Source: a virus. Taken from it: a stretch of 64,000 nt of DNA. This document shows, in pieces, positions 1 to 64,000 of the stretch. Positions within the stretch are counted from its first letter, which is position 1. Each line of letters starts with the position of its first letter. The translations under genes were made by a program, and so were the position numbers. The stretch covers positions 64,001 through 128,000 of the IMG/VR virus record IMGVR_UViG_3300010354_000044. One strand, 5' to 3'. Under the pieces are notes generated by a model. That model did no database searches. It saw only the letters and a program-made list of their open reading frames with translations, and was not told where the DNA came from.

Positions 1-92
1 TGGGAGCTAGTCTCCCGGTTAGAGGTAACGTATTGCGGTAAACCCGCAATACGGGCGACCTATAGCAAGGTACGCCCTAAATAACCAGCCAC

Positions 93-118
93 CGACCTGA
101 CACCACGGTCGTTAAATA
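93..118 (+). promoter_or_regulatory. Class I element copy 1 (yGACy-N9-rGTCr-TTAAATA)
   Basis: CGACC-tgacaccac-GGTCG-TTAAATA; same architecture at 212, 658, 1325. Confidence 0.65.
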
Positions 119-211
119 AAAGGTGACGCCGAGCCCGAGGGATTGTTTATATCCATAGCGTGGTGCCTGTGCAATTCAGGCTTAAATTGGCGTGCCGGTT
201 TGAATCCGGCG

Positions 212-272
212 TGACTTTGCCAGGTAGTCATTAAATATGCCCGGACGGTTTGCCTAGTCCGCGAAAGCTAGG
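212..272 (+). promoter_or_regulatory. Class I element copy 2 plus CGGTTTG and leader hairpin
   Basis: TGACT-N9-AGTCA-TTAAATA-N8-CGGTTTG-CCTAG..CTAGG, then SD GAAGGAGG before ATG 299. Confidence 0.7.
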
Positions 273-298
273 TTAGTTTATCCCGAAGGAGGGAAATT

Positions 299-526
299 AT
301 GGGCCTCTTTTACGCCGCTGCTACCCGGTGTTCCTGTGGCGATTTTGTGCTTGTCTGGAACGAGGAGACGGGGGTTCAATACCCCGTCCACAGATCTGTG
401 CCCAAAGATGGGCACTGGTATAGATTAATCATCGTTGAATACAACGAGAGCCATCTGTACAGATGGCTTCGTCGGGATTATATCCCGGGGGTTCAGTTCC
501 AAGAATTCCAGGGTGTAGAAGAATAA
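299..526 (+). CDS. Hypothetical early protein, 75 aa
   Basis: Strong SD (GAAGGAGG) and shared leader element. Confidence 0.75.
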   Translation: MGLFYAAATRCSCGDFVLVWNEETGVQYPVHRSVPKDGHWYRLIIVEYNESHLYRWLRRDYIPGVQFQEFQGVEE

Positions 527-539
527 ACCCTGGAATTTA

Positions 540-752
540 AACTCTGTCTAAGCTGCGCCAATTAATCTAATTCTGCTTTGCAGCCTAGGCAGAGTTCTAT
601 TCGCTGCGCCTGTCGCCTGCCCCTGTAGGCTACTTGCGCAGCTATTTAGTCAATCCATGACCCAGACATAGGGTCATTAAATATATATGTCCGGTTTGTC
701 CAGCCCGTCCAAAGCTGGATTACTCACCTATTCCCAAGGAGGGAACATCATG
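540..752 (+). repeat. Intergenic module, diverged duplicate of 1181-1419 (hairpin, GCTGCGCC boxes, class I element copy 3 at 658-719, SD)
   Basis: Shared TAAGCTGCGCC, GCTGCGCCTrTC.CCTGCCCCTGT.GGCTAC, TGACCCAGA..GGGTC.TTAAATA, CGGTTTGTCCAGCCCG.CCAAAGCTGGATTA, TATTCCCAAGGAGGGAACATCATG. Confidence 0.85.
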
Positions 753-1175
753 AGTTTAGTAATTCGGAATATGCCAGCCCACACCGCGTGGGTTGAGTAT
801 CAACGGGCCATTAAGGCTCTGGAGACCCGGTTGGCCCAAGAAGGGCTCCGTAGGTATACCTACGGATGGGATACGAAGCTCACGGAAATAGCTCCCCCTA
901 CGGAGGGGGAGCTTTGGTCTTGTAACGAGGACCTGGCTGCCTACCTCCACGAGATTGTGGAGCTATATATCCCGGAGGAAGGCCTCCGGGGGCCGGATAA
1001 GGCCAGATTAGTACTCAGACTTCAGGCGTTAAGGGCGCTTGGGGTTAAAGCCCCACCGGGCAATGTATATAGTATTTACAGGTTGCTAGGGGGCGAAGGT
1101 CCCCCTGCCCAGAACTTGAAGCTCCGCCTTACGGAGCTCATAAACTTCCTGGAACGCAACGAGGAAGTTTATTAA
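750..1175 (+). CDS. Hypothetical early protein; start moved to ATG 750
   Basis: AAGGAGG SD immediately upstream; the ORF-track N-terminal extension is just the translated leader repeat. Confidence 0.8.
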   Translation: MSLVIRNMPAHTAWVEYQRAIKALETRLAQEGLRRYTYGWDTKLTEIAPPTEGELWSCNEDLAAYLHEIVELYIPEEGLRGPDKARLVLRLQALRALGVKAPPGNVYSIYRLLGGEGPPAQNLKLRLTELINFLERNEEVY

Positions 1176-1180
1176 CTAGC

Positions 1181-1419
1181 AGCCGGAGTATAAGCTGCGC
1201 CTATTGGCTGTATACACGCAGTTTCTACTCCGGCTAAGTGGGTGTGTCTGCTGCGCCTATCCCCTGCCCCTGTCGGCTACCTGTAGGACTATTCCTACTT
1301 ATGGCTGACAGGGGCATTTTGCTTTGACCCAGATATGGGGTCGTTAAATATACGTATTCGGTTTGTCCAGCCCGCCCAAAGCTGGATTAGTAAATTATTC
1401 CCAAGGAGGGAACATCATG
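1181..1419 (+). repeat. Intergenic module copy 2 with class I element copy 4 (1325-1386)
   Basis: See 540-752. Confidence 0.85.
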
Positions 1420-4400
1420 GCTATTTTGACCATTCTTACCGTTACCGCTACTATCTCAGCCTCCGCCCCTGGGGCTAAGCCCAAAGCGCGTAAGCGCCCC
1501 AACCGTGCTGCACAAAAAGCACAGCAACGCAGGGCCGCATTCTTACGTCGTAAGCGGCAGTCCCGTAATGGGCGCCGCCCATTCCATGGGGTGCGGTATT
1601 GTAATATTGCTGATAGGCCCAAGGCCCGTCAGCAGAAGTTTTGGGCCCGTGCCCGTAAGCTGGGAGTTGCCAGGGAGGTAGCCCACCTCCTATGGATGGG
1701 CGACGACTTAGGCGCCAGGCGCGTCCTTAAGGAGGCCCGGCGGCGCTACCAAGTAAAGCGTAGCCTTGTGCTGCGCACCCCGGTTGATAGCCGGGGGGAC
1801 GAAGCTTTACAGGCCAGGCCCAGTCTAAAACCCTCCACCGGGAGGGTATTTGAGAGGGGCACTAAAGGGAAACCCCCACGTAACTGGGGGTTGACGAAAA
1901 AGTCCCAGCCAGAGCCTAGCTGGCGGGACTTCCTTGTTAAGGCTAGGGAGGTTCACCGGGACATCCTAGCTGACCTGGTTAGGGTCGTGGGTGGGGAGCC
2001 TACAGACACCGTTGTCTGTATGGCCCAAACCCCTCCTCCCCCTTCCCCCCAAGGGCGGCAGTCTACCCTCCAAAGGGTAAATGGGCTAGGGCTACCGTTT
2101 GAGCTGTCGGAGGACCAGCTCACCGCCCTAGACAAGATGCTGGCGTTCGCAGAGAGCCCGGCCCGTGGAGGTACCTTTACCTTAGAAGGGTACGCGGGTA
2201 CAGGTAAGACTACTTTGCTACCTATTTTCCTACGGTTACTGCCAAGGAATATCCGGGCGGCTACCGCAGTAACCGCGCTCAGTAACAAGGCGGCGCGTGT
2301 ACTGTCTGAGAAGCTACGGGGCCAAGGTTTACGTGTAGAGGCTTCTACCATTCACAAGCTTCTAGGTATTAAGGCTATCAAACAGAATGCAGAGATTCAG
2401 TTTGATAGGGGAGGGAGCTGCACTATCAGCGAAAACTTGCTCGTTATCGTAGACGAGGCGTCTATGCTGGGCGAGGTCTTATGGAACCATATGACTTCCT
2501 ACTTCAAGAGCATTAAGTTCTTATTTACAGGCGACCCAGCTCAGTTACCGCCTGTTAACGAAACTGGGGCTCCGTGTTTTAGCTTGGCTGATGACTATGC
2601 CAAGTTGACTAAGGTCCTTCGGCATGGCGGTCCAGTTCTACGTGAGTCAACGCTAGTCCGTGACCTGGGGCATGGTACTTACCACCCGGCTCAGTCGCTG
2701 AGTGAAGGTAATAACGTCTTCTGTTATCAGCACATTAACTGGTTTAAGGTCATTAGTGGGTTGGTAAGTGACCCTGAGAAGTGGGCCAAATTTACCGATG
2801 ATCCTAACTTCTTTAGGATTGTGGCCTGGCGTAACGCTAGGGTTGCTGAGCTAAATACCTATGTCCGCCAACTATTGCACGTAGGGAAAAAGCTGGAGCG
2901 TTTCATGGTGGGGGACCTTGTCATATTAGACGCCCCGTATGAAGACCTCTTTACAGGGGATGAGTTTTGGGTACGTGCTGTAAATAATGGCAAGGTTGAT
3001 GGCTGGAATTGCCTGGAGATTACCTTGGAACCGGTGCATGATGCAAAGGCTGAAACTATAGTACGAGTGCTTGCTGCGGAGGAAGCAAGCCGGTACAAGC
3101 AAGAGTCAGACCGGTTACGTGAACTGGCAACACAGCATGTTATTCCTTGGGCGGAGTACTGGGCGTTGCAAGAATTATTCGCAGGGCTCAGTTATGGCTA
3201 TGCTATGACAGTCCACAAGTCTCAAGGGTCTACGTTTCGTAACGTTCTGGTGGACTATAGCGACATCAAGTTATGTAGGGGTCTTGAGCTTAATAAGCTT
3301 ATCTACGTAGCTATAAGTCGTGCGTCTAAGAACGTCATTATGAACGTAGGCACGAGTCCCATTTATGAGCGGGTGAAACCTGCCGGGGAAATTGATACAG
3401 GACCGCCGGAAATACCAGAACCCCCGGTGGTGAATGCCCAGGAGCCTGTGGTAGAGGAGGCCCCGCCTACCTTGCCAGAGGAAGAGTCTGTTGCTGAGGT
3501 AGGCGCGAGCGTCTCTATTGCTGTTGCTCCACAAGAGCCGGCAGTAGAGGAAACTCAGGCTGCGCCTATTAACACAGGGCAGCCTGTGACGGAAACAACC
3601 ACGAAGGAGGAAACTATGTGGTTTGTAGAGATTGACGTAGCGGAACTCACGTTCTTTGCTACAAAGACCAATCATGCGGGTACATTCCCCGTCAACGGTC
3701 TAGAAGTCTTTAAGAAGGGCTTGCTAGGCAAGGGGTATAAGCTTGTGGAAACGCAAGTAGGCCCCGAAGGGGAGGAGCTTAAGCTCGTCTACGCTAAGCA
3801 GCCGCCTACGGCGCTTGGTGGAGAACGAGCCCCGGCTGACCCGCCTGACCAGCCGTTTGCTTCTGGCAACGTAGCCCAGTTCAAGCAGACGGTGCTGAAC
3901 TTTATTGCTCAGCGACTCGGGAAGCTGCACCAGCAGTATCCCGAGTCTGGTATGCGGGAGTTGATCGTCCGCATGACAGAGGCGATTAACTACAGCCCGC
4001 GGGATGCCTTCTTCGCCGCTCCGCTCAGTGACATGCTAAGTATGTGGGTATTTGAGGCGACCCACTCTAAGGAGCTTGGTAACCGGCCTATTCCGGTTAT
4101 TGAGAAGGAGGCTTACTACCTCTCTGGTAAGTGCCTCACTGGGCGCCCGTCGCTGATCGGAGACTTGGACCTTCTGTTGAGCCGCCAACGGCTTGACATT
4201 GAAGGCGATAGTTACCGCCTGCGGTATCCCATTGAGCAGGTAGAGGCGGCGATACTGGACGCTGAGGGCCGGGATCTCTATGAGGGTTACCGGGTTATCC
4301 TCAGCGAGGGTATCAAAAGCCACGCTGTCCTCAATGGTAACTTCCCCCACCTAGGGGTTGAAGTTGAGGATATGGCGGCAGCGCTGACTGTCCACCAGCT

Positions 4401-7400
4401 AGCGCCCAGTGCCTTTAGCTATGGCCTGCCTATCGTCAAGGCTGTGCTTGCAGAGCACCTGGCCGAGGTGCTTTGTCAACTTGGCTATAGCGAGGCTGTA
4501 GCAGGGATGGTAAGCATCCCTGCTGGGTGGAATCTGCCTTGCCCGCAGATGACTGTCGCTAAGCTCAAGAATATGCTTGAGTACATTAGCGACGTGTTCT
4601 CTTCTTTTGGTATCAAGGATTACGAGTATATCTCGTTGAGTCCTGATGCCACGGAGGAGAAGTTCACCGTGTACATCTGCGGCATTGAATTTGCCGTGGA
4701 TGCTCAAGGTGTAACCTTGGTTGACGCGCTGAATCAGAAGGCCATATACGCCACGTATATGGCCCTTCCTATTTGCCATAGAAGCATCCGGGAGGATGAA
4801 GGCGCTTTGATGAGCCCTCACGCGGTCTTCGCCTATATGCTAGCTGAGGTTGTCTTGCCTCTGCTAGTTCGGGTAGACCGTGATAGCTACCGGAATAGGC
4901 TGGTAGGTAGCAATGTCATGCAAACCTACTTCCGAGTAGCTGGGGCGGTAAACACGTATCTTCGTAATTACGTGTCTATTGACCTCCGTTCAGCTACCAT
5001 CGGTGAGCTAGACGACGCAGCAGAAGCCCGCAACCGGGGTGTCGTGGCAGTAGCCTTGAACTACCCCCGCTCCCTATACCGGGATGCTCTGCCTTCAGAG
5101 GTCAAGTCTGGCAATGGATTCTCCATGCTTAACGTAGGCCTTATGAAGGGAAACATCTACGTTGGGGGTGGCAAGGCTATGCCTTCTGAGCTCAGCGTAG
5201 AGGAACGGCAGAACCTAATCCTTGAGCGCGCTGCGCTTAAGACTTTGGGTTACGCTAACACTCAAGTAGTCCACAAGCGGATGCTTGAGCTCGGCTTCTG
5301 CCAAGAGCCGTTCGGGCGGATGACTGTGGTATCGCAGGACATCCATGGCATTAACTTCACAGGTCAGAAAGAAGCTGTGAAGGACTTCTGGGAAAGCCAG
5401 GGCGTCGTAGATGTCATGGAGGTGGCTGCAATCCTAGGCTGCAGAGCAGACTGGACGGAGATCGCGCGAGAAACTTTCGTCGCGTTGTCCAATAAGGGCG
5501 CTAAGCAGCTCAAGCGGACGGCCAACTTCTACCACAATGGCTGTATCTTCATTAGCCAGGCGGTGCAGGCGGCTCAGACCAACGGGGTCTTCAATGAAAT
5601 CAAGGCACTGGCTGTTAAGGCAATTATTGCCAACAGTGCTTTATTCGGTGGCCCTGGTATGGTTTGGGCTAACAAGCAGAAGATTCAGGACATGGGCATC
5701 CGGTACCGCACCGGTGGCCAGGTCTATGAATTCAGCTCCGAGAGTCAGCTGTACTGCGAAGGCTTCGCTTATGAAGCTCAGCATTATAACGAGCACTCCG
5801 GCTGGAACAGCGTGGAGCCTGTAGACCTCCATGTTGTAGAAGGCCGGCCCTTCGGCTTGCTCATCAAGCACGACGGGTACGAGGCAAACATCTCTGCAGA
5901 GCAGAGTGGCCAGGTCACTAAGATCATGTGGCGCTGGGTCACGAAGTTCAATGCCGAGGTGATGGAACTCCGGCTCATCTATGATAAGCGGGAGTATGGC
6001 GCCTTTAAGATCCGTAATGGCTACAAGGGCCTAGTTGCCTTCGTTGAGCCTGAACTGATCGGCAAGGGTGCTGACCTGGTTATCTTCGGGGATGCCAATA
6101 AAACCATGGACATTCTCTACTCCCGCCTACGGGAGGCCGCAGAGAGCTTCGTCCGGGTGCCCCGTGGAACTACCGTTACCCTTAACGGTAAGGACTATGA
6201 TCTCCGCGAGCTGCTGCGTTCATTGAACCAGCAGGCTGGTCCGGCCATGGGTATGGCTATTGAAGACTATGACAGGGATGATCGCCTGTTCATTGACTTC
6301 AAGCTGTTGGCTAAAGGCGCTTACGACATTGTAGGCGAGCTCTTTGAAGCTATCTTTGGCCAGTCCCACTGGTTCCGTTTTGATGGGCCCGACCTGGTCA
6401 AGTTCACGGCCCAGTATTACGGAGCCAAAGCGGAAGCCAACGAAGGCTGGCGTAAGCTGGTTCCTGCTGAGCTTAAGGGTCTAGGCTACCCGAACGCCGT
6501 CGGTTTTACCGATGGTAAAGTAAATGACCCGCATAGCAATGTGCTGGTTGTTGAAGAGGGTGTCGTGCACCACCGTTCCTGGGTCTATGCCGCTAAAGAC
6601 GGTATTGACCTGTATGTTCCGATTAAGCCGGAATATACCACCGTCAGCCAGAACGTGAACTATGCACCTTTGGCTCTCGGCCCTATTGTAGACCCCAGTA
6701 TCCCGACTGAGGTGGCCCGGGAGCTCATCCATGCTGGTGAGGCCAATCGGACCAAGTACACGCTTCTGCATATTTTGCGGAAGCATAGCCTGGGTCCTGT
6801 GGCGTTCACGATGGGTGGCGTTGAAGTGCAGACCGTAACTCTGGCTAGCACGGATACGTTTGCTGGCTTCTTTGGTGAGCATACCCAGATGCTTCAGCAC
6901 AAACGGGCCCTCAGCCGCACTAGTTTTGTACGCGCACTCTGCAACCTATTGCAGACTAAAGTGCTGTGCGTGGAAACTAGTAGATGGACCGAGAGTGGTA
7001 GGGTGATGGCTAACATTTACCTACCTCTGTTGTCCAGCTTTATCATCGGCTCGCTGGATGACCATGCCGATGAGAGCAGCCTCGCGGGTAATGCCTTCAT
7101 GTTCTTTGACATGTGGGCCGCGGGTGAATCGCTCAGTAGCCCAGCCATGGTCAAGATTGCAACTACCATAAGCAATCTGATCAGCAAGCTCTGCGACGGT
7201 AATCGTATGCAGAAGCAGCTGACCTATGGTCCTACCGCTGTAGGTGCGAAGTTGGGTGCATTGCCCATTATCCCCACTGGGGAGCTATGGGTGCTGCGTG
7301 GTGGCGAAGTGCATCGTCGCTTGAAAGTGCGCTTTGGCGATGCCATTAACAATGGCTACGTCATGATGGTGCGTGCGCCTATGACCCGTTCTTGCATCTG

Positions 7401-9942
7401 CAAACTGCGGGTTGTAGACGCTGAGCAGCGTGGGTTTGTACTAAACGGAGTGATGATGTATACATCTCCCTTCGGTCAGTACTTTAATCTAGGTGACTTT
7501 GACGGCGATGGTGTCTTTACCTATGACATCACTAAGTACGTCAACGCTGGGCTCATCAAGCAAGACTCCTACGAGTCTATGCTGGAGTTCCAGAAGTCCC
7601 TGCTCGGGTATGACATGATGTCCCCTGAGTTCTGGGGTTCTGGCGCCCCTGCTCAGTATTATGCAGACCACTATGACATTCCTAGCTACGCTGCTCTGCA
7701 GAAGAAGCTGGGTATGAAGTGTCTGGATAGCGAAGGGCGTTTGATGAACCCTGAGAAGGCCCATGTCTTTAACCGAAAAGCGTTTGAGCTAAGGCAGACC
7801 GGGGCATATGAACAGCAGACCCGGTATGTCTCTTCTTCTTATGGAGTAGAGTACTTTGCTCAGGTCTTTGCTGAGATCTGCCGGGCTATGGGCTTTAAAG
7901 ACTTCATGTGGCTGGCTGACCTAGCGCCGCAGCTGCAGTCCTTGTATGAGGTCGCCCTGGGTGGATACGACAACAACATGTTGTATGTCGCCTTTGGCCT
8001 TATGGACCGAGCCTATAACGGTATGAAGCATACGCCGCACTGGCTGAAGATTGTAGATGAAGATATCTACGATCGCTTCGTTACCGGCAAGACTCATTAC
8101 TACCGGCCTACGGCGTTTCTGAAGGATACTGAGTATACAGCCTTCACCGGGCTGCCCTTTACTGAGGTTCTTCCTTACATGCAGACCCTAGGCTTCTGCT
8201 GGAAGGATGGTAAGCGGGATGATGAGGCTATCCATGGCTTCATCAATGCCGCTATGCTCGCAGGGCTTGCTAAGGTTGCCCGAAAGCTTCCTAAGCCTGA
8301 AGACAGCACTAGCCCGGCTGCGATCGTAGACCAGCTGTTTGAAGATATGGTCGCTGTCTACGGGCGTGACTTTGCTACGGCTGTTCATATGGCGCAGATT
8401 ATCTGCGACACAAGCCGTAATAAAGATAATCAGCGGGGTGGTCAACTGTGCCGGCTTGTTCATGAGCACATGATTGAGCGTTCAGCCGTTGCGCTATTGT
8501 TCAAGCTCATCATGGATGCAAAGCAGCGTATTAACGCGCCCACGCCCGAGCTTAATATTAACGATGTCATTGCTTTGACTCGTTATATTGAGCTTGCTGA
8601 TGTCCTCTCTGAACAGGATGAGGAGTTCCTTGATGTACCTAGTACATCTGGGGAAGCTGCGGCAGAGCCTGAAGATGATAATCAAGGTGATGATGATGAA
8701 GGGGGCATTGCTGTGCCGGAGCCTACTCCGGATAAGCCCGGCCCTGCACCAGGAGCTGCTGAGCCCATTGAGGAGAGCCCTGCTGGTATTGTTCAAGAAG
8801 ATGCAGGATCTTGTATCGTACAAGATCCAGCTACTGTGGAGGTAAAATCCATGTACGTGCAGAACTGGTTCTCAAATATGCTCCCATTAGAAGTCCCAAT
8901 TAAGACTGACTTTGGGACCTTTCAAACGGTAGAGAACTACTACCAGGCTATGAAAACCCTAGACTTGGAGCAAAGGAAAATTATAGCTGAGCTATCTCCC
9001 CACGCTAGTAAGCGTTATGGTCGGCGTAAAATTCAATTACGCTCTGACTGGGAGCAGATCAAGCTAGCTGTTATGGAGGAAGCTCTTCGCAAGAAATTCG
9101 CTCCTGGGACTAAAGCCCTTGAGAGATTACTTGCAGAAAAAGGTGAGATAGTTGAATGGAATAACTGGGGTGATACTTACTGGGGGGCTCTTGCTACTTT
9201 AAGTAATGACGGAACAGTTATTCCTGTTGAGCCTCGTAAAGGCTGTAACCATCTTGGGCGTTTGCTCATGGCCGTTAGAGACGAACATTTAGCGGAGAAT
9301 AAAGTGACCGGAATATTTGACGTGCCCGCGCAGGTGCTGGTTAATCCAGTTAACTGCGGCGGTACCTGGGGCGGAGCTCTTTCCAAAGGGTTCATAGACC
9401 GATACCCAGAAAATACAGCCGCCCTCAAAGTGGCCTCTGAAGCCGGGTCCGTTAAGATAGGGCAGGTGTTAGTGACTGAGGAAGGGGGTAAGTTCATTGT
9501 GAACTTACCTACTAAGCTGGATGCTAACATCCCCAGCCGGCTCGTTGACATAGAAGCTGGTTTATACGCCTTACTAGCCTGGGCTCTGGTTAATAAGCCC
9601 AAATCCATTGCCATACCCGCCCTAGGGTGTGGCCTCGGTGGGCTTAAGTGGGAGGATGTGCTCCCAGTGATTAAACAGGTAGCCACGCTTATGGGTAACC
9701 ATGGTATTGTGGTTTACCTGTTTAACGACCGTGCCGAGCTAGTCACGGTTGACGGAGTTCCTGTCCAGTACGAGGAAGAAATCGTAGAGGAAGAGGTAGT
9801 AGAGCCCCAGCGTCCTACTCTTCCTAAGCTACCTACCCTCAAGCCTCCACAGGCTAACGATGAGGACGAGTATGTGGAGTATGTGGAGCAGGACCCCAAC
9901 ATGCCTGAAGCTGAAGTAGGGGGTCTCTTCAATAATCAATAA
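1417..9942 (+). CDS. Giant polyprotein: SF1B (Dda/RecD-like) helicase + single-chain two-barrel RNA polymerase + NADAR + macrodomain
   Basis: Helicase motifs GYAGTGKTT, VDEASM, GDPAQLPPV, TVHKSQGSTF, YVAISRA; RNAP motifs FKIRNGYKG (~6004-6030), VRAP (~7369-7380), NLGDFDGD (DFDGD 7495-7509); NADAR FSN..TVENYYQAMK..DTYWG..NHLGRLLMAVR; macro VNPVNC..NLPTK..SIAIPALGCGLGGLKW; SD-supported ATG at 1417. Confidence 0.85.
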   Translation: MAILTILTVTATISASAPGAKPKARKRPNRAAQKAQQRRAAFLRRKRQSRNGRRPFHGVRYCNIADRPKARQQKFWARARKLGVAREVAHLLWMGDDLGARRVLKEARRRYQVKRSLVLRTPVDSRGDEALQARPSLKPSTGRVFERGTKGKPPRNWGLTKKSQPEPSWRDFLVKAREVHRDILADLVRVVGGEPTDTVVCMAQTPPPPSPQGRQSTLQRVNGLGLPFELSEDQLTALDKMLAFAESPARGGTFTLEGYAGTGKTTLLPIFLRLLPRNIRAATAVTALSNKAARVLSEKLRGQGLRVEASTIHKLLGIKAIKQNAEIQFDRGGSCTISENLLVIVDEASMLGEVLWNHMTSYFKSIKFLFTGDPAQLPPVNETGAPCFSLADDYAKLTKVLRHGGPVLRESTLVRDLGHGTYHPAQSLSEGNNVFCYQHINWFKVISGLVSDPEKWAKFTDDPNFFRIVAWRNARVAELNTYVRQLLHVGKKLERFMVGDLVILDAPYEDLFTGDEFWVRAVNNGKVDGWNCLEITLEPVHDAKAETIVRVLAAEEASRYKQESDRLRELATQHVIPWAEYWALQELFAGLSYGYAMTVHKSQGSTFRNVLVDYSDIKLCRGLELNKLIYVAISRASKNVIMNVGTSPIYERVKPAGEIDTGPPEIPEPPVVNAQEPVVEEAPPTLPEEESVAEVGASVSIAVAPQEPAVEETQAAPINTGQPVTETTTKEETMWFVEIDVAELTFFATKTNHAGTFPVNGLEVFKKGLLGKGYKLVETQVGPEGEELKLVYAKQPPTALGGERAPADPPDQPFASGNVAQFKQTVLNFIAQRLGKLHQQYPESGMRELIVRMTEAINYSPRDAFFAAPLSDMLSMWVFEATHSKELGNRPIPVIEKEAYYLSGKCLTGRPSLIGDLDLLLSRQRLDIEGDSYRLRYPIEQVEAAILDAEGRDLYEGYRVILSEGIKSHAVLNGNFPHLGVEVEDMAAALTVHQLAPSAFSYGLPIVKAVLAEHLAEVLCQLGYSEAVAGMVSIPAGWNLPCPQMTVAKLKNMLEYISDVFSSFGIKDYEYISLSPDATEEKFTVYICGIEFAVDAQGVTLVDALNQKAIYATYMALPICHRSIREDEGALMSPHAVFAYMLAEVVLPLLVRVDRDSYRNRLVGSNVMQTYFRVAGAVNTYLRNYVSIDLRSATIGELDDAAEARNRGVVAVALNYPRSLYRDALPSEVKSGNGFSMLNVGLMKGNIYVGGGKAMPSELSVEERQNLILERAALKTLGYANTQVVHKRMLELGFCQEPFGRMTVVSQDIHGINFTGQKEAVKDFWESQGVVDVMEVAAILGCRADWTEIARETFVALSNKGAKQLKRTANFYHNGCIFISQAVQAAQTNGVFNEIKALAVKAIIANSALFGGPGMVWANKQKIQDMGIRYRTGGQVYEFSSESQLYCEGFAYEAQHYNEHSGWNSVEPVDLHVVEGRPFGLLIKHDGYEANISAEQSGQVTKIMWRWVTKFNAEVMELRLIYDKREYGAFKIRNGYKGLVAFVEPELIGKGADLVIFGDANKTMDILYSRLREAAESFVRVPRGTTVTLNGKDYDLRELLRSLNQQAGPAMGMAIEDYDRDDRLFIDFKLLAKGAYDIVGELFEAIFGQSHWFRFDGPDLVKFTAQYYGAKAEANEGWRKLVPAELKGLGYPNAVGFTDGKVNDPHSNVLVVEEGVVHHRSWVYAAKDGIDLYVPIKPEYTTVSQNVNYAPLALGPIVDPSIPTEVARELIHAGEANRTKYTLLHILRKHSLGPVAFTMGGVEVQTVTLASTDTFAGFFGEHTQMLQHKRALSRTSFVRALCNLLQTKVLCVETSRWTESGRVMANIYLPLLSSFIIGSLDDHADESSLAGNAFMFFDMWAAGESLSSPAMVKIATTISNLISKLCDGNRMQKQLTYGPTAVGAKLGALPIIPTGELWVLRGGEVHRRLKVRFGDAINNGYVMMVRAPMTRSCICKLRVVDAEQRGFVLNGVMMYTSPFGQYFNLGDFDGDGVFTYDITKYVNAGLIKQDSYESMLEFQKSLLGYDMMSPEFWGSGAPAQYYADHYDIPSYAALQKKLGMKCLDSEGRLMNPEKAHVFNRKAFELRQTGAYEQQTRYVSSSYGVEYFAQVFAEICRAMGFKDFMWLADLAPQLQSLYEVALGGYDNNMLYVAFGLMDRAYNGMKHTPHWLKIVDEDIYDRFVTGKTHYYRPTAFLKDTEYTAFTGLPFTEVLPYMQTLGFCWKDGKRDDEAIHGFINAAMLAGLAKVARKLPKPEDSTSPAAIVDQLFEDMVAVYGRDFATAVHMAQIICDTSRNKDNQRGGQLCRLVHEHMIERSAVALLFKLIMDAKQRINAPTPELNINDVIALTRYIELADVLSEQDEEFLDVPSTSGEAAAEPEDDNQGDDDEGGIAVPEPTPDKPGPAPGAAEPIEESPAGIVQEDAGSCIVQDPATVEVKSMYVQNWFSNMLPLEVPIKTDFGTFQTVENYYQAMKTLDLEQRKIIAELSPHASKRYGRRKIQLRSDWEQIKLAVMEEALRKKFAPGTKALERLLAEKGEIVEWNNWGDTYWGALATLSNDGTVIPVEPRKGCNHLGRLLMAVRDEHLAENKVTGIFDVPAQVLVNPVNCGGTWGGALSKGFIDRYPENTAALKVASEAGSVKIGQVLVTEEGGKFIVNLPTKLDANIPSRLVDIEAGLYALLAWALVNKPKSIAIPALGCGLGGLKWEDVLPVIKQVATLMGNHGIVVYLFNDRAELVTVDGVPVQYEEEIVEEEVVEPQRPTLPKLPTLKPPQANDEDEYVEYVEQDPNMPEAEVGGLFNNQ

Positions 9943-9987
9943 TAACTTAGCGCCCTGATCTACCTTTAGACCTAGGGCGCTAAGTTA
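9942..9987 (+). terminator. Hairpin after polyprotein gene
   Basis: TAACTTAGCGCCCT...AGGGCGCTAAGTTA inverted repeat. Confidence 0.6.
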
Positions 9988-10097
9988 TTAAGCTAACAAA
10001 TCCCCCTGGGTGTGTTTATTGCTGCGCTCTACCCTGTATAGGGTCCAGGTGCGGTTCCGGTCTTTGGTTTGTCGGTGGTGTCCGTAGGGTGTCGGGC

Positions 10098-10226
10098 TGG
10101 CCTGCTTCGGTTCGGGTTGGCGGCAGTCTGCAGAGCCTGTCGGTCTGTGCCCGCATTGTTGGGGCTGTCCACTTCCACCGCGTTGTTGGATTGGCCTGCT
10201 TCGGTTCGGGTTGGCGGCAGTCTGCA
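10098..10226 (+). repeat. 35-bp direct repeat TGGCCTGCTTCGGTTCGGGTTGGCGGCAGTCTGCA (2 copies)
   Basis: Copies start near 10098 and 10192. Confidence 0.85.
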
Positions 10227-10254
10227 TCGTTGTTGGAATACTAGGAGAAAGAAA

Positions 10255-10872
10255 ATGGAACTGAAAGTAACCCCTAAGATCCTTGAGAACGGACGCGTAT
10301 GGAATACCTTCTGGGGTAGTGCCACCTCAGAGAATGGCGTCAGGGTATTGCAGGAGGACCTAGGTAACAGCATATACGCAATTGACATAAGTTGCGTATC
10401 TGTGATTTGGTATAAGAATGGGGACCTCTCCGTAGAGATATCGTCTCCGCTCCTTACCCCAGTGGGAGAGGTAAAATACTTAACCGTGGGTAAATCCACG
10501 GTTGAGAGGTCGCGTTTTATTCAATTATTCGGGCGTGAGGTCTACGAGACTTTGCTCACCCTAGAAGTGAGTAAGCGCCATTCCCTGGAGGGGCGTGGCC
10601 GAATTGCCTGGAAATGGGCGCCCCGTAAAGAGGAGGGAGAATTGTATTTCTCTGAACTTGATACTGACTGTCCGAACATCAGGATCAGGTTGTTCGCCGG
10701 TGTGGGTGGCCTGCTGCCAAATAGCGCAGTTCGTGCTTGGGAGCCCGCGCCTGCTGCTCCCAAGGCTCCTGCGCCCCTGGCTCCCCTACCCACTCTGGTC
10801 CCGCTTACACCCCAGCCCCCCAAGCTGGGGGTGCCCGAGGCCCCCGCACCCGCCGCCCTAGATAACGTCTAG
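10255..10872 (+). CDS. Hypothetical protein with Pro/Ala-rich C-terminus; start moved to ATG 10255
   Basis: AGGAG SD upstream; upstream part of the ORF is repeat DNA. Confidence 0.7.
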   Translation: MELKVTPKILENGRVWNTFWGSATSENGVRVLQEDLGNSIYAIDISCVSVIWYKNGDLSVEISSPLLTPVGEVKYLTVGKSTVERSRFIQLFGREVYETLLTLEVSKRHSLEGRGRIAWKWAPRKEEGELYFSELDTDCPNIRIRLFAGVGGLLPNSAVRAWEPAPAAPKAPAPLAPLPTLVPLTPQPPKLGVPEAPAPAALDNV

Positions 10873-11281
10873 GCCCCCCATTCTGCCGTCCTCCCAAGGG
10901 CGGCAGTTTGGTTTGGATGTTACGTAACGGCGAAGTCTTGACCTCCTTCCCCTTACCGACACATCCCACCTCGGCCCTACCCGGTGGGCTAGAAAACTAC
11001 CGGGCGGTGTCGGCTAAGGCGACGTTAAAGACACGCGCGGGGGGAGGACCTAAGCTCCAAAACCCCGCCATGAGGTGTACCAGGACTGTACACCAAATAA
11101 GCCCAGTCCCCTCTAGGGGTTCAAAAAGCCTGGGTCAATGTGCAAAGGGGGCTTGGCCAGCCCCCGGATGGGCTCGCTTTGCCCTCATGCCCAGGGCGCC
11201 CTGGGCAAAAACCAAACCGCCGTTGTGTTAGCTATGATAAGCTAATATAGCGGCGGTTTGGTTTAGGAAAGGTGTAAAAGA

Positions 11282-11668
11282 ATGTTCGTATCACAAATTG
11301 AAGAAGTCTTGTACCGCCCCTATACAACGGGGATGATACGGGAGGAGCTGCCGCAGTCCACAATAAAAGCGGTGGTCGTCTCCCTAGCGGGGACAGACTA
11401 CACGCAACTCCCGGAGGAGGGAGATCTAGATACAGGAAATCTAGGCCTATGCCTGGAATTCCCTGCTTTTGGCTGCCCTCAATGGGTAGTGGCAAAAGTG
11501 GCAAAGAGGACCTCCCACTACCCGTGGGTAGGGGTCTTTGACCACGGTAAAAGGGAGTTCGTGGTAATACACACGATTGCCGATTACTGGGTACCTCAGT
11601 ACCCGGTAATGGGGGAACTCCTTAGCCGCACTCCAGAGGGGGTGGAGCTAGTGCTTCCCCCGGTGTAG
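11282..11668 (+). CDS. Hypothetical protein
   Basis: ORF behind class II hairpin and purine-rich SD. Confidence 0.75.
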   Translation: MFVSQIEEVLYRPYTTGMIREELPQSTIKAVVVSLAGTDYTQLPEEGDLDTGNLGLCLEFPAFGCPQWVVAKVAKRTSHYPWVGVFDHGKREFVVIHTIADYWVPQYPVMGELLSRTPEGVELVLPPV

Positions 11669-11744
11669 GCTAATCCTACAAACCGCCGTGTATTAGCTTA
11701 TTATAGTTAATACACGGCGGTTTGATTTTGACGGAGTAGAGACT

Positions 11745-12131
11745 ATGGAAATTATGATCAAGTACCCCGCAGGGGGTACCGCTATTGTTTGCGAGCTCCC
11801 CCCTGCAGGGAGTCTCCCTACCGCGTTTGCGTTAGAAGATGTCTCTAGACCTAGACAAGTAATCCGCATTGAGCGGAGAGAGGAGGGCGACCTCCTGGTT
11901 GAACGGGGAATCGTAGGTAGACACTGGCACGTATATAAGGTAGCTACTATTAAGGTAGCTGGTATTTGGGGGGAAGTCCGCGGGGACTTCTGCTCCATTA
12001 AGGAAGGGGATGGGACAATAATTGAATACAGAAAAGGCCCAGGGGATTATTGTATCTCCTGCGGGACTTTTCAAGGCCCTCGCGGGGAGTACCGCGAGGG
12101 CCATAACTGCTACATGTGCGGGATGAATTAG
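11745..12131 (+). CDS. Hypothetical protein with C-terminal CxxC..CxxC zinc ribbon
   Basis: CISC...CYMC; behind class II hairpin. Confidence 0.75.
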   Translation: MEIMIKYPAGGTAIVCELPPAGSLPTAFALEDVSRPRQVIRIERREEGDLLVERGIVGRHWHVYKVATIKVAGIWGEVRGDFCSIKEGDGTIIEYRKGPGDYCISCGTFQGPRGEYREGHNCYMCGMN

Positions 12132-12371
12132 CATGTATATGTCTCCGTTAAAACAGCTAGGCTTGTGGGTATCAGGAGTGGCGATTGGCTTTGCGATCGC
12201 CACTGGTATCCAATTGGTAGAGTGCCCGCCACCGCTACCATCTACAGAGCAACAGCCTTGAAACCAAACCGCCGTTACTAAGCTACTATAAGCAAAGTAA
12301 CGGCGGTTTGATTTATTCCACGGATTCACTACAATAATTACCCCCGACCGTGGCGGGGGAGGAGGAAAATT

Positions 12372-13298
12372 ATGAGCCTGTTGTTTGTATTAAACCCCGC
12401 GCCCAAGGCGCAGGAGGAAATGATCAAATTGATTAAGGCCCAGCCCGGGCCTTACATCGGGTTGGAAATGACGGTCCCAGAGCTAGCAGCTCTGATGGAC
12501 GTCAATATAGACCCTCAACATACAGGCTTTGACGCAGCGACGAGCTGCGTCAAAGCCTGCCTAGAAGGGTCCTTCCTGGTGAAGGGAGGGGCCTACTTCA
12601 CCGTCCGCGCTGACCTGGACGCATTCGCGTCCTACCTGATCCTCGCGGGTCTAGTAGATATTAATAATGAAGATGTCTTCGTCAGACTCATGATGATTCA
12701 TGTAGCGGATACGTTCGCCCATGGCCCTTGGTCACTTGGAGCTAGCGGTACTGGCTATGAAAAGCCTTCGTTGGCGGGTATTAACCGCTGCGTGGCGGAC
12801 TACAAGCTGCCGGTAGAGGAACGGCTCGCTGCTCTCCAGCATTGGCTGGAAACCGGGGAGCATCCAGAGAAACACCTGGCTGAGGTAGAAGCCGAGGCCG
12901 AGGAAATCGCCACCGCCTTAGAAAGCGGGCAGACTGTAGTAACCATTTTAAGTGGTTACACCATAGTACAGTCTGAGTTGCGCGGAGCACCCAGCATTGG
13001 CTACCGGAGTAATCCGGTGGTTCTTGCGTGGAACCCGGCCTTCCCCATTTACGGGGAAATTGATGGAAATCAGGTTGTCGTTGGGCAAGGGCTTAAGTAC
13101 TCCGTCTGCCAGTGGGCAGAGGGGTACATTGACCTGAATGGTTTCCTTGCGGAAATCCGTAAGGAAGAGCCCGGGTGGGGAGGAAGCCCCACGTTCGTAA
13201 GCTCGCCCCAGAACGTGGCTAGTGAGGTCCCACTACAGCGTGTGCAAGAACTGTTTTACCAGTTCTTGCACCCTACTGCACAACTTGCTAGTTGCTAA
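12372..13298 (+). CDS. Putative DHH-like phosphoesterase
   Basis: IDPQH, RADLDAFAS and C-terminal GWGGS motifs; strong SD GGAGGAGG. Confidence 0.45.
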   Translation: MSLLFVLNPAPKAQEEMIKLIKAQPGPYIGLEMTVPELAALMDVNIDPQHTGFDAATSCVKACLEGSFLVKGGAYFTVRADLDAFASYLILAGLVDINNEDVFVRLMMIHVADTFAHGPWSLGASGTGYEKPSLAGINRCVADYKLPVEERLAALQHWLETGEHPEKHLAEVEAEAEEIATALESGQTVVTILSGYTIVQSELRGAPSIGYRSNPVVLAWNPAFPIYGEIDGNQVVVGQGLKYSVCQWAEGYIDLNGFLAEIRKEEPGWGGSPTFVSSPQNVASEVPLQRVQELFYQFLHPTAQLASC

Positions 13299-13386
13299 TG
13301 TTTCGTAAATCAAACCGCCGTTACTAAGCTATTATGCAAGGTAACGGCGGTTTGATTTACATAGCTATAGCTAAGGGAGAAACTAA

Positions 13387-13773
13387 ATGGATTGGGTCAG
13401 AACGATCCAGGAGCAGGTAGCTCCTGTTATGCTGAGTGAGTTTGAGGACCGAAAAAGACGCCTAACGGTTTTCCTGGAATTATGGAAACGTCAAGAGCCC
13501 CAAGCATATGCTAAATGGGCCCAAGAGGAGGAAGAGGCCACACTTGCCGACTGGCAGTGGGCTAACGGCACGGGAAATGGGACGTTTGGCCCTCTGTCGG
13601 TCTATCATATAGATCCGACAGAATATATAAAGATAGGTGTCCCCACTAAACAAGCCTACGCGGGCTTGTTCAACAAGGATACCCGAACATGGACCGGCGT
13701 GTACCTAAATAAAATACAAACCCTATGCTTGAGTAGTAAACTACCCAAGCATTGCGAGATAAGGGTCATATAG
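13387..13773 (+). CDS. Hypothetical protein
   Basis: Behind class II hairpin, SD. Confidence 0.75.
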   Translation: MDWVRTIQEQVAPVMLSEFEDRKRRLTVFLELWKRQEPQAYAKWAQEEEEATLADWQWANGTGNGTFGPLSVYHIDPTEYIKIGVPTKQAYAGLFNKDTRTWTGVYLNKIQTLCLSSKLPKHCEIRVI

Positions 13774-13840
13774 GTTGCTGCCGTGGTGTTGACTCCCTAG
13801 GTCAACACCACGGCGGTTAGATTTGCAGTAGGAAATAACC

Positions 13841-14029
13841 ATGCTTACAGAACACCAAAAAAATCACGCAGCGAAGACCCTCAGGCTATTTGAAGTTCTT
13901 CCTCCATACAGCGAGGAAGAGCTTACTAAGATCGTAAATGCGCATGCGCAAATCAGCGCATCGCTGAAGGATATAATAGTAAAGCGGGATGGAAGCGGCC
14001 ACGTTGATTGGGGAGATTTATTCTTCTAG
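13841..14029 (+). CDS. Hypothetical protein, 62 aa
   Basis: Behind class II hairpin. Confidence 0.7.
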   Translation: MLTEHQKNHAAKTLRLFEVLPPYSEEELTKIVNAHAQISASLKDIIVKRDGSGHVDWGDLFF

Positions 14030-14206
14030 GCCGCCGAAACTGCCGCAAGAGGCCGGGTAAACGGGTGTCTACTGATGGAGGAAACGTGCAATGAAATAAA
14101 AGCCGCACGTTCTAGCCTCCGGTAGGTGTACGAACTGCCGGTAATAAAGCCTATTACAGCTTATTACCGGCAGTTTGATATAGTTACCCCAGGAGGGGAG
14201 GAATAT

Positions 14207-14542
14207 ATGAACGTAGTATTTAAGGAGTTCATGGTTGCGCTAGTAGAGAATAATATCAGTTTCTCCTTTCATCAGACGCAGCGTGGAGCATCAAAGGGGA
14301 TTACCATACACTTCGGTACCGCTGAGGGGAGCTATTTCTTCACTCCAACGGAAAAAGAAATCGCGCTATACGCCCCGAACAGGACGTTCACCGGGGGTTA
14401 CATTTACTCCTTTGAGGATGTAGCCCAACTGGCGTTCAAGTATTGGACATCCTCTGAGGACAGTTATGTCCTAGAGGAGTGGGAGGATATTTTCCGGGAA
14501 CGGGGATGGGTTGAAGAGGTTACCGTCCTCAAGCCTAAATAA
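14207..14542 (+). CDS. Hypothetical protein; start moved to ATG 14207
   Basis: GGAGG SD; hairpin 14133-14180 lies in the leader. Confidence 0.7.
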   Translation: MNVVFKEFMVALVENNISFSFHQTQRGASKGITIHFGTAEGSYFFTPTEKEIALYAPNRTFTGGYIYSFEDVAQLAFKYWTSSEDSYVLEEWEDIFRERGWVEEVTVLKPK

Positions 14543-14610
14543 AAACTACCGGGGTATTGATCCTAAAAATCAATACCCCGGCTGTTTGATTTACTCATAG
14601 GGGAGGCGAA

Positions 14611-15321
14611 ATGTACTTAGTAGGGGGGTCCGTTAGGGACCTTTTGTTAGAGCTCACTGTTGACGACTACGACTTTGTATTCGTAGCCTACAGCTGGGAG
14701 CATTTGGTAGAACTAGCCCAAGGGGAGTTTGGGCCAGTTCCTAAGGCCGGGACGGAATCTGGATTTGTTGAATTTCCAGACACCTTCACCTTAAAGGGGA
14801 TGAAGGTGATTGATAGGAAGCGGCAGATCTGTGACATTGCCGCTGCCCGGCGGGAATACCACAGTGGCCCCGGGCATAAGCCCTCGGCTATTTCTTTGGC
14901 GCCTACGCTAGAGGAAGACCTAAAGCGCCGGGACTTCACAGTTAACGCGATGGCACGTGACTGGAAGACCGGTGAGTTAATTGACCTATATGGCGGGCAG
15001 GCCGACCTGTCCGCCAGGGTGCTTCGCTGTGTCGGCGATACGGAAAAACGCCTATTAGAGAACCCAGACCGGGTAATCCGGGCGTTTTATTTCCAGTGTA
15101 AACTAGTAGGCTTCACATTCTGTGAAGAGCTGGAAGCAGTTCTTCGTGAGTCTGTGGTGGTTCAAAAAGCAGTCGCCGACGACTGCCCTGACCGAAAAGC
15201 TCAGCAGCTGACTAAGCTCCTTAAAAGGGCTTCAACGGCTGAGCTGATGGGAACGATCTCCGAATACCCCCAAACATGGGCGGCGATCACAAAGGGGCTT
15301 AAGCTAAAGTTCACAACTTAA
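14611..15321 (+). CDS. tRNA nucleotidyltransferase (CCA-adding/poly(A) polymerase class II), short form
   Basis: VGGSVRD, DYDF, RRDFTVNAMA, ENPDRVIRA motifs. Confidence 0.85.
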   Translation: MYLVGGSVRDLLLELTVDDYDFVFVAYSWEHLVELAQGEFGPVPKAGTESGFVEFPDTFTLKGMKVIDRKRQICDIAAARREYHSGPGHKPSAISLAPTLEEDLKRRDFTVNAMARDWKTGELIDLYGGQADLSARVLRCVGDTEKRLLENPDRVIRAFYFQCKLVGFTFCEELEAVLRESVVVQKAVADDCPDRKAQQLTKLLKRASTAELMGTISEYPQTWAAITKGLKLKFTT

Positions 15322-15387
15322 GCACACCAGGCTGCCGCTATTACCCCCAATAGCGGCGGTTTGATTTGTAAATCTAAGGAGGGCTTT

Positions 15388-15756
15388 ATGACCAAGATAC
15401 ATCGGGACAGTCGGGGGGTGCTTTACCGCCTTCCCGACCTGGAAGACGCGCACCTAGAGAATATAATCAGGCGCCTAGAGCGGGCAGCCTGTCTAGGGGT
15501 ACGTGTTAAGGTAAAGTATGGGTACACAACCGTCTATGGCGTTGAGGCTGAGCAGTATTTAGAACTCTCAAAGTACCGCGAAGAGCAGGAAAGACGGGCT
15601 AAGATAGCAAGCTTGCGTAAAAGCGTGAGCGAACTTAAGGCTGTTTTAGCAGAGAGGCCTATTCCTAATATACAGGACATCATAAGAGCCCAAGAGGAGT
15701 GGTTTACACAATACCACTTCTACTGTAACGAACCCAAGCGTGGTGCTTACCGCTAA
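15388..15756 (+). CDS. Hypothetical protein; N-terminus resembles that of 60876..61520
   Basis: SD AAGGAGG before ATG 15388; LPDLEDAHLENII vs LSNLTDNHVKNVI. Confidence 0.7.
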   Translation: MTKIHRDSRGVLYRLPDLEDAHLENIIRRLERAACLGVRVKVKYGYTTVYGVEAEQYLELSKYREEQERRAKIASLRKSVSELKAVLAERPIPNIQDIIRAQEEWFTQYHFYCNEPKRGAYR

Positions 15757-15832
15757 GGGTAACTAAAAATGACAAGGCCGCCTGTGTATCCTATACACCG
15801 GCGGTTTGATTTGTAAGCTTTAAGGAGGGTTC

Positions 15833-16108
15833 ATGGCTAAAGTATTTACGAAGGTAGTGGGGCATTGTAGCGAATGCCCTAATTACCGAAAGGCCCCCTG
15901 GGGCGGGCAGTGTCTGTCACTTGAGGTAGATATCTATCTTAAGGCAGACACAGAAATCCTAGCTGATTGCCCACTAGAAGGAGACGGGGTACAGGTACAG
16001 GTACAGGAACCCGAGACTAAAGTGCGCTCAAGGGTTGACTGGAGTAAGGTACCTAAAGTAATTGAGCCGGAAGAGTTAGACTTCCGGCAAGCCTGCGAGG
16101 ATGCGTAG
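15833..16108 (+). CDS. Small Cys-rich protein
   Basis: CSECP..C..CPL; SD AAGGAGG. Confidence 0.7.
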   Translation: MAKVFTKVVGHCSECPNYRKAPWGGQCLSLEVDIYLKADTEILADCPLEGDGVQVQVQEPETKVRSRVDWSKVPKVIEPEELDFRQACEDA

Positions 16109-17184
16109 TGATAGGCTTCATCCTGGCCCTACTAGGGAGTAGAATCCCGAACGGGCCTTTAATAGCGTTGTTCATATGCCCCTCGGCATATGACGCTATC
16201 ACCTGCTTCTTTGCAGGCCTTTACCTGAACACTCCCCGGGAGCTGATGCGCCCGGAGGAGTCCGGCAATCTGGAGCAGATGCTTGCCACAGGCGGGCGGA
16301 GGCTCCGGTTTGACGATAGGACGCTTGGCATCGCCATTGAAGTAATGGTGCATGTCAAGCTGATGATGTTCATTTTCGGTCTAGCCTTCGGAGTTTTCTT
16401 CGGCTACGTAGGCGCAGACCGGATCTATGGAATGGCGCCCTTCACCGGGGCGCTCGTTATTCTTTGGGTCATCCTGAAGAGTGACGATACGGTAAAAACC
16501 ATTATTAGCCTGGCGTTTTCAGGCGTAATGGTTTTCGCCTTAATTAAGTTGGGGTTACCTAACGCCCTGCCGGTGCTATTGCTGACTCTAAGCACGTCGC
16601 CGGCAAAAGAAGAGGAGAGCGTTGAGGTGGATGGCCTTACCGAGGTCCTCCGCTGCAAAGAGCATGCCCCGATGGATTGGCTGCTCGGCGGGATGGTTGG
16701 GCTCGTCCCTGGCCTGAACGCCAGCAACTGGGTCTGTAATTTCGGGAATTCCGATAACCGGGATAACCGATTAACGGCCCTTGCCATAGGCATATTCGCC
16801 GAGGGTATTGCCCTTGGCGTCATCATGGCCTCCCGATTTACCGGGAAGACTGCGCTTAGCCAAATGCTAAGTGATTGGCAGTTCATTCCCGGCACCACCG
16901 CGCTGCTACTCGGGCTAATCGCCTGGATGGCAGCTGCGATGCTATATCGCCGGTGGCCGCGGCTGGCGATGGCCCAGGTCCCTGGGTTAGGCCTTATTGG
17001 ACAGGTAGGGCCTCTGGCCCTGGCGGTAGTTTACGCTACTGCCAACCAATGGGCGCTCCTATTTCCAGGCAGCGGCCTAGCTGCTGCGCTGGTTATAGTA
17101 GGAGGGCTGAAGATGTTGTCAGTCTCAGTACCTGACAACATCAAACCCGTCATCGCCACCCTACCCGTCTTGGGAGGTGGGTGA
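16108..17184 (+). CDS. Polytopic membrane protein (weak TctA-like GLVPG motif)
   Basis: Many hydrophobic segments; translationally coupled to neighbours. Confidence 0.65.
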   Translation: MIGFILALLGSRIPNGPLIALFICPSAYDAITCFFAGLYLNTPRELMRPEESGNLEQMLATGGRRLRFDDRTLGIAIEVMVHVKLMMFIFGLAFGVFFGYVGADRIYGMAPFTGALVILWVILKSDDTVKTIISLAFSGVMVFALIKLGLPNALPVLLLTLSTSPAKEEESVEVDGLTEVLRCKEHAPMDWLLGGMVGLVPGLNASNWVCNFGNSDNRDNRLTALAIGIFAEGIALGVIMASRFTGKTALSQMLSDWQFIPGTTALLLGLIAWMAAAMLYRRWPRLAMAQVPGLGLIGQVGPLALAVVYATANQWALLFPGSGLAAALVIVGGLKMLSVSVPDNIKPVIATLPVLGGG

Positions 17185-17561
17185 TGAAATTAAACTTAGC
17201 TCTAGCGCTGGGGGTGCTTGTTTTTGTTGGCCGTTGCGCCGACAATCGCACCCCGATGGAGTGGGAGGTGCATAACCTAGTCGAGTGCGACCAGGATGGG
17301 TGCTTCACAGAAGGCGGCGGTCGTGTTTCTGGCCACCACCTTCAAGAAGGCCTGCAGGAGGTGCTGATACAGAAGGGGAATAACCCAACCATCCTACGCA
17401 GCTCCCCTGTCCTAGGGAAGGAACCCCTAGGTAAAGTTACCGACATAGCCCCGGCGGGGGCGGAGTACGTAGTGACTGCTAACGGTGAGCAATACATCGT
17501 GGCAGACTGCGAAAAGGGTGCACAGCTATTCAAGAAGGGGTTAACCCTCTCCTGCGAATAG
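17181..17561 (+). CDS. Putative lipoprotein/secreted protein
   Basis: Hydrophobic N-terminus ending VGRC. Confidence 0.55.
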   Translation: MMKLNLALALGVLVFVGRCADNRTPMEWEVHNLVECDQDGCFTEGGGRVSGHHLQEGLQEVLIQKGNNPTILRSSPVLGKEPLGKVTDIAPAGAEYVVTANGEQYIVADCEKGAQLFKKGLTLSCE

Positions 17562-17794
17562 TTTGTACCCGTACAAAGGGCCCCCTCCCCTACTCCCCCT
17601 AAAAGCGGCGGGTTGGGAGAGGGTACGCTCCGCCCCCACCCCTCTCCCTCCTCCTCCTAAGCCCCCCAAGGGCGGCAGGATGGTCATGATGTTTCTTTAA
17701 ACAAATCGCTGTGTCCCCCAAGGATGCGGCGGTTTGCTTTAGGGGTTTAAACCCCTAAAGCATTATCCACTTAACCAAAACGAGTCAAATCAAA

Positions 17795-18868
17795 ATGTCT
17801 AACCAAACAATCCAAACACTCAACGAACCTGAAAGCCCCGCTGTTATCGAGTTCCGGGAGTCCATGAACCGAGCCATCGGGGAATACAACAAGACCGGAA
17901 ATATCACCGAAAAATTTGAACTATTCGGCCTGCAGTGGGAATGGTATGTGCGCATTGGTAGCAACAACCAGTACTCTTTGGAATGCCAAGTAACCTATGA
18001 TCACCCCACCTTAACGGGAGAAGATGGGAAACCCCTCTCTCAATGGATCGGGGACGATACTGATAATGTCCGGGGCTCTATGATTATCGTCCCTAGAAAG
18101 CAGGGCTCTACGTTTACTGGGGAGTTTTACTATGGAGTAAACTTCTTCTACCGCAATGGTGACTTCTTTAACGGCGTTCGCGATGCTCTATATGGTTATA
18201 AGAGCCTGCACGCTGTTAATAAGCTAGCCGTGCGCCATCCCTTTAAGGCACTGGGGAATTCTGCTGTACAGGGTGAAATGCGTGAGGCTGCTCGGAAAAT
18301 GGTGGCCGCTAAAAACGAAGAACAGCAGCATAAAACCGTCACGACAGTGACTGGGGCCGATGGCTCTGAAATAGTGATCAGCTACACCCAGGTTTCCATC
18401 GGGAAGTTTGGGTTGTACATAAATGTCAGCAATAAGGGGGCTGTCGTAGTGCACTCTGCCAATGGCGGAGAGAACTACACGGTGCTTAACCTTATTGGGG
18501 GGCGCCCTGACCACTTGGACACCGTTCTCCGTAATGACGCCACTACCCTGGTACTGGAGTTGAGTGCCTACATTGCCGTAGGCAATGAACTGCTGACTGT
18601 CCGAGAGCTATTCAAAGGCAAGGAATTCGCCAACGACGCCTGTCGGGACTGGTTCTACCAGAATATGGCCGAGCTTATCTCCAAGGCGTTGCGACATGGT
18701 CCCATGCGCGCAGCGGTGACTCCTGCTATGCTCCATCCACAATACATTCGGTGTGAGTACACCGAACCTCGCATCGGCGGTAACAGCACCGAGCAGTTGC
18801 AGCCGCTTGATACTTTGCAAGTCGCTAACGCGATTCCTCAGGTCAGCGATGCGCTGAGCAACGCCTAA
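17795..18868 (+). CDS. Hypothetical protein, 357 aa
   Basis: Long ORF behind the last class II hairpin. Confidence 0.8.
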   Translation: MSNQTIQTLNEPESPAVIEFRESMNRAIGEYNKTGNITEKFELFGLQWEWYVRIGSNNQYSLECQVTYDHPTLTGEDGKPLSQWIGDDTDNVRGSMIIVPRKQGSTFTGEFYYGVNFFYRNGDFFNGVRDALYGYKSLHAVNKLAVRHPFKALGNSAVQGEMREAARKMVAAKNEEQQHKTVTTVTGADGSEIVISYTQVSIGKFGLYINVSNKGAVVVHSANGGENYTVLNLIGGRPDHLDTVLRNDATTLVLELSAYIAVGNELLTVRELFKGKEFANDACRDWFYQNMAELISKALRHGPMRAAVTPAMLHPQYIRCEYTEPRIGGNSTEQLQPLDTLQVANAIPQVSDALSNA

Positions 18869-18916
18869 TCCCATAGGGCCTGTGTCTTCATAGGCCCTAG
18901 CTCGTTTTCTCCTAGC

Positions 18917-18962
18917 GGAGCCGGTTACCGTACCCAGGTATAGTAACCGGCTCCTTTTTTTC
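18917..18962 (+). terminator. Intrinsic terminator closing the early block
   Basis: GGAGCCGGTTAC...GTAACCGGCTCC followed by a T run. Confidence 0.85.
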
Positions 18963-19011
18963 TATTAAAAATATCAGGTAATTTTTTATTAGAACGAGGC
19001 GTTATTAAAGT

Positions 19012-19985
19012 AACAGCCCCACATCCTCACCCATCTCCACATCCTCCACTAACAGCCCCACCCTCAACCCCATAGCTATAACCCCAACAGCCCCACCCTC
19101 CCCCACATCCGACTCCGACAGCCCCACCACATCTCAAATATCCCAAGGGGCTATCTTGCGGATTAAGCAATTTACCCCCTATAGGCGAAACGAGACTATC
19201 CGTAACGATATTGAAAAATCGCTACTGTATTAGCCATATCGGAGGTGCCCGGGTTGCGGTTTCTAAGTCTGTAAATGGAGGGTAGGAGGCTAGAGGAAGG
19301 AGTTATTCAGGGGGAAGAGGGTGGAGTAACTCTCTTTAGGGGAACATTCGGTGTAAAAACCGGAAAAAGTAGGGGCAAAAGAGGGTTAGAAGGGGTTTAG
19401 AAGAGGGGCGATGTTGCGGATTCCGCATTTTACCCCCTATACAGAAACGCGACTATCCGTAACGATATTGGAAAATCGCTACGGTATTGGTGATTTGGAG
19501 GATGTTCAGGTTGCGGATAACGGTGGGAGGAATCCCCCTCTCCCCCACTCCCCCTAAATCCGGCGGCCTGAAAGTCACTTCAAGTTGACCACATTTGTGA
19601 TATTTATGTGTGGTTTTATGAAGAGCATAAGGCCAACAGGCGGGTTAAAGCGGTCGGTGGTTCTCCGATAGGTAAGACTTTAAAGACCTAAGGGCACAAT
19701 TGAATAAATTGATACACCTGAATAGGGTGTATATAGGTGGAATTACGCAAAAATGGCATTTTTTTGCCATGGCAAATTCCCCCCTCTTATGTTGCACACT
19801 TTCCGCCCCTCCACCCACGAATCCTCGTTAATCGCTTCATACGGGAGTGGGTTCAATCGCTATCTTAGCAAAAGCATCGCTACGGGCTAGGTTCAATCGC
19901 TATCTGGATTGAATACATATTTTGGTGCGATCGCTGACTGTGTGCGGGTTTAATCGCTGTCGGCATGCGGCTACGATCGCTGGTT
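19012..19985. repeat. Non-coding repeat region: 4x ACAGCCCCAC, ~100-bp direct repeat (19156-19259 / 19414-19516), ATCGCT cluster (19830-19982)
   Basis: Read directly; no ORF of 60 aa or more between 18874 and 20111. Confidence 0.85.
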
Positions 19986-20155
19986 CAGAGTGATTGTTTT
20001 AGTATTAAGCTATAATCTAGGAGTGGAGAAAATTATCCGCGCCTCTGGTATCTAAGCTAAAAAATAGGGCTTTTTCACCTATATTAAGGGCAATATAGTA
20101 TTGCCAACCGATGGCCCCGGGTTGCCTGGGAGTCCCTGTATTAATCTCTTGTACT

Positions 20156-20755
20156 ATGAAAACACAAACTGCCACCGGGGGTAAGGATTACCCCCTTCTA
20201 AACTTTGAACAATTTGAACGCCTAATATGGGGTTTTTTCTCTGAGTATAATAGCCGCCAGTTCACCACTAACGACGGCCTGTTTTCGTGTGCGTTATTTA
20301 ACGCCTCAGAGGTAGGCACGTGCCCAGACAGCATTGTCACTTACTCGGCTATTACAGGTAAGTGGTACCTGCATATTCTTTCCGGCGAGTTCAAAGCCTC
20401 CGAGGGGGATTCTCTTACGGAAGCAATGACTACTGAAATGCTCAAAGGTCTTGGTATTTCTTTTCCAAGTAAGGAAAGGGATATTAGGCCCGCTGGGCGG
20501 GATTCTCAGGCGCATACCTTTGAGCAATTTGAGTTTTTGCTTGATTTCGTTCTGTCTTTTAATAAAGACAAGGACCACTGCGAGTTTGTTAATAAGCAGC
20601 AACTATTCTCATGTGCGGTGTCTCCAACTTATCCCTACTCAGGCACACCCCGGGAGGCTATTGTCACTTATTCTACGAGTACTCAAAAATGGTATCTGCA
20701 TACCTTTTTTGATGGGTTTAAGGCCTTTGAAGGAGATAATCTTGGTGAAATGTAA
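20156..20755 (+). CDS. Hypothetical protein with two tandem copies of a ~75-aa domain
   Basis: FEQFE..LFSCA..IVTYS..KWYLH..FKA.EGD.L occurs twice; start uncertain. Confidence 0.7.
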   Translation: MKTQTATGGKDYPLLNFEQFERLIWGFFSEYNSRQFTTNDGLFSCALFNASEVGTCPDSIVTYSAITGKWYLHILSGEFKASEGDSLTEAMTTEMLKGLGISFPSKERDIRPAGRDSQAHTFEQFEFLLDFVLSFNKDKDHCEFVNKQQLFSCAVSPTYPYSGTPREAIVTYSTSTQKWYLHTFFDGFKAFEGDNLGEM

Positions 20756-20823
20756 AGCCCCTGGGCTACCTCCGTAGGGGCCATTCAGTTGCTGAGGTGT
20801 TCTTAATCTTTTTTTTATAAGCT

Positions 20824-21141
20824 ATGGGAAACGAAGTTAAATCCAGTACCTACACGTTTAGGCAGTTTAAGGCCCTAGTAGACGCAAAGATAGGTCGCTA
20901 TTACGACGACTACCGCTTCACATCAGCGAATAGTGTGTTTGCTGCCCAATTATGGAATAGTCCCAGTGTATACATAAATGAGGATACGTGCATTATAGTA
21001 CCGGATATTACCATTACGTACTCCTTGAGTACGGGTAAATGGTACTTGCACAATACGTTTGACGGTTTTTCTGTTTCTGAAGGAAACTCTCTTGAAGAAG
21101 TGCTGCCTGGGCATTCTCATAAAACTAATGAGGAAAACTGA
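20824..21141 (+). CDS. Single-domain paralogue of the preceding gene
   Basis: ITYSLSTGKWYLHNTFDGFSVSEGNSLEE. Confidence 0.75.
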   Translation: MGNEVKSSTYTFRQFKALVDAKIGRYYDDYRFTSANSVFAAQLWNSPSVYINEDTCIIVPDITITYSLSTGKWYLHNTFDGFSVSEGNSLEEVLPGHSHKTNEEN

Positions 21142-21146
21142 GCGCT

Positions 21147-21926
21147 ATGGAAATAAAGATTCAGGGGTTTTACGGCTCCACGATGCTTTATATGCAATTC
21201 GTTCGTGGGGGGACCTTTCTCATGGGCTCTCCTTTAGCGGAGCCTGAGCGTGGAAGGGATGAAGGCCCGCAGCATGAGGTAAGCATACCGGCGTTCTCAA
21301 TAGGTAAATACGCGGTTACCAATGCTCAGTGGCGAGCTATGGCAAGTTTAACCCCCGTAAACTTTAAGTTAGACCCCGACCCTTCTTTCTTTAAGGCAGC
21401 CAATTGTCCGGTACAGAACATCTCTTGGTATGAAGCTATGGAGTTCTGCGCCCGGTTGTCTCGTCTTACCGATAAGTTGTACACATTACCCAGCGAAGCC
21501 CAATGGGAATATGCTTGCCGCGCCGGTACTACTACAGCATTTCATTTCGGCGGAAGTATACATACTGAGCAAGTTAACTGTGTAGGTAAGGCCCCGGAGT
21601 GGTGTAAAAACAAGGGGCAGATAAAATCAAGAGAGCGCCCCCTTATTGCAGGCTGTTTCCCTCCTAATGACTTTGGTCTTTACGATATGCACGGCAATGT
21701 ATGGGAGTGGTGCTTGGACTATTATCATGACAATTACGAGGGCGTGCCTACTGATGGCAGTGCGTGGGTTGATATCAACGCTGAGCAAGATAAGCCCCGA
21801 GTTCTTCGCGGCGGTTCCTGGCTAAACCTTAGTCAGTATTGCCGTTCGGCTTTTCGGGGTTGTAGTAAGCCTAGTACTAATAATTATTCGGGTGATATAG
21901 GCTTTCGTGTCGTAACAGAGGAGTGA
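21147..21926 (+). CDS. FGE-sulfatase (SUMF1, CLec-fold) domain protein 1
   Basis: FLMGS, LPSEAQWEYACRAG, FGLYDMHGNVWEWC, RGGSW, GFRVV. Confidence 0.92.
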   Translation: MEIKIQGFYGSTMLYMQFVRGGTFLMGSPLAEPERGRDEGPQHEVSIPAFSIGKYAVTNAQWRAMASLTPVNFKLDPDPSFFKAANCPVQNISWYEAMEFCARLSRLTDKLYTLPSEAQWEYACRAGTTTAFHFGGSIHTEQVNCVGKAPEWCKNKGQIKSRERPLIAGCFPPNDFGLYDMHGNVWEWCLDYYHDNYEGVPTDGSAWVDINAEQDKPRVLRGGSWLNLSQYCRSAFRGCSKPSTNNYSGDIGFRVVTEE

Positions 21927-22294
21927 AAACCATGGCTGCCAAAAGTTTAGACCTTAAGTCGTTTGCTACTGAGGTAAACCGGGCGTTGCAACACTTTGCG
22001 CCTGCGTGGTTAGAGGGTGAGTATGAAGGGAACGACTCATATTATTTTTATAAGAAGGGTGATCTACGCATTACTTACTTCGGCTGTTACTCCAGCTGTG
22101 CTCAAGTGAGGTGGAACGGGTGTGAATATAAAAAGCCTGCTATATGGAGCGCTATTGCCGAATGGTATTTCGAGAATAAAGATGTTGTAACGGCCAAAAC
22201 TGACGACAACAGCCAAGTTGGATTTAACGTGCACAGCCAAGATTTATGGGCTGAACTTTTCCGCGAGAGGCATGGGGAATATCCTCATCCCTAA
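21923..22294 (+). CDS. Hypothetical protein; paralogous to C-half of 54231..54746
   Basis: VNRALQHFAPAWLEGEY vs VNEALERFAPEFLRGTY. Confidence 0.7.
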   Translation: MKTMAAKSLDLKSFATEVNRALQHFAPAWLEGEYEGNDSYYFYKKGDLRITYFGCYSSCAQVRWNGCEYKKPAIWSAIAEWYFENKDVVTAKTDDNSQVGFNVHSQDLWAELFRERHGEYPHP

Positions 22295-22393
22295 ATGGCC
22301 GTGAATAAAGCAACGTCTGAGCGCATCGTCTATGATAAGGGCGAAGACGTTCTGAGTAGGTAGAGTTTTACCCTAGTAATTTTTAGGTAACCG

Positions 22394-22819
22394 ATGATGC
22401 ACATGACTTTTGAAAGCTTTCAAGATTTTGTTAAGGCTCGTTACCCTCAGGCTAAGAATTTTCATGAACTTGATGGCTACTCTTGCGTAGTCAAAGGTGA
22501 GCACAACACTGATTCTATAAATTACAGCAATTGTATTGGCTGGTATGTTGCTCGGGTAACCGCTGAGGAATCCTATAGAGGTACGGGCCCTACCTTAGAT
22601 TCAGCTATTAAAAACCTACAACTTACCTTTACAAGCCCTGTACCAACGCCAGGAGGTACCAGAGATATCCAGAAGATTCTTGAATGTCTGGATGCATTCA
22701 CGACAACTGTGGTAGAAGTATTAGACGCCGCTGGTTACGGTAACCAATACTTGAACGCTACATTAGCGGAATTAAATAAGGCAATTACCGACTATGACCG
22801 GCGTCAAAGCAAAGACTAA
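22394..22819 (+). CDS. Hypothetical protein; paralogue of 22879..23178
   Basis: FE.FQD.V...YP.A..F..YSCVVK..G.TL..A..NLQ shared. Confidence 0.75.
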   Translation: MMHMTFESFQDFVKARYPQAKNFHELDGYSCVVKGEHNTDSINYSNCIGWYVARVTAEESYRGTGPTLDSAIKNLQLTFTSPVPTPGGTRDIQKILECLDAFTTTVVEVLDAAGYGNQYLNATLAELNKAITDYDRRQSKD

Positions 22820-22878
22820 CTGCCACTACTAAAAGCTGCTAGGGTGCAGACCGCTGTAAATATCTAGAGGATTGAACG

Positions 22879-23178
22879 ATGAAAATAAGTTTTGAAACGT
22901 TTCAGGATACTGTCAGGCGAGTGTATCCACACGCTGAGGGTTTTACTAATAGCGATCGCTGGATTCCAGCCAATTATTCTTGTGTAGTTAAGAACCTGCA
23001 CAGTGCTGAATTTATTAGCTACAACCCTCCTTCTGGGTTGTGGTTCGTGCACCGGGAGACCTCTGGAGGTTCATATGATGGAAGTGGTCTCACCTTAGAG
23101 CTTGCCTTGAATAATTTACAGTGGCAAGACTCCACCATTACTATGGAGTTTCAGGACGGTCTGCTGGTAAATGATTAA
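22879..23178 (+). CDS. Hypothetical protein; paralogue of 22394..22819
   Basis: As above. Confidence 0.75.
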   Translation: MKISFETFQDTVRRVYPHAEGFTNSDRWIPANYSCVVKNLHSAEFISYNPPSGLWFVHRETSGGSYDGSGLTLELALNNLQWQDSTITMEFQDGLLVND

Positions 23179-23305
23179 TCCGGACAGAGTCTAATGCCGG
23201 GTTATGTGGCCTAAGCCTATTGTGTACCCTAGCGTCTTCATTGTCGCTGGGGTACCCTAGGAAAAGCTTAAAATATAATAAGAACACCACTCGCGGAGGT
23301 CGGTA

Positions 23306-23617
23306 ATGGACGGCGTTGATAAGAATGAATTTGCCACAGACTTAGAAAAATTGCAGCGAATTATGTGGAAGTCCCCTCTTGATTACATAGTCAGGAATAA
23401 CCACCTAGAGTTCCTAGAAGAACTGGCGGAGTGTGCTGCAGAGGTGGCTCAGAAGGCATCCGTGTTATCATCTGCGATCCGTAATGAGCCGGCCCAAGGC
23501 GCTTCTATCTCCTACCCTGTAGGGGATGGGAGCGGCGGTGGCACTTATTCCGTACCGATTTCCGCAGAATCTCAAGAGGAGATTGATCGTCTTAGAGATA
23601 ACTGGGATGTGCGCTAA
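23306..23617 (+). CDS. Hypothetical protein
   Basis: SD GGAGGT. Confidence 0.7.
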   Translation: MDGVDKNEFATDLEKLQRIMWKSPLDYIVRNNHLEFLEELAECAAEVAQKASVLSSAIRNEPAQGASISYPVGDGSGGGTYSVPISAESQEEIDRLRDNWDVR

Positions 23618-23940
23618 TGTCTGACTATTCGTTGGATCAGCTGACTGATATGATTTTTAAAAAAGAGGTTGAAATCGCCGCCCTTAAGGCCAACCTAGCA
23701 CAACTGCATCGGTCTGAGTTAGGACTTCGTATGATGGTTGAGGACGAGCTCCCGGAAATTAAAAACGAGAAACGGCGCCAGCTTGCAATCCATAACGAGC
23801 TTCTTGCTACACAGGACTATACTGATGTGCAAAACGCAATTGCAAAAAAAACTTTAGAGTTAGAGTTGGCACAAGCGCAGCTGAATTTTCTGAAAAATAC
23901 CTTTGAGGTAGAAAAGCTAAAGTTAAAAAATAATGAGTGA
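23617..23940 (+). CDS. Coiled-coil protein
   Basis: Heptad pattern; coupled start/stop overlap. Confidence 0.7.
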   Translation: MSDYSLDQLTDMIFKKEVEIAALKANLAQLHRSELGLRMMVEDELPEIKNEKRRQLAIHNELLATQDYTDVQNAIAKKTLELELAQAQLNFLKNTFEVEKLKLKNNE

Positions 23941-24640
23941 GTTTATAATGAAAAGATTTAGACTCCTACAGAAAACAGTCGCCGAGCATGCATTTGATGA
24001 TTGTTTTAATATGGGGATATACATTGGTTCAGTTCCATCACTCAAGCTAGAAGGCGAGGCATTTACTTGTCTTTGCTTGGCTGGTTTTTCTACAGCCTAT
24101 GCCTTAGGTGAGTCAGACCCCAGCTATTTACCTACGGCTGATAACTTAGTGGGTTATGGACTCTATGCAAAACTTGCCAAAGCTAGGGATGAATACTATG
24201 AGCTTCAGGGGCAAGTATGTAGGGAGTCGGATAATCCAATTACCGTAAACTTTTTCATACGCCACGCCTCAGAGTGGTTGGGAATTCCTTATCATAGCCA
24301 ACTATGGACTACTTTTGAGTGGCCTAAACCGTTTGGCTATCTGTATGACCACTTTGAAAAGGCAAGGCCCACAATTAAGAGTCTATACTTAGAGTCTCGG
24401 TCTCAATGCCTCTATGAGGTTTTTCAGCTTCCTGGTACTTACTTTAGAGCCCTTGCTGGGTGTCTAGCTCTCCAGATTTATATGGAGTGTACGCCTGCCG
24501 AAGACTGGTCTACAAAGGTAGCTGACGTTGGCTGTGCGGACGCTCTGGCTCAGGTCTTCACGGAGTACTCTGGGTTTATTGATAAGTTTGAATCAATGGC
24601 CGCTAACACGCCGGGGGCTAAGCCTTTTCTGGTAAAGTAA
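23933..24640 (+). CDS. Hypothetical protein
   Basis: Coupled ORF in operon. Confidence 0.7.
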   Translation: MSEFIMKRFRLLQKTVAEHAFDDCFNMGIYIGSVPSLKLEGEAFTCLCLAGFSTAYALGESDPSYLPTADNLVGYGLYAKLAKARDEYYELQGQVCRESDNPITVNFFIRHASEWLGIPYHSQLWTTFEWPKPFGYLYDHFEKARPTIKSLYLESRSQCLYEVFQLPGTYFRALAGCLALQIYMECTPAEDWSTKVADVGCADALAQVFTEYSGFIDKFESMAANTPGAKPFLVK

Positions 24641-24657
24641 AAGATTATAAAAGGATT

Positions 24658-25140
24658 ATGAAAAAGTATATTACCGGGCGCGAACTCAAAGAAATGTTTG
24701 AAAAGGGCCTGCCTCTTACTATTGAGATAGCACCCGAACGGGTGTTGACTCAACAAGATGAGTGGCAGGAAAACTACTTGTGTTACGACACAGACTTTTC
24801 CCCTAGGATGAGGGCTGACGTAATAAACGTTAAGAGTGATGATGAACTCTTAGAGTTAGTGTTAGACCTGTCTAATTGGGAATCTTATAACAACAGGTTT
24901 GACCTCCCTAACCATACAGAAGGGGAACACGTAGATTTGAAATGGTGTGAAACTAAACGTTACAAGAAATTCTATAATGGACATACTATTATTAGGACGA
25001 GCATTTATGCTGCCCTAGACACCACCCACGAATTTACCTTAGTCGGGAACGCCGCCCAAGAGCTGCATCAAAAGTTTTTGGAGTCCAGCCATCCAAATTA
25101 TGTCCAATGGTTGGAAAGTCAGATAGGTGAGTGTTCTTAA
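24658..25140 (+). CDS. Hypothetical protein
   Basis: C-terminal HPNYVQWLE motif recurs in small ORF 25200..25379 (HPDYVRWLE). Confidence 0.7.
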   Translation: MKKYITGRELKEMFEKGLPLTIEIAPERVLTQQDEWQENYLCYDTDFSPRMRADVINVKSDDELLELVLDLSNWESYNNRFDLPNHTEGEHVDLKWCETKRYKKFYNGHTIIRTSIYAALDTTHEFTLVGNAAQELHQKFLESSHPNYVQWLESQIGECS

Positions 25141-25390
25141 AGTCACTTGAACATTAAGTCTGCCCCTTAATTACCTAATCCACGTTTATAAAAGAATTCA
25201 TGGAAAATCCTATTACAGGGCATAAGCTAAGAATTGAGTTTGAAATATTGCGGCTTCATAGAAGGTTCTATAGGTCAGGCCACCCGGATTATGTCAGATG
25301 GCTAGAGGAGCAGGTACTTCAATTAGAAAAGCGAACAAGTGAGCTAGAGAAAGAAGCAGACCATCTAGCCGCGCAGTAGAACTCGTATAT

Positions 25391-25430
25391 ACAAAAGCCC
25401 GGTGCTTGTATTAACCACCGGGCTTTTGTG
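25391..25430 (+). terminator. Probable bidirectional intrinsic terminator
   Basis: ACAAAAGCCCGGTG...CACCGGGCTTTTGT. Confidence 0.7.
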
Positions 25431-25444
25431 TGCAAACTTTTAAC

Positions 25445-25503
25445 AATTTGTATGTCAAGTGCATGTCAATTGTATGTAATAGCATGCACTTGACATACAA
25501 ATT
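25445..25503. repeat. 21-bp perfect inverted repeat
   Basis: AATTTGTATGTCAAGTGCATG-N17-CATGCACTTGACATACAAATT. Confidence 0.9.
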
Positions 25504-25675
25504 AGCTCAAATTAGGAGCAAGAACAAGCAATGGATGACCACGAATTGTTGCATGATTTATTGCAGCGCCGGGGCTTAACTTGGGTCTTGGAAGACCTTT
25601 TCAAGCACCCTGAGATTTATTCACCGGGGTGTGTTTACAATACTTTAAGAAGAATATCTATAAACTGGTACGCTC

Positions 25676-26302
25676 ATGTCAAAAACAAACTCAGTCAACT
25701 TTAATACCCCCTTTAATCGCACGGTCGCGGAAAACCTAGACCAACTAGCTATAAAGCTGGTAAGCTATTTCCTTTGTAATAAGTATGGTTCAGCGGGGCT
25801 TTTTAGTTCCCCTCTAAATTCTTCCGTTTGGGAAAGTATCAATAGCCTTTTACTCTGCCCTTGGGAGAATGTTGATGAAATTAGGCAGTTCCTCGTGCCT
25901 AGCGTCATCACTGAGCATGGGGAGATTATCACTATTGAAGGGCTTGCAGCTAAACAAGAGGTAGACACATATTCTTTTGTCCAGCAGTTAAGGGAGGACC
26001 TAAACAAACCAAGTCAGCCCGTCGGTTTATTTGTCTTGTACCTAATGGAACCCTATATAAGATATAAGCGGGATAATATCAAAAGTTACCCTGCGGCTTT
26101 TGTTGAGGCCCGAGGTTATTGGCACTTTTTGGATAACATTCTCCAGTGCCTAGAATCTTTTCGGTCGAATCCGATTGAATTCTATACGCACACAGAATGC
26201 CGGGAGTTTTACATGGATAACCTAGTTAGGTTGATGAGCAACTTTACCCTAACTCATTTTTGTTTCCCGTCTCTGCAATCATACACTGTACGACTGGTTT
26301 AA
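25676..26302 (+). CDS. Hypothetical protein
   Basis: 208-aa ORF on the coding strand. Confidence 0.65.
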   Translation: MSKTNSVNFNTPFNRTVAENLDQLAIKLVSYFLCNKYGSAGLFSSPLNSSVWESINSLLLCPWENVDEIRQFLVPSVITEHGEIITIEGLAAKQEVDTYSFVQQLREDLNKPSQPVGLFVLYLMEPYIRYKRDNIKSYPAAFVEARGYWHFLDNILQCLESFRSNPIEFYTHTECREFYMDNLVRLMSNFTLTHFCFPSLQSYTVRLV

Positions 26303-26510
26303 TCTACAGCTTGCTGTAGAGCTATTAACCCTCAGCAGCAAAAGTCTAAGTATATTGGAAACTTCCGGCCTGTATGGCAGTGAATTCAATTCTATTGACA
26401 TCCTAAAGGAGGCTATGATCCGTGAGTACGCGACTGAGGACTTTTAATACCCACTCCCGTGCCCAGGAGTAGCCAGACTAGCACAATTACAATAAATATC
26501 TATTTTAACT

Positions 26511-26978
26511 ATGGGCATTAAACTACCAGGCAATATGACCGTGGGGCTAATCCTGCCACTGTCGCTAATTAGCCTAGACAACTCCGCAGAGGATTGGGGA
26601 GGCAACTGGCCACCGCTGGCCCATTTACTTGAAGAAGTAAACTGGGCTGAATTCTTCCGTCAAGTTAACTATCGGCCAAGAATAGACGGTGATAGGGAGA
26701 CTTTCTTGGAAGACCTAAGAAAGCATTACTTGGATTTCTCGGAGATTCTTGATGCCTTGCTTGATGAGGACGGGCTGAATCTCACCGGTATTATCGTCCG
26801 ACTTGACGTGGCAGGCTTTGACTTTGAAGCCTATGAGGGCTTCCCTTATTTCAAATGGAAGCACTTCTATGGCTACTGCGAAACTTTTGCGGAAGTCGAA
26901 TGGATGATTTTGGGATTGGTCTTAAAAGCCAGTCAGGGGGTAGGGGGTGACGGCATGAACCTACAGCCCGGTCTATAA
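26511..26978 (+). CDS. Hypothetical protein; paralogue of 52785..53213
   Basis: LP.NM..GLILPL.LISL, W.EFFRQ, LTG.IVRLDVA, FYGYCETFA shared. Confidence 0.8.
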   Translation: MGIKLPGNMTVGLILPLSLISLDNSAEDWGGNWPPLAHLLEEVNWAEFFRQVNYRPRIDGDRETFLEDLRKHYLDFSEILDALLDEDGLNLTGIIVRLDVAGFDFEAYEGFPYFKWKHFYGYCETFAEVEWMILGLVLKASQGVGGDGMNLQPGL

Positions 26979-27023
26979 ACACGCTATGATCTGTGAGTAC
27001 GCGACTGAGGACTTCTAGCATTA

Positions 27024-27443
27024 ATGTTGTACTACCATGGAAGTACTATCTACTTACCAGTAGGTACTTTACTGAGGCCCGGGATAGACTATGAAAAGCA
27101 CTGGGCGTCAACCGATTTTTATACTGCTCTAGAGCATTACAGACCAACTGGTAAGCTAGCGCATAAAGACGCTGTTTTTATGTGTGAGTCTGAAGATGAT
27201 GTTGATTTATGCGGCGGAGGTACTGAGTGGTTATTTAGTGTTAACCCTCTTGGCCCGGTGCATAAACACGATGTGAATTGGTCTAGTGAGATTAGTTGTT
27301 TAATCTCTAAGGGGTATTCTATAAATAGCCCTGAAGTAGAATCGGCGGCGTCTAGCTACTGGAATTCTATGCCTCATTACAATGAAAGCGTGTGGGAGTA
27401 CTTAACGCCCTCCGCTACGATCCTAAAAGTTGTACGGTACTAA
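27024..27443 (+). CDS. Putative Arr-like ADP-ribosyltransferase
   Basis: YYHGS...L.VG.LL.PG start and FSVNPLGPVHKHD segment resemble the rifampin ART (Arr) family. Confidence 0.55.
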   Translation: MLYYHGSTIYLPVGTLLRPGIDYEKHWASTDFYTALEHYRPTGKLAHKDAVFMCESEDDVDLCGGGTEWLFSVNPLGPVHKHDVNWSSEISCLISKGYSINSPEVESAASSYWNSMPHYNESVWEYLTPSATILKVVRY

Positions 27444-27446
27444 AAA

Positions 27447-28055
27447 ATGAAAAAAGTTTCCCTCATCAATGTGGCCCAATTAGGTATCTGTCTTGTATTC
27501 TTGTCTGTTTTGTTCTTAGCACTTCGCCCGTTGTGGGCTCCTAAGCCAGAAACTCCTATGATTGAAGAAGCTGAGGAGGAACTAGTCCAGGAGGACGTTC
27601 CTCAGTCTAATGTCAGTCCGCCTAGTGGAGGTTTCTACGGTAGTGGTTATTACCCTGGAGGGTACAACCAGTTTTATCGTCCTTGGGGGCCATCTCAGAC
27701 CGCTCCTCAACAGCCTTACAGTCCCTCTAACGGGTTCCGGTCTAATCGGAGACCTAGTCGCGATTCTGGCCCTGCAACCACCCCCTCCCCCTCCACCCAG
27801 CAGACCCCCAAGGCTCGGCAGTCTACGCCTGCTACTAGTGGTAGTGGTTCAGGTAATGGGCAACCTACAAGGTCCGTGAGCCCTGTAAAGCCTAATGAAA
27901 CTACAAGACCTTCTACGCCTGCGGCAAGGCCTGCGACAAAGCCTAGTACAGCTAATCCTAGTTCTACTAGACCGGCGGCGCCACGGCCTTCAAGTGTACG
28001 TCCGCCATCACCTAGAGTTAGCCCTAGCCGGCCTAGTAGCCCTACACGACGTTAA
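27447..28055 (+). CDS. Membrane-anchored Pro/Ser/Thr-rich disordered protein
   Basis: N-terminal TM segment, low-complexity tail. Confidence 0.7.
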   Translation: MKKVSLINVAQLGICLVFLSVLFLALRPLWAPKPETPMIEEAEEELVQEDVPQSNVSPPSGGFYGSGYYPGGYNQFYRPWGPSQTAPQQPYSPSNGFRSNRRPSRDSGPATTPSPSTQQTPKARQSTPATSGSGSGNGQPTRSVSPVKPNETTRPSTPAARPATKPSTANPSSTRPAAPRPSSVRPPSPRVSPSRPSSPTRR

Positions 28056-28077
28056 AATAAGCTAAAGAAGGTGCAGT

Positions 28078-29139
28078 ATGAGAATGATAAGATTCCCTGA
28101 CGTTGGACAATTTAGGAATGTGGTCCAGTCACTTCGTCTGCGTGCTCAATTTGCAGGCAAGGCAGAGGATGGGACTCCTATTTATGACGAGTCAAGAAAG
28201 GCGCAGCCTGTTACCTTTTCTGGAACTGTAAAGCTTGATGGAACCAATGCTGCTATCTGTTTTGATGGCGAGAATACCTGGTTCCAGTCCCGAGAGAGGA
28301 TTCTTACCCTTGAAAGTGATAACTATGGGTTTTGTCGGAGATTTCAACAGGATGAAGCAGTTACTTCTTTGATTTCAAGTGTCACTGCAGCAGTGGAGTT
28401 TTCTAACGGGGAAACTCTTTGCATCTTTGGAGAGTGGATTGGAAAAGGCATTGCCAAGGGTATGGCCGTCTGTCAGATTGAGAGAGAGTTTATTGTTTTT
28501 GGCGTTGCTGTTTGCTCAGCCTTTGAAGGTGAACAGGCGGATGACTCTGCCTCTCTTAAGTGGATTGATTTAGGTACGCTTGATCAGGCGATTAAGGGTA
28601 GTGGCTTTGACACTGTTCTATCTTGTCCTCAGTATTTGCTTGTCGTTGATCCAGAGAATGCGGAGGCAGCCTGGCATACTGCAAAATCGCTAACTGACCT
28701 TGTTGTTAGTGAATGTCCATTTGGAAAGCTTCGCGGGAAAGTTGGAGCCGGAGAGGGTATTGTTTGGTTTGGTACTGATGATACTGGGAAAACTTTCCTG
28801 TTTAAAACCAAAGGGCAGAAGCAGTCTGTTGTCTCCTCTCCTAAGGAACTCCCTAAGTTTGAGGCTCAGGGTGCAATTAACACCTTTGTCACTGATGTAC
28901 TTACTGAGGCCCGGTTGAATCAAGGGATTGAGCGGGTCTTTACTGCAAACGACATTGTTCCGTCTATTGAAAAGACTGGCTCCTTCCTTCAGTGGATCAG
29001 CCGCGACATTGAAAAGGAGGAGGGTTTCTCTTTTGAGGCTCTTGCTGCTCTTGGTATTACCAAGAAGAAAGCTATGGGTCCAGTCAATCGTGCCGCTCGC
29101 GATTGGTTTATGGACTATCTAAACTTGTTGTCCCTGTAG
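28078..29139 (+). CDS. RNA ligase, Rnl2-like
   Basis: KLDGTN, FQSR, FGEW, GEGIVW, FKTK nucleotidyltransferase motifs. Confidence 0.85.
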   Translation: MRMIRFPDVGQFRNVVQSLRLRAQFAGKAEDGTPIYDESRKAQPVTFSGTVKLDGTNAAICFDGENTWFQSRERILTLESDNYGFCRRFQQDEAVTSLISSVTAAVEFSNGETLCIFGEWIGKGIAKGMAVCQIEREFIVFGVAVCSAFEGEQADDSASLKWIDLGTLDQAIKGSGFDTVLSCPQYLLVVDPENAEAAWHTAKSLTDLVVSECPFGKLRGKVGAGEGIVWFGTDDTGKTFLFKTKGQKQSVVSSPKELPKFEAQGAINTFVTDVLTEARLNQGIERVFTANDIVPSIEKTGSFLQWISRDIEKEEGFSFEALAALGITKKKAMGPVNRAARDWFMDYLNLLSL

Positions 29140-29480
29140 ATTACCACGTCAAAACCCCGCCTGGAAGGTCTAAAGTCCCCAGGCGGGGTTAGGAACCCAT
29201 TTACTAGGTTAATTGCTATGTTACTACCTGCCGTTGATTTACCACCTGTCCATGCCCAGCTGCAGACCGTTGATACCACCGCCGACAGCTCCAGGGATGA
29301 ATTTCCCCGGCGCCGGTGTGCCCCGCACCCTAGAGGTCGTGGCCTGTCCTGTACCGAGATTGTACCGGGCAACCCCTACCAGGTCATCAAAACCTGGTTA
29401 GGGCGGTCCTAGACCGTTCTAGCTACCATTCCGGGGAGGTTACTACCCCGGTGTACCAGCCGTTTACCTAACTTCAAACC

Positions 29481-29669
29481 ATGACTAGATTTCTGTCTGT
29501 AGCCGCTACCTTTTCGCTTACGTCTTTTTTAGTAGGCTGCCCTCTGCAGCAAGACCAAGCAGATCGCCGATACCCTGACCCGGCTCAACCGGACTGCTAT
29601 ACAACAGTCGAGGTAGTAGCCGGGGAACCCACAGTAAAAGTTCATAACTGCAATCTGGACATTGATTAG
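29481..29669 (+). CDS. Small putative lipoprotein
   Basis: Lipobox LVGC. Confidence 0.55.
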   Translation: MTRFLSVAATFSLTSFLVGCPLQQDQADRRYPDPAQPDCYTTVEVVAGEPTVKVHNCNLDID

Positions 29670-29724
29670 ACCAGCGCACTAACCACCCCGGGGAGGGAAC
29701 TAACCCGGGTCCAATTCTAAGGAG

Positions 29725-29937
29725 ATGAGAAATACCATGCAACGGTTATCTGTTAGTTTGGCTGAGGATGTTTCTCAATTGCTTGAATCCTTGGCTAAGT
29801 CACAAGGGATTACCAAAAATGAAGCTATCCGCAAGGCTATCGCGACGGAAGCTTATCTTTTGCAAGAGAGGCTGGGAGGCAGCAAAATCCTTCTCCAAAA
29901 ACCTGACAAAGAAGTTCGGGAAGTGCTCTTTCGCTAA
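29725..29937 (+). CDS. Ribbon-helix-helix (CopG-like) DNA-binding protein
   Basis: RLSVSL..DV...LE.LA...GITK.EAIRKAI. Confidence 0.8.
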   Translation: MRNTMQRLSVSLAEDVSQLLESLAKSQGITKNEAIRKAIATEAYLLQERLGGSKILLQKPDKEVREVLFR

Positions 29938-30003
29938 TAGAGTACTTAGTTTGTTAACTGACAGGGCCTGGTTAACCAGGCCCTGTATAATAAAAAAAAA
30001 TAG

Positions 30004-30074
30004 GAGACATTAGCTTAATGGTAAAGCACGGGGCTTTTAACCTCTTGATGAAAGTTCGATTCTTTCATGTCTCA
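30004..30074 (+). tRNA. trnK: tRNA-Lys(UUU), no encoded CCA
   Basis: GAGACAT/ATGTCTC acceptor stem, loop CTTTTAA, T-loop GTTCGATTC. Confidence 0.88.
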
Positions 30075-30104
30075 TTTGCTGTTAGTTAACAACCTGGAAA
30101 CTGT

Positions 30105-30497
30105 ATGAAAGATAAACTTGCGTTACTAGCCTCTTATATACAAGTAGCGTTGGAGGCCTCAGAATCCGACGCTACGCACATCATAGACCTTAACTATATG
30201 CTAACTCTACTTTCTGAGGTAGAGCAGGTATCAAGGGAGCTAAGGGGAGCAATCCTGGAAAAGTCTCCATTTAAGATAGGGGACTACGTTAGGGTCGTAT
30301 CTAATGACTTTCTTGGGCATGACGCGACTTTGAATGAGGGTTATATCTCTCAGATCAATATCTCAGGCTACATGTGCGGGTTGTATTATGTAGTACGGGC
30401 TCCTACAACCAGGGGTAACTTTAATCCAAATGGTAGAATTATTAGGGCCGCCGCTTCATTACGGACACTTGTTAAATGTGACCCGCCTTCTGTGTAG
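30105..30497 (+). CDS. Hypothetical protein, possible SH3-like C-terminus
   Basis: PFKIGDYVRV motif. Confidence 0.65.
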   Translation: MKDKLALLASYIQVALEASESDATHIIDLNYMLTLLSEVEQVSRELRGAILEKSPFKIGDYVRVVSNDFLGHDATLNEGYISQINISGYMCGLYYVVRAPTTRGNFNPNGRIIRAAASLRTLVKCDPPSV

Positions 30498-30557
30498 AAT
30501 AATTTAATTTAACAACCTGTTAGTTTTAAAAGTTGCGACAAAAGGTGTCAGTTAACA

Positions 30558-31139
30558 ATGAATTTTAACGACTATAATTACCCGCTGAAAACCCTTTCAG
30601 ATAACAACTCAGCCTGGGAGGAGGCCTTTAAGGAGGTTTACAACAAATTCAAGGATGATGTCTTTAAGACCTTAACTGCAATCGGACAGCATCCAAACCG
30701 GGAGTTCTTATTCGCCGCAGCCTGGGCAAAATACCCTAGAAGCTGGGAGAAAATTTTCAAGGACCTTGAGGAGTTTTCCAAAATCCTTGACCGTCTATTC
30801 CAGGCGGTAGATAAGGATCAGATGCTGGCCTTGAGCGCCGAATTGGTTAACAAAGCCCAAGTGCAACAAGAGCTAAATTTAGATACCCGATCATTTGCGA
30901 ACGCTGTTAGAGAATTGAAAAACGAACAAGCACTAATTCAGCAGGCCAATCAATTGGTTATGGAAGCCGAATTAGATCAAGCCATGCTAGACATGGACGC
31001 ATGGGGGCATTCAGACAATTTAGACTCTTGGAGAGATTCGGAGGGTTATAATAATCCTTGGAGAGATTCAAAAATGGGATTACCGCACCCTTTAACGCGC
31101 ATTTATAGCCCGTGGAGAGATTCGGACGAGACCGAATAA
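30558..31139 (+). CDS. Hypothetical protein sharing a domain with 32148..32501; three WRDS repeats
   Basis: FKDDVFKTLTAIGQHPNRE vs FKEDVFRELPAIGNHENKE. Confidence 0.75.
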   Translation: MNFNDYNYPLKTLSDNNSAWEEAFKEVYNKFKDDVFKTLTAIGQHPNREFLFAAAWAKYPRSWEKIFKDLEEFSKILDRLFQAVDKDQMLALSAELVNKAQVQQELNLDTRSFANAVRELKNEQALIQQANQLVMEAELDQAMLDMDAWGHSDNLDSWRDSEGYNNPWRDSKMGLPHPLTRIYSPWRDSDETE

Positions 31140-31192
31140 ACGGCCTGGGATTTCTGCAGGGCTTCTACTAGGAAATTTTTTGAGGTATTTCA

Positions 31193-31645
31193 ATGGTATT
31201 AATACCTAAAACCGTTCTACAGGGCCGTATTCTTGATTTTGAAAATGCGGTGAAATGTGTATTAGATGGGGAGTTCTACGCGGTCGGAGGACTCTTTGGC
31301 AGTATTATGCGCGACTGGTTAAATACCTGCCCGGGTGAATCCGTAGATGTACAGGATATTGCCGAGGGCATTGACCGGCTCGCACAACAAGAATTCCTTG
31401 AAATTGTGATGAGGGAAGCTTCTAGAGACAGGCGCTCTGTTACTTTAAATTATAAACTTGGGTCTATTGTACTAGTGGCAAAAAACAGGCTGATTAAAAT
31501 TCCCGATGCCTGGGCAACTAGTAAAGAGGTCTACCTAGATATTTATGGAGTACTCCATGGTTATCTAAAAAGAGACGGGGTCTCAGATGAAGCTATAAAA
31601 GACGAGCTCGTGCAGTGCTACAAGTACCGTAATGGGGACAATTAA
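31193..31645 (+). CDS. Hypothetical protein; tandem paralogue of 31632..32129
   Basis: RI.DFE.AV, LFG.I.R.WL, VAKNRLI shared. Confidence 0.8.
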   Translation: MVLIPKTVLQGRILDFENAVKCVLDGEFYAVGGLFGSIMRDWLNTCPGESVDVQDIAEGIDRLAQQEFLEIVMREASRDRRSVTLNYKLGSIVLVAKNRLIKIPDAWATSKEVYLDIYGVLHGYLKRDGVSDEAIKDELVQCYKYRNGDN

Positions 31646-32129
31646 GAAGACTACTTTATACGAACGGATCGCTGATTTTGAGGATGCGGTGACTGCCGCA
31701 GGTACAGAGTTTTATGGCATCGGACCACTGTTTGGCGATATTGCCCGCCACTGGCTACAAAATCAAGTTGGAGAAAACATAGAGCTGTTGTCTATTGCTG
31801 TCGCGATTGAAACGTGGCTGCGCGATGACTTTGGTAAGCTGGTAGTGCAATACGCTAGTAGAGAAAAGTATGCGGGATCTTTGGAGGGTAAAGTCAACGC
31901 TATTGTACGTGTAGCCAAAAATCGGCTCATTACAGCCAAAGAAGCCTGGTCTGAGGGTAGAGAGTTCTATTCCACTATCTATGGTGATCATCATGAGCTT
32001 ATACGGAAACTCATGAAGGGATCCTCCGACGAAGAGATAATGGATAGTATTCATGAAACTGCTGCTGAATACACACTTAACCGAAGGCAAATAAGGGTAC
32101 GTGAAAACAGGACTAAAGGCGCACTTTGA
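31632..32129 (+). CDS. Hypothetical protein; tandem paralogue of 31193..31645
   Basis: As above. Confidence 0.8.
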   Translation: MGTIKKTTLYERIADFEDAVTAAGTEFYGIGPLFGDIARHWLQNQVGENIELLSIAVAIETWLRDDFGKLVVQYASREKYAGSLEGKVNAIVRVAKNRLITAKEAWSEGREFYSTIYGDHHELIRKLMKGSSDEEIMDSIHETAAEYTLNRRQIRVRENRTKGAL

Positions 32130-32147
32130 ATAACAGGACGGAAATTA

Positions 32148-32501
32148 ATGGATTTTGAAAAATATGAAGAGTTATTTAAAACTCTTTCAAATCAATACAC
32201 AGCGGCGTTGGAGAGGGACTTAGCCAGTCTGCATAATCAGAAAGTTAGGCTAAAGCAAGAACTGGAAGATATTGAGGCCGCGCTTAGAACATGCAAGTCT
32301 GCCCGCAACAAAGGTATAATTACGGCTTCTAATGAGGTTCTCCAGACATTTAAGGAAGACGTTTTTAGGGAGTTGCCTGCTATTGGGAATCATGAAAATA
32401 AAGAAGCCATATTTTTATCAGTTTGGGAGAAATGTGATAAAGATAAGGAGCGGACGTTTGAAGAATTAGAAGAGCTTTCCCGCCTGTTCTGTAGCACTTA
32501 A
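32148..32501 (+). CDS. Hypothetical coiled-coil protein
   Basis: Paralogous to 30558..31139. Confidence 0.75.
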   Translation: MDFEKYEELFKTLSNQYTAALERDLASLHNQKVRLKQELEDIEAALRTCKSARNKGIITASNEVLQTFKEDVFRELPAIGNHENKEAIFLSVWEKCDKDKERTFEELEELSRLFCST

Positions 32502-32575
32502 CTGTTTGGCAAATTTACGGGTCTTAATATTACAGAGAGGCCCGTAAATTCTTTAATAAGCCCAAGACTTGAAAA

Positions 32576-32899
32576 GTGAAAAGAATGAAATACAGGATAT
32601 TCTATAGCAATGCTCATGATGCCAAAGACAAAGGCTGGCAGAAGCAAGGCACCGTTGTAGAAATCAACAGCATGGGTGACTTAATAGCGCTGGCAGAAAG
32701 CTTTAACAAAGAGGTCATCATAGGCAAAAACAACTTACCAGATTTTATTTATAATTATTGTCTGTGGGGCAAAGATAAGACCGAGTGGAAGCCTCTGCTA
32801 GATGAAGACGATATTGAGTCTTATTATCTCTTAGAGATGCCAACAGAGGATTGGGTTAGTGATCAATGGATTGAAGTCTATAACGGTTATCGCGAATAG
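32576..32899 (+). CDS. Hypothetical protein
   Basis: ORF ending IEVYNGYRE. Confidence 0.65.
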   Translation: MKRMKYRIFYSNAHDAKDKGWQKQGTVVEINSMGDLIALAESFNKEVIIGKNNLPDFIYNYCLWGKDKTEWKPLLDEDDIESYYLLEMPTEDWVSDQWIEVYNGYRE

Positions 32900-32917
32900 C
32901 ATTAGGAATTTACCGAT

Positions 32918-33496
32918 ATGAAAGATAATTTAAGCCCGGACGTAATTACTGCTGAGAAGAGCTTATGGCAAGTATTTATAGTCAGTACTGATTTACCGCG
33001 CGATCGTTTTGCCTTTGGAGCTACTGTAGTATTCTTCTTAGTACTTACGGTCTGCACCTTATTTGGCTATAAGTCACCACTACAAATACAAGCCGACTTA
33101 CTACTATGGGCGGGCAACGGTTTCCTATTTGGAGTAGGAGGACTAATCTTTGTAGTTACGGGTATTCTACTCACTGCATCTAGCAGTGAAAGTCTGTTAA
33201 TAGCCTTTTCGCAGGTTAAGCATAAAAAAAGTGGCCATAGCTACCTAAAGTATAACCTTGTGACGCTAATGTATGCAGCTATTGTATATTTAACCTTAGC
33301 CGTCATGTCATTCTTTATTTACGTTTTTGGTGGTTTTACTGTAGTGATAAGTAAGCTTATATATTTAGGCTTGCTAACCTTAATTTTTTACAGTTTAATG
33401 GTGTTAAAAACGTATATTTTTAATATATACGCAGTAATAATGGCTCGTGTTAGATTCGCTGTTGAGCTTCAGTTAGATAGCTCGGAAAATAATTAG
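32918..33496 (+). CDS. Membrane protein, about 4 TM segments
   Basis: Hydrophobicity pattern; AT-rich. Confidence 0.7.
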   Translation: MKDNLSPDVITAEKSLWQVFIVSTDLPRDRFAFGATVVFFLVLTVCTLFGYKSPLQIQADLLLWAGNGFLFGVGGLIFVVTGILLTASSSESLLIAFSQVKHKKSGHSYLKYNLVTLMYAAIVYLTLAVMSFFIYVFGGFTVVISKLIYLGLLTLIFYSLMVLKTYIFNIYAVIMARVRFAVELQLDSSENN

Positions 33497-33505
33497 CTCA
33501 TTCGC

Positions 33506-33578
33506 CCAGGGTTGGCCGAGCGGATTAGGCAACGAACTCATAATTCGTTTTAGGCGGGTTCAACTCCTGCACCCTGGA
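33506..33578 (+). tRNA. tRNA with CAU anticodon (probably Ile2, possibly Met)
   Basis: CCAGGGT/ACCCTGG stem, loop CTCATAA; resembles cyanobacterial tRNA-Ile2 as recalled. Confidence 0.88.
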
Positions 33579-33582
33579 CTTC

Positions 33583-33658
33583 CCTCTGCTGGGCTAATTG
33601 GATAAGCCACCGCCCTTCTAAGGCGTTCACCATCCTGGTTCAAGTCCAGGGCAGAGGA
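33583..33658 (+). tRNA. trnR: tRNA-Arg(UCU)
   Basis: CCTCTGC/GCAGAGG stem, loop CTTCTAA, GGTTCAAGTCC. Confidence 0.88.
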
Positions 33659-33685
33659 CTAATACATTAACCATACTGAATTACC

Positions 33686-33943
33686 ATGAATCCATCTATT
33701 GTTGCAGAACTTGATACGAAAGGGTTTATCATTTACAACGCGGATACCTTCTTCAGAGAAGGACATCATAATCTGACCCAAATTAGAATCGTCCGTGTCC
33801 GTTATAAAGCCTCGCAGGAACTGGCCTTTGTAACAATAGATGAAAGCGATTGGGAACGGTCATATATCGTTGGTGTTTACGATACTCGCAGACTAGCTAT
33901 ATCTTGCGGCAAAAAGATCGCTGATAATAGTTGTCTCACCTGA
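33686..33943 (+). CDS. Hypothetical protein
   Basis: ORF on coding strand. Confidence 0.6.
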   Translation: MNPSIVAELDTKGFIIYNADTFFREGHHNLTQIRIVRVRYKASQELAFVTIDESDWERSYIVGVYDTRRLAISCGKKIADNSCLT

Positions 33944-33986
33944 TCTCATTACAAAAGAAAAAGATCGCAATTGAGAGGTGTTTTCC

Positions 33987-34280
33987 ATGTCTGAATCTTC
34001 AAAAGTTAACCCCTTGGAGCGGGGCCCTAAACCTCGCAAGACCACTGGTTTTGGGGCTGATTTTGTGCATCCGGTACTAGCCGCTTATGCGGCTGAAGGC
34101 AATCAAGAAGAGGGCTACGACATCAGCTTCTACATGCCTGAGGGTCCGCATATACACCCTGAATATAAGGAGGGTGGTCAGGAGAGTAAGAGCGCCGACA
34201 TAAGCGAGTATATGCCTGAGGGCCCGCACGTTTTCAAAGATCCTGGTGTCGTAGAGGATGAAGAGCACGTGGATTGCTAG
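33987..34280 (+). CDS. Hypothetical acidic protein with duplicated DIS.YMPEGPH motif
   Basis: Internal repeat; SD GAGGTG. Confidence 0.65.
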   Translation: MSESSKVNPLERGPKPRKTTGFGADFVHPVLAAYAAEGNQEEGYDISFYMPEGPHIHPEYKEGGQESKSADISEYMPEGPHVFKDPGVVEDEEHVDC

Positions 34281-34323
34281 CAGAAGTTAGACTCTCTGAA
34301 AACTGTTTAGAGTTGAGGTAATT

Positions 34324-34818
34324 ATGTCTTTACTAAAGTTTTATGTGGCTGGTCACGACCTGGACGCATGCCGTGTAATTGCGGCTAACTTACGGCTTAA
34401 AGGTTATGAAGTCGTATCTCGGTGGCTAGATGAGCCCATGCTTCCAACAAAGGAATACACCCCCGAAGAGAAAACACGCATTGCGACAATGGACATTGAA
34501 GATGTCCGTAGTTGCAACGTGCTTATAACTTTCTCCGCGGGCTTTAAGGTAGCTGGGGGTAAGTTCGTAGAAATAGGTGCAGCTATTATTCAAGGAAAGC
34601 CAGTCATTGCAATTGGTGGCGCGGATAGTATGTTGATGCACCACCCCTTAGTCCTCCATGTGGACACCTTCCAAGAAGCTATGGACTTAGTGGCTACTAA
34701 ATCGTTCTTGTCTAAAATAAATCAAGTGCCCGTAGAGCCTGAAGGGCCCATTTGCCAAGCTGATCTTACAAGTCCAGTCTACAAGGCCTATATGGAGGAG
34801 CGAGAGTATTTGATGTAA
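34324..34818 (+). CDS. Nucleoside 2-deoxyribosyltransferase family protein
   Basis: YVAG, D..DV..C, G..VEIGAA...GKPV. Confidence 0.8.
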   Translation: MSLLKFYVAGHDLDACRVIAANLRLKGYEVVSRWLDEPMLPTKEYTPEEKTRIATMDIEDVRSCNVLITFSAGFKVAGGKFVEIGAAIIQGKPVIAIGGADSMLMHHPLVLHVDTFQEAMDLVATKSFLSKINQVPVEPEGPICQADLTSPVYKAYMEEREYLM

Positions 34819-34869
34819 GCTGCTGATTGCCTTAAACCATTTCTATAAAACTACTGAGGAGGGTATACT

Positions 34870-35631
34870 ATGTCCATAAGAAAGAATGTTATTAAACTGC
34901 CGGAAGAAGCTGGATTGGCCATGATTCTTATTCCGGGCGGGACCTTTACTATGGGTTCGCCTAAGAGTGAGTTGGGGCATGAACGTGATGAAGAGCCTCA
35001 GCATATTGTTACCTTAGAGCCTTTCTTAATGGGAGAGCATTTAATTACGCAGCATCAATGGCGAGCTGTGGCCAGTCTACCCAAGGTAGAGCGAGAGTTG
35101 GATTCTAACCCCTCTAGATTTGAAAGGGGGAAGTTTGACGGTCATTACTGCCCTGTAGAGGGAGTGTCTTGGGATGATGCTGTAGAATTCTGTGCTCGTT
35201 TGTCCGCCCATAGCGGGCAACTTTATACCTTACCCAGCGAAGCTCAGTGGGAGTATGCTTGTCGGGCTGGTACTGAAAGCCCTTTCTATTTTGGCGATCT
35301 CCTGACTAATAAGGCTAACTACAATGAGTTCCATAAAGGGCCTACTGATGTTGGGAGCTTTCCCCCCAATGCTTTTGGCCTTTATGATATGCATGGTAAT
35401 GTCTGGGAGTGGTGCTTAGATACCGGGCACGACAACTATGAGGGAGCTCCGACTGATGGTAATGCTTGGTTGACTGGAGGGGATAGTTCCCGTCGTATAG
35501 TACGTGGTGGTTCTTGGACTGATGATCCTAGGGACTGTCGCTCTGCCTGTCGGCTCCGGGCCCGCCTTGATAAGCGTTCCGACGACTTTGGCTTTCGTAT
35601 TGTAAGTCCAGCGACTAGCACTCGGGGGTAA
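34870..35631 (+). CDS. FGE-sulfatase domain protein 2
   Basis: Same motif set as 21147. Confidence 0.92.
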   Translation: MSIRKNVIKLPEEAGLAMILIPGGTFTMGSPKSELGHERDEEPQHIVTLEPFLMGEHLITQHQWRAVASLPKVERELDSNPSRFERGKFDGHYCPVEGVSWDDAVEFCARLSAHSGQLYTLPSEAQWEYACRAGTESPFYFGDLLTNKANYNEFHKGPTDVGSFPPNAFGLYDMHGNVWEWCLDTGHDNYEGAPTDGNAWLTGGDSSRRIVRGGSWTDDPRDCRSACRLRARLDKRSDDFGFRIVSPATSTRG

Positions 35632-35700
35632 TATATGATTACCCCTCCCCCACCCCACTGCTCCTAAAACCGGCAGACTGACCTTTATTTATTGACTAAC

Positions 35701-35856
35701 ATGGCTAACCAACAAGAGAAACTAGCTCGCTTGAAAGAGATTCAAGCCCGTATTCAAGAGCTAGAGAATGCTAACAGCAACTCTACAGAACTGGTACAAT
35801 TACGGGCAGAGAAAAATAAGTTGACGATTTCCCTGTACGGTTATATTGTCATTTAA
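35701..35856 (+). CDS. Small coiled-coil peptide, 51 aa
   Basis: MANQQEKLARLKEIQARIQELEN...; follows a C-tract/CGGCAG motif. Confidence 0.5.
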   Translation: MANQQEKLARLKEIQARIQELENANSNSTELVQLRAEKNKLTISLYGYIVI

Positions 35857-35873
35857 CGCTCCAGAGGTAAATC

Positions 35874-36161
35874 TTGCATACCTATAGATTCCTCCAACAT
35901 ACTCTCGTCTTAATTACTTACACCTGGCGCTGCGACGGAGGATGTTGTAGTAATGAAGAGGTGGTTTCTGAATCTTTTGAGAAAGGTGATTTGCTCGCCC
36001 TATATCAGCATCAACAAGGTTACTACCATTACTTGTTAGTGGATCTTGATAGCCCTGAGCAAGCTAGTCGGTTTGAGTATATGGGAAAAGATGCTATTCC
36101 TCGTATACATGAAGAAGAGATACAGGAATTAATTTCGGATGGTATCTTATGCCTTGCCTAG
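35874..36161 (+). CDS. Hypothetical protein
   Basis: ORF, SD GAGGT. Confidence 0.55.
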   Translation: MHTYRFLQHTLVLITYTWRCDGGCCSNEEVVSESFEKGDLLALYQHQQGYYHYLLVDLDSPEQASRFEYMGKDAIPRIHEEEIQELISDGILCLA

Positions 36162-36229
36162 ATTGCGCTATCTTTTTTCAATTCCTGCCCGTACGTCACG
36201 GGCATAGTCCAATTACTTGATGCAAAATA

Positions 36230-36781
36230 ATGCTACGCCACAACGGAAATTTCTGGCTAGCGGCCCTTGAGTCGCTAGCCTTTGTTTTAAACGCCCTGGT
36301 ATTAGGGCTGTATATTCTCATAGCTGTGACTACCCTAGTAGTCATGTTTTTGACATCTGCGAAAGCGCAGCGTTTTTATAAAACGGTTTGGTTGGCCATT
36401 CAATGGTCCGCCGAGCTAGTCTATTGGGTGAGTCTTCTAGGCCTACTAACGATTTACACTCGCCTACCCAAGGAAACCCAAAAAAAGGCTCCGCAGCCGG
36501 AAGTAGCTCAGATTACCATCCCTGAGGCCGCTAGTACAGAGGGTTTACCTGAGCCTGAGGCTGAGAATGTAAAGCACAGTCCTCAGCAGGATTCTCCTAA
36601 GGAAGAAGAAGAGCTAAGCTCTATAAGTCTTAAGGAGTTAAAAGCTCGCGCCCGAGCACTGAATGTTCCTAGGTACTCAAAGTACACTGCCTCTAACCGA
36701 ACGGAATTAGAAGAGTTGGTCTTTACTGCCCAACAAGAGTCGGCTTTATCCAGACCCACTTGCGTTGGGCAGCGTCTCTAG
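36230..36781 (+). CDS. Membrane protein with C-terminal Rho-N/HeH-like domain
   Basis: Two TM segments; SLKELKARARALNVPRYSK..RTEL. Confidence 0.6.
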   Translation: MLRHNGNFWLAALESLAFVLNALVLGLYILIAVTTLVVMFLTSAKAQRFYKTVWLAIQWSAELVYWVSLLGLLTIYTRLPKETQKKAPQPEVAQITIPEAASTEGLPEPEAENVKHSPQQDSPKEEEELSSISLKELKARARALNVPRYSKYTASNRTELEELVFTAQQESALSRPTCVGQRL

Positions 36782-37673
36782 GGCCGACTACGGTTCTACG
36801 CCAGTGCCCGCGGCGCCAATGCGTCGTTGGGCTAGCATGGTGGCCTATACCTTTGACTGCTGTGCGCCGTTCTACTACTGATGGAGTACTTAGCCACCGG
36901 GGGGACAGTACCGTAGAAGCCTTTGCGGGTCTTCTATTAATGTGTGCCCGAGCTGTTCCTACAGGCTGCTCCATTAAATCAGGCCTGTAGGTTAGAGTTA
37001 GCATTACTTGGATGACAATGCTCCTAACCCGGTCCGTAAACAGCCGGTCGGCCTCATTCATAGCAGTTCTACCCAATGATCGCTTTGGCTGTAGGATAGC
37101 GCCGCTTTCGTCAATACCAGAGCCTCCAAACCAGGTTGTATCACTAGCGTCATACCCTCCCCAGTGGAGGTTAAATGGAGCGTTATCTTCGGCCTGCAGG
37201 TCAGGAAGCACATAGCCAAAGCCCTCTCCATGGCTCGCTTCCATATTATCTCGGGAGGTTAAATGGACCACAACCCAATCTAATGGGCTTTTATCTGGGC
37301 TGACCAGACTATTGCAAGGGAATAATAGTAAAAATGTAGGTATAGGTGGGTGTAGATCTGCAAGTAATCCCTTGTCTACTGAGACGTCTGTGTGGTCAAA
37401 TGCCTGGAACAATTCTGTTTTGAGTGCATAGATGGGGGCCGCCTGCAGGAACCATAAAGCCAGGCGGTTGTTCACAAGATAGGTCGCCTGGTCTATTGTC
37501 TGCCGAGCTGTTGATTCATCCCGGTACATGGCCAGGCCGCTCCCCACCGCTGCACTTAACCTATTCCATTGGGTATAGCCCCGTGGAATCTTATAGGGCC
37601 TATGTTCGCGCACAAGGGCAATCTCGTTGGGTGCGAACTCGTGTTCTAAAAAGTTTAACGTCTCTGATCTCAT
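36723..37673 (-). CDS. Phage protein with C-terminal HWRRGHWR motif
   Basis: 316-aa ORF; SPTTHWRRGHWRR..WIKP.LV; only convincing minus-strand gene. Confidence 0.8.
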   Translation of the reverse strand: MRSETLNFLEHEFAPNEIALVREHRPYKIPRGYTQWNRLSAAVGSGLAMYRDESTARQTIDQATYLVNNRLALWFLQAAPIYALKTELFQAFDHTDVSVDKGLLADLHPPIPTFLLLFPCNSLVSPDKSPLDWVVVHLTSRDNMEASHGEGFGYVLPDLQAEDNAPFNLHWGGYDASDTTWFGGSGIDESGAILQPKRSLGRTAMNEADRLFTDRVRSIVIQVMLTLTYRPDLMEQPVGTARAHINRRPAKASTVLSPRWLSTPSVVERRTAVKGIGHHASPTTHWRRGHWRRTVVGPRDAAQRKWVWIKPTLVGQ

Positions 37674-37688
37674 GATTAGGAGGATCTA

Positions 37689-37964
37689 ATGAGGGCAATT
37701 ATAGTCTATCGGCATGGAGAGCCTTGGGAAGTATTTAAGAACTTTGCCGATGCTGCTGTTTATGTTAACAGTCAACAGAGGACTGGATTTGAGGATGTAG
37801 AAGAGCGAGTGGAGCCTTCCGAGTATAGAACAGACATGGTATGCATAGAAGGTCACGAAACTTATGGTATGGCCTCGCATTACTTCGAGTACAGAGATTG
37901 GATGGACAAAGAAAACGCCAATAACCTGTCTGAAGGACAATCTCTTACCAACATCATAGACTAA
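37689..37964 (+). CDS. Hypothetical protein
   Basis: SD AGGAGG. Confidence 0.7.
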   Translation: MRAIIVYRHGEPWEVFKNFADAAVYVNSQQRTGFEDVEERVEPSEYRTDMVCIEGHETYGMASHYFEYRDWMDKENANNLSEGQSLTNIID

Positions 37965-38264
37965 TTGCCTGCAGCTTGCCTGTAATTAAGTAGCAGTTAT
38001 GCGACTATACCAGCCTAATTGTTACAACATTGCATGCAAGCTGCAGGCAAACCGTACTGTCAAATTTGAAAGGTTTTATATGCGCTGGATTTTAACTATT
38101 TTACTCAGCAGTAGTTTGATGCTACTCGCCGCTTGCGACGAACCGAACCGAGATGTTGCCCCTTCAGGCATGTGCTCCGTTAATGAAGAGCATACAAAGG
38201 GTTGCGCCGAATAGATTGCAAAGCAACCACTAATCTAAGCTATTATTAAATTAGTGGTTGTCGC

Positions 38265-38336
38265 GCCGCTGTAGCTCAACGGCAGAGCACCCGCCTTGTA
38301 AGCGGGGGGTTCTGGGTTCAAATCCCAGTAGCGGCT
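38265..38336 (+). tRNA. trnT: tRNA-Thr(UGU)
   Basis: GCCGCTG/TAGCGGC stem, loop CTTGTAA, GGTTCAAATCC. Confidence 0.9.
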
Positions 38337-38361
38337 TTGTCCACAAATTTAAGGTATTGAA

Positions 38362-38694
38362 ATGACTTACACAGATTTTGACCGTGCTGCTGAACTCAGC
38401 GGTGATTTATCGGACGAAATGGCTGCTAAAGCAATTGCGGAAGCTGAATTAGAGCCTTGCTCTTGTTGTAACTGCACTAATGCTACCGTTTTTAGCCTCT
38501 ATGACGTTGTGCGGTATCCAGAATATGGCAAGGACGAGGGCGAAATTCATGCTATTGATGGAAATAAATGCGAGGTCTTTTGGCCCCGCAGGGGACTTAA
38601 AGAGCCTCATATTGAGTGGGTCGCTTCCTCTAAATTACAGTTCATTAGGAAGCCTAGAGACCCATACGAATGGATTAATAAATACTGGTTTTAG
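38362..38694 (+). CDS. Hypothetical protein, SH3-like C-half
   Basis: ORF; DVVRY..G.I..I....V.W pattern. Confidence 0.6.
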   Translation: MTYTDFDRAAELSGDLSDEMAAKAIAEAELEPCSCCNCTNATVFSLYDVVRYPEYGKDEGEIHAIDGNKCEVFWPRRGLKEPHIEWVASSKLQFIRKPRDPYEWINKYWF

Positions 38695-39533
38695 GACTGA
38701 GTATCTCCGCTGGCTATAGTTTGTACCATCCAAAGTATGAGCTGTAGCCACCGTTCAAGCTATTAATAAAGGTATTTTCTTATGATTAAATGGGTTGGTT
38801 TGACTGCTTTTGTTGATAAGGAAGCAGTAGGCTGTGTTATGAACGTCAGCAATACATCATCTGCATCTTCTTGGGGTTACAGCTTCAAGCATAAAAATGC
38901 AGAGTTCTACGATAGCGGGTTTAGGTCAGAGGATAAAGCTAAGGAAGCATTTAAAGCAGCATTTAAGGCGGTCAGTCATGCGCCAGTTAAGTAAAGCATT
39001 TAAATCACGGTTGGCAAAGTTTATCTACCGTTTACTTCTAGAAGGTGCAGAAATATCGCTTCCAGATGGCGACTATATACTAAAGCATAATGCGGCCTGG
39101 TTTACTTTAGGTACTGGAAGCCCGTACCCTATCTCTGTCCGCATCAGACTAGACGAGGATGTTTTCCGCGTAGATGTCTACAAATACCTAGAAGAGGGTG
39201 AGGACCCTATTCTATCCTACGACGGGACGATTGAATATTAAACCGAGGTTTATTATGACTTTTGAAGAGTTCAAGACTACTATCCAGAACCATGGCTTCC
39301 CTGCAGATTCTGGTCACTATAATAAATTTATACGCTTCTACGTATTTACAATCTACCCTGAGAAAATGGAGGATTTTGAGTTATTCCGTATTTTCTTTGA
39401 AAAGAACGAGTGGCGCGTATCCTCAAAGAAGCATGGACAGGATAAAAAGGAAACCCGTGAGCAGGAACTGCATAAAGCTTTAGAGGGGCATTATTGTACA
39501 CTGTTCGGCCTAAATTAATTTGGTGTTGTAGCT

Positions 39534-39869
39534 ATGGTTAAAATTACGTTGCAGCAGAATTTAGAAATGATTAAGAAAATCAGAGAATTGATAACTGGGC
39601 GCAGCGCCCTTGAAAGAGTCGTAACAGCAATTGACAGATTAGTTAGTGACTCAATGCTTGCCGGTAATTATGATCGCATACAAACTGGCGTACCCGAGGT
39701 TGCCAAAGGGCTAGATGCTGAGGATTACTCGTTGCTGTTGCGTGTCCTTAAGTATAAAATCCAAAGAGATAAAGCTCCAGCAGCTGCGCCCTTTTATGAA
39801 GAAGCACTTAAGTGCGCTATTGCATCCCGCCTTGATTATTTTGTTCTAGAGGATAGAGCTAATGGTTGA
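39534..39869 (+). CDS. Hypothetical protein
   Basis: Coupled to next gene. Confidence 0.65.
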   Translation: MVKITLQQNLEMIKKIRELITGRSALERVVTAIDRLVSDSMLAGNYDRIQTGVPEVAKGLDAEDYSLLLRVLKYKIQRDKAPAAAPFYEEALKCAIASRLDYFVLEDRANG

Positions 39870-40887
39870 CTCCCAACAAAATGATAGTCGGTATCCGTAT
39901 ACCTACGCTTGGGACTACTTACGCGGTATCTGCGAAGGGAGTGTGTCAAGATCGGACGTCGCTAAAATAATGGAATTCTTAAGCGAGCTCTTGGGGAATG
40001 CCCTAAATCTCTCACCCAGCGAATTAGCTGAAGAGCTGGCAATTAAGATAGCTGACTATGCGCAGGCAAATCCTCATGACCCGCAAGTACTCGTAGACAA
40101 TGCTTCGCGGCGCCTCAATAAACCCACGATTACTGAAAAGGCCGATTCTATACAACCGGTGCCTGAAGTAATCACCATTAACCTACCAGGCGGGGTAGAG
40201 TTGGAAATGGTCGCTATTCCAGAAGGGAGTTTTCTCATGGGCTCCCCTGATGATGAACTAGGGCGTAGTAAAGACGAAGGTCCGCAGCATCAGGTGACTA
40301 TAGCTACCTTCCTAATGGGTAAATACCCTGTTACGCAGGCGCAGTGGCGTGCGGTAGCCGATCTGCCCCAGGTGGAATATTATCTGAATCCAGAGCCATC
40401 AAATTTTAAGGACGATAAATGCCCAGTTGAACAAATTACCTGGCATGAAGCTTTGGAATTTTGTGCTCGGTTATCCAAACTAACCGGTAAACCCTACACC
40501 CTCCCCAGTGAAGCCCAGTGGGAGTATGCTTGCCGGGCCGGTACCGCTACCCCATTTTACTTTGGCGAGACCCTTACCACTGACCTAGCTAATTACGATG
40601 GTGATTACATCTATGAACTCACCGAGGTGGGTAGTTTTCCTCCCAATGCCTTTGGCCTTTACGATATGCACGGCAATGTGTTTGAGTGGTGTTTAGATGT
40701 ATGGCATGAAACTTATGACGGTGCCCCGGTTGACGGAACTGCTTGGGTGACAGACGGGGACAGTTCCATTCGTGTACATCGTGGCGGTTCTTGGGACGAC
40801 GAACCTGGGAACTGTCGCTCCGCCTATCGGAGCAACGACTGGTCCTACAGCCGTGAGGCTTTTACCGGCTTTCGTATTGTGGTGTAA
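39862..40887 (+). CDS. FGE-sulfatase domain protein 3 with extra ~100-aa N-terminal domain
   Basis: FGE motifs in the C-terminal 240 aa. Confidence 0.92.
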   Translation: MVDSQQNDSRYPYTYAWDYLRGICEGSVSRSDVAKIMEFLSELLGNALNLSPSELAEELAIKIADYAQANPHDPQVLVDNASRRLNKPTITEKADSIQPVPEVITINLPGGVELEMVAIPEGSFLMGSPDDELGRSKDEGPQHQVTIATFLMGKYPVTQAQWRAVADLPQVEYYLNPEPSNFKDDKCPVEQITWHEALEFCARLSKLTGKPYTLPSEAQWEYACRAGTATPFYFGETLTTDLANYDGDYIYELTEVGSFPPNAFGLYDMHGNVFEWCLDVWHETYDGAPVDGTAWVTDGDSSIRVHRGGSWDDEPGNCRSAYRSNDWSYSREAFTGFRIVV

Positions 40888-41219
40888 TGCCCAGGGTGTT
40901 ATTTAGACCAAGCAAAATATTGCGTCTTTGTTTTACCTCAACCCTTAGGAGGATTAAATAGTGAATCTAGAGTTACCCCATCTGGCGCTATACCGTGCGA
41001 TCAAGGGTAATTTGACGTACTGGTTAGCGCCGGGGGCTAACTTACCAACAGTAGGAGTACTGATGGAGGTTAGGCAGCGGTGGGAAATGCTTAAGCCCTA
41101 CGTCATTAACAAAAACCATAGAGCAATAGATAATGGCTTGGCTTTGGTGGAGCGTCAATTAAAATAGCGGCTCTTGGCATAAGCGAAGAGACATAACACT
41201 ACACAGAATAGGAATAATT

Positions 41220-41993
41220 ATGGCTGAGGTAACTACAATTACCCTGCCTGGAAGGGTAGAGTTAAAAATGGTAGCTATTCCAGAAGGGAGCTTTCCCATG
41301 GGCTCCCCTGCAGATAACATTGGGTTTTACTATAACGAGGGGCCACAGCATCAAGTAACACTGAATTCTTTCCTCATGGGTAAATACCCAATTACCCAGG
41401 CTCAATGGCGGGCTGTAGCGACCTTACCAGAGATTGAGATTAGTCTAGACCCCGATCCTTCAGCCTTCAAGGGGGATAACCGCCCCGTAGAGCAGGTGAA
41501 CTGGCATGAAGCCTTAGAGTTCTGCTACAGACTGTCTACCTATACTGGTACTGTTTATACTTTACCTAGCGAGGCTCAGTGGGAGTATGCCTGCCGTGCT
41601 GGTACTACTACGGCGTTTCATTTCGGCGAGACAATTTCTACCAACCAAGCTAACTACAACGGTAGTTATATTTACGCTAATGGCCACAAAGGAGTCTGGC
41701 GGGAGGAGACGACTGAGGTGGGCATGTTTCCTGCAAACGCCTTTGGTCTCCATGACATGCACGGTAATGTGTACGAGTGGTGTTTAGATAACTATGAGAT
41801 CAGCTACCGAGGCGCTCCAACCGATGGAAGCGCCTGGAAGCGTAAGAAGAGCCCATGGGAGATTCGCCATATACTCCGTGGAGGCTCTTGGGTTGATGGC
41901 CCTTGGTATTGCCGTAGTGCCCAGCGAGGATTCCTTAAAGAGTTTGTTTCAGATAGTTATATTGGCTTTCGTGTTGTATGTCTGCTGAAGTAG
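41220..41993 (+). CDS. FGE-sulfatase domain protein 4
   Basis: FGE motifs. Confidence 0.92.
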   Translation: MAEVTTITLPGRVELKMVAIPEGSFPMGSPADNIGFYYNEGPQHQVTLNSFLMGKYPITQAQWRAVATLPEIEISLDPDPSAFKGDNRPVEQVNWHEALEFCYRLSTYTGTVYTLPSEAQWEYACRAGTTTAFHFGETISTNQANYNGSYIYANGHKGVWREETTEVGMFPANAFGLHDMHGNVYEWCLDNYEISYRGAPTDGSAWKRKKSPWEIRHILRGGSWVDGPWYCRSAQRGFLKEFVSDSYIGFRVVCLLK

Positions 41994-42007
41994 CCCGGCT
42001 AGCCTGC

Positions 42008-42230
42008 CACCCTAGCGGCCCCGCGGCTGCTGGGGTGCTCTTGTAAATTATTTTGGAGTTATAAAAATGTCTCAGCAACAAAAGACTGTTCAAGACTATG
42101 ACAAACAGTTAAAAGAGGCTCGTAAGAAAATCGAGCAAAACGCTACCTGGAGAAAAGCACAGGGTAAGTCTTAGTTCTATCACGTGCACCCTAGCGGTCC
42201 CGTGGCTGCTGGGGTGCTACCGTTGTAAAT
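42008..42230 (+). repeat. CACCCTAGCGG..GGCTGCTGGGGTG hairpin, 2 copies (related copy at 23224, half copy at 22835)
   Basis: Read directly; three of the four copies are followed by TGTAAAT. Confidence 0.75.
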
Positions 42231-42252
42231 ACTTCTGTTTAATAAAGAGTCA

Positions 42253-42678
42253 ATGAAAATCACAACTGATGGGCAATATCTGAATGTAACCTGGGGAAAA
42301 CAAATCAACACTAGGCATATTAGCAGGATTGAGCTCAAGGCATCTAATGGCGCGACCGGCGTATTAATTTGGGATCACCCAAAAAGTAGGCCTACATTTC
42401 TGGGCGATAACATGACCCAAGAACAATCGGCTGCGGGGGAGAAAGCTAAACATGAGATCCTGCAAGCAAAGCATAATATCATTAAAAGTACACTTGATTT
42501 CTTGCAACTTTTTCAAGACGGTGGCTGGCATACTATCTACCCTGTACCTTACTGTCCTACTAACACTAATTCTAGTGGTAGTGCTAAAGATGCTAAAGGC
42601 CGCGACCCCGTGGAGGCTTTTCAAGAACTGCAGGACTTGCTTGAGGGTTCGGTTATTGACGAAAGTGAAATTGACTAG
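42253..42678 (+). CDS. Hypothetical protein
   Basis: ORF behind hairpin. Confidence 0.65.
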   Translation: MKITTDGQYLNVTWGKQINTRHISRIELKASNGATGVLIWDHPKSRPTFLGDNMTQEQSAAGEKAKHEILQAKHNIIKSTLDFLQLFQDGGWHTIYPVPYCPTNTNSSGSAKDAKGRDPVEAFQELQDLLEGSVIDESEID

Positions 42679-43088
42679 CCTGCCTTTTATAGGCCTCTAC
42701 GTAGTCGAAGTGCTACCTATACAGCTTTGTAGTCCCGGTCCGTAACCTCGTAAAACCACTTCAGGTCGCTTTAGTAACGCCCTGAAATATGTACAAACTA
42801 ATTAGGTGTTAACTATGCTACTACCTATCACCCTTGATTTACCCCCACAGGCTGCGCCCACCGAGATTGTTCAGGCTGCTAGTTTGAGCTCTATCCCTGA
42901 TTGGGCCCTTACCTCTGAAGGCGAACTGGATAAGTCAGGCGGGGACCCCCGGGCTGAGTTCCCAGACAACCGCCAAGGGACCGGAGGTCCTGTTCCTCGG
43001 GCTCCCCGGAAGTAACTGCGGGTGCTAAGCTAATCCTAGGCCCTGTTATATAACAAGGCCTAGGTACTTTAACCTTTGGAGGTATACT

Positions 43089-43295
43089 ATGGCAGCAACA
43101 TGGCGGCAGATCCATGAAATAACGTCCCAAATGTCTGAGGACCAATTAGATCAACCTGTTTTACTTGAGGGTGATTGTTGGGAAGGTGTACACCTTGGTG
43201 TTATGTCCGAAGAGGATGTAAAACAGTATGGGAGTGAGCATGGGCCAGATCCTAACGTAAAGGTAGGAACACCTTACCTAAGTACTTGGGAGTGA
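43089..43295 (+). CDS. Hypothetical protein
   Basis: SD GGAGGT. Confidence 0.7.
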   Translation: MAATWRQIHEITSQMSEDQLDQPVLLEGDCWEGVHLGVMSEEDVKQYGSEHGPDPNVKVGTPYLSTWE

Positions 43296-43359
43296 TATAT
43301 TTGCGCCAGAGGCCATTTTCTGTGTGTAGCAGAGCTACAGAATCATAATAAGTAGTATT

Positions 43360-43641
43360 TTGGAGAATTTTAACGTGGCTGAAAAGATTGCGCAAATGAA
43401 TGGCAAAGATTTTGCCTGCGTCCTCGGACTTGTAGCAACAAGAGCTTTTCTTGCATTGCTAAATCGGGACCTAAAAGATCTAGAAGATGGAACTACCTCT
43501 AGGGAGAAGCTAAAAGAGTCGCTGCCGCGGCGCGAAGCCTTATTAGCTAAATTCGCTGAATCTGAGGTCCCGGAAGATATTCTGGCTGCTCACCAAGTAA
43601 CGGATAAGTTTAGCGCCTACAAAAAATTCTTGGAAAACTAA
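43360..43641 (+). CDS. Hypothetical protein
   Basis: Coupled to next ORF. Confidence 0.55.
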   Translation: MENFNVAEKIAQMNGKDFACVLGLVATRAFLALLNRDLKDLEDGTTSREKLKESLPRREALLAKFAESEVPEDILAAHQVTDKFSAYKKFLEN

Positions 43642-43868
43642 TGCGTAAATTGATACTCAACCTAAGAAAAAAGATTGTAGACATAGTCGCGGGTTTATGC
43701 CTCGGGTGTTTACAACTTTTTATCATTGTTGTAGCCGTTCTTATAGGACTGGCTCCGTTTGTCGGTCTTGTATTCGCGATTGATTGGATATTAACTTACC
43801 TTGGACTCAATGTGCCTTTGTGGGTTACAGCGTTCATAATCTTCTTTATATGGCCTAAGAGGCAGTAA
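43641..43868 (+). CDS. Small membrane protein, first of a cluster of hydrophobic mini-ORFs to ~44272
   Basis: Hydrophobic; further short hydrophobic ORFs start near 43873 and 44106. Confidence 0.6.
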   Translation: MRKLILNLRKKIVDIVAGLCLGCLQLFIIVVAVLIGLAPFVGLVFAIDWILTYLGLNVPLWVTAFIIFFIWPKRQ

Positions 43869-44289
43869 AAACATGGCTAAACTCCCCGTAGCAGCTATTA
43901 TAGCTGCTATAGTTTTCCTGCTATTAACGGCTGCTTTCGCGTACCTTGCATCAATGATCCCGCCGCATCTTCTTCCTCCTTTGTTACTTCTGTGGCTGAT
44001 AGGAGTCTTAACAGCAAAGGCTTTCGGTCTTTGATCTGACCAGTTTCTAAACACTCCAGCTCTTAGGCAGCTCGCGCCCGTGGTTCCTTAATTTAACAAA
44101 AAGTCATGCTAAAAGGAGCTATCATCGCTTTTGGTGTCCTGCTTCTATTGGCAGCTCTCACAGGCCTCGCACTAATGATCATCCATCTGTTTGGTTTAGT
44201 AGGAATTCAGGTTCCTTTTTTATTTGGCCTGTGGCTAGCCGTTATTTTCCTAATATGCCTAGCCTCCATTTAACTTACGGAGACAAATT

Positions 44290-44631
44290 ATGACACTACA
44301 CGAACTCGACATTAAATCACAGGTAAGTCGGCAGGTCGTTAAACAGGAACTTGCCGAATCATTTACCCGTAAACCACCCTTTCCAGTATTGCAAATAGAG
44401 AATGATGTGGCCAAGTTTATACAACTAGTAAATCACTGCCTTTATGTAGGCGATAAGGACTTGCTGCTGACCTGGGGAATTAACCCTATCAAAGAAAATC
44501 CGGGGTTACTTGGCTCTAACGATTTTGGGCTGTATAAAGAGACGTTTGAAAATCTTTATGAAAAAGCCCAGATAGAGCTAGAAAAGCAATGCTTCCTTGA
44601 GCTTGTGCAGCTGTTCTCTTCCTTTACTTAA
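44290..44631 (+). CDS. Phycobiliprotein-like (phycoerythrin alpha-like) truncated globin-fold protein
   Basis: NDVAKFIQLVNHCLYVGDKDLLLTWGI matches the recalled CpeA pattern RDI.[22 protein letters not shown]. Confidence 0.55.
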   Translation: MTLHELDIKSQVSRQVVKQELAESFTRKPPFPVLQIENDVAKFIQLVNHCLYVGDKDLLLTWGINPIKENPGLLGSNDFGLYKETFENLYEKAQIELEKQCFLELVQLFSSFT

Positions 44632-44639
44632 TAAATCAA

Positions 44640-45296
44640 ATGAAAATATTTGAATCCTTAGTTAAACTCAGCAACTCCTGGGATGCCGATTTGGCTCAGA
44701 AGTTAGCTCTGCTTTACCTAGAAAGCCCCTGCCGCGCCGCTGAGCTGCATGAGATCGGGGTCAGCGATAGTTTGACCATATGGCTTCATTCTCAGGTTAC
44801 CTACGACCGCGGCGCGTGGGTAGACAAAAAGACTGGGTGTCGGTGCGCTGCTGTAAAAGATAATCATGATTATGATCTTTCCCTGCTAACTCAGCAGGCT
44901 GAAAATGGTTTACTGCATATAGCCAGTAGTGATATCGCAGGGGGCAGTCCTCTATGGTCATTGTCAACAAACGACATATCTCGTTTCATTTGTGTGCTCG
45001 GGCATATTAGGTATGGCATAGGGTTCAGCACCTCTGAAAAGTGCCTCCTATCTATCCTTATGGCGTCCGATTATCGGCAATGGGTTGCTGAAGACCGAAC
45101 ATGGGGTGGACACTGGGAACCCAAGCAAAGAAACTATGGCGCCCAGGCCCTATTGTCTGAGATTGGGCTGCAGGCTGTTACTTTAGATTGGCTAGGGAGG
45201 CCTGAGAAGAGCCGGGAGCATCCGAGGACCAAAGAAATGATGGTCTACTCCCACAAAGTTGTCCTTCCCGAAGCACTACCAACAGGACTCCTCTAA
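44640..45296 (+). CDS. Hypothetical protein
   Basis: 218-aa ORF. Confidence 0.7.
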   Translation: MKIFESLVKLSNSWDADLAQKLALLYLESPCRAAELHEIGVSDSLTIWLHSQVTYDRGAWVDKKTGCRCAAVKDNHDYDLSLLTQQAENGLLHIASSDIAGGSPLWSLSTNDISRFICVLGHIRYGIGFSTSEKCLLSILMASDYRQWVAEDRTWGGHWEPKQRNYGAQALLSEIGLQAVTLDWLGRPEKSREHPRTKEMMVYSHKVVLPEALPTGLL

Positions 45297-45371
45297 TACT
45301 TTAAGACATCATGTTCAAAAAGCTAATCATACTTATTCTCCTGTTCATCGCCCTTTTAACAGACACTTCCA

Positions 45372-45710
45372 ATGGAAAATAATGAAAGCGTGGTAGAGCT
45401 AATGGAAATATACGGGGGCTTGTCCAAGCTGCGACCGATTCTTAAAGACGTTCCGCCTGAAAAGTGGGAAGGTCTGATAGAAGCAGCCCGGTATACAATA
45501 GAACTTCGCAAAGAGCTAGAAGAAAGTTCCATTCCTCATGAGGAATGGGGAGGCGCTATAGAGGCTTGCAAGATCCTTCTAGATCTAAAACGTTCTTACA
45601 AGGGCGGAAGTCTAGTTGAGGCCCTTAGCCGTAATCGCAGCCGGATAGCTAACTTAGATACACAATACCAAGCTTGGCTTCTAAGAAACGTTACTATGCT
45701 GATTGATTGA
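45372..45710 (+). CDS. Hypothetical protein with internal W.G.IEA repeat
   Basis: PPEKWEGLIEA / PHEEWGGAIEA. Confidence 0.65.
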   Translation: MENNESVVELMEIYGGLSKLRPILKDVPPEKWEGLIEAARYTIELRKELEESSIPHEEWGGAIEACKILLDLKRSYKGGSLVEALSRNRSRIANLDTQYQAWLLRNVTMLID

Positions 45711-45823
45711 GCTCAATCGTTTTCAGAAGTTAATTGTAGGAGAATCAATTTAAAAGTTTTAAAGAATAGTTGTCTTTTTTAACTTACGTGTGTTAAGGTA
45801 GAAAGACCTTACTCTAGATAGCC

Positions 45824-46956
45824 GTGTACAAACAAAAACGTAAGCCCAAGAAGAGAGAAGTTGGTCGGCACAGCCCCGGCGCTCAGTCTCGGCTGGATAA
45901 GTTTGTACAGACCCATAGAGCAGAGAAGGAAGCTAATCCTCTGCCCTTGGATTTCTACCGCCCTATTTATCTCCCCAATAACTTCTGGGAGACTCTACGC
46001 AGCTACGGCAATCTGTACGTGTACGCACGTATGCTAGATAAAAAGGGCGCAGGGGTTGTTACCTTTAATACGGACTTTGCAGCGGGCGAGCTCTACATGA
46101 TGCCCCGGACGTGCAAAGATTATATCCGCACCTGCCTGCGGAAAGGTTTGTTTAGGCATATAGAGTGGTTAGACAAAACGACCGTCAAGGTCTATTACAA
46201 CTCTATGCCTAAGCTAATGTTGGGCTTAGAAGCAGAGTCCAACACTGAGATTCTCTTGGAGAGTCCGGAGGACATCCTGAGAAAAAAGTCCTGATTCCTG
46301 AGGATAGTGTCCTCAGGAAGCAGGAACAGAGTCAGTTTCGCGCTCAGCAGGAGCTGCGCACTAAGCTGCAGCAAAAGCTGAAAGACGAACTAAACGTAAG
46401 AAAGTTAGGTGCTGAAGGAGAAGAGCATGTAGAAAAAGAGTTTAAGGACCAAATGCTCACGCTTGCCGACTTCTTTAGAAAACCCTCTGTTAATGCCGGG
46501 GGCACTGTTTTGAAGAGGAAAAGTAAACGCCGAAAACGGCGGAATAAAGCTCTTATTTATCGCGGCAAGCGGTTCACGTTGGCGCATCCAGACGCCCCTC
46601 TGTTTGGAGCTACCCAGAAGGCGATCGGCTTAGAGATAGGCCGGGCCCGCAAGACTGTATCCCGACGGCTATCTAATAGCTATCGGGAGAAAGTGGCAAA
46701 GAAATATAAGATCACTATCAAACCCCTTCAGCGCACCCAGGTGTTAATCCATTTGGGTGATGCCGCTGCTGCAGAACAGGCCCAGCGAGAGTCGCTTGAG
46801 CGCCTCCCGATTGCGGTCTACAACGATAAATCTTATATTTGCCGGCCTAACGTCTACAAGGGGACAGCAGAGACACCAAGAAGCCAACGGCGGGTGCGTC
46901 AGCACCTTCGCCAACTTGAAGCTAAGCTACAAAAGCGTAGCTCCGATGATGCTTGA
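45824..46956 (+). CDS. Basic HTH DNA-binding (possibly replication-initiator) protein made by programmed -1 frameshift; ~377-aa fusion and 156-aa short form
   Basis: A AAA AAG at 46282-46288; -1 frame open 46249-46956; HTH ATQKAIGLEIGRARKTVSRRL. Confidence 0.75.
46267..46319 (+). promoter_or_regulatory. dnaX-type -1 ribosomal frameshift signal
   Basis: GGAGG - 10 nt - AAAAAAG - 6 nt - TTCCTGAGGA/TCCTCAGGAA 10-bp stem. Confidence 0.85.
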
Positions 46957-47014
46957 TTTTATCAAGCGTTGCTTCTTGGGTTTGGTTGCTTCAACACTAG
47001 CGCCCCTCCGCTAG

Positions 47015-47340
47015 GTTGTAGCAGCGAAGCGAAAAATTTATTGAAATAATATTTTCTTCGCTTCGCTGCTGGATTTTCAGCTCCGCCAGTTTTTTTTGGT
47101 GAGCTGCCCCGTGAAAAATTTTTTTATTATTTTTTTTTTGCGGGGCATGAAAGGGGGGTTATTCTTACACAAGGAAAAAGCTAGGGTATCCTTAGCTTGA
47201 TTTTTAGTGTAAAGTTATTTTTTATATTAATTTCGGGAATTAAGGGATTAAAGTTAAACCTATAGTTTTTGATAGGGGCTGCGCCCCTATCTTTTTTTTT
47301 GATTAACTTTCTAAATGTCCTTTAGAAGTTTGTATGGGTA
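47015..47340. other. AT-rich non-coding region with three GC-clamped inverted repeats; candidate replication origin
   Basis: Inverted repeats at 47020-47070, 47105-47147, 47271-47291; long T/A runs. Confidence 0.45.
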
Positions 47341-47354
47341 CAAACTGAATCAAC

Positions 47355-47753
47355 ATGTTCTATTCCTTTGAGTTATTCGGACCGCGCTTGCGCGCGTACG
47401 AGCAGAAATTAGCTGAGCTATCGCTGTATGACCCCCCAAGCCCCCCTTCCCCCCAAACCTCGGCAGAAGGACTTAGCGATACATCGCCCTTCCAGGAGGC
47501 TATTGATGCAGGATTAGCTATGCTAGACTGTATAAAACCAGCATCTACCGAAACCTACGGCCAACACTTTCTAAGCGTTGTCAAGCTAATAGTAAGAGCG
47601 CAGCAATACCCGCTGGCTTTACAACTCATTACAGATTACCGTTGCCCCGCTAAGTACATCTCGGGCGAACTAAAGACTTTAAAGGAAGCTATCAACACAT
47701 GTCTTACTTCACCGGCTACAGACAACGACTGCAGCTCAACCATCAGAACTTAG
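47355..47753 (+). CDS. Hypothetical protein
   Basis: ORF. Confidence 0.6.
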   Translation: MFYSFELFGPRLRAYEQKLAELSLYDPPSPPSPQTSAEGLSDTSPFQEAIDAGLAMLDCIKPASTETYGQHFLSVVKLIVRAQQYPLALQLITDYRCPAKYISGELKTLKEAINTCLTSPATDNDCSSTIRT

Positions 47754-48220
47754 TAGAGCTCGCGTTGCAGTTAACCCAGGAAGGCCTTCGGGTGCAGTAT
47801 TATCTCCCTTCTGGTAGGACTCTCTTAAGCTCTCTGCGCGTCATTGACGGCGAGGAGTATCAACATCGGGTATCCAAAGAAGGACATTACTACTGGTATA
47901 AGATCTTCGTCAATGCCGTGCGTATTCAATTCAACACAGTCCCATACCGGTGGACATTTGAATACGATACGATCCCAGACTACCAGCACGGCTCTAGCAC
48001 TACCGGGAAAGAATTTATCGTAAATCCTTTATGTGGGGGCCGTCCTGGGTATGCCGACTGGAATAGGTTACCCTTTAGCGTGCAAGACGTTAAGGACAAT
48101 CTCCGGCCCTTCTACCTGCGTAATATCGGTGATCGCCAGCCTGGAATCCTTGATTATGTAGACCTTGTTCCACAAATGCCCGTAAACTTTAATGAAATCA
48201 AAGGAAGCTATGATGTGTAG
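47699..48220 (+). CDS. Hypothetical protein
   Basis: ORF. Confidence 0.65.
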   Translation: MSYFTGYRQRLQLNHQNLVELALQLTQEGLRVQYYLPSGRTLLSSLRVIDGEEYQHRVSKEGHYYWYKIFVNAVRIQFNTVPYRWTFEYDTIPDYQHGSSTTGKEFIVNPLCGGRPGYADWNRLPFSVQDVKDNLRPFYLRNIGDRQPGILDYVDLVPQMPVNFNEIKGSYDV

Positions 48221-48838
48221 AATGACTAAAAGGCAACTACGAAAGATCAACCTATATTACTGTGTTTCTGCATCTCTTGTAATCTTACTTGCATTACTCT
48301 TGCAGTCTCCAATATCTAACCCGCTGACTCCCTTCCTAATTTCAGCAGTCTTTGTAGTTGGCATTTGGCTCTGGTTCATGAACCTGTTTGTCCGCTAACT
48401 TTCTAAACCCTACCCCGAGGAAAATAACAATATACAATGCCTAAAAAACAAGTACGCGCATTCAATAACTATTACCTCGCTTTTGCAACTCCCGTGCTTT
48501 TACTCGGGCTGCTTCTGCAGTCCGCAATAGGATTTAATGCCGTAACCGTTATCGTAACCATGGCAGTCGCCATAATAGGCGTTTGGCTATTGCTCAAAAA
48601 TTTGTAGAGTCAGCGTCGGAAGGATGTCACTAATTTAGAAGCGCTTAAAGGTAACAAAGTGAATAGAAAACAACTACGGACAATCACACAATATTACATC
48701 TTCTTTGCAGGGCCTGTAATTAGCTTCTCAGCACTGCGGTACGTACTAGCAGGCCCTGATTTAAGCTTTATCGTCATACCCTTGTTAGTGATTCTAATAG
48801 GCCTTTGGGTCTTGTTTCTAAACCTAAAAGCTCGCTAA
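48192..48838 (+). CDS. Three tandem paralogous 2-TM mini-proteins (48192..48398, 48437..48607, 48659..48838)
   Basis: N-termini KRQLRKINLYY / KKQVRAFNNYY / RKQLRTITQYY; C-terminal IG.W. Confidence 0.7.
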
Positions 48839-48865
48839 TTGTCTAAACCCTACCCCAAGGAAAAT

Positions 48866-51061
48866 ATGGCTACCATCAACCTGCTACCTAATTACCTTTA
48901 CCTCGCGTCAGGGCCCTCGGCGTCGGGTAAGAGCACAGCACTTAAGGGCCTGCCTGCAGGGGTAGTGGTGTCCTCAGACAGCTTGAGAACCCAAATATTC
49001 GGTCTTGAAGCTGATACTGTAGAGGGTAACCTACTAGCCCCTCCTAGCCTAAGACCCCGCCCTGTCAACGATAGCTTTATCTTTGACACCATGAGACAGA
49101 TCGTGGAGGCCCGTCTTAAAGCAGGACTGACAACAGTCGTAGACGCAACTTTGTTAACCGACCGTGACCGCAAGCAGTTCGTGGATATAGCTGCTAGCTA
49201 CAACGTCCCTGTTCAGATTTTGATCTGGGATGTTCCCGCCGAGCAGCTGACTACTAGAGATGCAGATCGTCAGTTCCGGGTAGGGGCTGAGGTTATCCAG
49301 CGACAACTGGAGCGCTTTGAGCGTACATCCCAGTACTCCTATATTGTAGACGACTACTTTGAGCTTGAAATAGCTCACCTAACAGTAGCTAGTAGCGTAG
49401 AACTGGATTTCGTGGGTGACATCCACGGCTGCTACGACCAGTTAATAGAACTGATTGAAAAGCTAGGCTATGTTATTGGCGAGGACGGTATTGCTAGGTA
49501 TGCTGGTAATGAGCCCCGGCGTCTGTGCTTTTTGGGCGACTATGTAGACCGAGGGCCCAAGTCCTTAGAGGTACTCAAATTCATTTACCGGAATACGCCT
49601 ACGCATTGGGCGTTGCTGGGGAACCATGATAGTAACCTTCTCAAGGGGTTGCTAGGAAAACCCGTAACCTCCAAGGCCACACAGGAGACCCTCCATGAAG
49701 TGATGGTCGCCAAGGCGGAGAAGTGGGTTACAGAGCTACTGACCTCACTGCCTCGTTATCTAACCTGGCGGAATGTCGTTATTTGCCATGCCGACATCCA
49801 GAGGCTTAACTTACCTCAGGAGACAACTCAGTGCGTTTACGGTTGTAGTAAACTGAACAGGCCTATAAACGCCGATGAAATCTGGAGTAAGACTGAGAAG
49901 CGCCTGCTTATCCGCGGTCACTTTACTCCTGACCACGAGTACGATAACGTCATTACCCTGGACGGTAATCCGGGCTATGGCGGTACTATTAAAGCAGGGC
50001 GTTTTGCTGTTGCTCAAGTTGCGGGTCGGAAGCATGATAACTTCTTAATCCAGCAATGGATTGAATTCTCATTAGGGCCTACGGAAGATTATGAAGAACG
50101 CAAGAAGACTGTAATAGGTTTTCGCCTTGCCGCTATGCCAAAAGAGTTGGTTAGCACGGCTACATCGCCTTGCGGCCACCTCAAGCTGTTTAAATACACG
50201 CCTAATGCCTTTAGACAGTCCTTTAAATCTGAAGGGCCTTGGCTGGAGTACCCTGACCTTAAGTACGCCCGAGGCCTTGTCGTAGGCCTTAACCACCAAC
50301 CGGTGAACACGGTCTTTCCTAAAATTCCTAGTTACACCGAAGGAATTGATCCGAGCAAGCAGGTGATTGCCGCGACAAAGTTGAACGGCTTTCTCCTAGC
50401 TACATTCAGACATCCTTACAAAGAGGATGTGGTCTTCACTACTACCGGGTCGTTTGACTCTGAGTACGTAAAGATGGGCCGTGCATTGTTCTACAAGCAC
50501 GCAAAACAGTCTCGGCAGCAGCTCCTAAACAGCCCGGGATTGACATTCTTGTGGGAGGTTATAGACCCTAATAAAGACCAAAATGTCCACCCTATTGCCT
50601 CGTCCGCAGGCATCTACCTAATTGCTGTAGGGCAAAATGGGGTAATCCTCCCCGAGGAGGAGATGCAAAGCTACGCCGGCAACTTGAATGTCAACTGTGC
50701 CAGTCATGTACAGACTGACTTCGGGTCAGTCCTAGAAATGGCCCGCACCAGCGACGGCGAGGGCTATATGATTAGGGACTTGGAAGGTAACTACCTTGCA
50801 AAGCTCAAATCACCGTTTTACCTGACTGTCAAGAAGTTTATGCGTCTATCGCCAAAGGCGGGCGCACAGCTCTTTAACGACCCTATTAATTTCAACTTTG
50901 AGTATATTTGGCAGCAGTGCATGGACAACCCTTATGCCAACGACCTTTATACCCGGCAGACAGCTATCGCCGAAGCTATCCGAACACACTTTTCCTGTGA
51001 AACTTGGCAACAAGCAGATAGTTTAACCCGTAGAGAATTTCTCTATCGCATGTTAAGCTAA
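48866..51061 (+). CDS. Polynucleotide kinase-phosphatase-ligase (Pnkp-like RNA repair enzyme)
   Basis: GPSASGKST..VSSD..VDAT kinase; GDIHG, GDYVDRG, LGNHD metallophosphoesterase; KLNG, WEVI, EGY, KLK ligase motifs. Confidence 0.88.
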   Translation: MATINLLPNYLYLASGPSASGKSTALKGLPAGVVVSSDSLRTQIFGLEADTVEGNLLAPPSLRPRPVNDSFIFDTMRQIVEARLKAGLTTVVDATLLTDRDRKQFVDIAASYNVPVQILIWDVPAEQLTTRDADRQFRVGAEVIQRQLERFERTSQYSYIVDDYFELEIAHLTVASSVELDFVGDIHGCYDQLIELIEKLGYVIGEDGIARYAGNEPRRLCFLGDYVDRGPKSLEVLKFIYRNTPTHWALLGNHDSNLLKGLLGKPVTSKATQETLHEVMVAKAEKWVTELLTSLPRYLTWRNVVICHADIQRLNLPQETTQCVYGCSKLNRPINADEIWSKTEKRLLIRGHFTPDHEYDNVITLDGNPGYGGTIKAGRFAVAQVAGRKHDNFLIQQWIEFSLGPTEDYEERKKTVIGFRLAAMPKELVSTATSPCGHLKLFKYTPNAFRQSFKSEGPWLEYPDLKYARGLVVGLNHQPVNTVFPKIPSYTEGIDPSKQVIAATKLNGFLLATFRHPYKEDVVFTTTGSFDSEYVKMGRALFYKHAKQSRQQLLNSPGLTFLWEVIDPNKDQNVHPIASSAGIYLIAVGQNGVILPEEEMQSYAGNLNVNCASHVQTDFGSVLEMARTSDGEGYMIRDLEGNYLAKLKSPFYLTVKKFMRLSPKAGAQLFNDPINFNFEYIWQQCMDNPYANDLYTRQTAIAEAIRTHFSCETWQQADSLTRREFLYRMLS

Positions 51062-51065
51062 TAGT

Positions 51066-51899
51066 GTGGAGTTGTGGACAGATCCAAGGGGTGGGGCAAC
51101 TCACCCTTTTTCTTATTATTTTTTAGCAGCCATGACATTTCTAGATTATGTCGTCCCCACAACCGACTCTTTATGGGTTGTAGTTGACTGGGACCGTTAT
51201 GGTGTCCCCCATGTCTATGGGGTACAAAATTACTTCGTAGCCCAAGAGTTAAGGGGTCTCCTTTATAGCAGTAACTTGGCTGCGGCTGCCCAGTATCAAA
51301 CGCTGACAAGAAGCCAAACACCAGGCCCAGTATACGAACCCGAGACTTATATATTGCCTACCTTAAGTCTCGGGTTATTGAAAGCTACTAGTGACTATTC
51401 TGATCAGATAGATACTATTATCTGTGAGTCCCGAATACAGCCCCGGGTTACCGCAGCCTTCACGCAAGATCTAAATCGCCAGTGCGTAACGTTTCAGCGT
51501 AGTTTTGCACCTTTACAGGCTGCAATTGAAGAAGCAAGGTCTGGTTTAACTTACACGCTACACCAGGAAGGGACTGGAGTGGATAGGCATTTCCAAGTCT
51601 TGGATATGAGTAGGAGGAATGCTTATATGCTAGAAGCTCTAGTGAACCATAATGTTTCTTTTTTACAGAAACAGGAATTAGAGGAGCTTAGTTGCCTGCC
51701 TGAATTATTAGTCTTAGCCTGCGCGTCTAAATTCCAGGAAGCTAAAACCCTTTTGGGCTTTATCTATGGACCCAACGTCCGCTGGCCTGATGGCGAGACA
51801 GACATAGTTAAAGCATACCCAGTAGGTACCCACTTTTCTGTAGTGACAAAACCCGGGCTGCAGATTTACACCTCGCCGGGGGATCTTCTTCAACTTTAG
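51066..51899 (+). CDS. Hypothetical protein
   Basis: Long ORF; start uncertain. Confidence 0.65.
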   Translation: MELWTDPRGGATHPFSYYFLAAMTFLDYVVPTTDSLWVVVDWDRYGVPHVYGVQNYFVAQELRGLLYSSNLAAAAQYQTLTRSQTPGPVYEPETYILPTLSLGLLKATSDYSDQIDTIICESRIQPRVTAAFTQDLNRQCVTFQRSFAPLQAAIEEARSGLTYTLHQEGTGVDRHFQVLDMSRRNAYMLEALVNHNVSFLQKQELEELSCLPELLVLACASKFQEAKTLLGFIYGPNVRWPDGETDIVKAYPVGTHFSVVTKPGLQIYTSPGDLLQL

Positions 51900-52149
51900 T
51901 ATCGTACAAGGTTTGAGTATGACCTATGTATTTCGCCTGAAAGGCTCTTCGTACTTGTGTCACCCCGACACTGGGGAGTTATGTCAATTCCGGTCTGAGC
52001 TAGAGGCCTATGCCTACGCTGAGAGCCGCGGCATAGAGGGGGAAGCTATAAGGCTGAGTCAGAGTAGCTATAAGCACCAAAAGCCCTGCGTCAACATGAC
52101 GTACATGGAAGCTATCCCAGTTCATATCGTCAATAGGGTAATTTAGCCT

Positions 52150-52332
52150 ATGAATAAAAATACAACCCCGATGGGAGAAGGGGGAGACCCTGAAGATAAA
52201 AGGGTAGAGCTTGATGTTTTCTTTACTCCGGAACAAAAGAGAAAGCTAGAAGAGATAGCTAAAGCTACCGGGCTTGAGACATGGGAAGTCGCCCATAAAA
52301 TGCTTGAGTTAAATATGAACGATAGAAATTAG
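52150..52332 (+). CDS. Small RHH-like protein
   Basis: VELDVFFTPEQKRKLEEIAKATG. Confidence 0.5.
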   Translation: MNKNTTPMGEGGDPEDKRVELDVFFTPEQKRKLEEIAKATGLETWEVAHKMLELNMNDRN

Positions 52333-52341
52333 GAGGTAACG

Positions 52342-52788
52342 ATGAAGCTTGACTTAATTCAACGAGGACAATTTAGAGTACAAGAATGGAAGAAGGGGGT
52401 AGATAACGTAGTTTGCTTTGACTACATGGGTAGTTCAGAGTTTGAGGGTGAAGCATTAGGCGCTAGCCTCAAAACTATCAGGGATAATATAGAAGCTTAC
52501 AATCTTACAATCCAACAAGTTTCTGCTTATGGAAAGCAGATTAGTTACTTCCTATTCGCTCCAAAAGCGAATGAAGGAGAAATTGTTGAGGGTATCAAGC
52601 AAATAGCTTTGGATAAAGTGCATTTGAAAGAAGTAGCCTATTTTGATGCAGCCTGTGGGAATATTACTTGGCTTACTCCAAGAAACCTACCGAACTTGTG
52701 GTGGGATATTAAGAACCATTTTATATGGTGGTTACCCCATGAGCTGCAGGATGAATTTATGGCCGCGCTAAGGAACGGTGGGGCATGA
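52342..52788 (+). CDS. Phage hypothetical protein (FDYMGSSEFE motif)
   Basis: SD AGGAGGT. Confidence 0.75.
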   Translation: MKLDLIQRGQFRVQEWKKGVDNVVCFDYMGSSEFEGEALGASLKTIRDNIEAYNLTIQQVSAYGKQISYFLFAPKANEGEIVEGIKQIALDKVHLKEVAYFDAACGNITWLTPRNLPNLWWDIKNHFIWWLPHELQDEFMAALRNGGA

Positions 52789-53213
52789 ATGCTGGACTAC
52801 CTAGCAATATGGTAATAGGTTTAATTCTACCTCTGCGGCTAATCAGCCTAGGCTATCCAGCAGGGAATTGGTTTATTGATTTTAGCCCTCAAGCATGCTT
52901 ACTAGCTAAGGTAGACTGGCCTGAGTTCTTCCGTCAGACAGGTATTCAGTTAATCCCGGAAACTTTCGGGGAAAGATTCCTCTTCCGTGATTTGCAGAGA
53001 GGTACCTTAGAGCTTAATGAAATCCTGGACGCTTTGGCCACACCAGTACACGGCCTTACTGGGGTTATTGTGCGGCTTGATGTAGCGAAACTCCCAGACG
53101 ACAAAGCCTGTTATAAATACCAATGGACTTATTTCTATGGGTATTGCGAGACTTTTGCGGGGCTTGACGGCGTGCTCCAATCGCTGGTTGAAAAGGCCAG
53201 TCAAGGGCAGTAA
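52785..53213 (+). CDS. Paralogue of 26511..26978
   Basis: Shared motifs over full length. Confidence 0.8.
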   Translation: MNAGLPSNMVIGLILPLRLISLGYPAGNWFIDFSPQACLLAKVDWPEFFRQTGIQLIPETFGERFLFRDLQRGTLELNEILDALATPVHGLTGVIVRLDVAKLPDDKACYKYQWTYFYGYCETFAGLDGVLQSLVEKASQGQ

Positions 53214-53227
53214 AATCTTTAGAACCC

Positions 53228-53566
53228 ATGGAATATATCTTCGGGACGTTTATAACAGGCGAAACGAGAATGGTTAATTACAAGATACTAACAGGGCCCC
53301 TTGCAGGGGAGGTTGCTGAAGAGGGGCAAATCCTAGATTTGGATTATAAGGACTTGCCCTTTGACTGGAAGCTTATGATTGTTGAATGGGCGGACGAGAA
53401 CCCTAAATACAAACGTATAGCCCCCCTTTCCTACCAGCAGTCACAAAGCGGACATCTAGTGCTTTTGGATGACATTAAGTCCGACTACGAGACTAGCTGG
53501 CAGACTAAAGAGACGGATAGTCCTCCTACTATACAGCCCGCTTCTAAGTGGGTGACTCAAGATTGA
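53228..53566 (+). CDS. Hypothetical protein
   Basis: ORF. Confidence 0.6.
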   Translation: MEYIFGTFITGETRMVNYKILTGPLAGEVAEEGQILDLDYKDLPFDWKLMIVEWADENPKYKRIAPLSYQQSQSGHLVLLDDIKSDYETSWQTKETDSPPTIQPASKWVTQD

Positions 53567-53872
53567 TAACCCTTTAACATTTTTACACCATGCTTGCACC
53601 AGCTATTTTACTTTTTGAAATCTACCCCAAGACCTACGTTAATCTCCGCGAGATTGCATCTATTGAGCGTGATCTTAATGACGCGACTATTTACTTATCA
53701 AACGGGAGGACTTATTGCGTTAGCCTTGGAATTCTTGAACTTATCATAAAAGAGATGACTGTAATTTCTCCTCGTGAGCCTGGCAAACGCCCGTCGGCAA
53801 TAGGGTAGCAGCTAAATCAAGACGGAAAGGTAGAATATTGATCTGCCCCTAACAAACAAAGGTTCTTATGAT

Positions 53873-54172
53873 ATGGAACAAGGTAACCCAGCCAACTACG
53901 ATCCAAATCGAGTAAGGCCGCATATGTGCGCTGTATGCCCCCACCGTGAAGGGTCGCCACTAGCTTCTCTGGTACCAAAATTAATAGAGGTGGCGCTTAC
54001 GGAAGCAAACCACTTCTGTCATCTTGAACAAACCCAAGGGCTTGATCCCACTATCCTGTGCCGCGGAACCCGGAAGTTGCAAATAGAGTTTTTCACTACC
54101 TTGGGTGTTCTAGACGAACCTACGGATGAGTGCTGGGAGCGTACATTAAAGGCCCTACAAGATTCCGAATAG
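53873..54172 (+). CDS. Cys/His zinc-binding protein
   Basis: CAVCP..FCH..LCRG. Confidence 0.65.
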   Translation: MEQGNPANYDPNRVRPHMCAVCPHREGSPLASLVPKLIEVALTEANHFCHLEQTQGLDPTILCRGTRKLQIEFFTTLGVLDEPTDECWERTLKALQDSE

Positions 54173-54230
54173 TTTGCTTATCAGAAAAACAACAGAACAG
54201 GATTAACTCACTATTTACGGGACGTTACCT

Positions 54231-54746
54231 ATGAACAATGAAGAAATTTATAATACTTTAAACGCCTGGCTCTATAAAGAGATGTCCCTTACCAAACAGG
54301 AAATTGTTAAAATCCTTCATAGTTCTTTAAATGCCTGGGAGTATAAAGGGATGGATCTTACCAAAGAGGACATTGTTGCTATGCGGAAGCAGTGGGAGGC
54401 AATTAAGTTTGATACTCCCGAGTTCTTGCAAAATAGGATTGATAAAAAATTTGCTCACATCGCTCACATCCAAGCCCCCAAAAGCTTTGCGAGTCACGAT
54501 AATCTTGAATGCTTTGTTCACGATGTAAACGAGGCGCTAGAACGCTTTGCACCTGAATTCCTACGTGGCACCTATAAAAAGGTGAAATCACAGTATGTTT
54601 ACGAAAAGGATGATCTTAAGATATCTGCGAAACACATCTACGAGGGTATTTACGTTCTTGTAATATGGAAAGAAGGCGAATATATAAGTTCTGATATACA
54701 GGGTGCCGTTTCTAAATGGGCAGAGGATTACCATTATCATGAATAA
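54231..54746 (+). CDS. Hypothetical protein with internal LNAW.YK.M.LTK repeat
   Basis: Internal repeat; C-half paralogous to 21923. Confidence 0.7.
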   Translation: MNNEEIYNTLNAWLYKEMSLTKQEIVKILHSSLNAWEYKGMDLTKEDIVAMRKQWEAIKFDTPEFLQNRIDKKFAHIAHIQAPKSFASHDNLECFVHDVNEALERFAPEFLRGTYKKVKSQYVYEKDDLKISAKHIYEGIYVLVIWKEGEYISSDIQGAVSKWAEDYHYHE

Positions 54747-54986
54747 GGAGGCGTTCACAAGCGCTGTCCACGAAAAGATCGGCTACCATGCCGGTGATGA
54801 AATTATGCCCGATGGTGGGGGTTTTTATTATTTCCGATGGAACCGAAGACAAACGGACAACAACCTAATTGTTGGCTATAAACCCAACAAACCAGAGGTT
54901 AGGTGGCTTGTTTACGAAAGTACCAAACCCATCAAGCTTGGATGGGGTCCGACCATAGATGCCGCTTTTACAAAAGCAGGATTATC

Positions 54987-55601
54987 ATGAACTATGACCA
55001 ACTTACAGCAACACAGCTACGACTGTTTAACTTAATATCCCACGTCCATTCTTGGCAGCATCTCGCTCAGCTACCCGACCAAATTGCGGAAGCTCTTATT
55101 CATTTAGCATTTGCGAATAGGGGTTCTGGCTACCCAGCTATTGCCGCTAGGTATAAGCTCGAGCGACTAGCCTCTATGTCTCATTCCGAAATTATTCAAG
55201 CCTGGGACAAGTTAAACGATACACATTCTTCCTCTAGGATTACTGCCAAAAAGATCAAATTCTATGTAGAGGATGTTTATAGTGATAATGGGGTTCAGTA
55301 TATTCAGGAAGCCTATGAGTTCCCTAATGGGCTGATTATGTCTTTATTACCACCAAACTTCACTTATTTCTATCCTGACAGGATTAGGTTACGTGCAGAG
55401 CGCGTAATTGAGACTGAAGATACTATCACTTTCACTCCTCACAAACTCCACCAGGCTTTAACCGACAGCATCAGTACATTTGATCAGGACCACATAACAG
55501 AAGAACTAGCGTTTTTAGTCAACCAATTGATCAACGACTACTTCGCAGCCAAATCCCGCCCCATTACCCCTAAACCTAAAACCGGCAGCCTGCAATCTTA
55601 A
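54987..55601 (+). CDS. Hypothetical protein
   Basis: ATGA overlap with the previous ORF. Confidence 0.65.
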   Translation: MNYDQLTATQLRLFNLISHVHSWQHLAQLPDQIAEALIHLAFANRGSGYPAIAARYKLERLASMSHSEIIQAWDKLNDTHSSSRITAKKIKFYVEDVYSDNGVQYIQEAYEFPNGLIMSLLPPNFTYFYPDRIRLRAERVIETEDTITFTPHKLHQALTDSISTFDQDHITEELAFLVNQLINDYFAAKSRPITPKPKTGSLQS

Positions 55602-55658
55602 CAAAGTTAAAAACCTGTAACCGCAGCGATATGTATTCCTGTCTCGGCCATTCTATTC

Positions 55659-56075
55659 GTGTCCGCCATGAGTAATGTCAATCCTTCCCCTAAAGCCCTC
55701 TTTATCTCTCCTGATGGCAAAGTCTACCCCGACACCCTGATTTGTTCTGGAAGCTTACCCCCAGAACTGCAAGGTAAACCCTGTCCCTACTCTCAAAATG
55801 GGCGATTACCCGATCCGGTGCCTCTAAATCCAGATGACCCTGGCTATACTCCTGACAAAGGTAAACCTGGGGACTTATGCCCGCCTTGTGCTAAACAACA
55901 ACTAGCCCACTTGGGGCATTGGCAGGGCCATGGCGGGCAATCCTTCCCTGAAGACCTATTACCGCTACGCCTATTCAAATGCCGAATGTGGTTTTGGCTA
56001 GTGGTGCCTGGTTTAGAAGATAACACCCCAACAGAACTGCTTTCTACGCCCCCCCCCTCTCCCCAGTACCCCTAA
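55659..56075 (+). CDS. Cys-containing hypothetical protein, host-like
   Basis: LICSG, PCPY, LCPPCAKQQL, LFKCRMW. Confidence 0.65.
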   Translation: MSAMSNVNPSPKALFISPDGKVYPDTLICSGSLPPELQGKPCPYSQNGRLPDPVPLNPDDPGYTPDKGKPGDLCPPCAKQQLAHLGHWQGHGGQSFPEDLLPLRLFKCRMWFWLVVPGLEDNTPTELLSTPPPSPQYP

Positions 56076-56141
56076 AACCGGCAGTTTGCATCATTAACTT
56101 TTAACTTGCAATTTTGCAAGTTATGTAGTAGTATGCTAAAT

Positions 56142-56409
56142 GGGCATAGCAACTTCCTTAACTTTGAAATTTGGCCATACCTAGTTGCCGCCCTTTAAAC
56201 ATTTAACCCGCATAAAGCATTCCTTTAAAACTATTTGGGATAACTATGCTTCGCGGGTGGCTACTACCCGACTAGACGGGGCATAGCGCAGTTTGGTAGC
56301 GCGCCTGCTTTGGGAGCAGGATGCCGCAGGTTCAAATCCTGCTGTCCCGATTAAGTCGCATAGCAACTTCCTTTTCCGTAATTCCTACCTACCCTTAGTT
56401 GCCGCGACT
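56142..56409 (+). ncRNA. Three related ~52-56 nt stem-loops (56142-56193, 56207-56257, 56354-56409) flanking tRNA-Pro
   Basis: GC-ATA-GCAAC-TTCCTT...GTTGC-C-GC architecture with compensatory outer stems. Confidence 0.6.
56277..56350 (+). tRNA. trnP: tRNA-Pro(UGG)
   Basis: CGGGGCA/TGTCCCG stem, loop TTTGGGA, GGTTCAAATCC. Confidence 0.92.
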
Positions 56410-56432
56410 ACCATTATTAAGGAGGCCCGATT

Positions 56433-58265
56433 ATGACTAAGCTAGATACCCGTTTAATCAGGTGCGCCTTGGACTACTTCAAGTGCGTTCCGTTGTCAGA
56501 TGACAATGAAGTCGCTGAAGAGCCCGTACTTATTAAGAACCGCGGTATTGTGCTGCACCCTACTGCGGTGTACGCGGAAAAGGTAGTAGAAAATTGGCTG
56601 AGCAACTCCCCTAACGGGGAACAGATGAATAAGACCTTCTATACCTCCTGGCGGGAGTGCCTGGCGGTCTCAACCAAGCAGCATATGCTCAACCAATTTG
56701 TACACTACATTACCGCGTATCTTAACGACCGGGGGCTTAGTGATGAGATTATTGTTCCCCGCAATGAACAAGACATTGCTGCAGATCTGCGTCTGCAGGT
56801 TATTAGAGGGGTATCACTTGACGAATTGGTAATTAGGGCCCACAAGACCCTCTGTCAGAACATCGCCCATCCTCAAGAGGTTATAGAAGACCTGTTATAT
56901 ATTCTTGAGTGCGGCGAATTTGCCTGGAATGAGGAGGAATTGGCCAAGGTCACTAACCGAGAAGCTCGGTATCAAATCTTTAAGCTGCTGGGTCTATACC
57001 CTAGTGAAGCAGAGGAGCTAACCAAGTACCTCTTTTTCCTAGCCACCAGCGATTCCTTAATTATCGGCAACAAGCAGTATATCCAAAGCCTAAGGACATC
57101 TAATTACGTCTTGAAGCTAACCCAAGAGCAGATTGACTTAGTAGCCGAGTGCTTCCATCGGTTCAAGAACCTATGGCTGGCGCTTAAGAAAGCTTCCAGC
57201 GCAAATCCCAAAGTGGTTAATACCATATCGCGGAGAGCTAAAGAGCTGCATATACCTAAAAAGCTGCCGGCTATCAAAACTGTGACTTCGGGCACGTTCT
57301 CTAGTAGTGAATTGGAGGACCTAGGTCGTCGGTCTTCTATCAAAGACCTTGTTACAGCTATTAATGCACTGAAGCTGTACCAGGATACAGACAGACGGTT
57401 CTTCCGTGTCCGAAATGGTAGAGGTTGGGCTACTAAGGCTATGGAAGGGGTGTTAGGTATGCCAGTTAACGACCGGAAGGCTCAATGGTGTGCCTATGAG
57501 AAGACACTGCTTGCAATTCTTAAGGAGAAAGTTGCTGCAAAGGGTTTGCGGGTGTACTGTCCTGATTACGTGGACTATAGCTTCCCGACCAGTCGGAAGC
57601 AGATGGTTGGTAACATCCCTGTAGGAACTAAGGTGAATGTGCCCAAAGATTCTAGAAATTCCATTGTAGGTATCTATTGGGAAAATCAAGAAGATGCCCG
57701 AGTGGACCTAGACCTTACCGCTCATCATATGAGTGGTGAAGTAGTAGGGTGGTATACCCGTCATAGAAGTGCGCAAGTGCCCCTAGTTTATTCTGGAGAC
57801 ATTACCAGCGGGCCTGCGGCGGAGTATGTTTACCGCAGCCCTTCTTGTACCGATCCTTTCCTATTAGCAGTAACCCACTTTGAAGGACCTTTGGAAAACC
57901 TGCGGTTCCATTTGATCATTGGGCATGAGCTAGAGGAAGCTAAACATAGCATTAATCCAAATAATGTTTTATTTAGCCTGCCGCTGACTATGGCAAGTAA
58001 ACAAAGCTGCTTAGGGCTACTAACTCAGTCAGCAGAAGGTCTAACCTTCTTTGTCAACAACGTAGGGATTGGAAACCAGCGGGTAACCCGAGCGTGCGAA
58101 AAGATAGAAACTATTTTGATGCATGCATTAGCTAGTTCTAATACTGGCCTTAAGTTGCGTGACTTAAAGGATGTAATTGAGTTTGTAGACGAACCAGATT
58201 CAAACAGTATAAACCTATCCCCGAGCGAATTGATGGTTGACTCCTTCAACTGCTTTGTGGATTAA
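56433..58265 (+). CDS. Large helical protein with C-terminal TerD-like domain
   Basis: GIYWEN..RVDLDLT..VYSGDITSGP.AEY; SD AAGGAGG. Confidence 0.6.
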   Translation: MTKLDTRLIRCALDYFKCVPLSDDNEVAEEPVLIKNRGIVLHPTAVYAEKVVENWLSNSPNGEQMNKTFYTSWRECLAVSTKQHMLNQFVHYITAYLNDRGLSDEIIVPRNEQDIAADLRLQVIRGVSLDELVIRAHKTLCQNIAHPQEVIEDLLYILECGEFAWNEEELAKVTNREARYQIFKLLGLYPSEAEELTKYLFFLATSDSLIIGNKQYIQSLRTSNYVLKLTQEQIDLVAECFHRFKNLWLALKKASSANPKVVNTISRRAKELHIPKKLPAIKTVTSGTFSSSELEDLGRRSSIKDLVTAINALKLYQDTDRRFFRVRNGRGWATKAMEGVLGMPVNDRKAQWCAYEKTLLAILKEKVAAKGLRVYCPDYVDYSFPTSRKQMVGNIPVGTKVNVPKDSRNSIVGIYWENQEDARVDLDLTAHHMSGEVVGWYTRHRSAQVPLVYSGDITSGPAAEYVYRSPSCTDPFLLAVTHFEGPLENLRFHLIIGHELEEAKHSINPNNVLFSLPLTMASKQSCLGLLTQSAEGLTFFVNNVGIGNQRVTRACEKIETILMHALASSNTGLKLRDLKDVIEFVDEPDSNSINLSPSELMVDSFNCFVD

Positions 58266-58298
58266 GGCTTAGCGCGGTCGCTACACGGACAAGCGCTA

Positions 58299-58336
58299 AG
58301 AAGGCGGGGGTTTCCCTCCTTACCCCGCCTTTTTTA
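58299..58336 (+). terminator. Intrinsic terminator
   Basis: AAGGCGGGG...CCCCGCCTT followed by a T run. Confidence 0.8.
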
Positions 58337-58439
58337 ATACGAAACATGAGCCGAGGCCTCCTCGGCTTGTGTCTTTTTATCGCCATTTCCTAACTAATAT
58401 GTTATATTAAAAAATACAGCAGTCTAAGCTGCCCTCGAC

Positions 58440-59075
58440 ATGAAAAGAGCCAAGAATTGGGATTTCAATTCATCCTCAAATCCCCAACACATTCCTACTC
58501 CAGCGGCGCCTGCTACTGAAAGTAGAGAAAGGTTGACTACTAAAGCTGAGAGTGTACCTAAGAGAATAACACAAGGGCCCCTTACCTTATATCCGGAAAG
58601 AATTACTAATACTAATGTGAAACCACGCCTAGCCATAGAACTAACTCGTAGGCAGCAAGTGCATGTCGTTGCTGCAGTTGTTGGTGTATTGGCATTAGTG
58701 GCTGCCGGCTCAAGCTTAGTAACCCGCAGCATCCAGAGTACGTCACCTACGGGCGATGCTATGGCTGAGTTTAACTGTGTATCTACTAACAATGTAGACC
58801 CCACAGGGATTCAAACATTGTATAACGTACAATCTCAGGTCTTGGCAGCTAGAACCCCCAGGGATGTCCTTGGAGACCCCGGGTGTACATTAGCTAAAGA
58901 GGTCGCGTCACCTACCTTAGCTTCTCAGGTCCTTTTGTATGAAACCGATAGACTTGACGTAGTGCTGGCGGTTGTTGTAACCGAAAGTGCTGGTAAGTTC
59001 TTTGTACAAGATACGTTCTTTACAGACGGCTTTACAAGAATTGAAGTACAGCAAAGCCAGGGAGAATCACTGTGA
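58440..59075 (+). CDS. Single-TM membrane protein
   Basis: VVAAVVGVLALVAAG segment. Confidence 0.65.
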   Translation: MKRAKNWDFNSSSNPQHIPTPAAPATESRERLTTKAESVPKRITQGPLTLYPERITNTNVKPRLAIELTRRQQVHVVAAVVGVLALVAAGSSLVTRSIQSTSPTGDAMAEFNCVSTNNVDPTGIQTLYNVQSQVLAARTPRDVLGDPGCTLAKEVASPTLASQVLLYETDRLDVVLAVVVTESAGKFFVQDTFFTDGFTRIEVQQSQGESL

Positions 59076-59644
59076 TTATAGCTATAGCAGGGCCCCATAG
59101 CAGTGGTAAGGATACTATTGCCGCTTTCTTAAAACCTTACGGCTTCAAAAGAATATCGTATGCGGATGAGGTTTGCCGGTGCGTATCCCATAAATACAAG
59201 CTCCCCTACGCCCGTCTTTTAGGCTTAAATCAAGAAGATAGACTTTGGCGCAGAACACCCCATACTAGCCTGGCTGTCCGTAACGGCGCACATTTAACCC
59301 CCTTGGATGTTCTAAATATAGAAGGGGATGGCAGCCGAGAAGTACAGCCAGATGTTTGGGTAAAGCACCTGCTGGATGTTATTGACAAAGATCCCCAAAG
59401 TAACTGGGTGATTCCAGGTCTAAGGCGCTTGAATGAAGCACAAGCTGTTCTAGCAAGGGGAGGGCTACTTTGGTATGTTCATAAACAGGGCCTTCCTTTA
59501 GGCCCTGAAGAGAAGGAACTCCCTTTTGTTAGGAATCTTGCTTCAGAGATTATTTATAACCAAGCAACCCTCTCTGACTTAGAGCAGACTGTAATGGGTC
59601 TAATATTAAAATTCAACATCCAGGGCGCAAATGCTACTTATTAG
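59072..59644 (+). CDS. Deoxynucleoside monophosphate kinase
   Basis: IIAIAGPHSSGKDT, SYAD, PDVWV, VIPGLR..NEA. Confidence 0.8.
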   Translation: MIIAIAGPHSSGKDTIAAFLKPYGFKRISYADEVCRCVSHKYKLPYARLLGLNQEDRLWRRTPHTSLAVRNGAHLTPLDVLNIEGDGSREVQPDVWVKHLLDVIDKDPQSNWVIPGLRRLNEAQAVLARGGLLWYVHKQGLPLGPEEKELPFVRNLASEIIYNQATLSDLEQTVMGLILKFNIQGANATY

Positions 59645-59743
59645 TAGAGGCTTAAAAACGCCTCAAAAGCTGAGTGCTTTTGAGATAGTCTGGTTTAAGC
59701 ACACCAGAGATTACTTAGCTGTTAGTTATCGGCTGAAAAAGAA

Positions 59744-59944
59744 ATGTCAGAAGTAACCGTTCGTTATGTAGAGCGTGATCCAGAAGTAACCGTTCGTTAT
59801 GTTGACCCTGCTACGTATGACGCTATGTGCCAGCTAGCCGCGCAGGGGTACAACGGCGATCAGATTGATGCAACCCTTGGCCTCCCTCCCATCCCCTCCC
59901 CCCAACCTCGGCAGACTACGCATGAGCAGCCCAATTATAACTAG
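59744..59944 (+). CDS. Small protein with duplicated EVTVRYV
   Basis: CAGAAGTAACCGTTCGTTATGT occurs twice. Confidence 0.5.
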   Translation: MSEVTVRYVERDPEVTVRYVDPATYDAMCQLAAQGYNGDQIDATLGLPPIPSPQPRQTTHEQPNYN

Positions 59945-60296
59945 AGTCGCTTACCAAGCCTACCAACTTAGGTGGCCGGCAGGACAGGGAAACACGGTCC
60001 TAGATATCTCGTTCTATAGATTTAACGAGCATTATAAATTAGATACCCTGCCTGCTCCTTATGTCCTGCAGCACTGGCAGGGTAAGCCAATTGGCTACCG
60101 ACGGTTTGGGTATTACTGTTCATCGGCAGATACGTATTACTCTAACTACACAGAGATAATACACGAAACCATTTGCCAACCCCTAGAGCTGCCGGATTCT
60201 ACAGTTTATAGGCCGGTAGCCGTTAACATTTTTTACGGGTCAAAGATTGAATATGATTCAGGAACAATTAAAGTGGTTGCCGCGCCCGAGCGTTAG
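59922..60296 (+). CDS. Hypothetical protein
   Basis: ORF; ATG 59922. Confidence 0.55.
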   Translation: MSSPIITRVAYQAYQLRWPAGQGNTVLDISFYRFNEHYKLDTLPAPYVLQHWQGKPIGYRRFGYYCSSADTYYSNYTEIIHETICQPLELPDSTVYRPVAVNIFYGSKIEYDSGTIKVVAAPER

Positions 60297-60792
60297 AAAC
60301 TCAGTTCTTATAACAGGTGCTGGCCTACTCGGATTTGTATTAATGACTCTAGTAACTTCCTCCGAAGGTACGCTGCAGGAATCCACGTTAACAGAGCAGA
60401 CCTTAAGCGCCTTAGGATATGTTAGAGGAGATATTACCCCTACAGTAAGCGTAGACGTACTTCCGGGTAGCATGCTTTTAAACTACAAAGAGCCTGCTAC
60501 TATCCATGCCTTAAGCAATGGGGTCATTACATTAGTACCAGGCTCCCCTAAATCTTATCGGCTGGAACTTATCAGCCCCTATGTAGTTCAGTTTCAACCC
60601 GAGGGCGGAAGTATAAAACTGATAAAAGACCGCTTTAAAGAAGGCGAACCTGTTTTGAAAGTAGAAGGAAGGATCGCAGTCACAATTTATTATCGGCAAG
60701 CATCTAATGAGATTAAGCCGGTTATTACATCAGTTATTAACAACCCGCAAGAACATAAAGCTGTTATAGACTCGATTATTCCGAAACCGTAG
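60253..60792 (+). CDS. Membrane-anchored hypothetical protein
   Basis: N-terminal TM segment. Confidence 0.6.
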   Translation: MIQEQLKWLPRPSVRNSVLITGAGLLGFVLMTLVTSSEGTLQESTLTEQTLSALGYVRGDITPTVSVDVLPGSMLLNYKEPATIHALSNGVITLVPGSPKSYRLELISPYVVQFQPEGGSIKLIKDRFKEGEPVLKVEGRIAVTIYYRQASNEIKPVITSVINNPQEHKAVIDSIIPKP

Positions 60793-60875
60793 CGCATAGC
60801 TACAGAAACAGCGGCACATAGCTACAACAACACCTAAAAACCCGCCCCCGGAGTGTACTGCCGGGGGTTTTTGTA

Positions 60876-61520
60876 TTGGAGAATCGCATGTACTGGATTA
60901 CTACAGAGAACAGAACCCGCATTGCCCTTTCTAATCTCACGGATAACCATGTCAAGAATGTCATTGAGTATATGCACAGAGAGTACTTAGGCCTGTATCG
61001 GCTTTGGGAGTTTCAACAGCAGTATCCCGAGGGTTCCTTATATCACTGTGGAGCTCTGTTTCCTGCTCGGGGGCGCATCGCTGGTTACTCAGAACTTGTT
61101 AAGGAAGCTGCACGGCGTGGGATAGCAGTAGAACATCCCCCAAACCCATTAACTCATGCTTATAATCCTAAGTTTGAGGGCTGGGGAAGGAGGTTGGATT
61201 ACAACAAAAATAAAGAACTCTTTGAACTTTATACTCGTTGTAGTAGCTGTAGCCGGGTATACTGGGTCGGAGAATGGTTAATCGGAAGCTCAAAGGTTAG
61301 GCTGTTACGCGTTTATAACCCAGTAAGTATCGTAGAAAATAGGCGTATTCTTGCAAGGTATACGCTTGACCTAGAAAGTCCCCACTTTTCTAGAAAATTG
61401 TCTAAGTTGATTAATTTAAGTTACAGTATAACAAATAATTATACTGTTCCTCCTAATGAAATTAACTATAAACGACAACGACGGGGACGTAAACCTAGAC
61501 ATTCAAGGACCACCCACTAA
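60876..61520 (+). CDS. Hypothetical protein
   Basis: ORF; N-terminal similarity to 15388. Confidence 0.65.
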   Translation: MENRMYWITTENRTRIALSNLTDNHVKNVIEYMHREYLGLYRLWEFQQQYPEGSLYHCGALFPARGRIAGYSELVKEAARRGIAVEHPPNPLTHAYNPKFEGWGRRLDYNKNKELFELYTRCSSCSRVYWVGEWLIGSSKVRLLRVYNPVSIVENRRILARYTLDLESPHFSRKLSKLINLSYSITNNYTVPPNEINYKRQRRGRKPRHSRTTH

Positions 61521-61947
61521 GGTCTATAGCTACTGGAAATTACTGTCGGAAAACAAGGAGCTTGAACTAGCAATGGCGGGATCGGCGGAGGAAATAACTT
61601 TATTCCTAGCAGCTAATCAGAAGGAGGAGGTTCACGCTGCCCCTCTTAAAAAAGCTGAAGAGCGCGTGCATCCACCTGCCCCGTCCGCCAATCCTGACAT
61701 TGATTTAGAGCATAATGGATCAATCCTTAACCTACTTAAGGGGAACGAGGTTGCCTTTATTGATCCGGAAGGGTCAACAGCTAAGCAAGTGCTGGAAAAT
61801 TTATTACAAAGGTACCCCTCTAATACCGATTTAGGGTTGGACAAAAAGCTACAATCTGTAGTTAGAAAATACTTAAATGACTGCCGGGGGATAGGCCAAA
61901 AAAGATCCCCTAATGGCCAAGTAAAGTATATTCTCGGAGGTGATTAA
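61456..61947 (+). CDS. Hypothetical protein
   Basis: Coupled to next gene. Confidence 0.65.
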   Translation: MKLTINDNDGDVNLDIQGPPTKVYSYWKLLSENKELELAMAGSAEEITLFLAANQKEEVHAAPLKKAEERVHPPAPSANPDIDLEHNGSILNLLKGNEVAFIDPEGSTAKQVLENLLQRYPSNTDLGLDKKLQSVVRKYLNDCRGIGQKRSPNGQVKYILGGD

Positions 61948-62921
61948 TGCTTTTAGACGTACTTCTTAGCTTTCAAGCTTTAAAGCCTGAAGTTCCTAAG
62001 CAACAACCTAACAACAGCGACAGGATTGAAGTCCCTGCCCAGCCGTTCATCCCTTCCTTCGGAGGAGCCGGGCGCCAGCGGTCTGTCTATAGCCCGGAAC
62101 TACAGCGAAAAATATTGGATGGCGAAGCTACGTTAGTGAGCTTTACACTTCCTGAGGGCGAGCAAGCCCCTACGCCAGCGCCAGTACCTGTGCTTCAAAC
62201 TCCTTCTCTAGCTGAGCAGGTTAGTACAGGCTTAGAGCTGCTGCAAAAACCTAAGAAGCCCGTCAGAAAGATAATTGAAGTGCCTAAGTCAGCAACTGAC
62301 TTCGGTTACTTATTTGAAGGCGGGTCTAACAGCCCGTTAGCTATTATGGTAGGTACTTCTGAAGGCACCAGAACCTACAATGGGGGTAAGACTCAACATT
62401 ACAAAAGCCACATAGACCCAGGCAATAAGGCTGTAAACCAAGGGTCTTTCTCCTATCAACACAGTGCTGCTGGGCCTGAAGATGCGGATGCTAAGCAACT
62501 AAAAAGGCTACAAGGACAAGCCGCGGCGCTTATGCAGCAAGCTAACGACCTAGGAATCTCGGCTTATATAACCGAGTTTGCCTTTGCAATGATGATGGAC
62601 CTATGTACACAAAGTCCTACTTCTTGCCTAGGCTCTACTCAAAGGCCTAGGAGCCGAGGTCTAATGGCCTACCTAGCGGATGAGATTATTACAGCAAAAG
62701 ACGAAGGGCGTGTAATTGACACAAATTACTTAGATACTTTGTCTATTGATAGCTGGGCAGAAATCAGGGCAGCAACCTACATAGATACGACCGCTAATAA
62801 CTGGACGTCAACTGGCTTAAAGCGCGCGGGCGTTCCGTTGTCTAACTCTACCTTTAATGATCAAAAGAGGCGGACCAAAAGGGTGCAAGAGGCTTATAGC
62901 CATTACCTAAAGACAAAATAG
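61947..62921 (+). CDS. Possible lysozyme-fold cell-wall hydrolase of a cyanobacterial family
   Basis: GTSEGTRT..HIDPGN..NQGSFSYQH..EDADAKQL..DL..QSP. Confidence 0.4.
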   Translation: MLLDVLLSFQALKPEVPKQQPNNSDRIEVPAQPFIPSFGGAGRQRSVYSPELQRKILDGEATLVSFTLPEGEQAPTPAPVPVLQTPSLAEQVSTGLELLQKPKKPVRKIIEVPKSATDFGYLFEGGSNSPLAIMVGTSEGTRTYNGGKTQHYKSHIDPGNKAVNQGSFSYQHSAAGPEDADAKQLKRLQGQAAALMQQANDLGISAYITEFAFAMMMDLCTQSPTSCLGSTQRPRSRGLMAYLADEIITAKDEGRVIDTNYLDTLSIDSWAEIRAATYIDTTANNWTSTGLKRAGVPLSNSTFNDQKRRTKRVQEAYSHYLKTK

Positions 62922-62961
62922 TCCGGCATTGAAATTTATTAATTAACCCTTGGAGGGTAAC

Positions 62962-63312
62962 ATGCAACTAGCAAACTTGGTTGAGAATCAGACTACTGAG
63001 ATTACTAACCTTATGGAGGACTGGAAGCAAGTAATTTACAGTAAGTACTTTGCAAGATATGCAGATATTAACGTGGAGGACCTTGTAGTTAAGCTAACAG
63101 GAAAACGTAGATCACACCGTATAGAACTTCAGTTTCCTGTAGGAAATCAAACCATTACGCTTTATAGCGGCACTATAAAGCCCATTAGTACATTAGATCA
63201 AGTGTTGACTGGTGCGGGTAATCAAGAACAGTCATACTATTTGGCTGGTTGTTTAAACAGCACCTTGAGAGTAAGCATAACAGGGACAGAATTCCTTTGC
63301 ACCGAGGAGTGA
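62962..63312 (+). CDS. Hypothetical protein; paralogue of 63585..63995
   Basis: M.LA.L.......L...WK......YF..Y shared. Confidence 0.7.
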   Translation: MQLANLVENQTTEITNLMEDWKQVIYSKYFARYADINVEDLVVKLTGKRRSHRIELQFPVGNQTITLYSGTIKPISTLDQVLTGAGNQEQSYYLAGCLNSTLRVSITGTEFLCTEE

Positions 63313-63584
63313 GGTGTTGACGCTTCTCTGCAAACCTCTCAGCATGTTCTTATCAATCCTAAGTCCATAGGAGCGTATTTGTATACGCTGCTAGGTGATG
63401 AAGAGTCCCTCACAATGCTGGATGAAGAGCCTGTACCGGCTGAAGACGAGCTTTAACTCTCACTTGCGTTACAAGTAGCACTGGAGGTTATATCTATAGG
63501 CCTGATAACTTTTAGGCTAATACTTATTAGGCCTGTAGATATAAGGACCGTCTGCAACACTTCAACCTATAGACGGAGACTAAC

Positions 63585-63995
63585 ATGAACTTAGCTACGC
63601 TAATTAACGAACATAAGATCACCCTAGATTCCCTTATACAGAATTGGAAGGCCTTAACTCATGCTACATACTTTAAACAGTATGAGGAAGTAAGTCCTGA
63701 CAGATTGACAACAAAACTCGTTATCTCCAATAATCGGTACCGAATTCGCCTTGATATTTCTTTTGATTTAGGGCAGGGACCTTCTAGAGTTACGTTCTAC
63801 AGCAATCTGATAGAACCTCTGCCCGCAGCATCAGATTTGGAACAATGCCCAAATCTATATAATTATGTACGCAATAACCATTGGATTGTAGCTACTGGGT
63901 TAATGACCGTGGATAACCAGCCCATTGCGCCTAATGAGTTGTTAATGCATCTTATCATGCATAACGAACGGTTACTACTGACCTTCCTCCCTTAA
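63585..63995 (+). CDS. Hypothetical protein; paralogue of 62962..63312
   Basis: As above; SD GGAG. Confidence 0.7.
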   Translation: MNLATLINEHKITLDSLIQNWKALTHATYFKQYEEVSPDRLTTKLVISNNRYRIRLDISFDLGQGPSRVTFYSNLIEPLPAASDLEQCPNLYNYVRNNHWIVATGLMTVDNQPIAPNELLMHLIMHNERLLLTFLP

Positions 63996-64000
63996 CCTAT

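Follow-up and report, generated by a model that had tools for sequence, protein, structure and literature searches.

The question raised by this locus was whether a helicase, an RNA polymerase (RNAP) and two ADP-ribose-removing domains really belong to one phage protein, and what such a protein would do. The locus lies in a window of 64,000 nucleotides, i.e., positions 64,001 to 128,000 of IMG/VR record IMGVR_UViG_3300010354_000044. The frame 1363..9942 (+) is stop-free over 2,859 codons. Its true start is the ATG at 1417, which follows a strong Shine-Dalgarno sequence and gives a protein of 2,841 aa plus stop, the same length as database record P0002. The initial annotation had described one uninterrupted ORF of approximately 2840 aa, and the same frame was found intact in contig L017, independently obtained from a JGI metagenome. 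The counterpart ORF of L017 has 2,839 codons, open throughout in one frame, and aligned in a single tblastn HSP (residues 13-2859, 86% identity; nucleotide identity approximately 88%). The fusion ORF is therefore not an assembly chimera.

It is extremely improbable that the ORF is an artefact, whether an assembly chimera or distinct genes read through as one. In-frame Shine-Dalgarno (SD) sequences with ATG at two module boundaries would fit once-separate genes; the first coincides exactly with the start of the polymerase part (M752), and the second (M2497) stands four residues ahead of the Pfam NADAR match. However, neither junction carries a stop in the two assemblies, purifying selection was seen throughout the ORF and on each enzymatic module (dN/dS against the L017 ORF), and P0005, a relative with 35% identity, likewise joins helicase to polymerase. 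The name polyprotein, used in the initial annotation, is unproven, and the fusion protein gave no sign of a protease or of cleavage. It is a multidomain protein with flexible linkers and possibly internal translation starts. The features are listed in Table 1.

Table 1. Features of the fusion gene. Coordinates are positions in the window; residue numbers here and in the text follow P0001, whose first codon is at 1363, 18 codons before the ATG.
Feature	Residues	Coordinates	Strand	Basis
Shine-Dalgarno AAGGAGG (1403-1409) and ATG (1417-1419)		1403..1419	+	read in sequence; same pair in L017
Whole fusion ORF, 2,841 aa plus stop		1417..9942	+	ORF calling; counterpart ORF in L017
N-terminal Arg/Lys-rich region	19-243	1417..2091	+	composition; phmmer matches; dN/dS 0.38
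SF1B (Dda/RecD2-like) helicase	244-671	2092..3375	+	Pfam, PHROG, PDB matches; dN/dS 0.17
Linker 1, Pro/Glu-rich	672-751	3376..3615	+	composition
Internal in-frame AAGGAGG and ATG	M752	3605..3618	+	sequence; 51/51 nt identical in L017
Polymerase N-terminal extension	752-1299	3616..5259	+	common to closest relatives; dN/dS 0.16
Two-barrel polymerase core (predicted)	1300-2415	5260..8607	+	beta/Rpb2-like half, then beta'/Rpb1-like half
Beta-like barrel basic motif FKIRNGYKG	from 1548 (K1549, R1551, K1555)	6004..6030	+	conserved family columns
Beta'-like R-x-P motif VRAPM	from 2003 (R2004, P2006)	7369..7383	+	near-invariant in family
Predicted catalytic metal-binding DFDGD	from 2045 (D2045, D2047, D2049)	7495..7509	+	motif, family conservation, barrel fold
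Linker 2, acidic, Pro-rich	2416-2494	8608..8844	+	composition; dN/dS 0.82
Internal in-frame GGAGG and ATG	M2497	8838..8853	+	sequence; kept in L017
NADAR domain	2495-2650	8845..9312	+	Pfam, PHROG, PDB, NCBIfam; dN/dS 0.097
DarG/TARG1-type macrodomain	2651-2810	9313..9792	+	Pfam, PDB, NCBIfam matches
C-terminal tail, acidic, Pro-rich, and stop codon		9793..9942	+	ORF end; composition

The SF1B helicase recognized in the initial annotation was confirmed by Pfam (AAA_30 1.2e-21, UvrD_C_2 7e-10, also AAA_19 and PIF1) and by the Dda-like phrog_325 (1.6e-77). Its motifs are intact, i.e., GYAGTGKT (Walker A, residue 276), VIVDEASM, GDPAQLPP, VHKSQGSTF and YVAISRA, and the nearest PDB entries were 9kwf, Dda 3upu and RecD2 3e1s. 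The N-terminal region is kept in the relatives P0004 (phmmer 3e-15) and P0005 (phmmer 2e-20). The leader has repeated modules in common with small genes upstream. Linker 1 matched no family in Pfam or PHROGs. Linker 2 evolves near-neutrally and corresponds to the end of the AF2 model described below, where pLDDT falls under 50.

The 1,660-aa middle region had no sequence match in Pfam, PHROG or PDB, and no Pfam RdRP match to the fusion protein was found even at E<=1. The initial annotation had read a beta-like barrel before a beta'-like one, with KG, RxP and DFDGD motifs in that order. These motifs, like Walker A, lie where it placed them, and they fall in near-invariant columns (K-x-R-x3-K-G, R-x-P, DbDGD) of a 49-sequence family. 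FKIRNGYKG is near-invariant in alignment A1 and invariant in A4. R2004 and P2006 correspond to Rpb1 R446 and P448, a pair listed as invariant in PMC2919709. From the eight residues which that study lists as invariant across two-barrel RNAPs, seven map to near-invariant family columns, and the fourth invariant Asp was unplaced.

Structure prediction with AlphaFold and Foldseek, proposed in the initial annotation, gave a model (pLDDT 88) whose fold matches RNAPs and QDE-1. At E<=1e-3, 197 PDB matches were obtained, led by Rpb2/beta and beta' chains with probability 1.0. Model residues 1-600 match beta/Rpb2, phiKZ and AR9 nvRNAP chains among them, and residues 648-1085 match beta'/Rpb1. The double-psi beta-barrel expected at the catalytic motif was also predicted, since DFDGD falls in a barrel to which isolated DPBB domains match at model residues 659-775. 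The best full-length matches were QDE-1 and RDR2, both RNA-dependent enzymes. Because the near-invariant residues of the family are K-x-R-x3-K-G, R-x-P and DbDGD, the middle region is predicted, from motifs and modelled fold, to be a two-barrel polymerase from an undescribed family of the single-chain clade. That clade comprises QDE-1, cellular RdRPs, SPbeta YonO, crAss gp66 and P23-45 gp64/gp96.

By exhaustive search, 48 related clusters were found at E<=1e-3; the polymerase family is previously undescribed and widespread in metagenomes. The N-terminal extension is present only in the closest relatives (P0003, P0004, P0005 and P0007) and matched nothing in Pfam, PHROG, PDB or Atlas. Helicase fusions occur in 9/48 clusters. 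Such fusions arose at least twice, with the helicase placed N-terminally in one branch and C-terminally within two or three clades of the other branch. P0047 bears an AlkB-type oxygenase and P0041 a DUF4326 module, both without NADAR or macrodomain. Two proteins of cultured Microcystis myophages, Ma-LMM01 gp064 and MaMV-DC gp065, annotated as hypothetical proteins, are unfused members of the family. They have 1,673-1,677 aa, lack helicase, NADAR and macrodomain, carry DADGD instead of DFDGD and are approximately 12% identical to the fusion. For MaMV-DC gp065, the HMM E value was 2e-10 and the BFVD Foldseek E value 4.5e-16 (TM 0.52), with the aligned motifs LKLRGLGKK, RTPM and GDADGD.

The acidic linker, NADAR and macrodomain of the initial annotation were all recovered in that order. 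The NADAR domain was identified by Pfam (2.1e-18, 67.5 bits; cutoff 35.1), phrog_1017, YbiA 2b3w (5.8e-13) and NCBIfam NADAR models. Its E2524-x6-K2531 and D2604-x2-W2607 have the spacing of the published catalytic and ADP-ribose-binding residues (PMC11543638). The macrodomain (Pfam Macro 1.3e-10, 41.7 bits; cutoff 22) is of DarG type, i.e., NCBIfam antitoxin_DarG 2.5e-31, DarG 5m3i 9e-19, DarG 5m31 6e-17 and TARG1 1e-6, and K2718 aligns with the PTK lysine of DarG. Both domains belong to the enzyme families of AdfN (T4 30.3, NADAR), AdfM (phiKZ gp104, macro) and DarG1/DarG2, and their active-site residues are conserved. AdfN and AdfM were shown by experiment to be phage anti-DarT enzymes, which remove guanine-ADPr and DarT2 adducts, respectively, from phage DNA (PMC11825919, PMC13309987). 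However, these are small stand-alone proteins, whereas the fusion has both domains in tandem, C-terminal to the polymerase.

With moderate confidence, the fusion is read as a phage single-chain two-barrel RNAP that transcribes phage genes with the assistance of its helicase and with DarT-adduct removal tethered to it. We infer the transcriptase role, the template (DNA or RNA, single- or double-stranded) and the product (RNA or DNA) of the polymerase. The proposed role is DNA-dependent transcription of one class of phage genes. The contig (approximately 87% complete) contains no T7-type RNAP, sigma70 or Rpb1 domain but encodes a conventional DnaG-type primase, DNA polymerase, clamp loader and replicative-type helicases. 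Because the contig is incomplete, a further RNAP may be encoded in the portion that it lacks. A promoter specific to the phage was not identified, and the surroundings of the fusion gene were not enriched in sigma70-like sites. The helicase is predicted to move 5'->3' on single-stranded DNA, the direction of a transcribing polymerase along the non-template strand; therefore, on its 80-residue flexible linker, it could open DNA or clear obstacles co-directionally. The NADAR domain would be the counterpart of AdfN (anti-DarT1, guanine-ADPr) and the macrodomain that of AdfM/DarG (anti-DarT2, thymine-ADPr). Held on the acidic linker, these erasers may strip ADP-ribose from single-stranded DNA bared in the transcription bubble and by helicase action, which would sustain phage transcription, hence replication, in DarTG-armed hosts. 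The architecture suggests that the modules are physically coupled, and the repeated occurrence in the family of fusions to helicases and to damage-reversal modules lends comparative support to this putative mechanism. The fusion would thus be a transcription enzyme equipped with its own protection from a bacterial immune system that modifies DNA.

The polymerase could instead not transcribe genes but copy single-stranded nucleic acid made by the helicase, in a primase-like role, in replication restart or, like QDE-1, in producing antisense or double-stranded RNA; this is quite unlikely. In favour of this reading, QDE-1 cooperates with the RecQ helicase QDE-3 and with RPA on ssDNA, and DarG macro, NADAR and AlkB repair modules prefer single-stranded substrates. 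Further points for it are the lead of QDE-1 and RDR2 among full-length matches, the resemblance of a helicase-polymerase fusion to helicase-primases, and the activity of QDE-1 on DNA and RNA templates alike (PMC9508822). However, the phage already has the replication genes named above, no further RNAP and no sigma factor was recognized in the contig, and the characterised phage members of the single-chain clade are all DNA-dependent transcriptases. A transcriptase could also be virion-borne, i.e., a polyvalent protein injected with the DNA like N4 gp50 or crAss gp66, which transcribes the first genes after entry while helicase and erasers blunt host defences. A giant multidomain protein that joins an early-life-cycle enzyme to counter-defence domains suits the polyvalent theme (PMC5512222). 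The strongly basic N-terminus, the acidic tails, the repeated leader modules and the known injected two-barrel RNAPs (crAss gp66, P23-45 gp96) also speak for packaging. Packaging is nevertheless unlikely: the gene has as neighbours tRNAs, RNA-repair genes and small genes of non-structural type, not virion genes, and a second giant ORF, which adjoins the structural module, is the better candidate for a packaged protein. The Ma-LMM01 homologue gp064, whose gene immediately precedes the early genes of that phage, is a middle-class transcript (class B5; PMC5780444 Table S3), so by analogy the fusion is more likely made after infection. The temporal classes of Ma-LMM01 were all ascribed by the authors to host SigA promoters, which counts against the transcriptase reading.

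It is likewise doubtful that the two erasers spare the DNA template and instead have as substrates nascent transcripts or tRNA, other proteins or the polymerase, or else soluble ADP-ribose signals and by-products of RNA repair. The substrates of both enzyme types do include RNA, proteins and soluble derivatives of ADP-ribose, which weighs against the template-cleaning reading. Reviews propose that phage Macro and NADAR may act mostly on soluble ADPr derivatives or in NAD-dependent RNA repair (PMC7824862, PMC9503650), and PMC11833690 reports reversal of RNA ADP-ribosylation by NADARs and macrodomains. The window also encodes a CCA-adding enzyme, RNA ligases, a Pnkp-like fusion and five tRNAs, and domains of both types occur in replicase polyproteins of positive-strand RNA viruses. 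However, the macrodomain is closest by far to the DNA ADP-ribosyl glycohydrolases of the DarG antitoxin type, all phage NADARs tested so far strip guanine-ADPr from DNA and counter DarTG1, and a G-specific and T-specific pair fits the two DarT classes.

No RNAP fused to a helicase and two ADP-ribose erasers was found in the literature searched, in line with the initial annotation, which knew of none. QDE-1 and plant/fungal RDRs (PDB 7y7p, 7y7s, 5fsw, 7w84) are approximately 10% identical to the fusion polymerase, which, unlike them, is phage-encoded, joined to helicase, NADAR and macrodomain, and presumably uses DNA templates. SPbeta YonO, crAss phi14:2 gp66, Thermus P23-45 gp64/gp96 and P74 gp62 showed no detectable sequence similarity, and gp66 and YonO were not among the structural matches listed. 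Where such enzymes are fused, the known partner is a tape-measure protein (gp96) or a virion-targeting region and neither a helicase nor an ADP-ribose eraser. The polyvalent proteins encoded by phages and conjugative elements (N4 gp50) also unite an early polymerase and counter-defence in one chain, but their described RNAP modules are N4/T7-like, whereas that of the fusion is two-barrel. The one-chain logic recurs in alpha-like positive-strand RNA virus replicases (SF1 helicase, macro, AlkB or NADAR, and RdRP), and plant-virus replicases contain AlkB. However, their palm RdRP fold is unrelated, the likeness is convergent, and the virus studied here has a DNA genome. This virus is cyanophage-like; its tail sheath puts it in the Ma-LMM01 group lineage, and a kinase gene lies downstream of the polymerase gene in this phage, Ma-LMM01 and MaMV-DC alike.

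The middle region of the fusion protein (aa 752-2415, numbered from the upstream end of the open frame, 18 codons ahead of the start codon) had no match in Pfam (E ≤ 1), PHROGs or NCBIfam, and tblastn against 50,697 phage records left it without a name. Its N-terminal extension (aa 752-1299) gave protein Atlas scores of at most 0.83, which is noise level. Neither phmmer nor the 49-sequence profile matched the polymerase to PDB sequences. By exhaustive HMMER search of 1.8 billion representatives with aa 1300-2430 as the query, a family of 48 clusters was recovered at E ≤ 1e-3, all of them large proteins of 1,100-4,100 aa. In the 49-sequence alignment of the family core, the near-invariant columns were K1549, R1551, and K1555 (in FKIRNGYKG), R2004 and P2006 (VRAPM), and G2044-D-x-D-G (DFDGD), with D2045-F-D-G-D2049 following R2004/P2006 by 41 residues. 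The same motif residues were invariant in 21 full-length members, and D[FYL]DGD was found in most of the family. Eight residues are invariant across all two-barrel RNA polymerases (RNAPs), including Rpb2 K979/K987 and D837 (PMC2919709). Seven of the eight, i.e., three Asp, R-x-P, and two Lys, have probable counterparts among the motif residues. The lysines of the β-like barrel, K1549 and K1555, are 6 residues apart, compared with 8 for Rpb2 K979/K987, and the candidates for the D837 equivalent are the near-invariant D1577 and D1583.

The AlphaFold2 model of the core, built with this alignment, had a pLDDT of 88 and a pTM of 0.88. In Foldseek search against PDB, it gave 197 matches at E ≤ 1e-3, with Rpb2/β and β' chains at the top. 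Model residues ~10-600 matched β/Rpb2-type subunits, including those of the phiKZ and AR9 non-virion RNAPs, and residues ~650-1085 matched β'/Rpb1 subunits. Among the matches listed, only RDR2, QDE-1, P74 gp62, and P23-45 gp96 aligned over both halves. The initial annotation had placed a double-psi β-barrel (DPBB) around each of the two motifs. The barrel with R-x-P and DFDGD (model residues 659-775) was recovered as such, by matches to isolated DPBBs (p97-N and a designed DPBB, rmsd ~2 Å); for the first, β-like barrel around the KG motif, the support consists of Rpb2/β alignments only. The proposed polymerase with its β-like half before the β'-like half agreed with the order of the model matches and with the conserved KG, RxP, and DFDGD. 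From these fold matches and conserved motifs, the middle region is predicted to be a two-barrel polymerase that belongs to the single-chain clade (QDE-1/RdRP, YonO, crAss gp66, P23-45), which Chaban et al. set apart from the cellular multisubunit clade (PMC10770324). Pfam RdRP (PF05183) and RNA_pol_Rpb1/Rpb2 were not detected in the ORF at E ≤ 1, and PF00623 was absent from the contig in a search that detected all 14 controls. The superfamily membership is therefore one of fold and motifs, not of those sequence families.

The whole protein is encoded in one frame without a stop codon, and every motif read by the initial annotation was found at its position and in its order. The true start is the ATG at 1417, with AAGGAGG seven bases upstream; the resulting protein of 2,841 aa agrees in length with the database record P0002. 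The gene recurs, with its Shine-Dalgarno (SD) sequence and ATG unchanged, on L017, an independent JGI metagenome contig (20.7 kb, ~88% nucleotide identity). This copy has 2,839 codons and no stop, and it aligned with the protein as a single tblastn segment in one frame. The dN/dS values between the two copies indicate that all modules are functional and under selection within one reading frame, with linker 2 behaving like a spacer. The relative P0005 (2,686 aa, 35% identical) likewise joins the N-terminal region to helicase and polymerase in a single chain. With the frame kept open in L017, purifying selection, and a second fused relative, the claim of a single fused ORF was upheld, and an artefact is essentially excluded. 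Between the two strains, divergence of the helicase (68.5% aa identity, dS 1.38) and of the macrodomain (69% aa identity, dS 0.65) far exceeds that of the modules beside them (dS 0.19-0.37), which suggests that recombination has exchanged modules.

Modules of the fusion gene and related features. Positions are in the window unless another record is named; dN/dS by Nei-Gojobori, window copy vs L017.
Feature	Position	Strand	dN/dS	Remarks
Stop-free frame of fusion ORF	1363-9942	+		
Helicase	2092-3375; aa 244-671	+	0.17	
N-terminal polymerase extension	aa 752-1299	+	0.16	
Polymerase core	aa 1300-2415	+	0.10	
Acidic linker 2		+	0.82	
NADAR	aa 2495-2650	+	0.10	
Macrodomain	9313-9792; aa 2651-2810	+	0.36	
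Internal SD + ATG, M752	3605-3618	+		AAGGAGG; first residue after linker 1, polymerase start
Internal SD + ATG, M2497	8838-8853	+		GGAGG; four residues ahead of NADAR
Leader of fusion gene	1325-1419			
Leader of preceding gene	658-752 (leader repeat also at 227-261)			
Small downstream genes	11243-17741			Hairpins between genes, 8 copies
CCA-adding tRNA nucleotidyltransferase	14611-15321			RNA repair
RNA ligase	28078-29139			RNA repair
Kinase/phosphatase/ligase fusion, 740 aa	48839-51061			RNA repair
tRNA genes (n=5)	30004, 33506, 33583, 38265, 56277			
42-bp unit x6.7	L016:7272-7552; Ma-LMM01 43271-43551			Between gp064 and first early gene gp063
DprA/SLOG-type gene of P0004	L010:9248-10228			Overlaps polymerase 3' end
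Second giant ORF, 3,051 aa	genome 37354-46509 (L004:354-9509)	+		Adjoins structural module

In-frame SD-plus-ATG sites inside the fusion ORF were found only at M752 and M2497, and both are kept in L017. P0005 has a single such site, at residue 339, where its helicase begins. Their number is at chance level (mean of 2.2 in shuffles), and it is their positions that are notable. These sites may be relics of formerly separate genes or working internal starts, in which case polymerase-eraser and eraser-only products may be made. The term polyprotein is unproven for this ORF, because no protease was found.

The N-terminal module was confirmed as an SF1B helicase. It matched Pfam AAA_30 (77.7 bits, cutoff 27), UvrD_C_2 (39.1, cutoff 27.4), AAA_19, and PIF1, as well as phrog_325, 'Dda-like helicase' (1.6e-77), and Dda and RecD2 are among its closest structures. 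Motifs I, II, III, V, and VI all read as intact. SF1B helicases travel 5'->3' on single-stranded DNA (ssDNA), and this polarity is assumed for the fused helicase from its family. The module is not a recent copy of the separate Dda-like helicase of the phage, as their BLASTP similarity was not significant beyond Walker A.

Both predicted ADP-ribose erasers were also found, each above its Pfam cutoff and with predicted active-site residues aligned. DarT toxins modify ssDNA, and DarG and NADAR act on ssDNA. The NADAR domain scored 67.5 bits (cutoff 35.1) and matched YbiA at 5.8e-13. Its E2524-x6-K2531 and D2604-x2-W2607 have the spacing of the catalytic E43/K50 and the ADP-ribose-contacting D130/W133 (PMC11543638), the equivalence being based on this spacing and the YbiA alignment. 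The macrodomain scored 41.7 for Pfam Macro (cutoff 22). Its nearest solved relatives are the DarG antitoxin macrodomains 5m3i (9e-19) and 5m31 (6e-17), followed by TARG1, and K2718 aligned with the lysine of the DarG PTK motif. The top NCBIfam model was antitoxin_DarG (2.5e-31, profile positions 8-149 of 338), with a score under the equivalog cutoff, as the module lacks the half of DarG that binds DarT. Stand-alone phage NADARs (AdfN) are proven anti-DarT1 factors, and the macrodomain AdfM is a proven anti-DarT2 factor (PMC11825919, PMC13309987).

An SF1B helicase was found in the same chain in 9 of the 48 family clusters. It is N-terminal in the fusion protein with its relative P0003 and in P0005, among which the helicase-less P0004 is nested, and C-terminal in P0021, P0026, P0027, P0035, P0041, P0044, and P0047. 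Some seeming absences may be truncated gene calls. In the maximum-likelihood tree of the core, the N- and C-terminal forms lie in opposite major branches, and the C-terminal forms are spread over two or three clades, for a total of five state changes. Since the N- and C-terminal helicases also show weak mutual similarity, the helicase fusion arose at least twice. Between core and helicase, P0047 has an AlkB-type 2OG-Fe(II) oxygenase and P0041 has a DUF4326 domain, which is tied to NAD/ADP-ribose systems (PMC7824862). P0009 showed a weak C-terminal NADAR signal under threshold. As read from these sequences, the recurring set appears to be a polymerase, a 5'->3' helicase, and a reverser of base adducts on single-stranded nucleic acid. 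The upstream neighbour of P0004 was considered as a detached helicase and rejected. At its 3' end, the P0004 polymerase gene overlaps with a gene for a DprA/SLOG-type protein (PF02481, weak YpsA match), which takes the position held by NADAR and the macrodomain in the fusion protein.

The viral contig (171,984 bp, IMG/VR; window, bases 64001-128000) encodes a contractile tail sheath, rIIA, UvsX, a split DNA polymerase, a clamp loader, helicases, and a DnaG-type primase. The relatives of the tail sheath were limited to the Ma-LMM01/MaMV group of Microcystis myophages and one Microcoleus phage. The contig also carries a large complement of RNA-repair and tRNA genes, which suggests that the phage counters anticodon nucleases as well. 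In the contig, ~87% complete, no T7-type RNAP, σ70, or Rpb1 domain was found. Around the fusion gene, σ70-like promoters were not enriched (10 vs 8.8 expected). The leader of the giant gene repeats that of the preceding gene with 87% identity, and conserved hairpins of the form CAAACCGCCG...CGGCGGTTTGATTT lie between the small downstream genes. Terminator-like sites numbered 20 against 11.4 expected. The leader repeats and hairpins could be phage-specific transcription or RNA-processing signals.

The top viral structural match of the polymerase model was an uncharacterised MaMV-DC protein (E 4.5e-16, TM 0.52), identified by the family HMM as gp065 (1,677 aa, 'hypothetical'). Its LKLRGLGKK, RTPM, and GDADGD align with the three motif blocks. 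The orthologue in Ma-LMM01 is gp064, and a 42-bp tandem repeat separates it from the early window gp063-gp054 immediately downstream. This repeat is a candidate regulatory element at the middle/early gene boundary. The gp064 transcript was scored as middle-class (B5) (PMC5780444, Table S3). The same study identified no phage sigma factor, RNAP, or phage-specific promoter in Ma-LMM01 and left open the source of its three temporal classes, with host transcription unchanged (PMC5780444). In the literature searched, no published link between the Ma-LMM01/MaMV phages and a two-barrel RNAP was found.

The favoured reading of the fusion protein is a DNA-dependent transcriptase with built-in helicase help and template de-ADP-ribosylation, as judged from known properties of the domain families. 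On its 80-residue Pro/Glu linker, the helicase could open DNA or clear obstacles. Movement 5'->3' on ssDNA is the polymerase's direction along the non-template strand, so the two could work co-directionally. The tethered NADAR and DarG-type erasers would strip ADP-ribose adducts on guanine and thymine from the DNA strands on their conversion to single strands. PMC11825919 describes T4 AdfN as dependent on its phage context, for which physical recruitment to a DNA-handling enzyme would be a sensible solution. The helicase direction, the action of DarT, DarG, and NADAR on ssDNA, and the AdfN/AdfM precedents favour a transcriptase with template de-ADP-ribosylation. Two less likely rival readings are a QDE-1-like enzyme that copies ssDNA and erasers with RNA, protein, or soluble ADP-ribose as their targets. 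A primase reading of the polymerase is weakened, because the phage encodes its own DnaG-type primase.

Alternatively, the product might be a polyvalent protein packaged in the virion. It is multidomain, as polyvalent proteins are (Iyer et al. 2017). Those proteins are also recognized by delivery with the DNA and by gene linkage to packaging or late genes. The neighbourhood of the fusion gene is non-structural. The RNAP modules described in polyvalent proteins are N4/T7-like (PMC5512222). Synthesis during infection is more likely than packaging. Taken whole, the transcriptase reading would make the protein a self-contained 'repair-coupled transcription' machine, whose principle recurs across the family and whose plain form is the missing transcriptase of Ma-LMM01-type phages; this joint reading is tentative and rather doubtful. 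If repair coupling is true, phage transcription would be intrinsically immune to both DarT classes, and AlkB-like or DUF4326 modules would replace the erasers elsewhere in the family. If the plain form is the Ma-LMM01-type transcriptase, the temporal classes would be explained without a sigma factor or a change in host transcription.

Single-chain two-barrel phage RNAPs, SF1B helicases, and anti-DarT erasers were already known separately. The polymerase family itself, its occurrence in cultured cyanophages, and the fusion architectures are new. This family (~48 clusters at 50% identity) was missed by curated libraries, and its members in cultured phages were called hypothetical. It enlarges the small set of single-chain two-barrel RNAPs and adds to the case for their antiquity and diversity in viruses. 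It also offers a testable answer to the question of how Ma-LMM01 times its early, middle, and late genes in the absence of a recognised RNAP (PMC5780444), and the existence of cultured relatives makes experiments feasible. The NADAR/macro surveys and the crAss and jumbo phage reviews made no mention of a polymerase-eraser fusion, and as far as the searched literature shows, this is the first polymerase to carry anti-DarT erasers in its own chain. Together with the parallel fusions to AlkB and DUF4326, it suggests a general strategy, in which lesion-reversal enzymes and a helicase are tethered to the reader of the damaged strand. Such tethering would amount to a phage version of transcription-coupled repair that has converged with the replicases of RNA viruses.

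A second giant ORF, considered as a possible second two-barrel RNAP, was found outside the window. It had no Pfam or PHROG match, and the match of the polymerase-family HMM to it was limited to the motif. In hhalign, the two family profiles were paired at 15% probability, and the AlphaFold2 model from 7 sequences had a pLDDT of 46. In the alignment of this ORF, from which P0054 was left out, seven relatives share an invariant GGDFDGD, and one of the seven comes from a Leptolyngbya record.

Follow-up and report, generated by a model that had tools for sequence, protein, structure and literature searches.

The window analysed here is the whole 64-kb stretch of DNA (64,000 nucleotides), which belongs to a 172-kb uncultured phage record and contains a giant gene encoding 2841 aa from ATG 1417, with AAGGAGG upstream. 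The protein (database record P0002) consists, in order, of an Arg-rich N-terminus, an SF1B helicase, a two-barrel RNAP core, a NADAR domain, a macrodomain and an acidic tail. Residues are numbered on the 2859-aa translation of window positions 1363-9942. The ortholog in an 86%-identical sister phage (L023) is full length and likewise uninterrupted. The features were as follows:

1417..9942, + strand: giant gene, a single stop-free ORF whose frame is open from 1363
2092..3378, + strand: SF1B (Dda/RecD/Pif1-like) helicase, aa 244-672 (Pfam, PHROG)
3886..8622, + strand: single-chain two-barrel RNA-polymerase-like core, aa 842-2420 (motifs, AlphaFold2 model, Foldseek, VIA)
8623..8850, + strand: acidic/Pro-rich disordered linker, aa 2421-2496 (composition)
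8838..8853, + strand: candidate internal start, in-frame GGAGG, 8-nt spacer and ATG 8851 (SD and ATG kept in L023)
8851..9303, + strand: NADAR domain of the YbiA subfamily, aa 2497-2647 (Pfam, YbiA alignment, catalytic motifs)
9313..9747, + strand: DarG-type macrodomain without the DarG C-terminal DarT-binding domain, aa 2651-2795 (Pfam, PDB, PADLOC, NCBIfam)
9352..9534, + strand: sharply bounded divergent patch, aa 2664-2724, 61 codons (window compared with L023 DNA)
9748..9939, + strand: acidic/Pro-rich C-terminal tail, aa 2796-2859, predicted disordered (pLDDT below 50)

The helicase was confirmed by Pfam matches to AAA_30 (1.2e-21), AAA_19, UvrD_C_2 and PIF1, and it also matched PHROG 325, a Dda-like helicase (1.6e-77). 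Searches of Pfam and PDB sequences with the core sequence gave no match, and its assignment as a two-barrel RNA polymerase is supported by the predicted fold. The AlphaFold2 model of the core (pLDDT 84.9, pTM 0.83) found multisubunit RNAP beta/Rpb2 or beta' chains in all of its top 50 Foldseek PDB matches, and VIA aligned it with QDE-1 and RDR2 (Z 12 over 376-463 residues). The core carries a beta'-like VRAPMT motif (7369-7386) and a metal-binding DFDGD motif (7495-7509), the DxDGD being kept throughout the polymerase family, which was sampled as 61 representatives. Its top viral match was an uncharacterised protein of Microcystis phage MaMV-DC, and its dN/dS against the sister phage was 0.12. 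The original prediction that the NADAR and macro domains are tethered to the polymerase protein was therefore borne out, since helicase, polymerase and both domains lie in the same ORF.

The NADAR domain was identified by Pfam (PF08719, aa 2501-2641: E 2.1e-18, 67.5 bits, cut-off 35.1), and TIGR02464 scored 69.7 bits, slightly below its cut-off. E. coli YbiA (2b3w) was matched by phmmer among PDB chains (7e-13), and the NADAR part of the AlphaFold2 model superposed on it with a TM of 0.67. All three catalytic residues are kept, namely Glu2524 (8932-8934), Lys2531 (8953-8955) and Glu2598 (9154-9156), in the motifs ENYYQAMK and IVEWNNWGDTYWG; these were mapped to E43/K50/E125 of the P. nicotianae NADAR (PMC11543638). 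The domain is 94% identical in amino acids to that of the sister phage, with a dN/dS of 0.08, i.e. strong purifying selection. Its closest relatives are DUF4326-NADAR fusions, and it has neither the Asp nor the basic N-terminal extension typical of DarT1-associated NADARs. The predicted anti-DarT1 role is weakened by the subtype: as the domain is YbiA-type and not of the DarT1-associated kind, the claim rests on the in-vitro activity common to all tested NADARs (PMC11125620). Guanine-ADPr was removed by every NADAR subtype tested and thymine-ADPr by none, the latter being removed by DarG (PMC11125620). By extension from all assayed NADARs, we expect guanine-ADPr glycohydrolase activity here. 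However, it should be noted that E. coli YbiA and the T4 NADAR cleaved G-ADPr in vitro yet failed to protect cells against DarT1 of E. coli C7 (PMC11125620).

For the macrodomain, Pfam gave Macro PF01661 at aa 2660-2769 (E 1.3e-10, 41.7 bits, cut-off 22), and the phmmer matches among PDB chains were DarG of M. tuberculosis (5m3i, 1e-18), DarG of T. aquaticus (5m31, 6e-17) and TARG1 (1e-6). In the AlphaFold2 model of aa 2497-2859 (pLDDT 79.9; both domains mostly >90) it superposed on DarG macrodomains with TM 0.84-0.87 and rmsd 1.0-1.7 Å. Over the macro half only, it was matched by the DarG model of PADLOC (119.7 bits) and by NCBIfam antitoxin_DarG, whose 113 bits lie under the 250-bit cut-off. 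The catalytic Lys2718 (9514-9516), within NLPTK, aligned to K80 of TaqDarG, and the glycine loop LGCGLGGL lies at 9622-9645. A DarT-like ORF was present at 67 of the 80 nearest bacterial loci, four cyanobacterial ones included, and was directly upstream in 58; the relatives P0062 and P0074 lie directly 3' of DarT genes. By sequence, then, the closest cellular relatives are true antitoxins, and membership of the DarG/TARG1 class, as originally predicted, and DarG ancestry are supported by the best PDB sequence and fold matches and by the aligned Lys. No DarT gene was found across the 172-kb phage record, which makes this an orphan antitoxin-like domain. The two domains are adjacent, in frame and intact, as had been proposed; of the span first given, 8851-9725, the start is an in-frame ATG precisely at the linker/NADAR border, but the end falls about 7 codons before that of the macro fold at 9747.

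Within the macrodomain, a patch reaching from ADP-ribose loop 1 to slightly beyond the catalytic Lys is about 50% identical to L023 at the DNA level, compared with about 97% on both sides, and contains no indels; the encoded residues are 43% identical there. L023 retains the DarG consensus GVMGKGLA and PTKGHWR, where the window has GTWGGALS and PTKLDAN. In TaqDarG numbering, Lys29 is replaced by Gly and His82/Trp83/Arg84 by Asp/Ala/Asn, and G30 and Q34 are also changed, while the equivalents of K80, T79, N22, G117, G119 and G121 are kept. Homologues of the window patch are few and weak (best 43%), compared with 48 for the L023 patch (median 52%), and no second copy was found in the phage record. 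Judging from these sequences, the patch is a derived replacement, the sister phage retaining the DarG residues. In TaqDarG, K29E strongly lowered activity, and activity in vitro hardly changed with H82A or W83A (PMC5179494). The predicted anti-DarT2 function therefore keeps its catalytic Lys but is less assured in the window phage than in L023, as K29 and H82/W83/R84 have been replaced.

The linker before the module has a GC3 of 0.30 and evolves near neutrally (dN/dS 0.89 against L023). A 5-mer SD precedes only 3 of the 70 in-frame ATGs of the giant ORF (1417, 3616 and 8851), and all three are kept in L023, that at 8851 despite the near-neutral evolution of the linker. This suggests that a separate 363-aa NADAR-macro protein may also be made from 8851, so that the tethered form is perhaps not the working form. 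The C-terminal tail is regarded as conserved because it is 84% identical to that of L023 (dN/dS 0.165).

The module is patchily distributed among related phage polymerases. Core relatives at 24-37% identity (P0004/L021, P0005, L030 and P0134) lack it, and among the core relatives compared only L023 has it. A 208-kb, 97%-complete relative (G001) has a bare core and contains neither NADAR nor macrodomain anywhere in its genome, indicating that the module is dispensable for the polymerase. Sequence comparison thus supports a later addition, accessory to the core. The original argument from base composition held within the ORF, where NADAR (GC 0.446, GC3 0.43; core 0.534, 0.62) falls in the lowest 1% of ORF windows, but not for the 64-kb window, in which its GC is ordinary (mean 0.477; 29th percentile). 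It is the core that is GC-rich rather than NADAR that is unusually AT-rich, so later acquisition is favoured by the distribution and only weakly by GC.

Distant members of the polymerase family carry other domain fusions: core-NADAR-AlkB-helicase (P0178), core-NADAR-helicase (P0188), core-AlkB-helicase (P0164) and core-DUF4326-helicase (P0171). The NADARs of the two giants P0178 and P0188 have His at the Glu2598 position and are 30-34% identical to the window NADAR, and so represent another subfamily and an independent fusion. By sequence, NADAR has joined this polymerase family at least two times independently, as Glu-type here and as His-type in these distant giants, and the recurrence of NADAR, AlkB and DUF4326 makes the link to the polymerase look functional. 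AlkB is a direct-reversal repair enzyme which acts on alkylated bases of ssDNA and RNA. Its presence in the module slot suggests nucleic acid, not small molecules, as the shared substrate, and AlkB and DUF4326 in this slot together argue for lesion reversal on nucleic acid. For DUF4326 and SLOG, however, soluble ADP-ribose derivatives are the predicted substrates (PMC9503650), and in L021 a SLOG gene occupies the same slot, directly 3' of the core gene.

We give an even chance to the C-terminal 363 residues being a two-enzyme module which strips ADP-ribose from nucleic-acid bases as a phage counter-defence. To our knowledge, bacterial ADP-ribosyltransferases of the DarT kind target ssDNA only. 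Their adducts would impede polymerases, and a protein with both helicase and polymerase activity on phage DNA would expose the ssDNA substrate as well as encounter the lesions. The YbiA-type NADAR would cut the N-glycosidic ADP-ribose-guanine bond and the DarG-type macrodomain the ADP-ribose-thymine bond via Lys2718; we infer phage ssDNA bearing ADP-ribose on G and T as the substrate. With erasers in cis, and probably also free from 8851, repair may take place at the site of need early in infection. ADP-ribosyl-thymidine in DNA is reported to inhibit transcription, which may itself provide ssDNA for DarT (PMC12170906). The benefit of tethering, predicted as a targeted counter-defence, would fit the repeated independent fusions of base-repair domains to this polymerase family but fits less well with the conserved SD and ATG at 8851. 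If the proposal is true, the polymerase-borne module most likely reverses the tagging of phage DNA by a bacterial defence.

It is also conceivable, though rather unlikely, that the module is partly decayed cargo: NADAR would work, but the 61-codon replacement would have cost the window macrodomain its catalysis or turned it into an ADP-ribose reader, 'dual eraser' then being true of the sister phage only. The altered residues, a whole-macrodomain dN/dS of 0.40 and the fall in PADLOC DarG score from 184.5 bits in L023 to 119.7 point this way; against it, the frame is intact, the equivalents of K80, T79, N22, G117, G119 and G121 are kept, the fold is predicted at high confidence, and TARG1, an active enzyme reported to remove thymine-ADPr too (PMC8501950), has Ala at the W83 position. 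The same chemistry could instead serve RNA, with guanosine-ADPr (NADAR) and phosphate-end ADPr (a TARG1-like macrodomain) being cleared from nascent or processed phage transcripts within a programme of RNA protection or repair. On RNA, too, guanosine-ADPr is reversed by every NADAR subtype tested, and human TARG1 takes 5'/3'-phosphate ADPr off RNA (PMC11833690); moreover, the module is attached to an RNA polymerase, RNA virus replicase polyproteins contain Macro, NADAR and AlkB domains (PMC9503650), and the window encodes an RNA ligase (28078-29139, PF09414), a CCA-adding/poly(A)-polymerase-type nucleotidyltransferase (14611-15321) and a 740-aa protein whose C-terminal part resembles an RNA ligase. 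We nevertheless judge this unlikely: the nearest macrodomain relatives are DarT2-linked DarG antitoxins acting on ssDNA, the bacterial TARG1-like SCO6735 had no activity on phosphate-end ADPr (PMC11833690), and KptA/Tpt1 (PF01885) was absent from the phage record when searched.

Soluble ADP-ribose derivatives were proposed by Iyer, Burroughs and Aravind as targets of most phage Macro and NADAR domains (PMC9503650), and the module might accordingly break down ADP-ribose-derived signals of immunity or metabolites that are toxic, such as cyclic ADPR isomers and ADPr-1''-phosphate, with fusion serving only co-delivery or co-expression with an early protein. That work describes viral NADAR-Macro tandems, frequent SLOG/DUF4326 co-fusion and predicted virion packaging; such combinations were found here (P0126-P0128, P0171 and the SLOG gene after the L021 core gene), and the window NADAR is nearest to DUF4326-NADAR fusions. 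This is distinctly unlikely in our view, as the macrodomain is nested within DarT-linked DarGs, every NADAR assayed to date cleaves base-linked ADPr, the slot is shared with AlkB, which works on nucleic-acid bases, and the proposal is older than the experiments on AdfN and AdfM. Highly unlikely is a writer-eraser pair, in which a phage ADP-ribosyltransferase would modify macromolecules of the host or the phage, and erasers on the polymerase would protect or reset phage DNA, RNA or polymerase. The candidate writer, ORF 27024-27443, groups in the protein atlas with phage hypothetical clusters, some members carrying DUF2441, and with a cluster whose automatic, structure-based name is 'toxin-antitoxin system protein'; it has no match in Pfam, in PDB sequences or to Arr-ms, and neither DarT nor KptA occurs in the phage record.

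Compared with known systems, the core shares DxDGD, a beta'-like RxP and two double-psi barrels per chain with single-chain two-barrel RNAPs (QDE-1/RDR2, YonO, crAss-like gp66 and the P23-45 virion RNAP), of which QDE-1 and RDR2 gave the best structural alignments (Z about 12). No sequence similarity to any of these was detectable, and fused helicase and base-repair domains are undescribed for them in the literature searched. The macrodomain is 33-36% identical to DarG of DarTG2 from T. aquaticus and M. tuberculosis (5m31, 5m3e, 5m3i) and keeps Lys80, Asn22 and the Gly117/119/121 loop but, unlike DarG, has no DarT-binding domain or adjoining DarT, and Lys29 and His82-Trp83-Arg84 are replaced. 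Free phage proteins are known to defeat both systems: NADARs, AdfN among others, for DarTG1 (PMC11257639) and AdfM, a DarG-like macrodomain, for DarTG2 (PMC13309987). The DarTG1 counters AdfN (T4 gp30.3) and the Bas32 and Bas60 NADARs (PMC11257639) have the Glu/Lys pair in common with the window NADAR; AdfN, small and free, belongs to the His-type phage NADAR subfamily, a type found also in P0178 and P0188, whereas the window NADAR is fused and Glu-type (YbiA-like). AdfM (PhiKZ gp104), a chimallivirus orphan DarG2-like macrodomain (PMC13309987), and the window macrodomain are both phage-borne and DarG-type with a conserved catalytic site, have neither DarT-binding domain nor DarT partner, and have a predicted role in clearing thymine-linked ADP-ribose from phage DNA. 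However, AdfM is free-standing and imported into the phage nucleus, whereas the window domain comes last among the folded domains of a 2841-aa helicase-RNAP, beside NADAR, and has lost K29 and H82/W83/R84. In replicase polyproteins of positive-strand RNA viruses (PMC9503650), Macro, NADAR or AlkB share a polypeptide with helicase and viral polymerase; those are protease-processed, RNA-dependent polymerases of eukaryotic viruses, and the likeness to this DNA phage two-barrel polymerase is best read as analogy, with no homology of architecture. Viral NADAR-Macro tandems and polyvalent NADAR/Macro/SLOG/DUF4326 proteins (PMC9503650) also have both domains on one polypeptide, and we recovered tandems of about 300 aa (P0006, P0008, P0010, P0011) and larger NADAR+DUF4326+Macro proteins (P0126-P0128); unlike the window protein, the published ones have no polymerase or helicase. 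A NADAR or Macro fusion to RNA polymerase is unmentioned in PMC9503650, in a jumbo-phage survey (term searches) and in our literature search. The idea is therefore less novel than first assumed, AdfN, AdfM and viral NADAR-Macro tandems being already known (PMC11257639, PMC13309987, PMC9503650); what is new is the fusion of both erasers to a helicase-RNA-polymerase, together with the recurrence of such fusions in the polymerase family.

The window comprises bases 64001-128000 of an IMG/VR virus record of 171,984 bp, with an estimated completeness of 87%, and the NADAR and macrodomain module is encoded at the 3' end of its giant gene. The main features of this gene are listed here, with amino acid (aa) positions counted from the opening of the frame at 1363.

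Features of the giant gene and its protein
Window 1363-9942: open frame of the giant gene; likely start at ATG 1417 with AAGGAGG ahead of it, yielding 2841 aa (P0002)
aa 248-672: SF1B helicase (Dda/RecD/Pif1-like); Pfam AAA_30, UvrD_C_2 and PIF1
aa 2501-2641: NADAR (PF08719); Pfam E = 2.1e-18, 67.5 bits against a curated cut-off of 35.1
aa 2660-2769: Macro; Pfam E = 1.3e-10, above the curated cut-off

Both RecA-like halves of the helicase were covered by the Pfam matches (AAA_30 77.7 bits, UvrD_C_2 39.1 bits, PIF1 28.5 bits), and the domain also matched PHROG 325 (1.6e-77) and carries a Walker A motif, GTGKT, at aa 279. Compared to L023, the equivalent locus of a sister phage, the helicase (window 2092-3378) was 69% identical with a dS of about 1.4 and the adjoining core 92% identical with a dS of 0.35; this lower identity and higher dS suggest that the helicase module has been swapped by recombination (mosaicism). 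The Arg-rich N-terminal region (window 1417-2091; aa 43-224) might serve in DNA binding or as a signal for packaging. It is kept, at 32% identity, in P0004 (aa 156-319), a more distant relative which has no helicase, and it therefore belongs with the polymerase core, with the helicase inserted behind it.

The core, approximately 1,600 central residues, had no match in Pfam, PDB chain sequences (profile search, E up to 10) or phage genomes, and none of 50,697 deposited phage genomes was hit when the polymerase part was searched with blastn and tblastn. As the core profile matched no PDB sequence, its assignment as an RNA polymerase rests on motifs and predicted fold rather than on sequence homology. 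The motif VRAPMT (aa 2003-2008), which resembles the RxP of beta', is followed 41 residues on by GDFDGDG (DFDGD at aa 2045-2049), and the D-x-D-G-D and R/P columns were nearly invariant across the 26 family members compared. Modelled with AlphaFold2, aa 1350-2420 (pLDDT 84.9, pTM 0.83) show a pair of DPBB domains in the arrangement of RNAPs. In a Foldseek search of the PDB, the top 50 matches of this model were without exception RNAP chains (beta/Rpb2 or beta'), with E from 3e-5 to 4e-4 and a low overall TM of about 0.12. Its best VIA alignments were with QDE-1 and RDR2, two-barrel polymerases made of a single chain, at Z of about 12 over 376-463 residues (QDE-1: Z = 12.0 over 422-463 residues), and segments of Rpb2 and Pol I A190 also aligned. 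Taken together, the motifs and the predicted fold support a two-barrel RNA polymerase. The top viral match of the model (BFVD) was an uncharacterised protein of Microcystis phage MaMV-DC (E = 3e-16); this phage was rejected as a culturable relative, since despite that structural rank neither the core profile nor NADAR-macro matched its genome at the sequence level.

At 8851-9725 the original prediction had put a neighbouring pair of intact-looking domains that process ADP-ribose, and this was borne out by Pfam, with both domains above their curated cut-offs and both calls in agreement with PHROGs. TIGR02464 scored 69.7 bits on the NADAR, slightly under its cut-off of 73.7, and in an AlphaFold2 model the domain superposed on YbiA (2b3w) with a TM of 0.67. 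The motif ENYYQAMK supplies E2524 and K2531, a Glu/Lys pair seven apart, and IVEWNNWGDTYWG supplies E2598; the catalytic equivalents are E43, K50 and E125 in the crystallised P. nicotianae NADAR, and E88/K95 in that of E. coli C7 (PMC11543638). The third residue marks the subtype, being Glu in the YbiA subfamily, Asp in DarT1-linked NADARs and His in T4-type phage NADARs (PMC11543638). The window NADAR belongs to the YbiA subfamily, with all three catalytic residues present. It is not of the type associated with the DNA ADP-ribosyltransferase toxin DarT1 (DarG1, BC4488 subfamily), as it has Glu instead of Asp at the D171 position, and it begins right behind a disordered linker without the basic N-terminal extension typical of DarT1-associated NADARs. 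Cihlova et al. tested four NADAR subtypes, all of which removed ADP-ribose (ADPr) from guanine and none from thymine, the latter bond being removed by the antitoxin DarG; in the same study cells exposed to E. coli C7 DarT1 were rescued neither by YbiA nor by the T4 NADAR (PMC11125620). DarTG1 was defeated by the free T4 eraser AdfN and by two unrelated phage NADARs (PMC11257639), and guanosine-ADPr on RNA is also a NADAR substrate (PMC11833690). Because the assayed NADARs act on guanine-ADPr and DarG on thymine-ADPr (PMC11125620), the two domains would, by analogy, be chemically complementary, in line with what had been predicted.

The macrodomain is of the DarG/TARG1 class, with DarG as the nearest structure. 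In a phmmer search of all PDB chain sequences its best matches were the DarGs of M. tuberculosis (E = 1e-18) and T. aquaticus (E = 6e-17), followed by TARG1. An AlphaFold2 model of the module (aa 2497-2859; pLDDT 79.9, both domains mostly > 90, tail disordered) gave the same order, with the DarG macrodomains 5m3e, 5m3i and 5m31 at a TM of 0.84-0.87 (rmsd 1.0-1.7 Å) and TARG1 next. The DarG models were matched in their macro half only, at positions 9-145 for PADLOC (E = 4e-35) and 8-150 of 338 for NCBIfam antitoxin_DarG (E = 1e-32, 113 bits against a 250-bit cut-off), and the C-terminal DarT-binding domain of DarG is absent. In TaqDarG numbering, the residues kept are K80 (here K2718, in NLPTK), T79, N22 (LVNPVN) and G117/G119/G121 (LGCGLGGL); of these K80 is the catalytic nucleophile (K84 in TARG1), and roles are also described for N22 and the G117-G119-G121 loop (PMC5179494). 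A DarT-like ORF was found at 67 of the 80 nearest bacterial loci, immediately upstream in 58, including loci from Oscillatoriales, Elainellaceae and two Pseudanabaena genomes, and two macrodomain relatives of approximately 42% identity lie directly 3' of a DarT gene. Since a search of the 172-kb phage record for DarT (PF14487) found none, the window macrodomain is an orphan antitoxin-like domain. In this it is similar to AdfM of PhiKZ, for which the logic of such an orphan has been shown experimentally (PMC13309987).

Window and L023 DNA were ~97% identical up to ~9352 and again from ~9535, and ~50% identical in between, with no indels. Judged by the sharpness of this drop and recovery, the intervening 61-codon patch is a replaced segment and not the product of gradual drift. 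It spans the region from ADP-ribose-binding loop 1 to slightly beyond the catalytic Lys, and reads GTWGGALS and PTKLDAN in the window versus GVMGKGLA and PTKGHWR in L023, which has the DarG consensus. The window copy thus lacks the DarG-specific Lys29 (GxMGKG loop) and His82-Trp83-Arg84. In TaqDarG, activity fell strongly with K29E, whereas in vitro it was little changed by H82A or W83A, and TARG1 carries Ala at the W83 position (PMC5179494). The window patch had weak homologues, the best at 43%, and the L023 patch had 48 with a median of 52%; the PADLOC DarG score was 184.5 bits for L023 versus 119.7 bits for the window. We rejected the idea that the patch came from a diversity-generating retroelement, as no second or template copy was found in the phage record and the differences are not limited to one base. 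The predicted action against DarT2 is therefore a safer claim for L023, which keeps the DarG consensus, than for the window copy, which has lost K29 and H82/W83/R84.

The NADAR had also been described as AT-richer than the polymerase and hence as a late acquisition. It is indeed the most AT-rich stretch inside the ORF (GC 0.446, GC3 0.43, lowest 1% of windows), but with a mean GC of 0.477 in the 64-kb window it lies only at the 29th percentile; the GC-rich outlier is the polymerase core, with the macrodomain core-like in GC. The composition argument is therefore weak, and we rejected the step from AT-rich to recent as stated, late acquisition resting instead on phylogenetic distribution. Comparison to L023 gave the following values.

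Divergence of parts of the giant protein between window and L023
NADAR: dN/dS 0.08, aa identity 94%
Core: dN/dS 0.12, aa identity 92%
C-terminal tail: dN/dS 0.165, aa identity 84%
Linker before NADAR: dN/dS 0.89, aa identity 75%
Macrodomain: dN/dS 0.40, aa identity 69%

The tail after the macrodomain (window 9748-9939) consists of 64 aa, is acidic/Pro-rich and disordered and is under purifying selection; it may serve for docking or mimic DNA. Only 3 of the 70 in-frame ATGs had GGAGG or AGGAG 5-12 nt upstream: 1417 (the gene start), 3616 (the end of the helicase-core linker) and 8851 (the linker-NADAR border). All three are kept in L023 along with their Shine-Dalgarno (SD) sequences, and as the one at 8851 is conserved even though the second linker is nearly neutral, it is a plausible candidate start for a free NADAR-macro product of 363 aa. 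The one at 3616 (window 3601-3618) could give a polymerase isoform without helicase.

The giant gene ends in TAA TAA, and directly 3' of this stop there is a perfect inverted repeat (window 9945-9995; TAACTTAGCGCCC ... GGGCGCTAAGTTA), which looks like a terminator or RNA-stabilising hairpin. Beyond it lies a G/T/C-rich, A-poor tract (10040-10236), upstream of the next SD and ATG at ~10256, containing a direct repeat of ~35 nt, GGCCTGCTTCGGTTCGGGTTGGCGGCAGTCTGCA, with copies at ~10098 and ~10193.

Only four proteins in a set of 5.8 billion closely resembled the core. L023 was 86% identical to the focal protein with an identical layout of the full architecture; in P0004 (32% identity) the Arg-rich N-terminus and the core are present, and helicase, NADAR and macro are missing; and L030 encodes a bare core of 1829 aa in a 97%-complete 208-kb phage in whose genome no NADAR or macro was found anywhere. 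A pattern search of IMG/VR with alignment A1 found one locus only (L030), and a single core sequence found none. At L021, the locus of P0004, a 326-aa SLOG-family gene (YpsA/DprA-like; L021:9248-10228) overlaps the stop codon of the polymerase and sits where the eraser module sits in the window. When 1.84 billion representatives were searched with a profile, 61 family members came up, the longest of 4,116 aa. Together with the focal protein in two further forms, these 61 made 63 sequences that were scanned for domains; as many members are cut by contig ends, the domain counts are lower bounds.

Domains found in the polymerase family
SF1B helicase: 19 of 63 scanned; C-terminal in all but the focal clade and P0134, a more distant core relative
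NADAR: three lineages
AlkB-type dioxygenase: family members P0164 and P0178
DUF4326: family member P0171
Macro: focal clade only

Two other family members have the orders core-NADAR-AlkB-helicase (P0178) and core-NADAR-helicase (P0188), and their NADARs carry His at the position of Glu2598 and are 30-34% identical to that of the window. From these different subfamilies and domain orders, we infer that NADAR joined the polymerase family at least twice. A decayed-looking NADAR was seen in family member P0138 (1738 aa) at aa 1600-1738, with the distal half only, a Pfam E of 6e-4 (below the cut-off) and no ExxYQxxK. Presence and absence in related polymerases support the prediction that the module is a later addition. 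The idea that NADAR and macro arrived as one ready-made cassette was not supported, because the nearest relatives differ between the domains (DUF4326-NADAR or solo proteins for NADAR, others for macro), tandem NADAR/Macro proteins occur in both domain orders and GC3 is unlike (NADAR 0.43, macrodomain 0.56).

We consider it about an even chance that the module de-ADP-ribosylates nucleic-acid bases and so shields the phage DNA that the helicase and polymerase open up, in which case guanine adducts would fall to NADAR and thymine adducts to the macrodomain. ADPr-thymidine in DNA inhibits transcription, and transcription may supply ssDNA to DarT (PMC12170906). AlkB repairs the bases of ssDNA and RNA by direct reversal. 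The recurrence of the fusions and the company of AlkB are the strongest argument here that the erasers work on the nucleic acid of the polymerase. The same chemistry could be directed at RNA, which is favoured by the activity of NADAR on RNA (PMC11833690) and by RNA-ligase and CCA-enzyme genes near the giant gene. The RNA-end-processing genes observed were an RNA ligase at 28078-29139 (PF09414) and a PolyA_pol/CCA-adding-type nucleotidyltransferase at 14611-15321 (PF01743); at 48839-51061 there is also a protein of 740 aa which is similar to phage RNA ligases over its C-terminal 300 aa. A search of the phage record for KptA/Tpt1 found none.

Another explanation is that the module scavenges soluble ADP-ribose signals, for which the DUF4326 and SLOG neighbours speak, although that proposal (PMC9503650) predates the experiments on AdfN and on the free macrodomain eraser AdfM. 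The module could also be the eraser of a phage writer-eraser pair, but the candidate writer, an Arr-like ADP-ribosyltransferase of 139 aa at 27024-27443, has no profile support and was rejected, having no match in Pfam, PDB sequences or Arr-ms. In the protein atlas this ORF gave weak leads to phage hypothetical clusters, some with members carrying DUF2441, and by structure it lay near a bacterial cluster auto-named 'toxin-antitoxin system protein'. Lastly, the macrodomain may be decayed; judged from its residues, the patch could mean either weakened activity or altered specificity. Beyond base erasure at this locus, we tentatively suggest, as a possibility we hold somewhat short of even, that these giant two-barrel RNAPs of large uncultured phages, usually fused to SF1B helicases, form an undescribed family with a slot for direct-reversal repair enzymes (NADAR at least twice, DarG-type macrodomain, AlkB, DUF4326), in which the polymerase would strip defence-made base adducts from template or transcript while moving, a phage form of transcription-coupled lesion reversal. 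If true, the sharply bounded replacement by which the macrodomains of two 86%-identical phages differ in their active-site half would reflect an ongoing arms race over eraser specificity.

Defence by ADP-ribosylation of phage DNA (DarTG1, DarTG2) and its reversal by free AdfN and AdfM are recent discoveries. The use of a phage NADAR against DarT1 (AdfN) and of a phage DarG-like macrodomain against DarT2 (AdfM) is thus already known. Viral tandem NADAR-Macro proteins have also been published (PMC9503650), and we recovered such tandems of ~300 aa (P0006, P0008, P0010 and P0011). In the literature, the coverage of which was incomplete so that absence is not proof, we found no report of erasers fused to a helicase-RNA-polymerase protein, of NADAR, AlkB and DUF4326 recurring in such a polymerase family, or of an allelic swap of the substrate-facing half of a macrodomain. 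The giant-gene locus suggests that phages also fix erasers onto the machine which opens and reads their DNA, and that guanine- and thymine-specific erasers can be combined in one polypeptide. Recurrence in the slot allows one to argue from context for nucleic acid as the substrate of these phage NADARs, which is in dispute in the comparative-genomics literature, and DUF4326 gains a functional lead from sharing the slot. The window and L023 macrodomains are a natural allele pair differing only in the substrate-facing half, well suited to tests of specificity. The layout of helicase, polymerase and Macro/NADAR/AlkB is known from the replicases of RNA viruses, and here a DNA phage converges on it.

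Follow-up and report, generated by a model that had tools for sequence, protein, structure and literature searches.

The window (the whole stretch of DNA analysed, 64,000 nt of a 171,984-bp virus record) encodes a giant helicase/two-barrel RNA polymerase/NADAR/Macro protein, in whose alignment the NLGDFDGDG motif is invariant, and downstream of it lies a same-strand block of small accessory genes, g1 to g12, punctuated by eleven sense-strand hairpins that span positions 10883-17740 (Table 1). The hairpin array is found downstream of the giant gene in every lineage found. All eleven hairpins are intergenic and, as a preliminary description had observed, most genes follow one: a hairpin stands ahead of 10 of the 14 genes from g1 to g12, the exceptions g2b, g10 and g11 overlapping or abutting the preceding gene. 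A Shine-Dalgarno site and a start codon usually lie 12-28 nt downstream of the hairpin tail. The stretch after hairpin 1, about 290 nt, is non-coding and holds no gene; this module has stops in all three frames, non-triplet indels in the related strain L244 and a minimum free energy (MFE) of -124.8 kcal/mol, and its 3' 170 nt are well conserved in L244, with few mismatches. Together with a degenerate copy of its 3' half, hairpin 1 forms a direct repeat flanking the array. The proteins encoded in the array are mutually unrelated, which argues that the hairpin was not spread by gene duplication.

Table 1. Features of the array and its surroundings (window coordinates; z, folding z-score)
Feature	Position	Strand	Remarks
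Giant helicase / two-barrel RNA polymerase / NADAR / Macro gene	1363..9942	+	
Hairpin 1	10883..10914	+	10-bp stem CTGCCGTCCT/AGGGCGGCAG, tail TTTGGTTT; z -4.3; begins 10 nt past g0 stop codon; L244 copy identical
Gene-less module, hairpins 1-2	10915..11208	+	conserved non-coding; candidate structured RNA
Hairpin 2	11209..11264	+	25-bp near-perfect palindrome, loop with TATGAT, tail TTTGGTTT; z -11.3
Strain-variable block	11265..13810	+	g1, hairpin 3, g2, g2b, hairpin 4, g3, hairpin 5, g4, 5' part of hairpin 6
Hairpin 3	11680..11728	+	19-bp stem, loop TATTAT; z -9.4
Hairpin 4	12263..12314	+	stem adjoins g2b stop codon; TACTAT in loop region; z -7.7
Hairpin 5	13305..13358	+	21-bp stem; TATTAT in loop region; z -9.7
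Hairpin 6	13777..13824	+	18-bp stem, three G-U pairs, tail TTAGATTT; z -7.8
Hairpin 7	14131..14181	+	base CTGCCG/CGGCAG, tail TTTGATAT; z -9.6; L244 copy identical
Hairpin 8	14543..14592	+	2x2 internal loop at stem base; z -7.4; first base directly follows g6 stop codon; L244 copy identical
Hairpin 9	15328..15367	+	z -5.6
Replaced module	15368..15790	+	g8 leader, g8 coding sequence, 5' arm and loop of hairpin 10
Hairpin 10	15776..15812	+	z -4.2
Degenerate copy of hairpin 1 3' half	17662..17699	+	30/38 nt identical, tail lost
Hairpin 11	17697..17740	+	15-bp stem, four G-U pairs, tail TTTGCTTT; z -5.0
Ordinary strong terminator after g12	18917..18962	+	14-bp GC-rich stem then T7; closes block

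With up to two mismatches, GGCGGTTTGATTT matches the + strand 11 times, always within window 10902-17740, and three of these 11 copies are palindromic and match the - strand as well; elsewhere in the record there are only four two-mismatch matches, all unrelated. With up to three mismatches the window holds 19 matches against 5.0 expected, a number reached by 0 of 100 shuffles. Every one of the 11 copies forms the 3' arm of a 10-25 bp hairpin with a loop of 4-16 nt, and all eleven hairpins share the stem base 5'-CYGCCG...CGGCRG-3' and the tail TTTRVTTT, so that a GC clamp, extended inwards by 4-19 more base pairs of free sequence, is followed by UUU-R-V-UUU. The array noticed in the preliminary description is therefore real, its 11 copies being confined to one 7-kb block of the 172-kb record, with MFEs of -17.6 to -40.5 kcal/mol and z-scores of -4.2 to -11.3 (0 of 200 shuffles fold equally well). 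Among the distinct copies, UUU follows the closing pair immediately in 21 of 21, tail positions 4-5 are never T, purines always occupy the tail centre and the 5' flank is A-rich in about half; all 25 hairpin copies lie on the coding strand. Isolated look-alikes in other viral contigs occur one at a time, as is usual for ordinary terminators, and one weak covariance-model match at an unrelated locus is a textbook terminator.

The inner stems vary yet stay paired, as had been proposed: RNAalifold finds 13 consensus pairs in the 11 copies, six of them with compensatory changes, and 0 of 500 shuffles reach the covariation score of the alignment, in which 95.6% of cells are paired versus 80% in shuffles and 28-53% in slid controls. 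The covariance model that the preliminary description had suggested, built from the 11 copies and run over the whole record, recovers these 11 alone. G-U pairs number 18 on the + strand versus 8 on the - strand, and the + strand fold is the more stable in 9 of the 11 copies (summed MFE -300.7 vs -258.5 kcal/mol). Inner-stem covariation and the G-U pairs favouring the coding strand thus indicate that the hairpins most likely fold at the RNA level, on the sense strand. The conserved 3' arm emphasized earlier is indeed seen, but mostly as G-U tolerance would lead one to expect: with a C-rich 5' arm facing a G-rich 3' arm, C-to-U changes in the former keep the pairing, and six of the eight deviations in the 5' arm are of this kind. 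Similarly, the -10-like loops (TATGAT, TATTAT, TACTAT, TATTAT) are real but restricted to hairpins 2-5, a closely related, recent-looking subfamily, and so are not a feature of the whole family. The link drawn through CGGTTTG to 'class I leaders' finds no support, as this 7-mer occurs 34 times in the record and the covariance model shows no link.

Comparison with L244, whose giant protein is 86-92% identical, places differences between strains at the hairpins. L244 is without window 11265-13810 (2.5 kb, five genes): the blastn match breaks off at window 11264 and picks up again at 13811, and the two segments overlap by 14 nt, corresponding to the 3' arm plus tail common to hairpins 2 and 6. 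The left junction is hairpin 2, the right one the hairpin 6 3' arm (13811-13824), and a hybrid of the two hairpins is visible in L244. A third strain, from a different sample, has the short gene order, consistent with absence of the same segment. An assembly artefact is an unlikely source of this indel, since a 14-nt repeat falls short of the usual assembly k-mers. In addition, g8 is replaced in L244 from the hairpin 9 tail to the hairpin 10 loop: identity is 64% across 15368..15790 versus 89-100% in the flanks, and the g8 protein resembles its counterpart only over residues 4-64 (53%). Hairpin 10 has its 3' arm, tail and leader in common with L244, while its 5' arm and loop differ yet pair. 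Orthologous hairpins show C-G to U-G to U-A changes; in the L244 hairpin 9 a basal U-G pair has become U-A and a new U-G pair is present, and in hairpin 11 three of the wobble pairs are Watson-Crick. The earlier suggestion of recombination points that shuffle cassettes, together with the gene-order comparison put forward to check it, has direct comparative backing in this five-gene indel and one-gene replacement, both with junctions in the conserved 3' arm and tail.

A distant lineage, L245, has a giant protein 33% identical to that of the window and no array gene in common with it, and it carries seven hairpins with the same clamp and tail downstream of its own giant gene. All seven are on the + strand and six are more stable there (-154.3 vs -125.7 kcal/mol); the consensus differs slightly between the lineages (TTTGATTT vs TTTAGTTT). 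Five of the seven copies lie 12-17 nt before a start codon and 79-316 nt past the nearest called stop, a spacing more in line with a gene-start than with a gene-end signal, but some of these stop-to-hairpin gaps may contain small ORFs that were not called.

The best explanation, which we hold with about even confidence, is that the hairpins are terminator-shaped intercistronic RNA stem-loops that double as recombination linkers. Judging from its shape, each hairpin would end or attenuate transcription arriving from upstream and would shield the 3' end of the upstream RNA, and the two effects together would insulate neighbouring modules from one another; genes farther downstream would depend on read-through, perhaps by a polymerase insensitive to the hairpins. 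A module runs from one tail to the next 3' arm and consists of a leader, an ORF and, from the hairpin that follows, its variable 5' arm and loop. As comparison between strains shows, the clamp and tail, the sole sequence common to otherwise unrelated genes, are where recombination has deleted, inserted or replaced modules. No dedicated recombinase was found in the 172-kb record, and exchange thus has the look of homologous recombination in which short conserved linkers serve as crossover points, not of a site-specific system. The preliminary interpretation as a whole is partly supported, and the elements do have the shape of the simple terminators that it had counted as contrary to its proposals.

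Like intrinsic (Rho-independent) terminators, the hairpins have a stem with a GC-rich base and UUU adjoining it, often an A-rich 5' flank, and a location just past stop codons; unlike them, they occur as eleven serial copies in a same-strand gene block with no promoters between, with one fixed clamp sequence and two central tail positions that are never U. The absence of T from tail positions 4-5, and a clamp kept at 33% protein identity, point to sequence-specific recognition of the clamp and tail, probably more than a plain terminator needs. Speaking against linkers of terminator shape, eleven terminators in series without promoters would starve distal genes unless the polymerase reads through, and the other, ordinary terminators of this genome have diverse stems and plain, uninterrupted T runs. 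The closest resemblance in gene organization is to the PeSL (promoter-early stem-loop) cassettes of the T4-type phages RB49/phi1, T4/PST and KVP40/nt-1 (PMC2839356, PMC4122927). There too, a conserved intergenic element that includes a stable terminator-type stem-loop fills the interval between a stop codon and the Shine-Dalgarno site and ATG of the following gene, within a cluster of small genes of unknown function, and close strains differ by gene deletion, insertion and replacement with crossovers within the element. In contrast, the array hairpins are without a sigma-70-like -35/-10 pair or an AT-rich upstream region, their conserved part is a stem clamp plus interrupted U-tract (~20 nt) instead of ~100 bp, their stems are longer (10-25 bp), and this phage is unrelated to T4, the array always following the giant helicase/two-barrel RNA polymerase fusion. 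The array hairpins resemble PeSL cassettes in their logic, minus a recognisable sigma-70 promoter half.

An alternative that we regard as unlikely is that the hairpins are processing or stabilizer sites. One transcript, from the giant gene to the 18.9-kb terminator, would be cut in the U-rich tails by RNase E/J or a phage enzyme, leaving an upstream piece with a protective 3' hairpin and a downstream piece with a short leader, as with RNase III in the T7 early operon. Folding on the sense strand, one element per gene junction without promoters between, the standard terminator closing the block and a ribosome-binding site directly downstream of the tail all agree with this, and the constant non-T at tail positions 4-5 suggests a specific site. 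The RNase III sites R0.3 to R1.3 of the T7/T3 early operon have stems of about 20 bp with an internal loop, and the cut hairpin remains on the upstream RNA as a stabilizer. They too are hairpins between consecutive genes of an operon that includes a phage RNA polymerase gene; however, they have no U-rich tail, and more than half of the array stems are too short. With a sufficient length in just 4-5 of the 11 stems, the RNase III-type sites proposed earlier cannot cover the whole family; another nuclease may do the cutting. Having U at +1 to +3 after a purine, the tail agrees with the '+2 uridine' rule for cyanobacterial RNase E, which may not be the host's, but it has no A at -3/-4, also part of that signature (PMC8682795). 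Moreover, in roughly half of the copies an A-rich 5' flank pairs with the tail and would conceal a single-strand cleavage site.

It is rather improbable that the hairpins are start or loading signals for the giant polymerase. Here the hairpin and its T-rich non-template tail would load the 5'-to-3' helicase module, transcription would start at the tail purines, and every module would have its own phage-specific promoter. The family occurs only in contigs encoding the giant protein and always downstream of it, in two lineages 33% identical, and the shift in consensus between them resembles polymerase/promoter pairs; the fixed 12-17 nt to the start codon in L245 and the central tail purines also agree, and the hairpins still fold as DNA (-4.5 to -10.5 kcal/mol). 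Enzymes related to this polymerase class use single-stranded DNA as a template and act together with helicases (bioRxiv 10.1101/2020.03.07.982082), which is in keeping with such a signal, but early transcripts of the crAss-like enzyme have no common upstream motif (bioRxiv 10.1101/2020.03.07.982082), which is not. Furthermore, the plentiful G-U pairs speak for RNA rather than DNA, the weakest hairpins would be only marginally stable as DNA and the association rests on two independent lineages. The covariance-model search of the record places no motif copy ahead of any other gene, of which there are more than 100, and the enzyme would accordingly be dedicated to about 12 genes. N4 virion RNA polymerase promoters are template-strand hairpins with stems of 5-7 bp and loops of 3 nt, used by a T7-like enzyme. 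The array resembles them in its association with a giant RNA polymerase encoded by the phage and with a short run of small genes, but its stems of 10-25 bp, loops of 4-16 nt and better fold on the non-template strand led us to reject an N4-type promoter. No enrichment of sigma-70-like promoters or promoter-like sites was found between the hairpins either; of the hairpin promoters proposed earlier, only a novel start signal keeps some plausibility.

We consider it very unlikely that the hairpins are functionless, a selfish or hitch-hiking MITE-like palindrome spread through intergenic gaps and merely tolerated. Confinement to one block, several palindromic copies and the recent-looking subfamily would suit this, but the clamp and tail are kept in a lineage at 33% protein identity and without common array genes, not one of 25 copies departs from the coding-strand orientation, their position between a stop codon and a ribosome-binding site does not vary, and compensatory and wobble changes maintain pairing. 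Dedicated recombination sites, whether attC-like folded ssDNA or HUH/Y1 targets actively mobilizing single-gene cassettes, are hardly credible: promoterless same-orientation modules bounded by imperfect palindromes with a variable centre, conserved outer arms and a 3'-arm junction do recall integron attC, whose core words are RYYYAAC and GTTRRRY (ATCAAAC and GTTTGAT are each one mismatch away), but these approximate words are limited to copies with an A-rich flank, a search of the 172 kb for tyrosine recombinases, serine recombinases and Y1 transposases was negative (about 13% of the genome is missing; control genomes matched), and the five-gene indel is as expected from simple repeat-mediated deletion. 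An integron-like mechanism was rejected, there being no integrase, no extrahelical bases in the stems and a better fold on the coding strand, not the bottom strand. Finally, a tract nearly identical to L244, window 14086-14753, ends away from the hairpins, indicating that recombination is not confined to them.

The motif GGCGGTTTGATTT, searched with up to two mismatches, has 11 matches on the + strand, all within window positions 10902-17740, and the genes around the array all lie on that strand too. Three additional matches on the − strand are mirror images of palindromic copies, and the four two-mismatch matches in the remainder of the record (171,984 bp, linear, rated 87% complete, with the window at bases 64001-128000) are unrelated. 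Each motif copy forms the descending arm of a hairpin whose stem has 10-25 bp, with minimum free energies of -17.6 to -40.5 kcal/mol and z-scores of -4.2 to -11.3, and none of 200 shuffles folded equally well. A covariance model trained on these copies recovered the same 11 alone from the whole record. Thus, the array of 11 hairpins noticed in the preliminary description stands, far from chance. Its claim that the inner stems vary yet stay paired was equally confirmed: RNAalifold gave 13 consensus pairs for the window copies, six of them with compensatory changes, 95.6% of the cells were paired (80% after column shuffles and 28-53% with the partners slid), and the covariation score was matched by none of 500 shuffles. 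Rfam matches to the long stems were miRNA-like and were judged to be chance.

The anatomy of the element was drawn from 21 distinct copies on three contigs. It consists of a six-pair clamp, 5'-CYGCCG...CGGCRG-3', whose second pair covaries (C-G 10, U-A 7, U-G 2, A-U 1); an inner stem and loop whose sequence differs in each copy while pairing is kept; and a tail, TTT-R-V-TTT, that begins right after the closing pair. The clamp directly adjoins UUU in all 21 copies, the tail holds 5-6 U among its eight positions, and T never occurs at its two central positions (4-5). In about half of the copies, an A-rich 5' flank is also able to pair with the tail. The 3' arm is indeed the better conserved, with one deviation against eight in the 5' arm, and since six of these eight are C-to-U changes, tolerance of G-U pairs explains most of the difference; we therefore do not take it as a sign of a promoter. 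Similarly, the -10-like hexamers reported in four loops are real, but they are confined to one sequence subfamily (hairpins 2-5), and on reading the sequence none has a -35 partner. A further idea, that -10-like words just 5' of CGGCGG are promoter elements, was rejected, as neither the GC-rich copies nor the distant lineage described below has these words, which were taken as a by-product of AT-rich inner stems. Sigma-70-like promoters showed no excess (seven found, 9.4 expected) and none at the hairpins as a class.

The elements occupy a regular place between genes. Eight hairpins begin 0-19 nt past the preceding stop codon, eight end 16-28 nt before the next ATG, and a Shine-Dalgarno site lies 0-14 nt past the tail. 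Overlapping or abutting gene junctions (g2/g2b, g9/g10 and g10/g11) carry no hairpin. The block is closed by an ordinary strong terminator, and the genome's other ordinary terminators are varied in their stems, with plain T runs; the genome-wide scan behind this statement was useful only after strict filtering, its first form being too permissive (278 predictions on the + strand, 281 on the −). The array proteins, compared with each other, are mutually unrelated, so an origin of the array by gene duplication was rejected, and nearly all array genes are without family matches.

Features of the array and its surroundings (window coordinates unless stated)
Feature	Position	Remarks
Giant gene	1363-9942	+ strand; Pfam matches to helicase, NADAR and Macro domains only
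Inverted repeat	9940-9990	from the giant gene's stop codon; perfect, 17 bp, 17-nt loop
Direct repeat	10090-10132 and 10184-10226	43 nt, 93% identical; at the start of the g0 frame
Hairpins 1-11	10883-17740	+ strand
Hairpin 1 to hairpin 2	10915-11208	3' 170 nt well conserved; fold of -124.8 kcal/mol
g3	12372-13298	308 residues; no Pfam or PHROG match
g5	13841-14029	62 codons
g7	14611-15321	236 residues; nucleotidyltransferase
Degenerate copy of hairpin 1 3' half	17662-17699	30/38 nt as in 10890-10921; T-rich tail gone
Closing terminator	18917-18954	ordinary, strong; followed by a T run (T7)
Tract near-identical in close strain	14086-14753	ends not at hairpins
Repeated leader	246, 692, 1359	genome 64246, 64692, 65359; further copy at genome 61433
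DprA-like gene, distant lineage	9248-10228 of contig L245	DNA_processg_A

Several observations point to the strand and the molecule on which the elements act. The 11 window copies contain 18 G-U pairs when folded from the coding strand and eight from the opposite strand; the coding-strand fold is the more stable in nine of them, with summed energies of -300.7 versus -258.5 kcal/mol. In the distant lineage, all seven copies are coding-strand elements, and for six of them that strand gives the better fold (-154.3 versus -125.7). Moreover, orthologous hairpins of the window and of a close strain differ by C-G to U-G and U-G to U-A steps. This G-U bias, strand stability and succession of wobble steps bear the signature of selection on sense-strand RNA. 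A role as DNA on the non-template strand is less likely; it stays conceivable because the hairpins would fold as single-stranded DNA too (-4.5 to -10.5 kcal/mol for the weakest).

Relatives were found through the polymerase part of the 2,859-residue protein encoded upstream of the array. In an alignment of three proteins, this giant one and two homologues, the motif NLGDFDGDG is invariant; motifs of the DFDGD type form the metal site of two-barrel RNA polymerases and have been noted for the crAss-like virion enzyme (bioRxiv 10.1101/2020.03.07.982082). The protein is taken to be an SF1B-type helicase fused to a two-barrel (DFDGD) RNA polymerase, the polymerase part being checked through the motif and the homologues only. 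In a close strain (contig L244), the identity of the protein, P0122, is 92% in the homologue search and 86% in a tblastn alignment of 2,792 residues. A third strain (P0128), represented by a 78.8-kb contig that comes from a different sample, is known by gene order alone, and a distant homologue (P0123, contigs L245 and L246) is 33% identical. The phage lineage is freshwater, probably cyanobacterial, and unrelated to T4. Searches of GenBank phages by blastn and tblastn gave no relative of the array region, the helicase domain alone matching, and two metagenome scans and two protein-based viral scans gave no usable relatives. Exact-motif scans of the viral collection returned single scattered matches and no arrays, and in 39 motif-containing loci the covariance model gave no more than one weak match each, again without arrays. 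The model had no match in Microcystis phage Ma-LMM01 (162 kb), whose early region also lacks homologues of the array genes, and no family members were seen at the loci of 80 phage CCA-enzyme genes or in three contexts of g3 homologues.

The comparison of gene order across strains bears out the proposal that the hairpins are recombination points that shuffle cassettes. The close-strain contig is collinear with window positions 1250-11264 and resumes at 13811, with a 14-nt overlap at the junction that is the arm plus tail common to hairpins 2 and 6; in the hybrid hairpin of that contig, hairpin 2 supplies the 5' arm and the loop, and hairpin 6 the leader downstream. The two strains therefore differ by the presence or absence of five genes (g1, g2, g2b, g3 and g4) and of three complete hairpins. 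The third strain has the same short gene order, and an assembly collapse at the junction is unlikely because the repeat is only 14 nt long and imperfect. Separately, g8 is replaced in the close strain: identity, 89-100% in the flanks, falls to 64% between the point where the hairpin 9 tail ends and the hairpin 10 loop; the two g8 proteins are similar in their first 60 residues only (53%). Both events have their junctions in the arm and tail, and together they define one swappable unit: a leader, an ORF, then the variable part (5' arm and loop) of the hairpin that follows, with the invariant arm and tail as its borders. An argument from steps in identity falling at hairpins was dropped, since one sharp, near-identical tract contradicts it. 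Ordinary homologous exchange takes place anywhere in shared sequence, and the hairpins count where the flanking genes are non-homologous. No tyrosine recombinase, serine recombinase or Y1 transposase was detected in the 87%-complete record, so the simplest mechanism is homologous or short-repeat recombination without a dedicated enzyme.

The distant lineage shares none of the array genes with the window. Its contig L245 carries seven hairpins, all downstream of its own giant gene. They share the clamp, and their tail is TTTAGTTT except for one copy that has TTTGATTT and one that has TTTACTTT. Five of the seven end 12-17 nt before a start codon, yet lie 79-316 nt from the nearest called stop, and some of these gaps may hold uncalled small ORFs. 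As clamp and tail are kept and the array genes are not, the element is older than the arrays' gene content. So far, it has been found only beside this polymerase gene, in two independent lineages. On the same contig, the hairpins are preceded by a DprA-like gene whose sequence overlaps the giant gene's end.

The closest known counterpart is PeSL, the promoter-early stem-loop cassette of T4-type phages, whose stem-loop has been shown to terminate and whose copies recombine with one another, so that small genes are deleted, inserted or replaced (PMC2839356, PMC4122927). Excised mini-circles are a further trait by which PeSL cassettes are recognised. As in PeSL, a conserved element spans the distance between a stop codon and the start codon that follows it, the small genes of the block are variable, and close strains show indels and replacements with the crossover inside the element. 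The stem-loop here is shaped like a terminator, and a terminating or attenuating activity is predicted from that shape. Unlike in PeSL, a strong sigma-70-like early promoter (-35, -10 and AT-rich upstream region) is absent. The element also resembles intrinsic terminators in its GC-rich stem, immediately followed by a U-rich tract, and often in its A-rich 5' flank. Such terminators lie where a transcription unit ends, with RNA 3' ends in the U-tract; eleven in series without promoters between them are atypical. Because of this terminator shape and the PeSL-like organisation and strain differences, we favour, with about even confidence, terminator-type RNA stem-loops that would insulate or attenuate, the same elements doubling as recombination linkers.

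Four features keep two other readings alive: the eleven elements in series without promoters, the tail centre that is never T, a clamp sequence fixed across deep divergence, and the anchoring to the downstream start codon in the distant lineage. In the first, which we consider unlikely, the elements would be sites of endonucleolytic processing with the hairpin as a 3' stabiliser; the tail matches the RNase E signature of cyanobacteria (PMC8682795) in its U-rich half only. It is also tempting to speculate, though we find this more improbable still, that hairpin and T-rich tail are the cis signal of an undescribed transcription machine, where the giant helicase-polymerase would load on the non-template strand at the hairpin foot and start at the central tail purines, giving every module its own phage-specific start. 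Such a signal would explain the restriction of the family to sites downstream of the giant gene in two lineages whose proteins are 33% identical, the fixed sequence of clamp and tail, and the 12-17 nt spacing to start codons.

Other mechanisms fared worse. T7-type RNase III sites, suggested in the preliminary description, comprise about two helical turns of double-stranded RNA, a length reached by only 4-5 of the 11 window stems; hairpins 1, 9, 10 and 11 have 10-15 pairs, and most stems of the distant lineage are too short. The hairpin promoters of the preliminary description, if of the N4 type, are contradicted by stem, loop and strand, as those have 5-7 bp stems, 3-nt loops and use the template strand, whereas the array has stems of 10-25 bp and loops of 4-16 nt and favours the non-template strand. 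An integron-like mechanism was rejected: attC sites fold from the bottom strand and have extrahelical bases, while here the coding strand folds better and no base is bulged; the attC core words (RYYYAAC/GTTRRRY) are approached to one mismatch only in copies with an A-rich flank; and an IntI-type recombinase (PF00589) had no match in the 172 kb of the 87%-complete record, with 14 of 14 control genomes matched. Hairpin ends of the IS200/IS605 type found no support, the same record giving no match to the Y1 (HUH) transposase (PF01797).

The favoured terminator and linker reading would extend the PeSL principle, in which regulatory stem-loops are linkers for accessory-gene swaps, to a lineage unrelated to T4, in which the element has no ordinary promoter and the swappable unit is precisely defined as reaching from each tail to the 3' arm that follows. 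In addition, the strict association with the giant helicase-RNA-polymerase gene offers a candidate signal for the biochemistry of that enzyme, which could be a terminator to read through, an insulator against the polymerase of the host or a start site of its own. Searches of metagenomes for the variable accessory genes of this phage group, likely host-interaction or counter-defence genes, can also use the conserved junction as a practical marker.

Some modules and neighbouring sequences deserve mention. The only array gene with a family assignment, g7, encodes a short protein with the head domain of poly(A) polymerases and CCA-adding enzymes. The g3 protein, encoded on the strain-variable block, has 127 homologues (up to 40% identity) from bacteria and metagenomes, whose gene neighbourhoods are unrelated, and belongs to a widespread uncharacterised family. 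In two other strains g5 has 93 and 99 codons and reaches hairpin 7, so that the window version appears shortened by an earlier stop codon. The segment from hairpin 1 to hairpin 2 is non-coding in the close strain, with stops in all frames and non-triplet indels, and is a candidate structured RNA filling a module slot. Just before hairpin 11 lies the degenerate copy of part of hairpin 1; thus, a direct repeat flanks the array. The inverted repeat at the end of the giant gene differs in type from the array family, and the 43-nt direct repeat ends in GGCGGCAGTCTGCA; the start codon assigned to g0 is tentative. Finally, a separate repeated leader, composed of a small hairpin, TTAAATAT, 6-7 nt, CGGTTTG and a second hairpin, has one copy directly 5' of the giant gene and may represent a promoter-plus-leader class.
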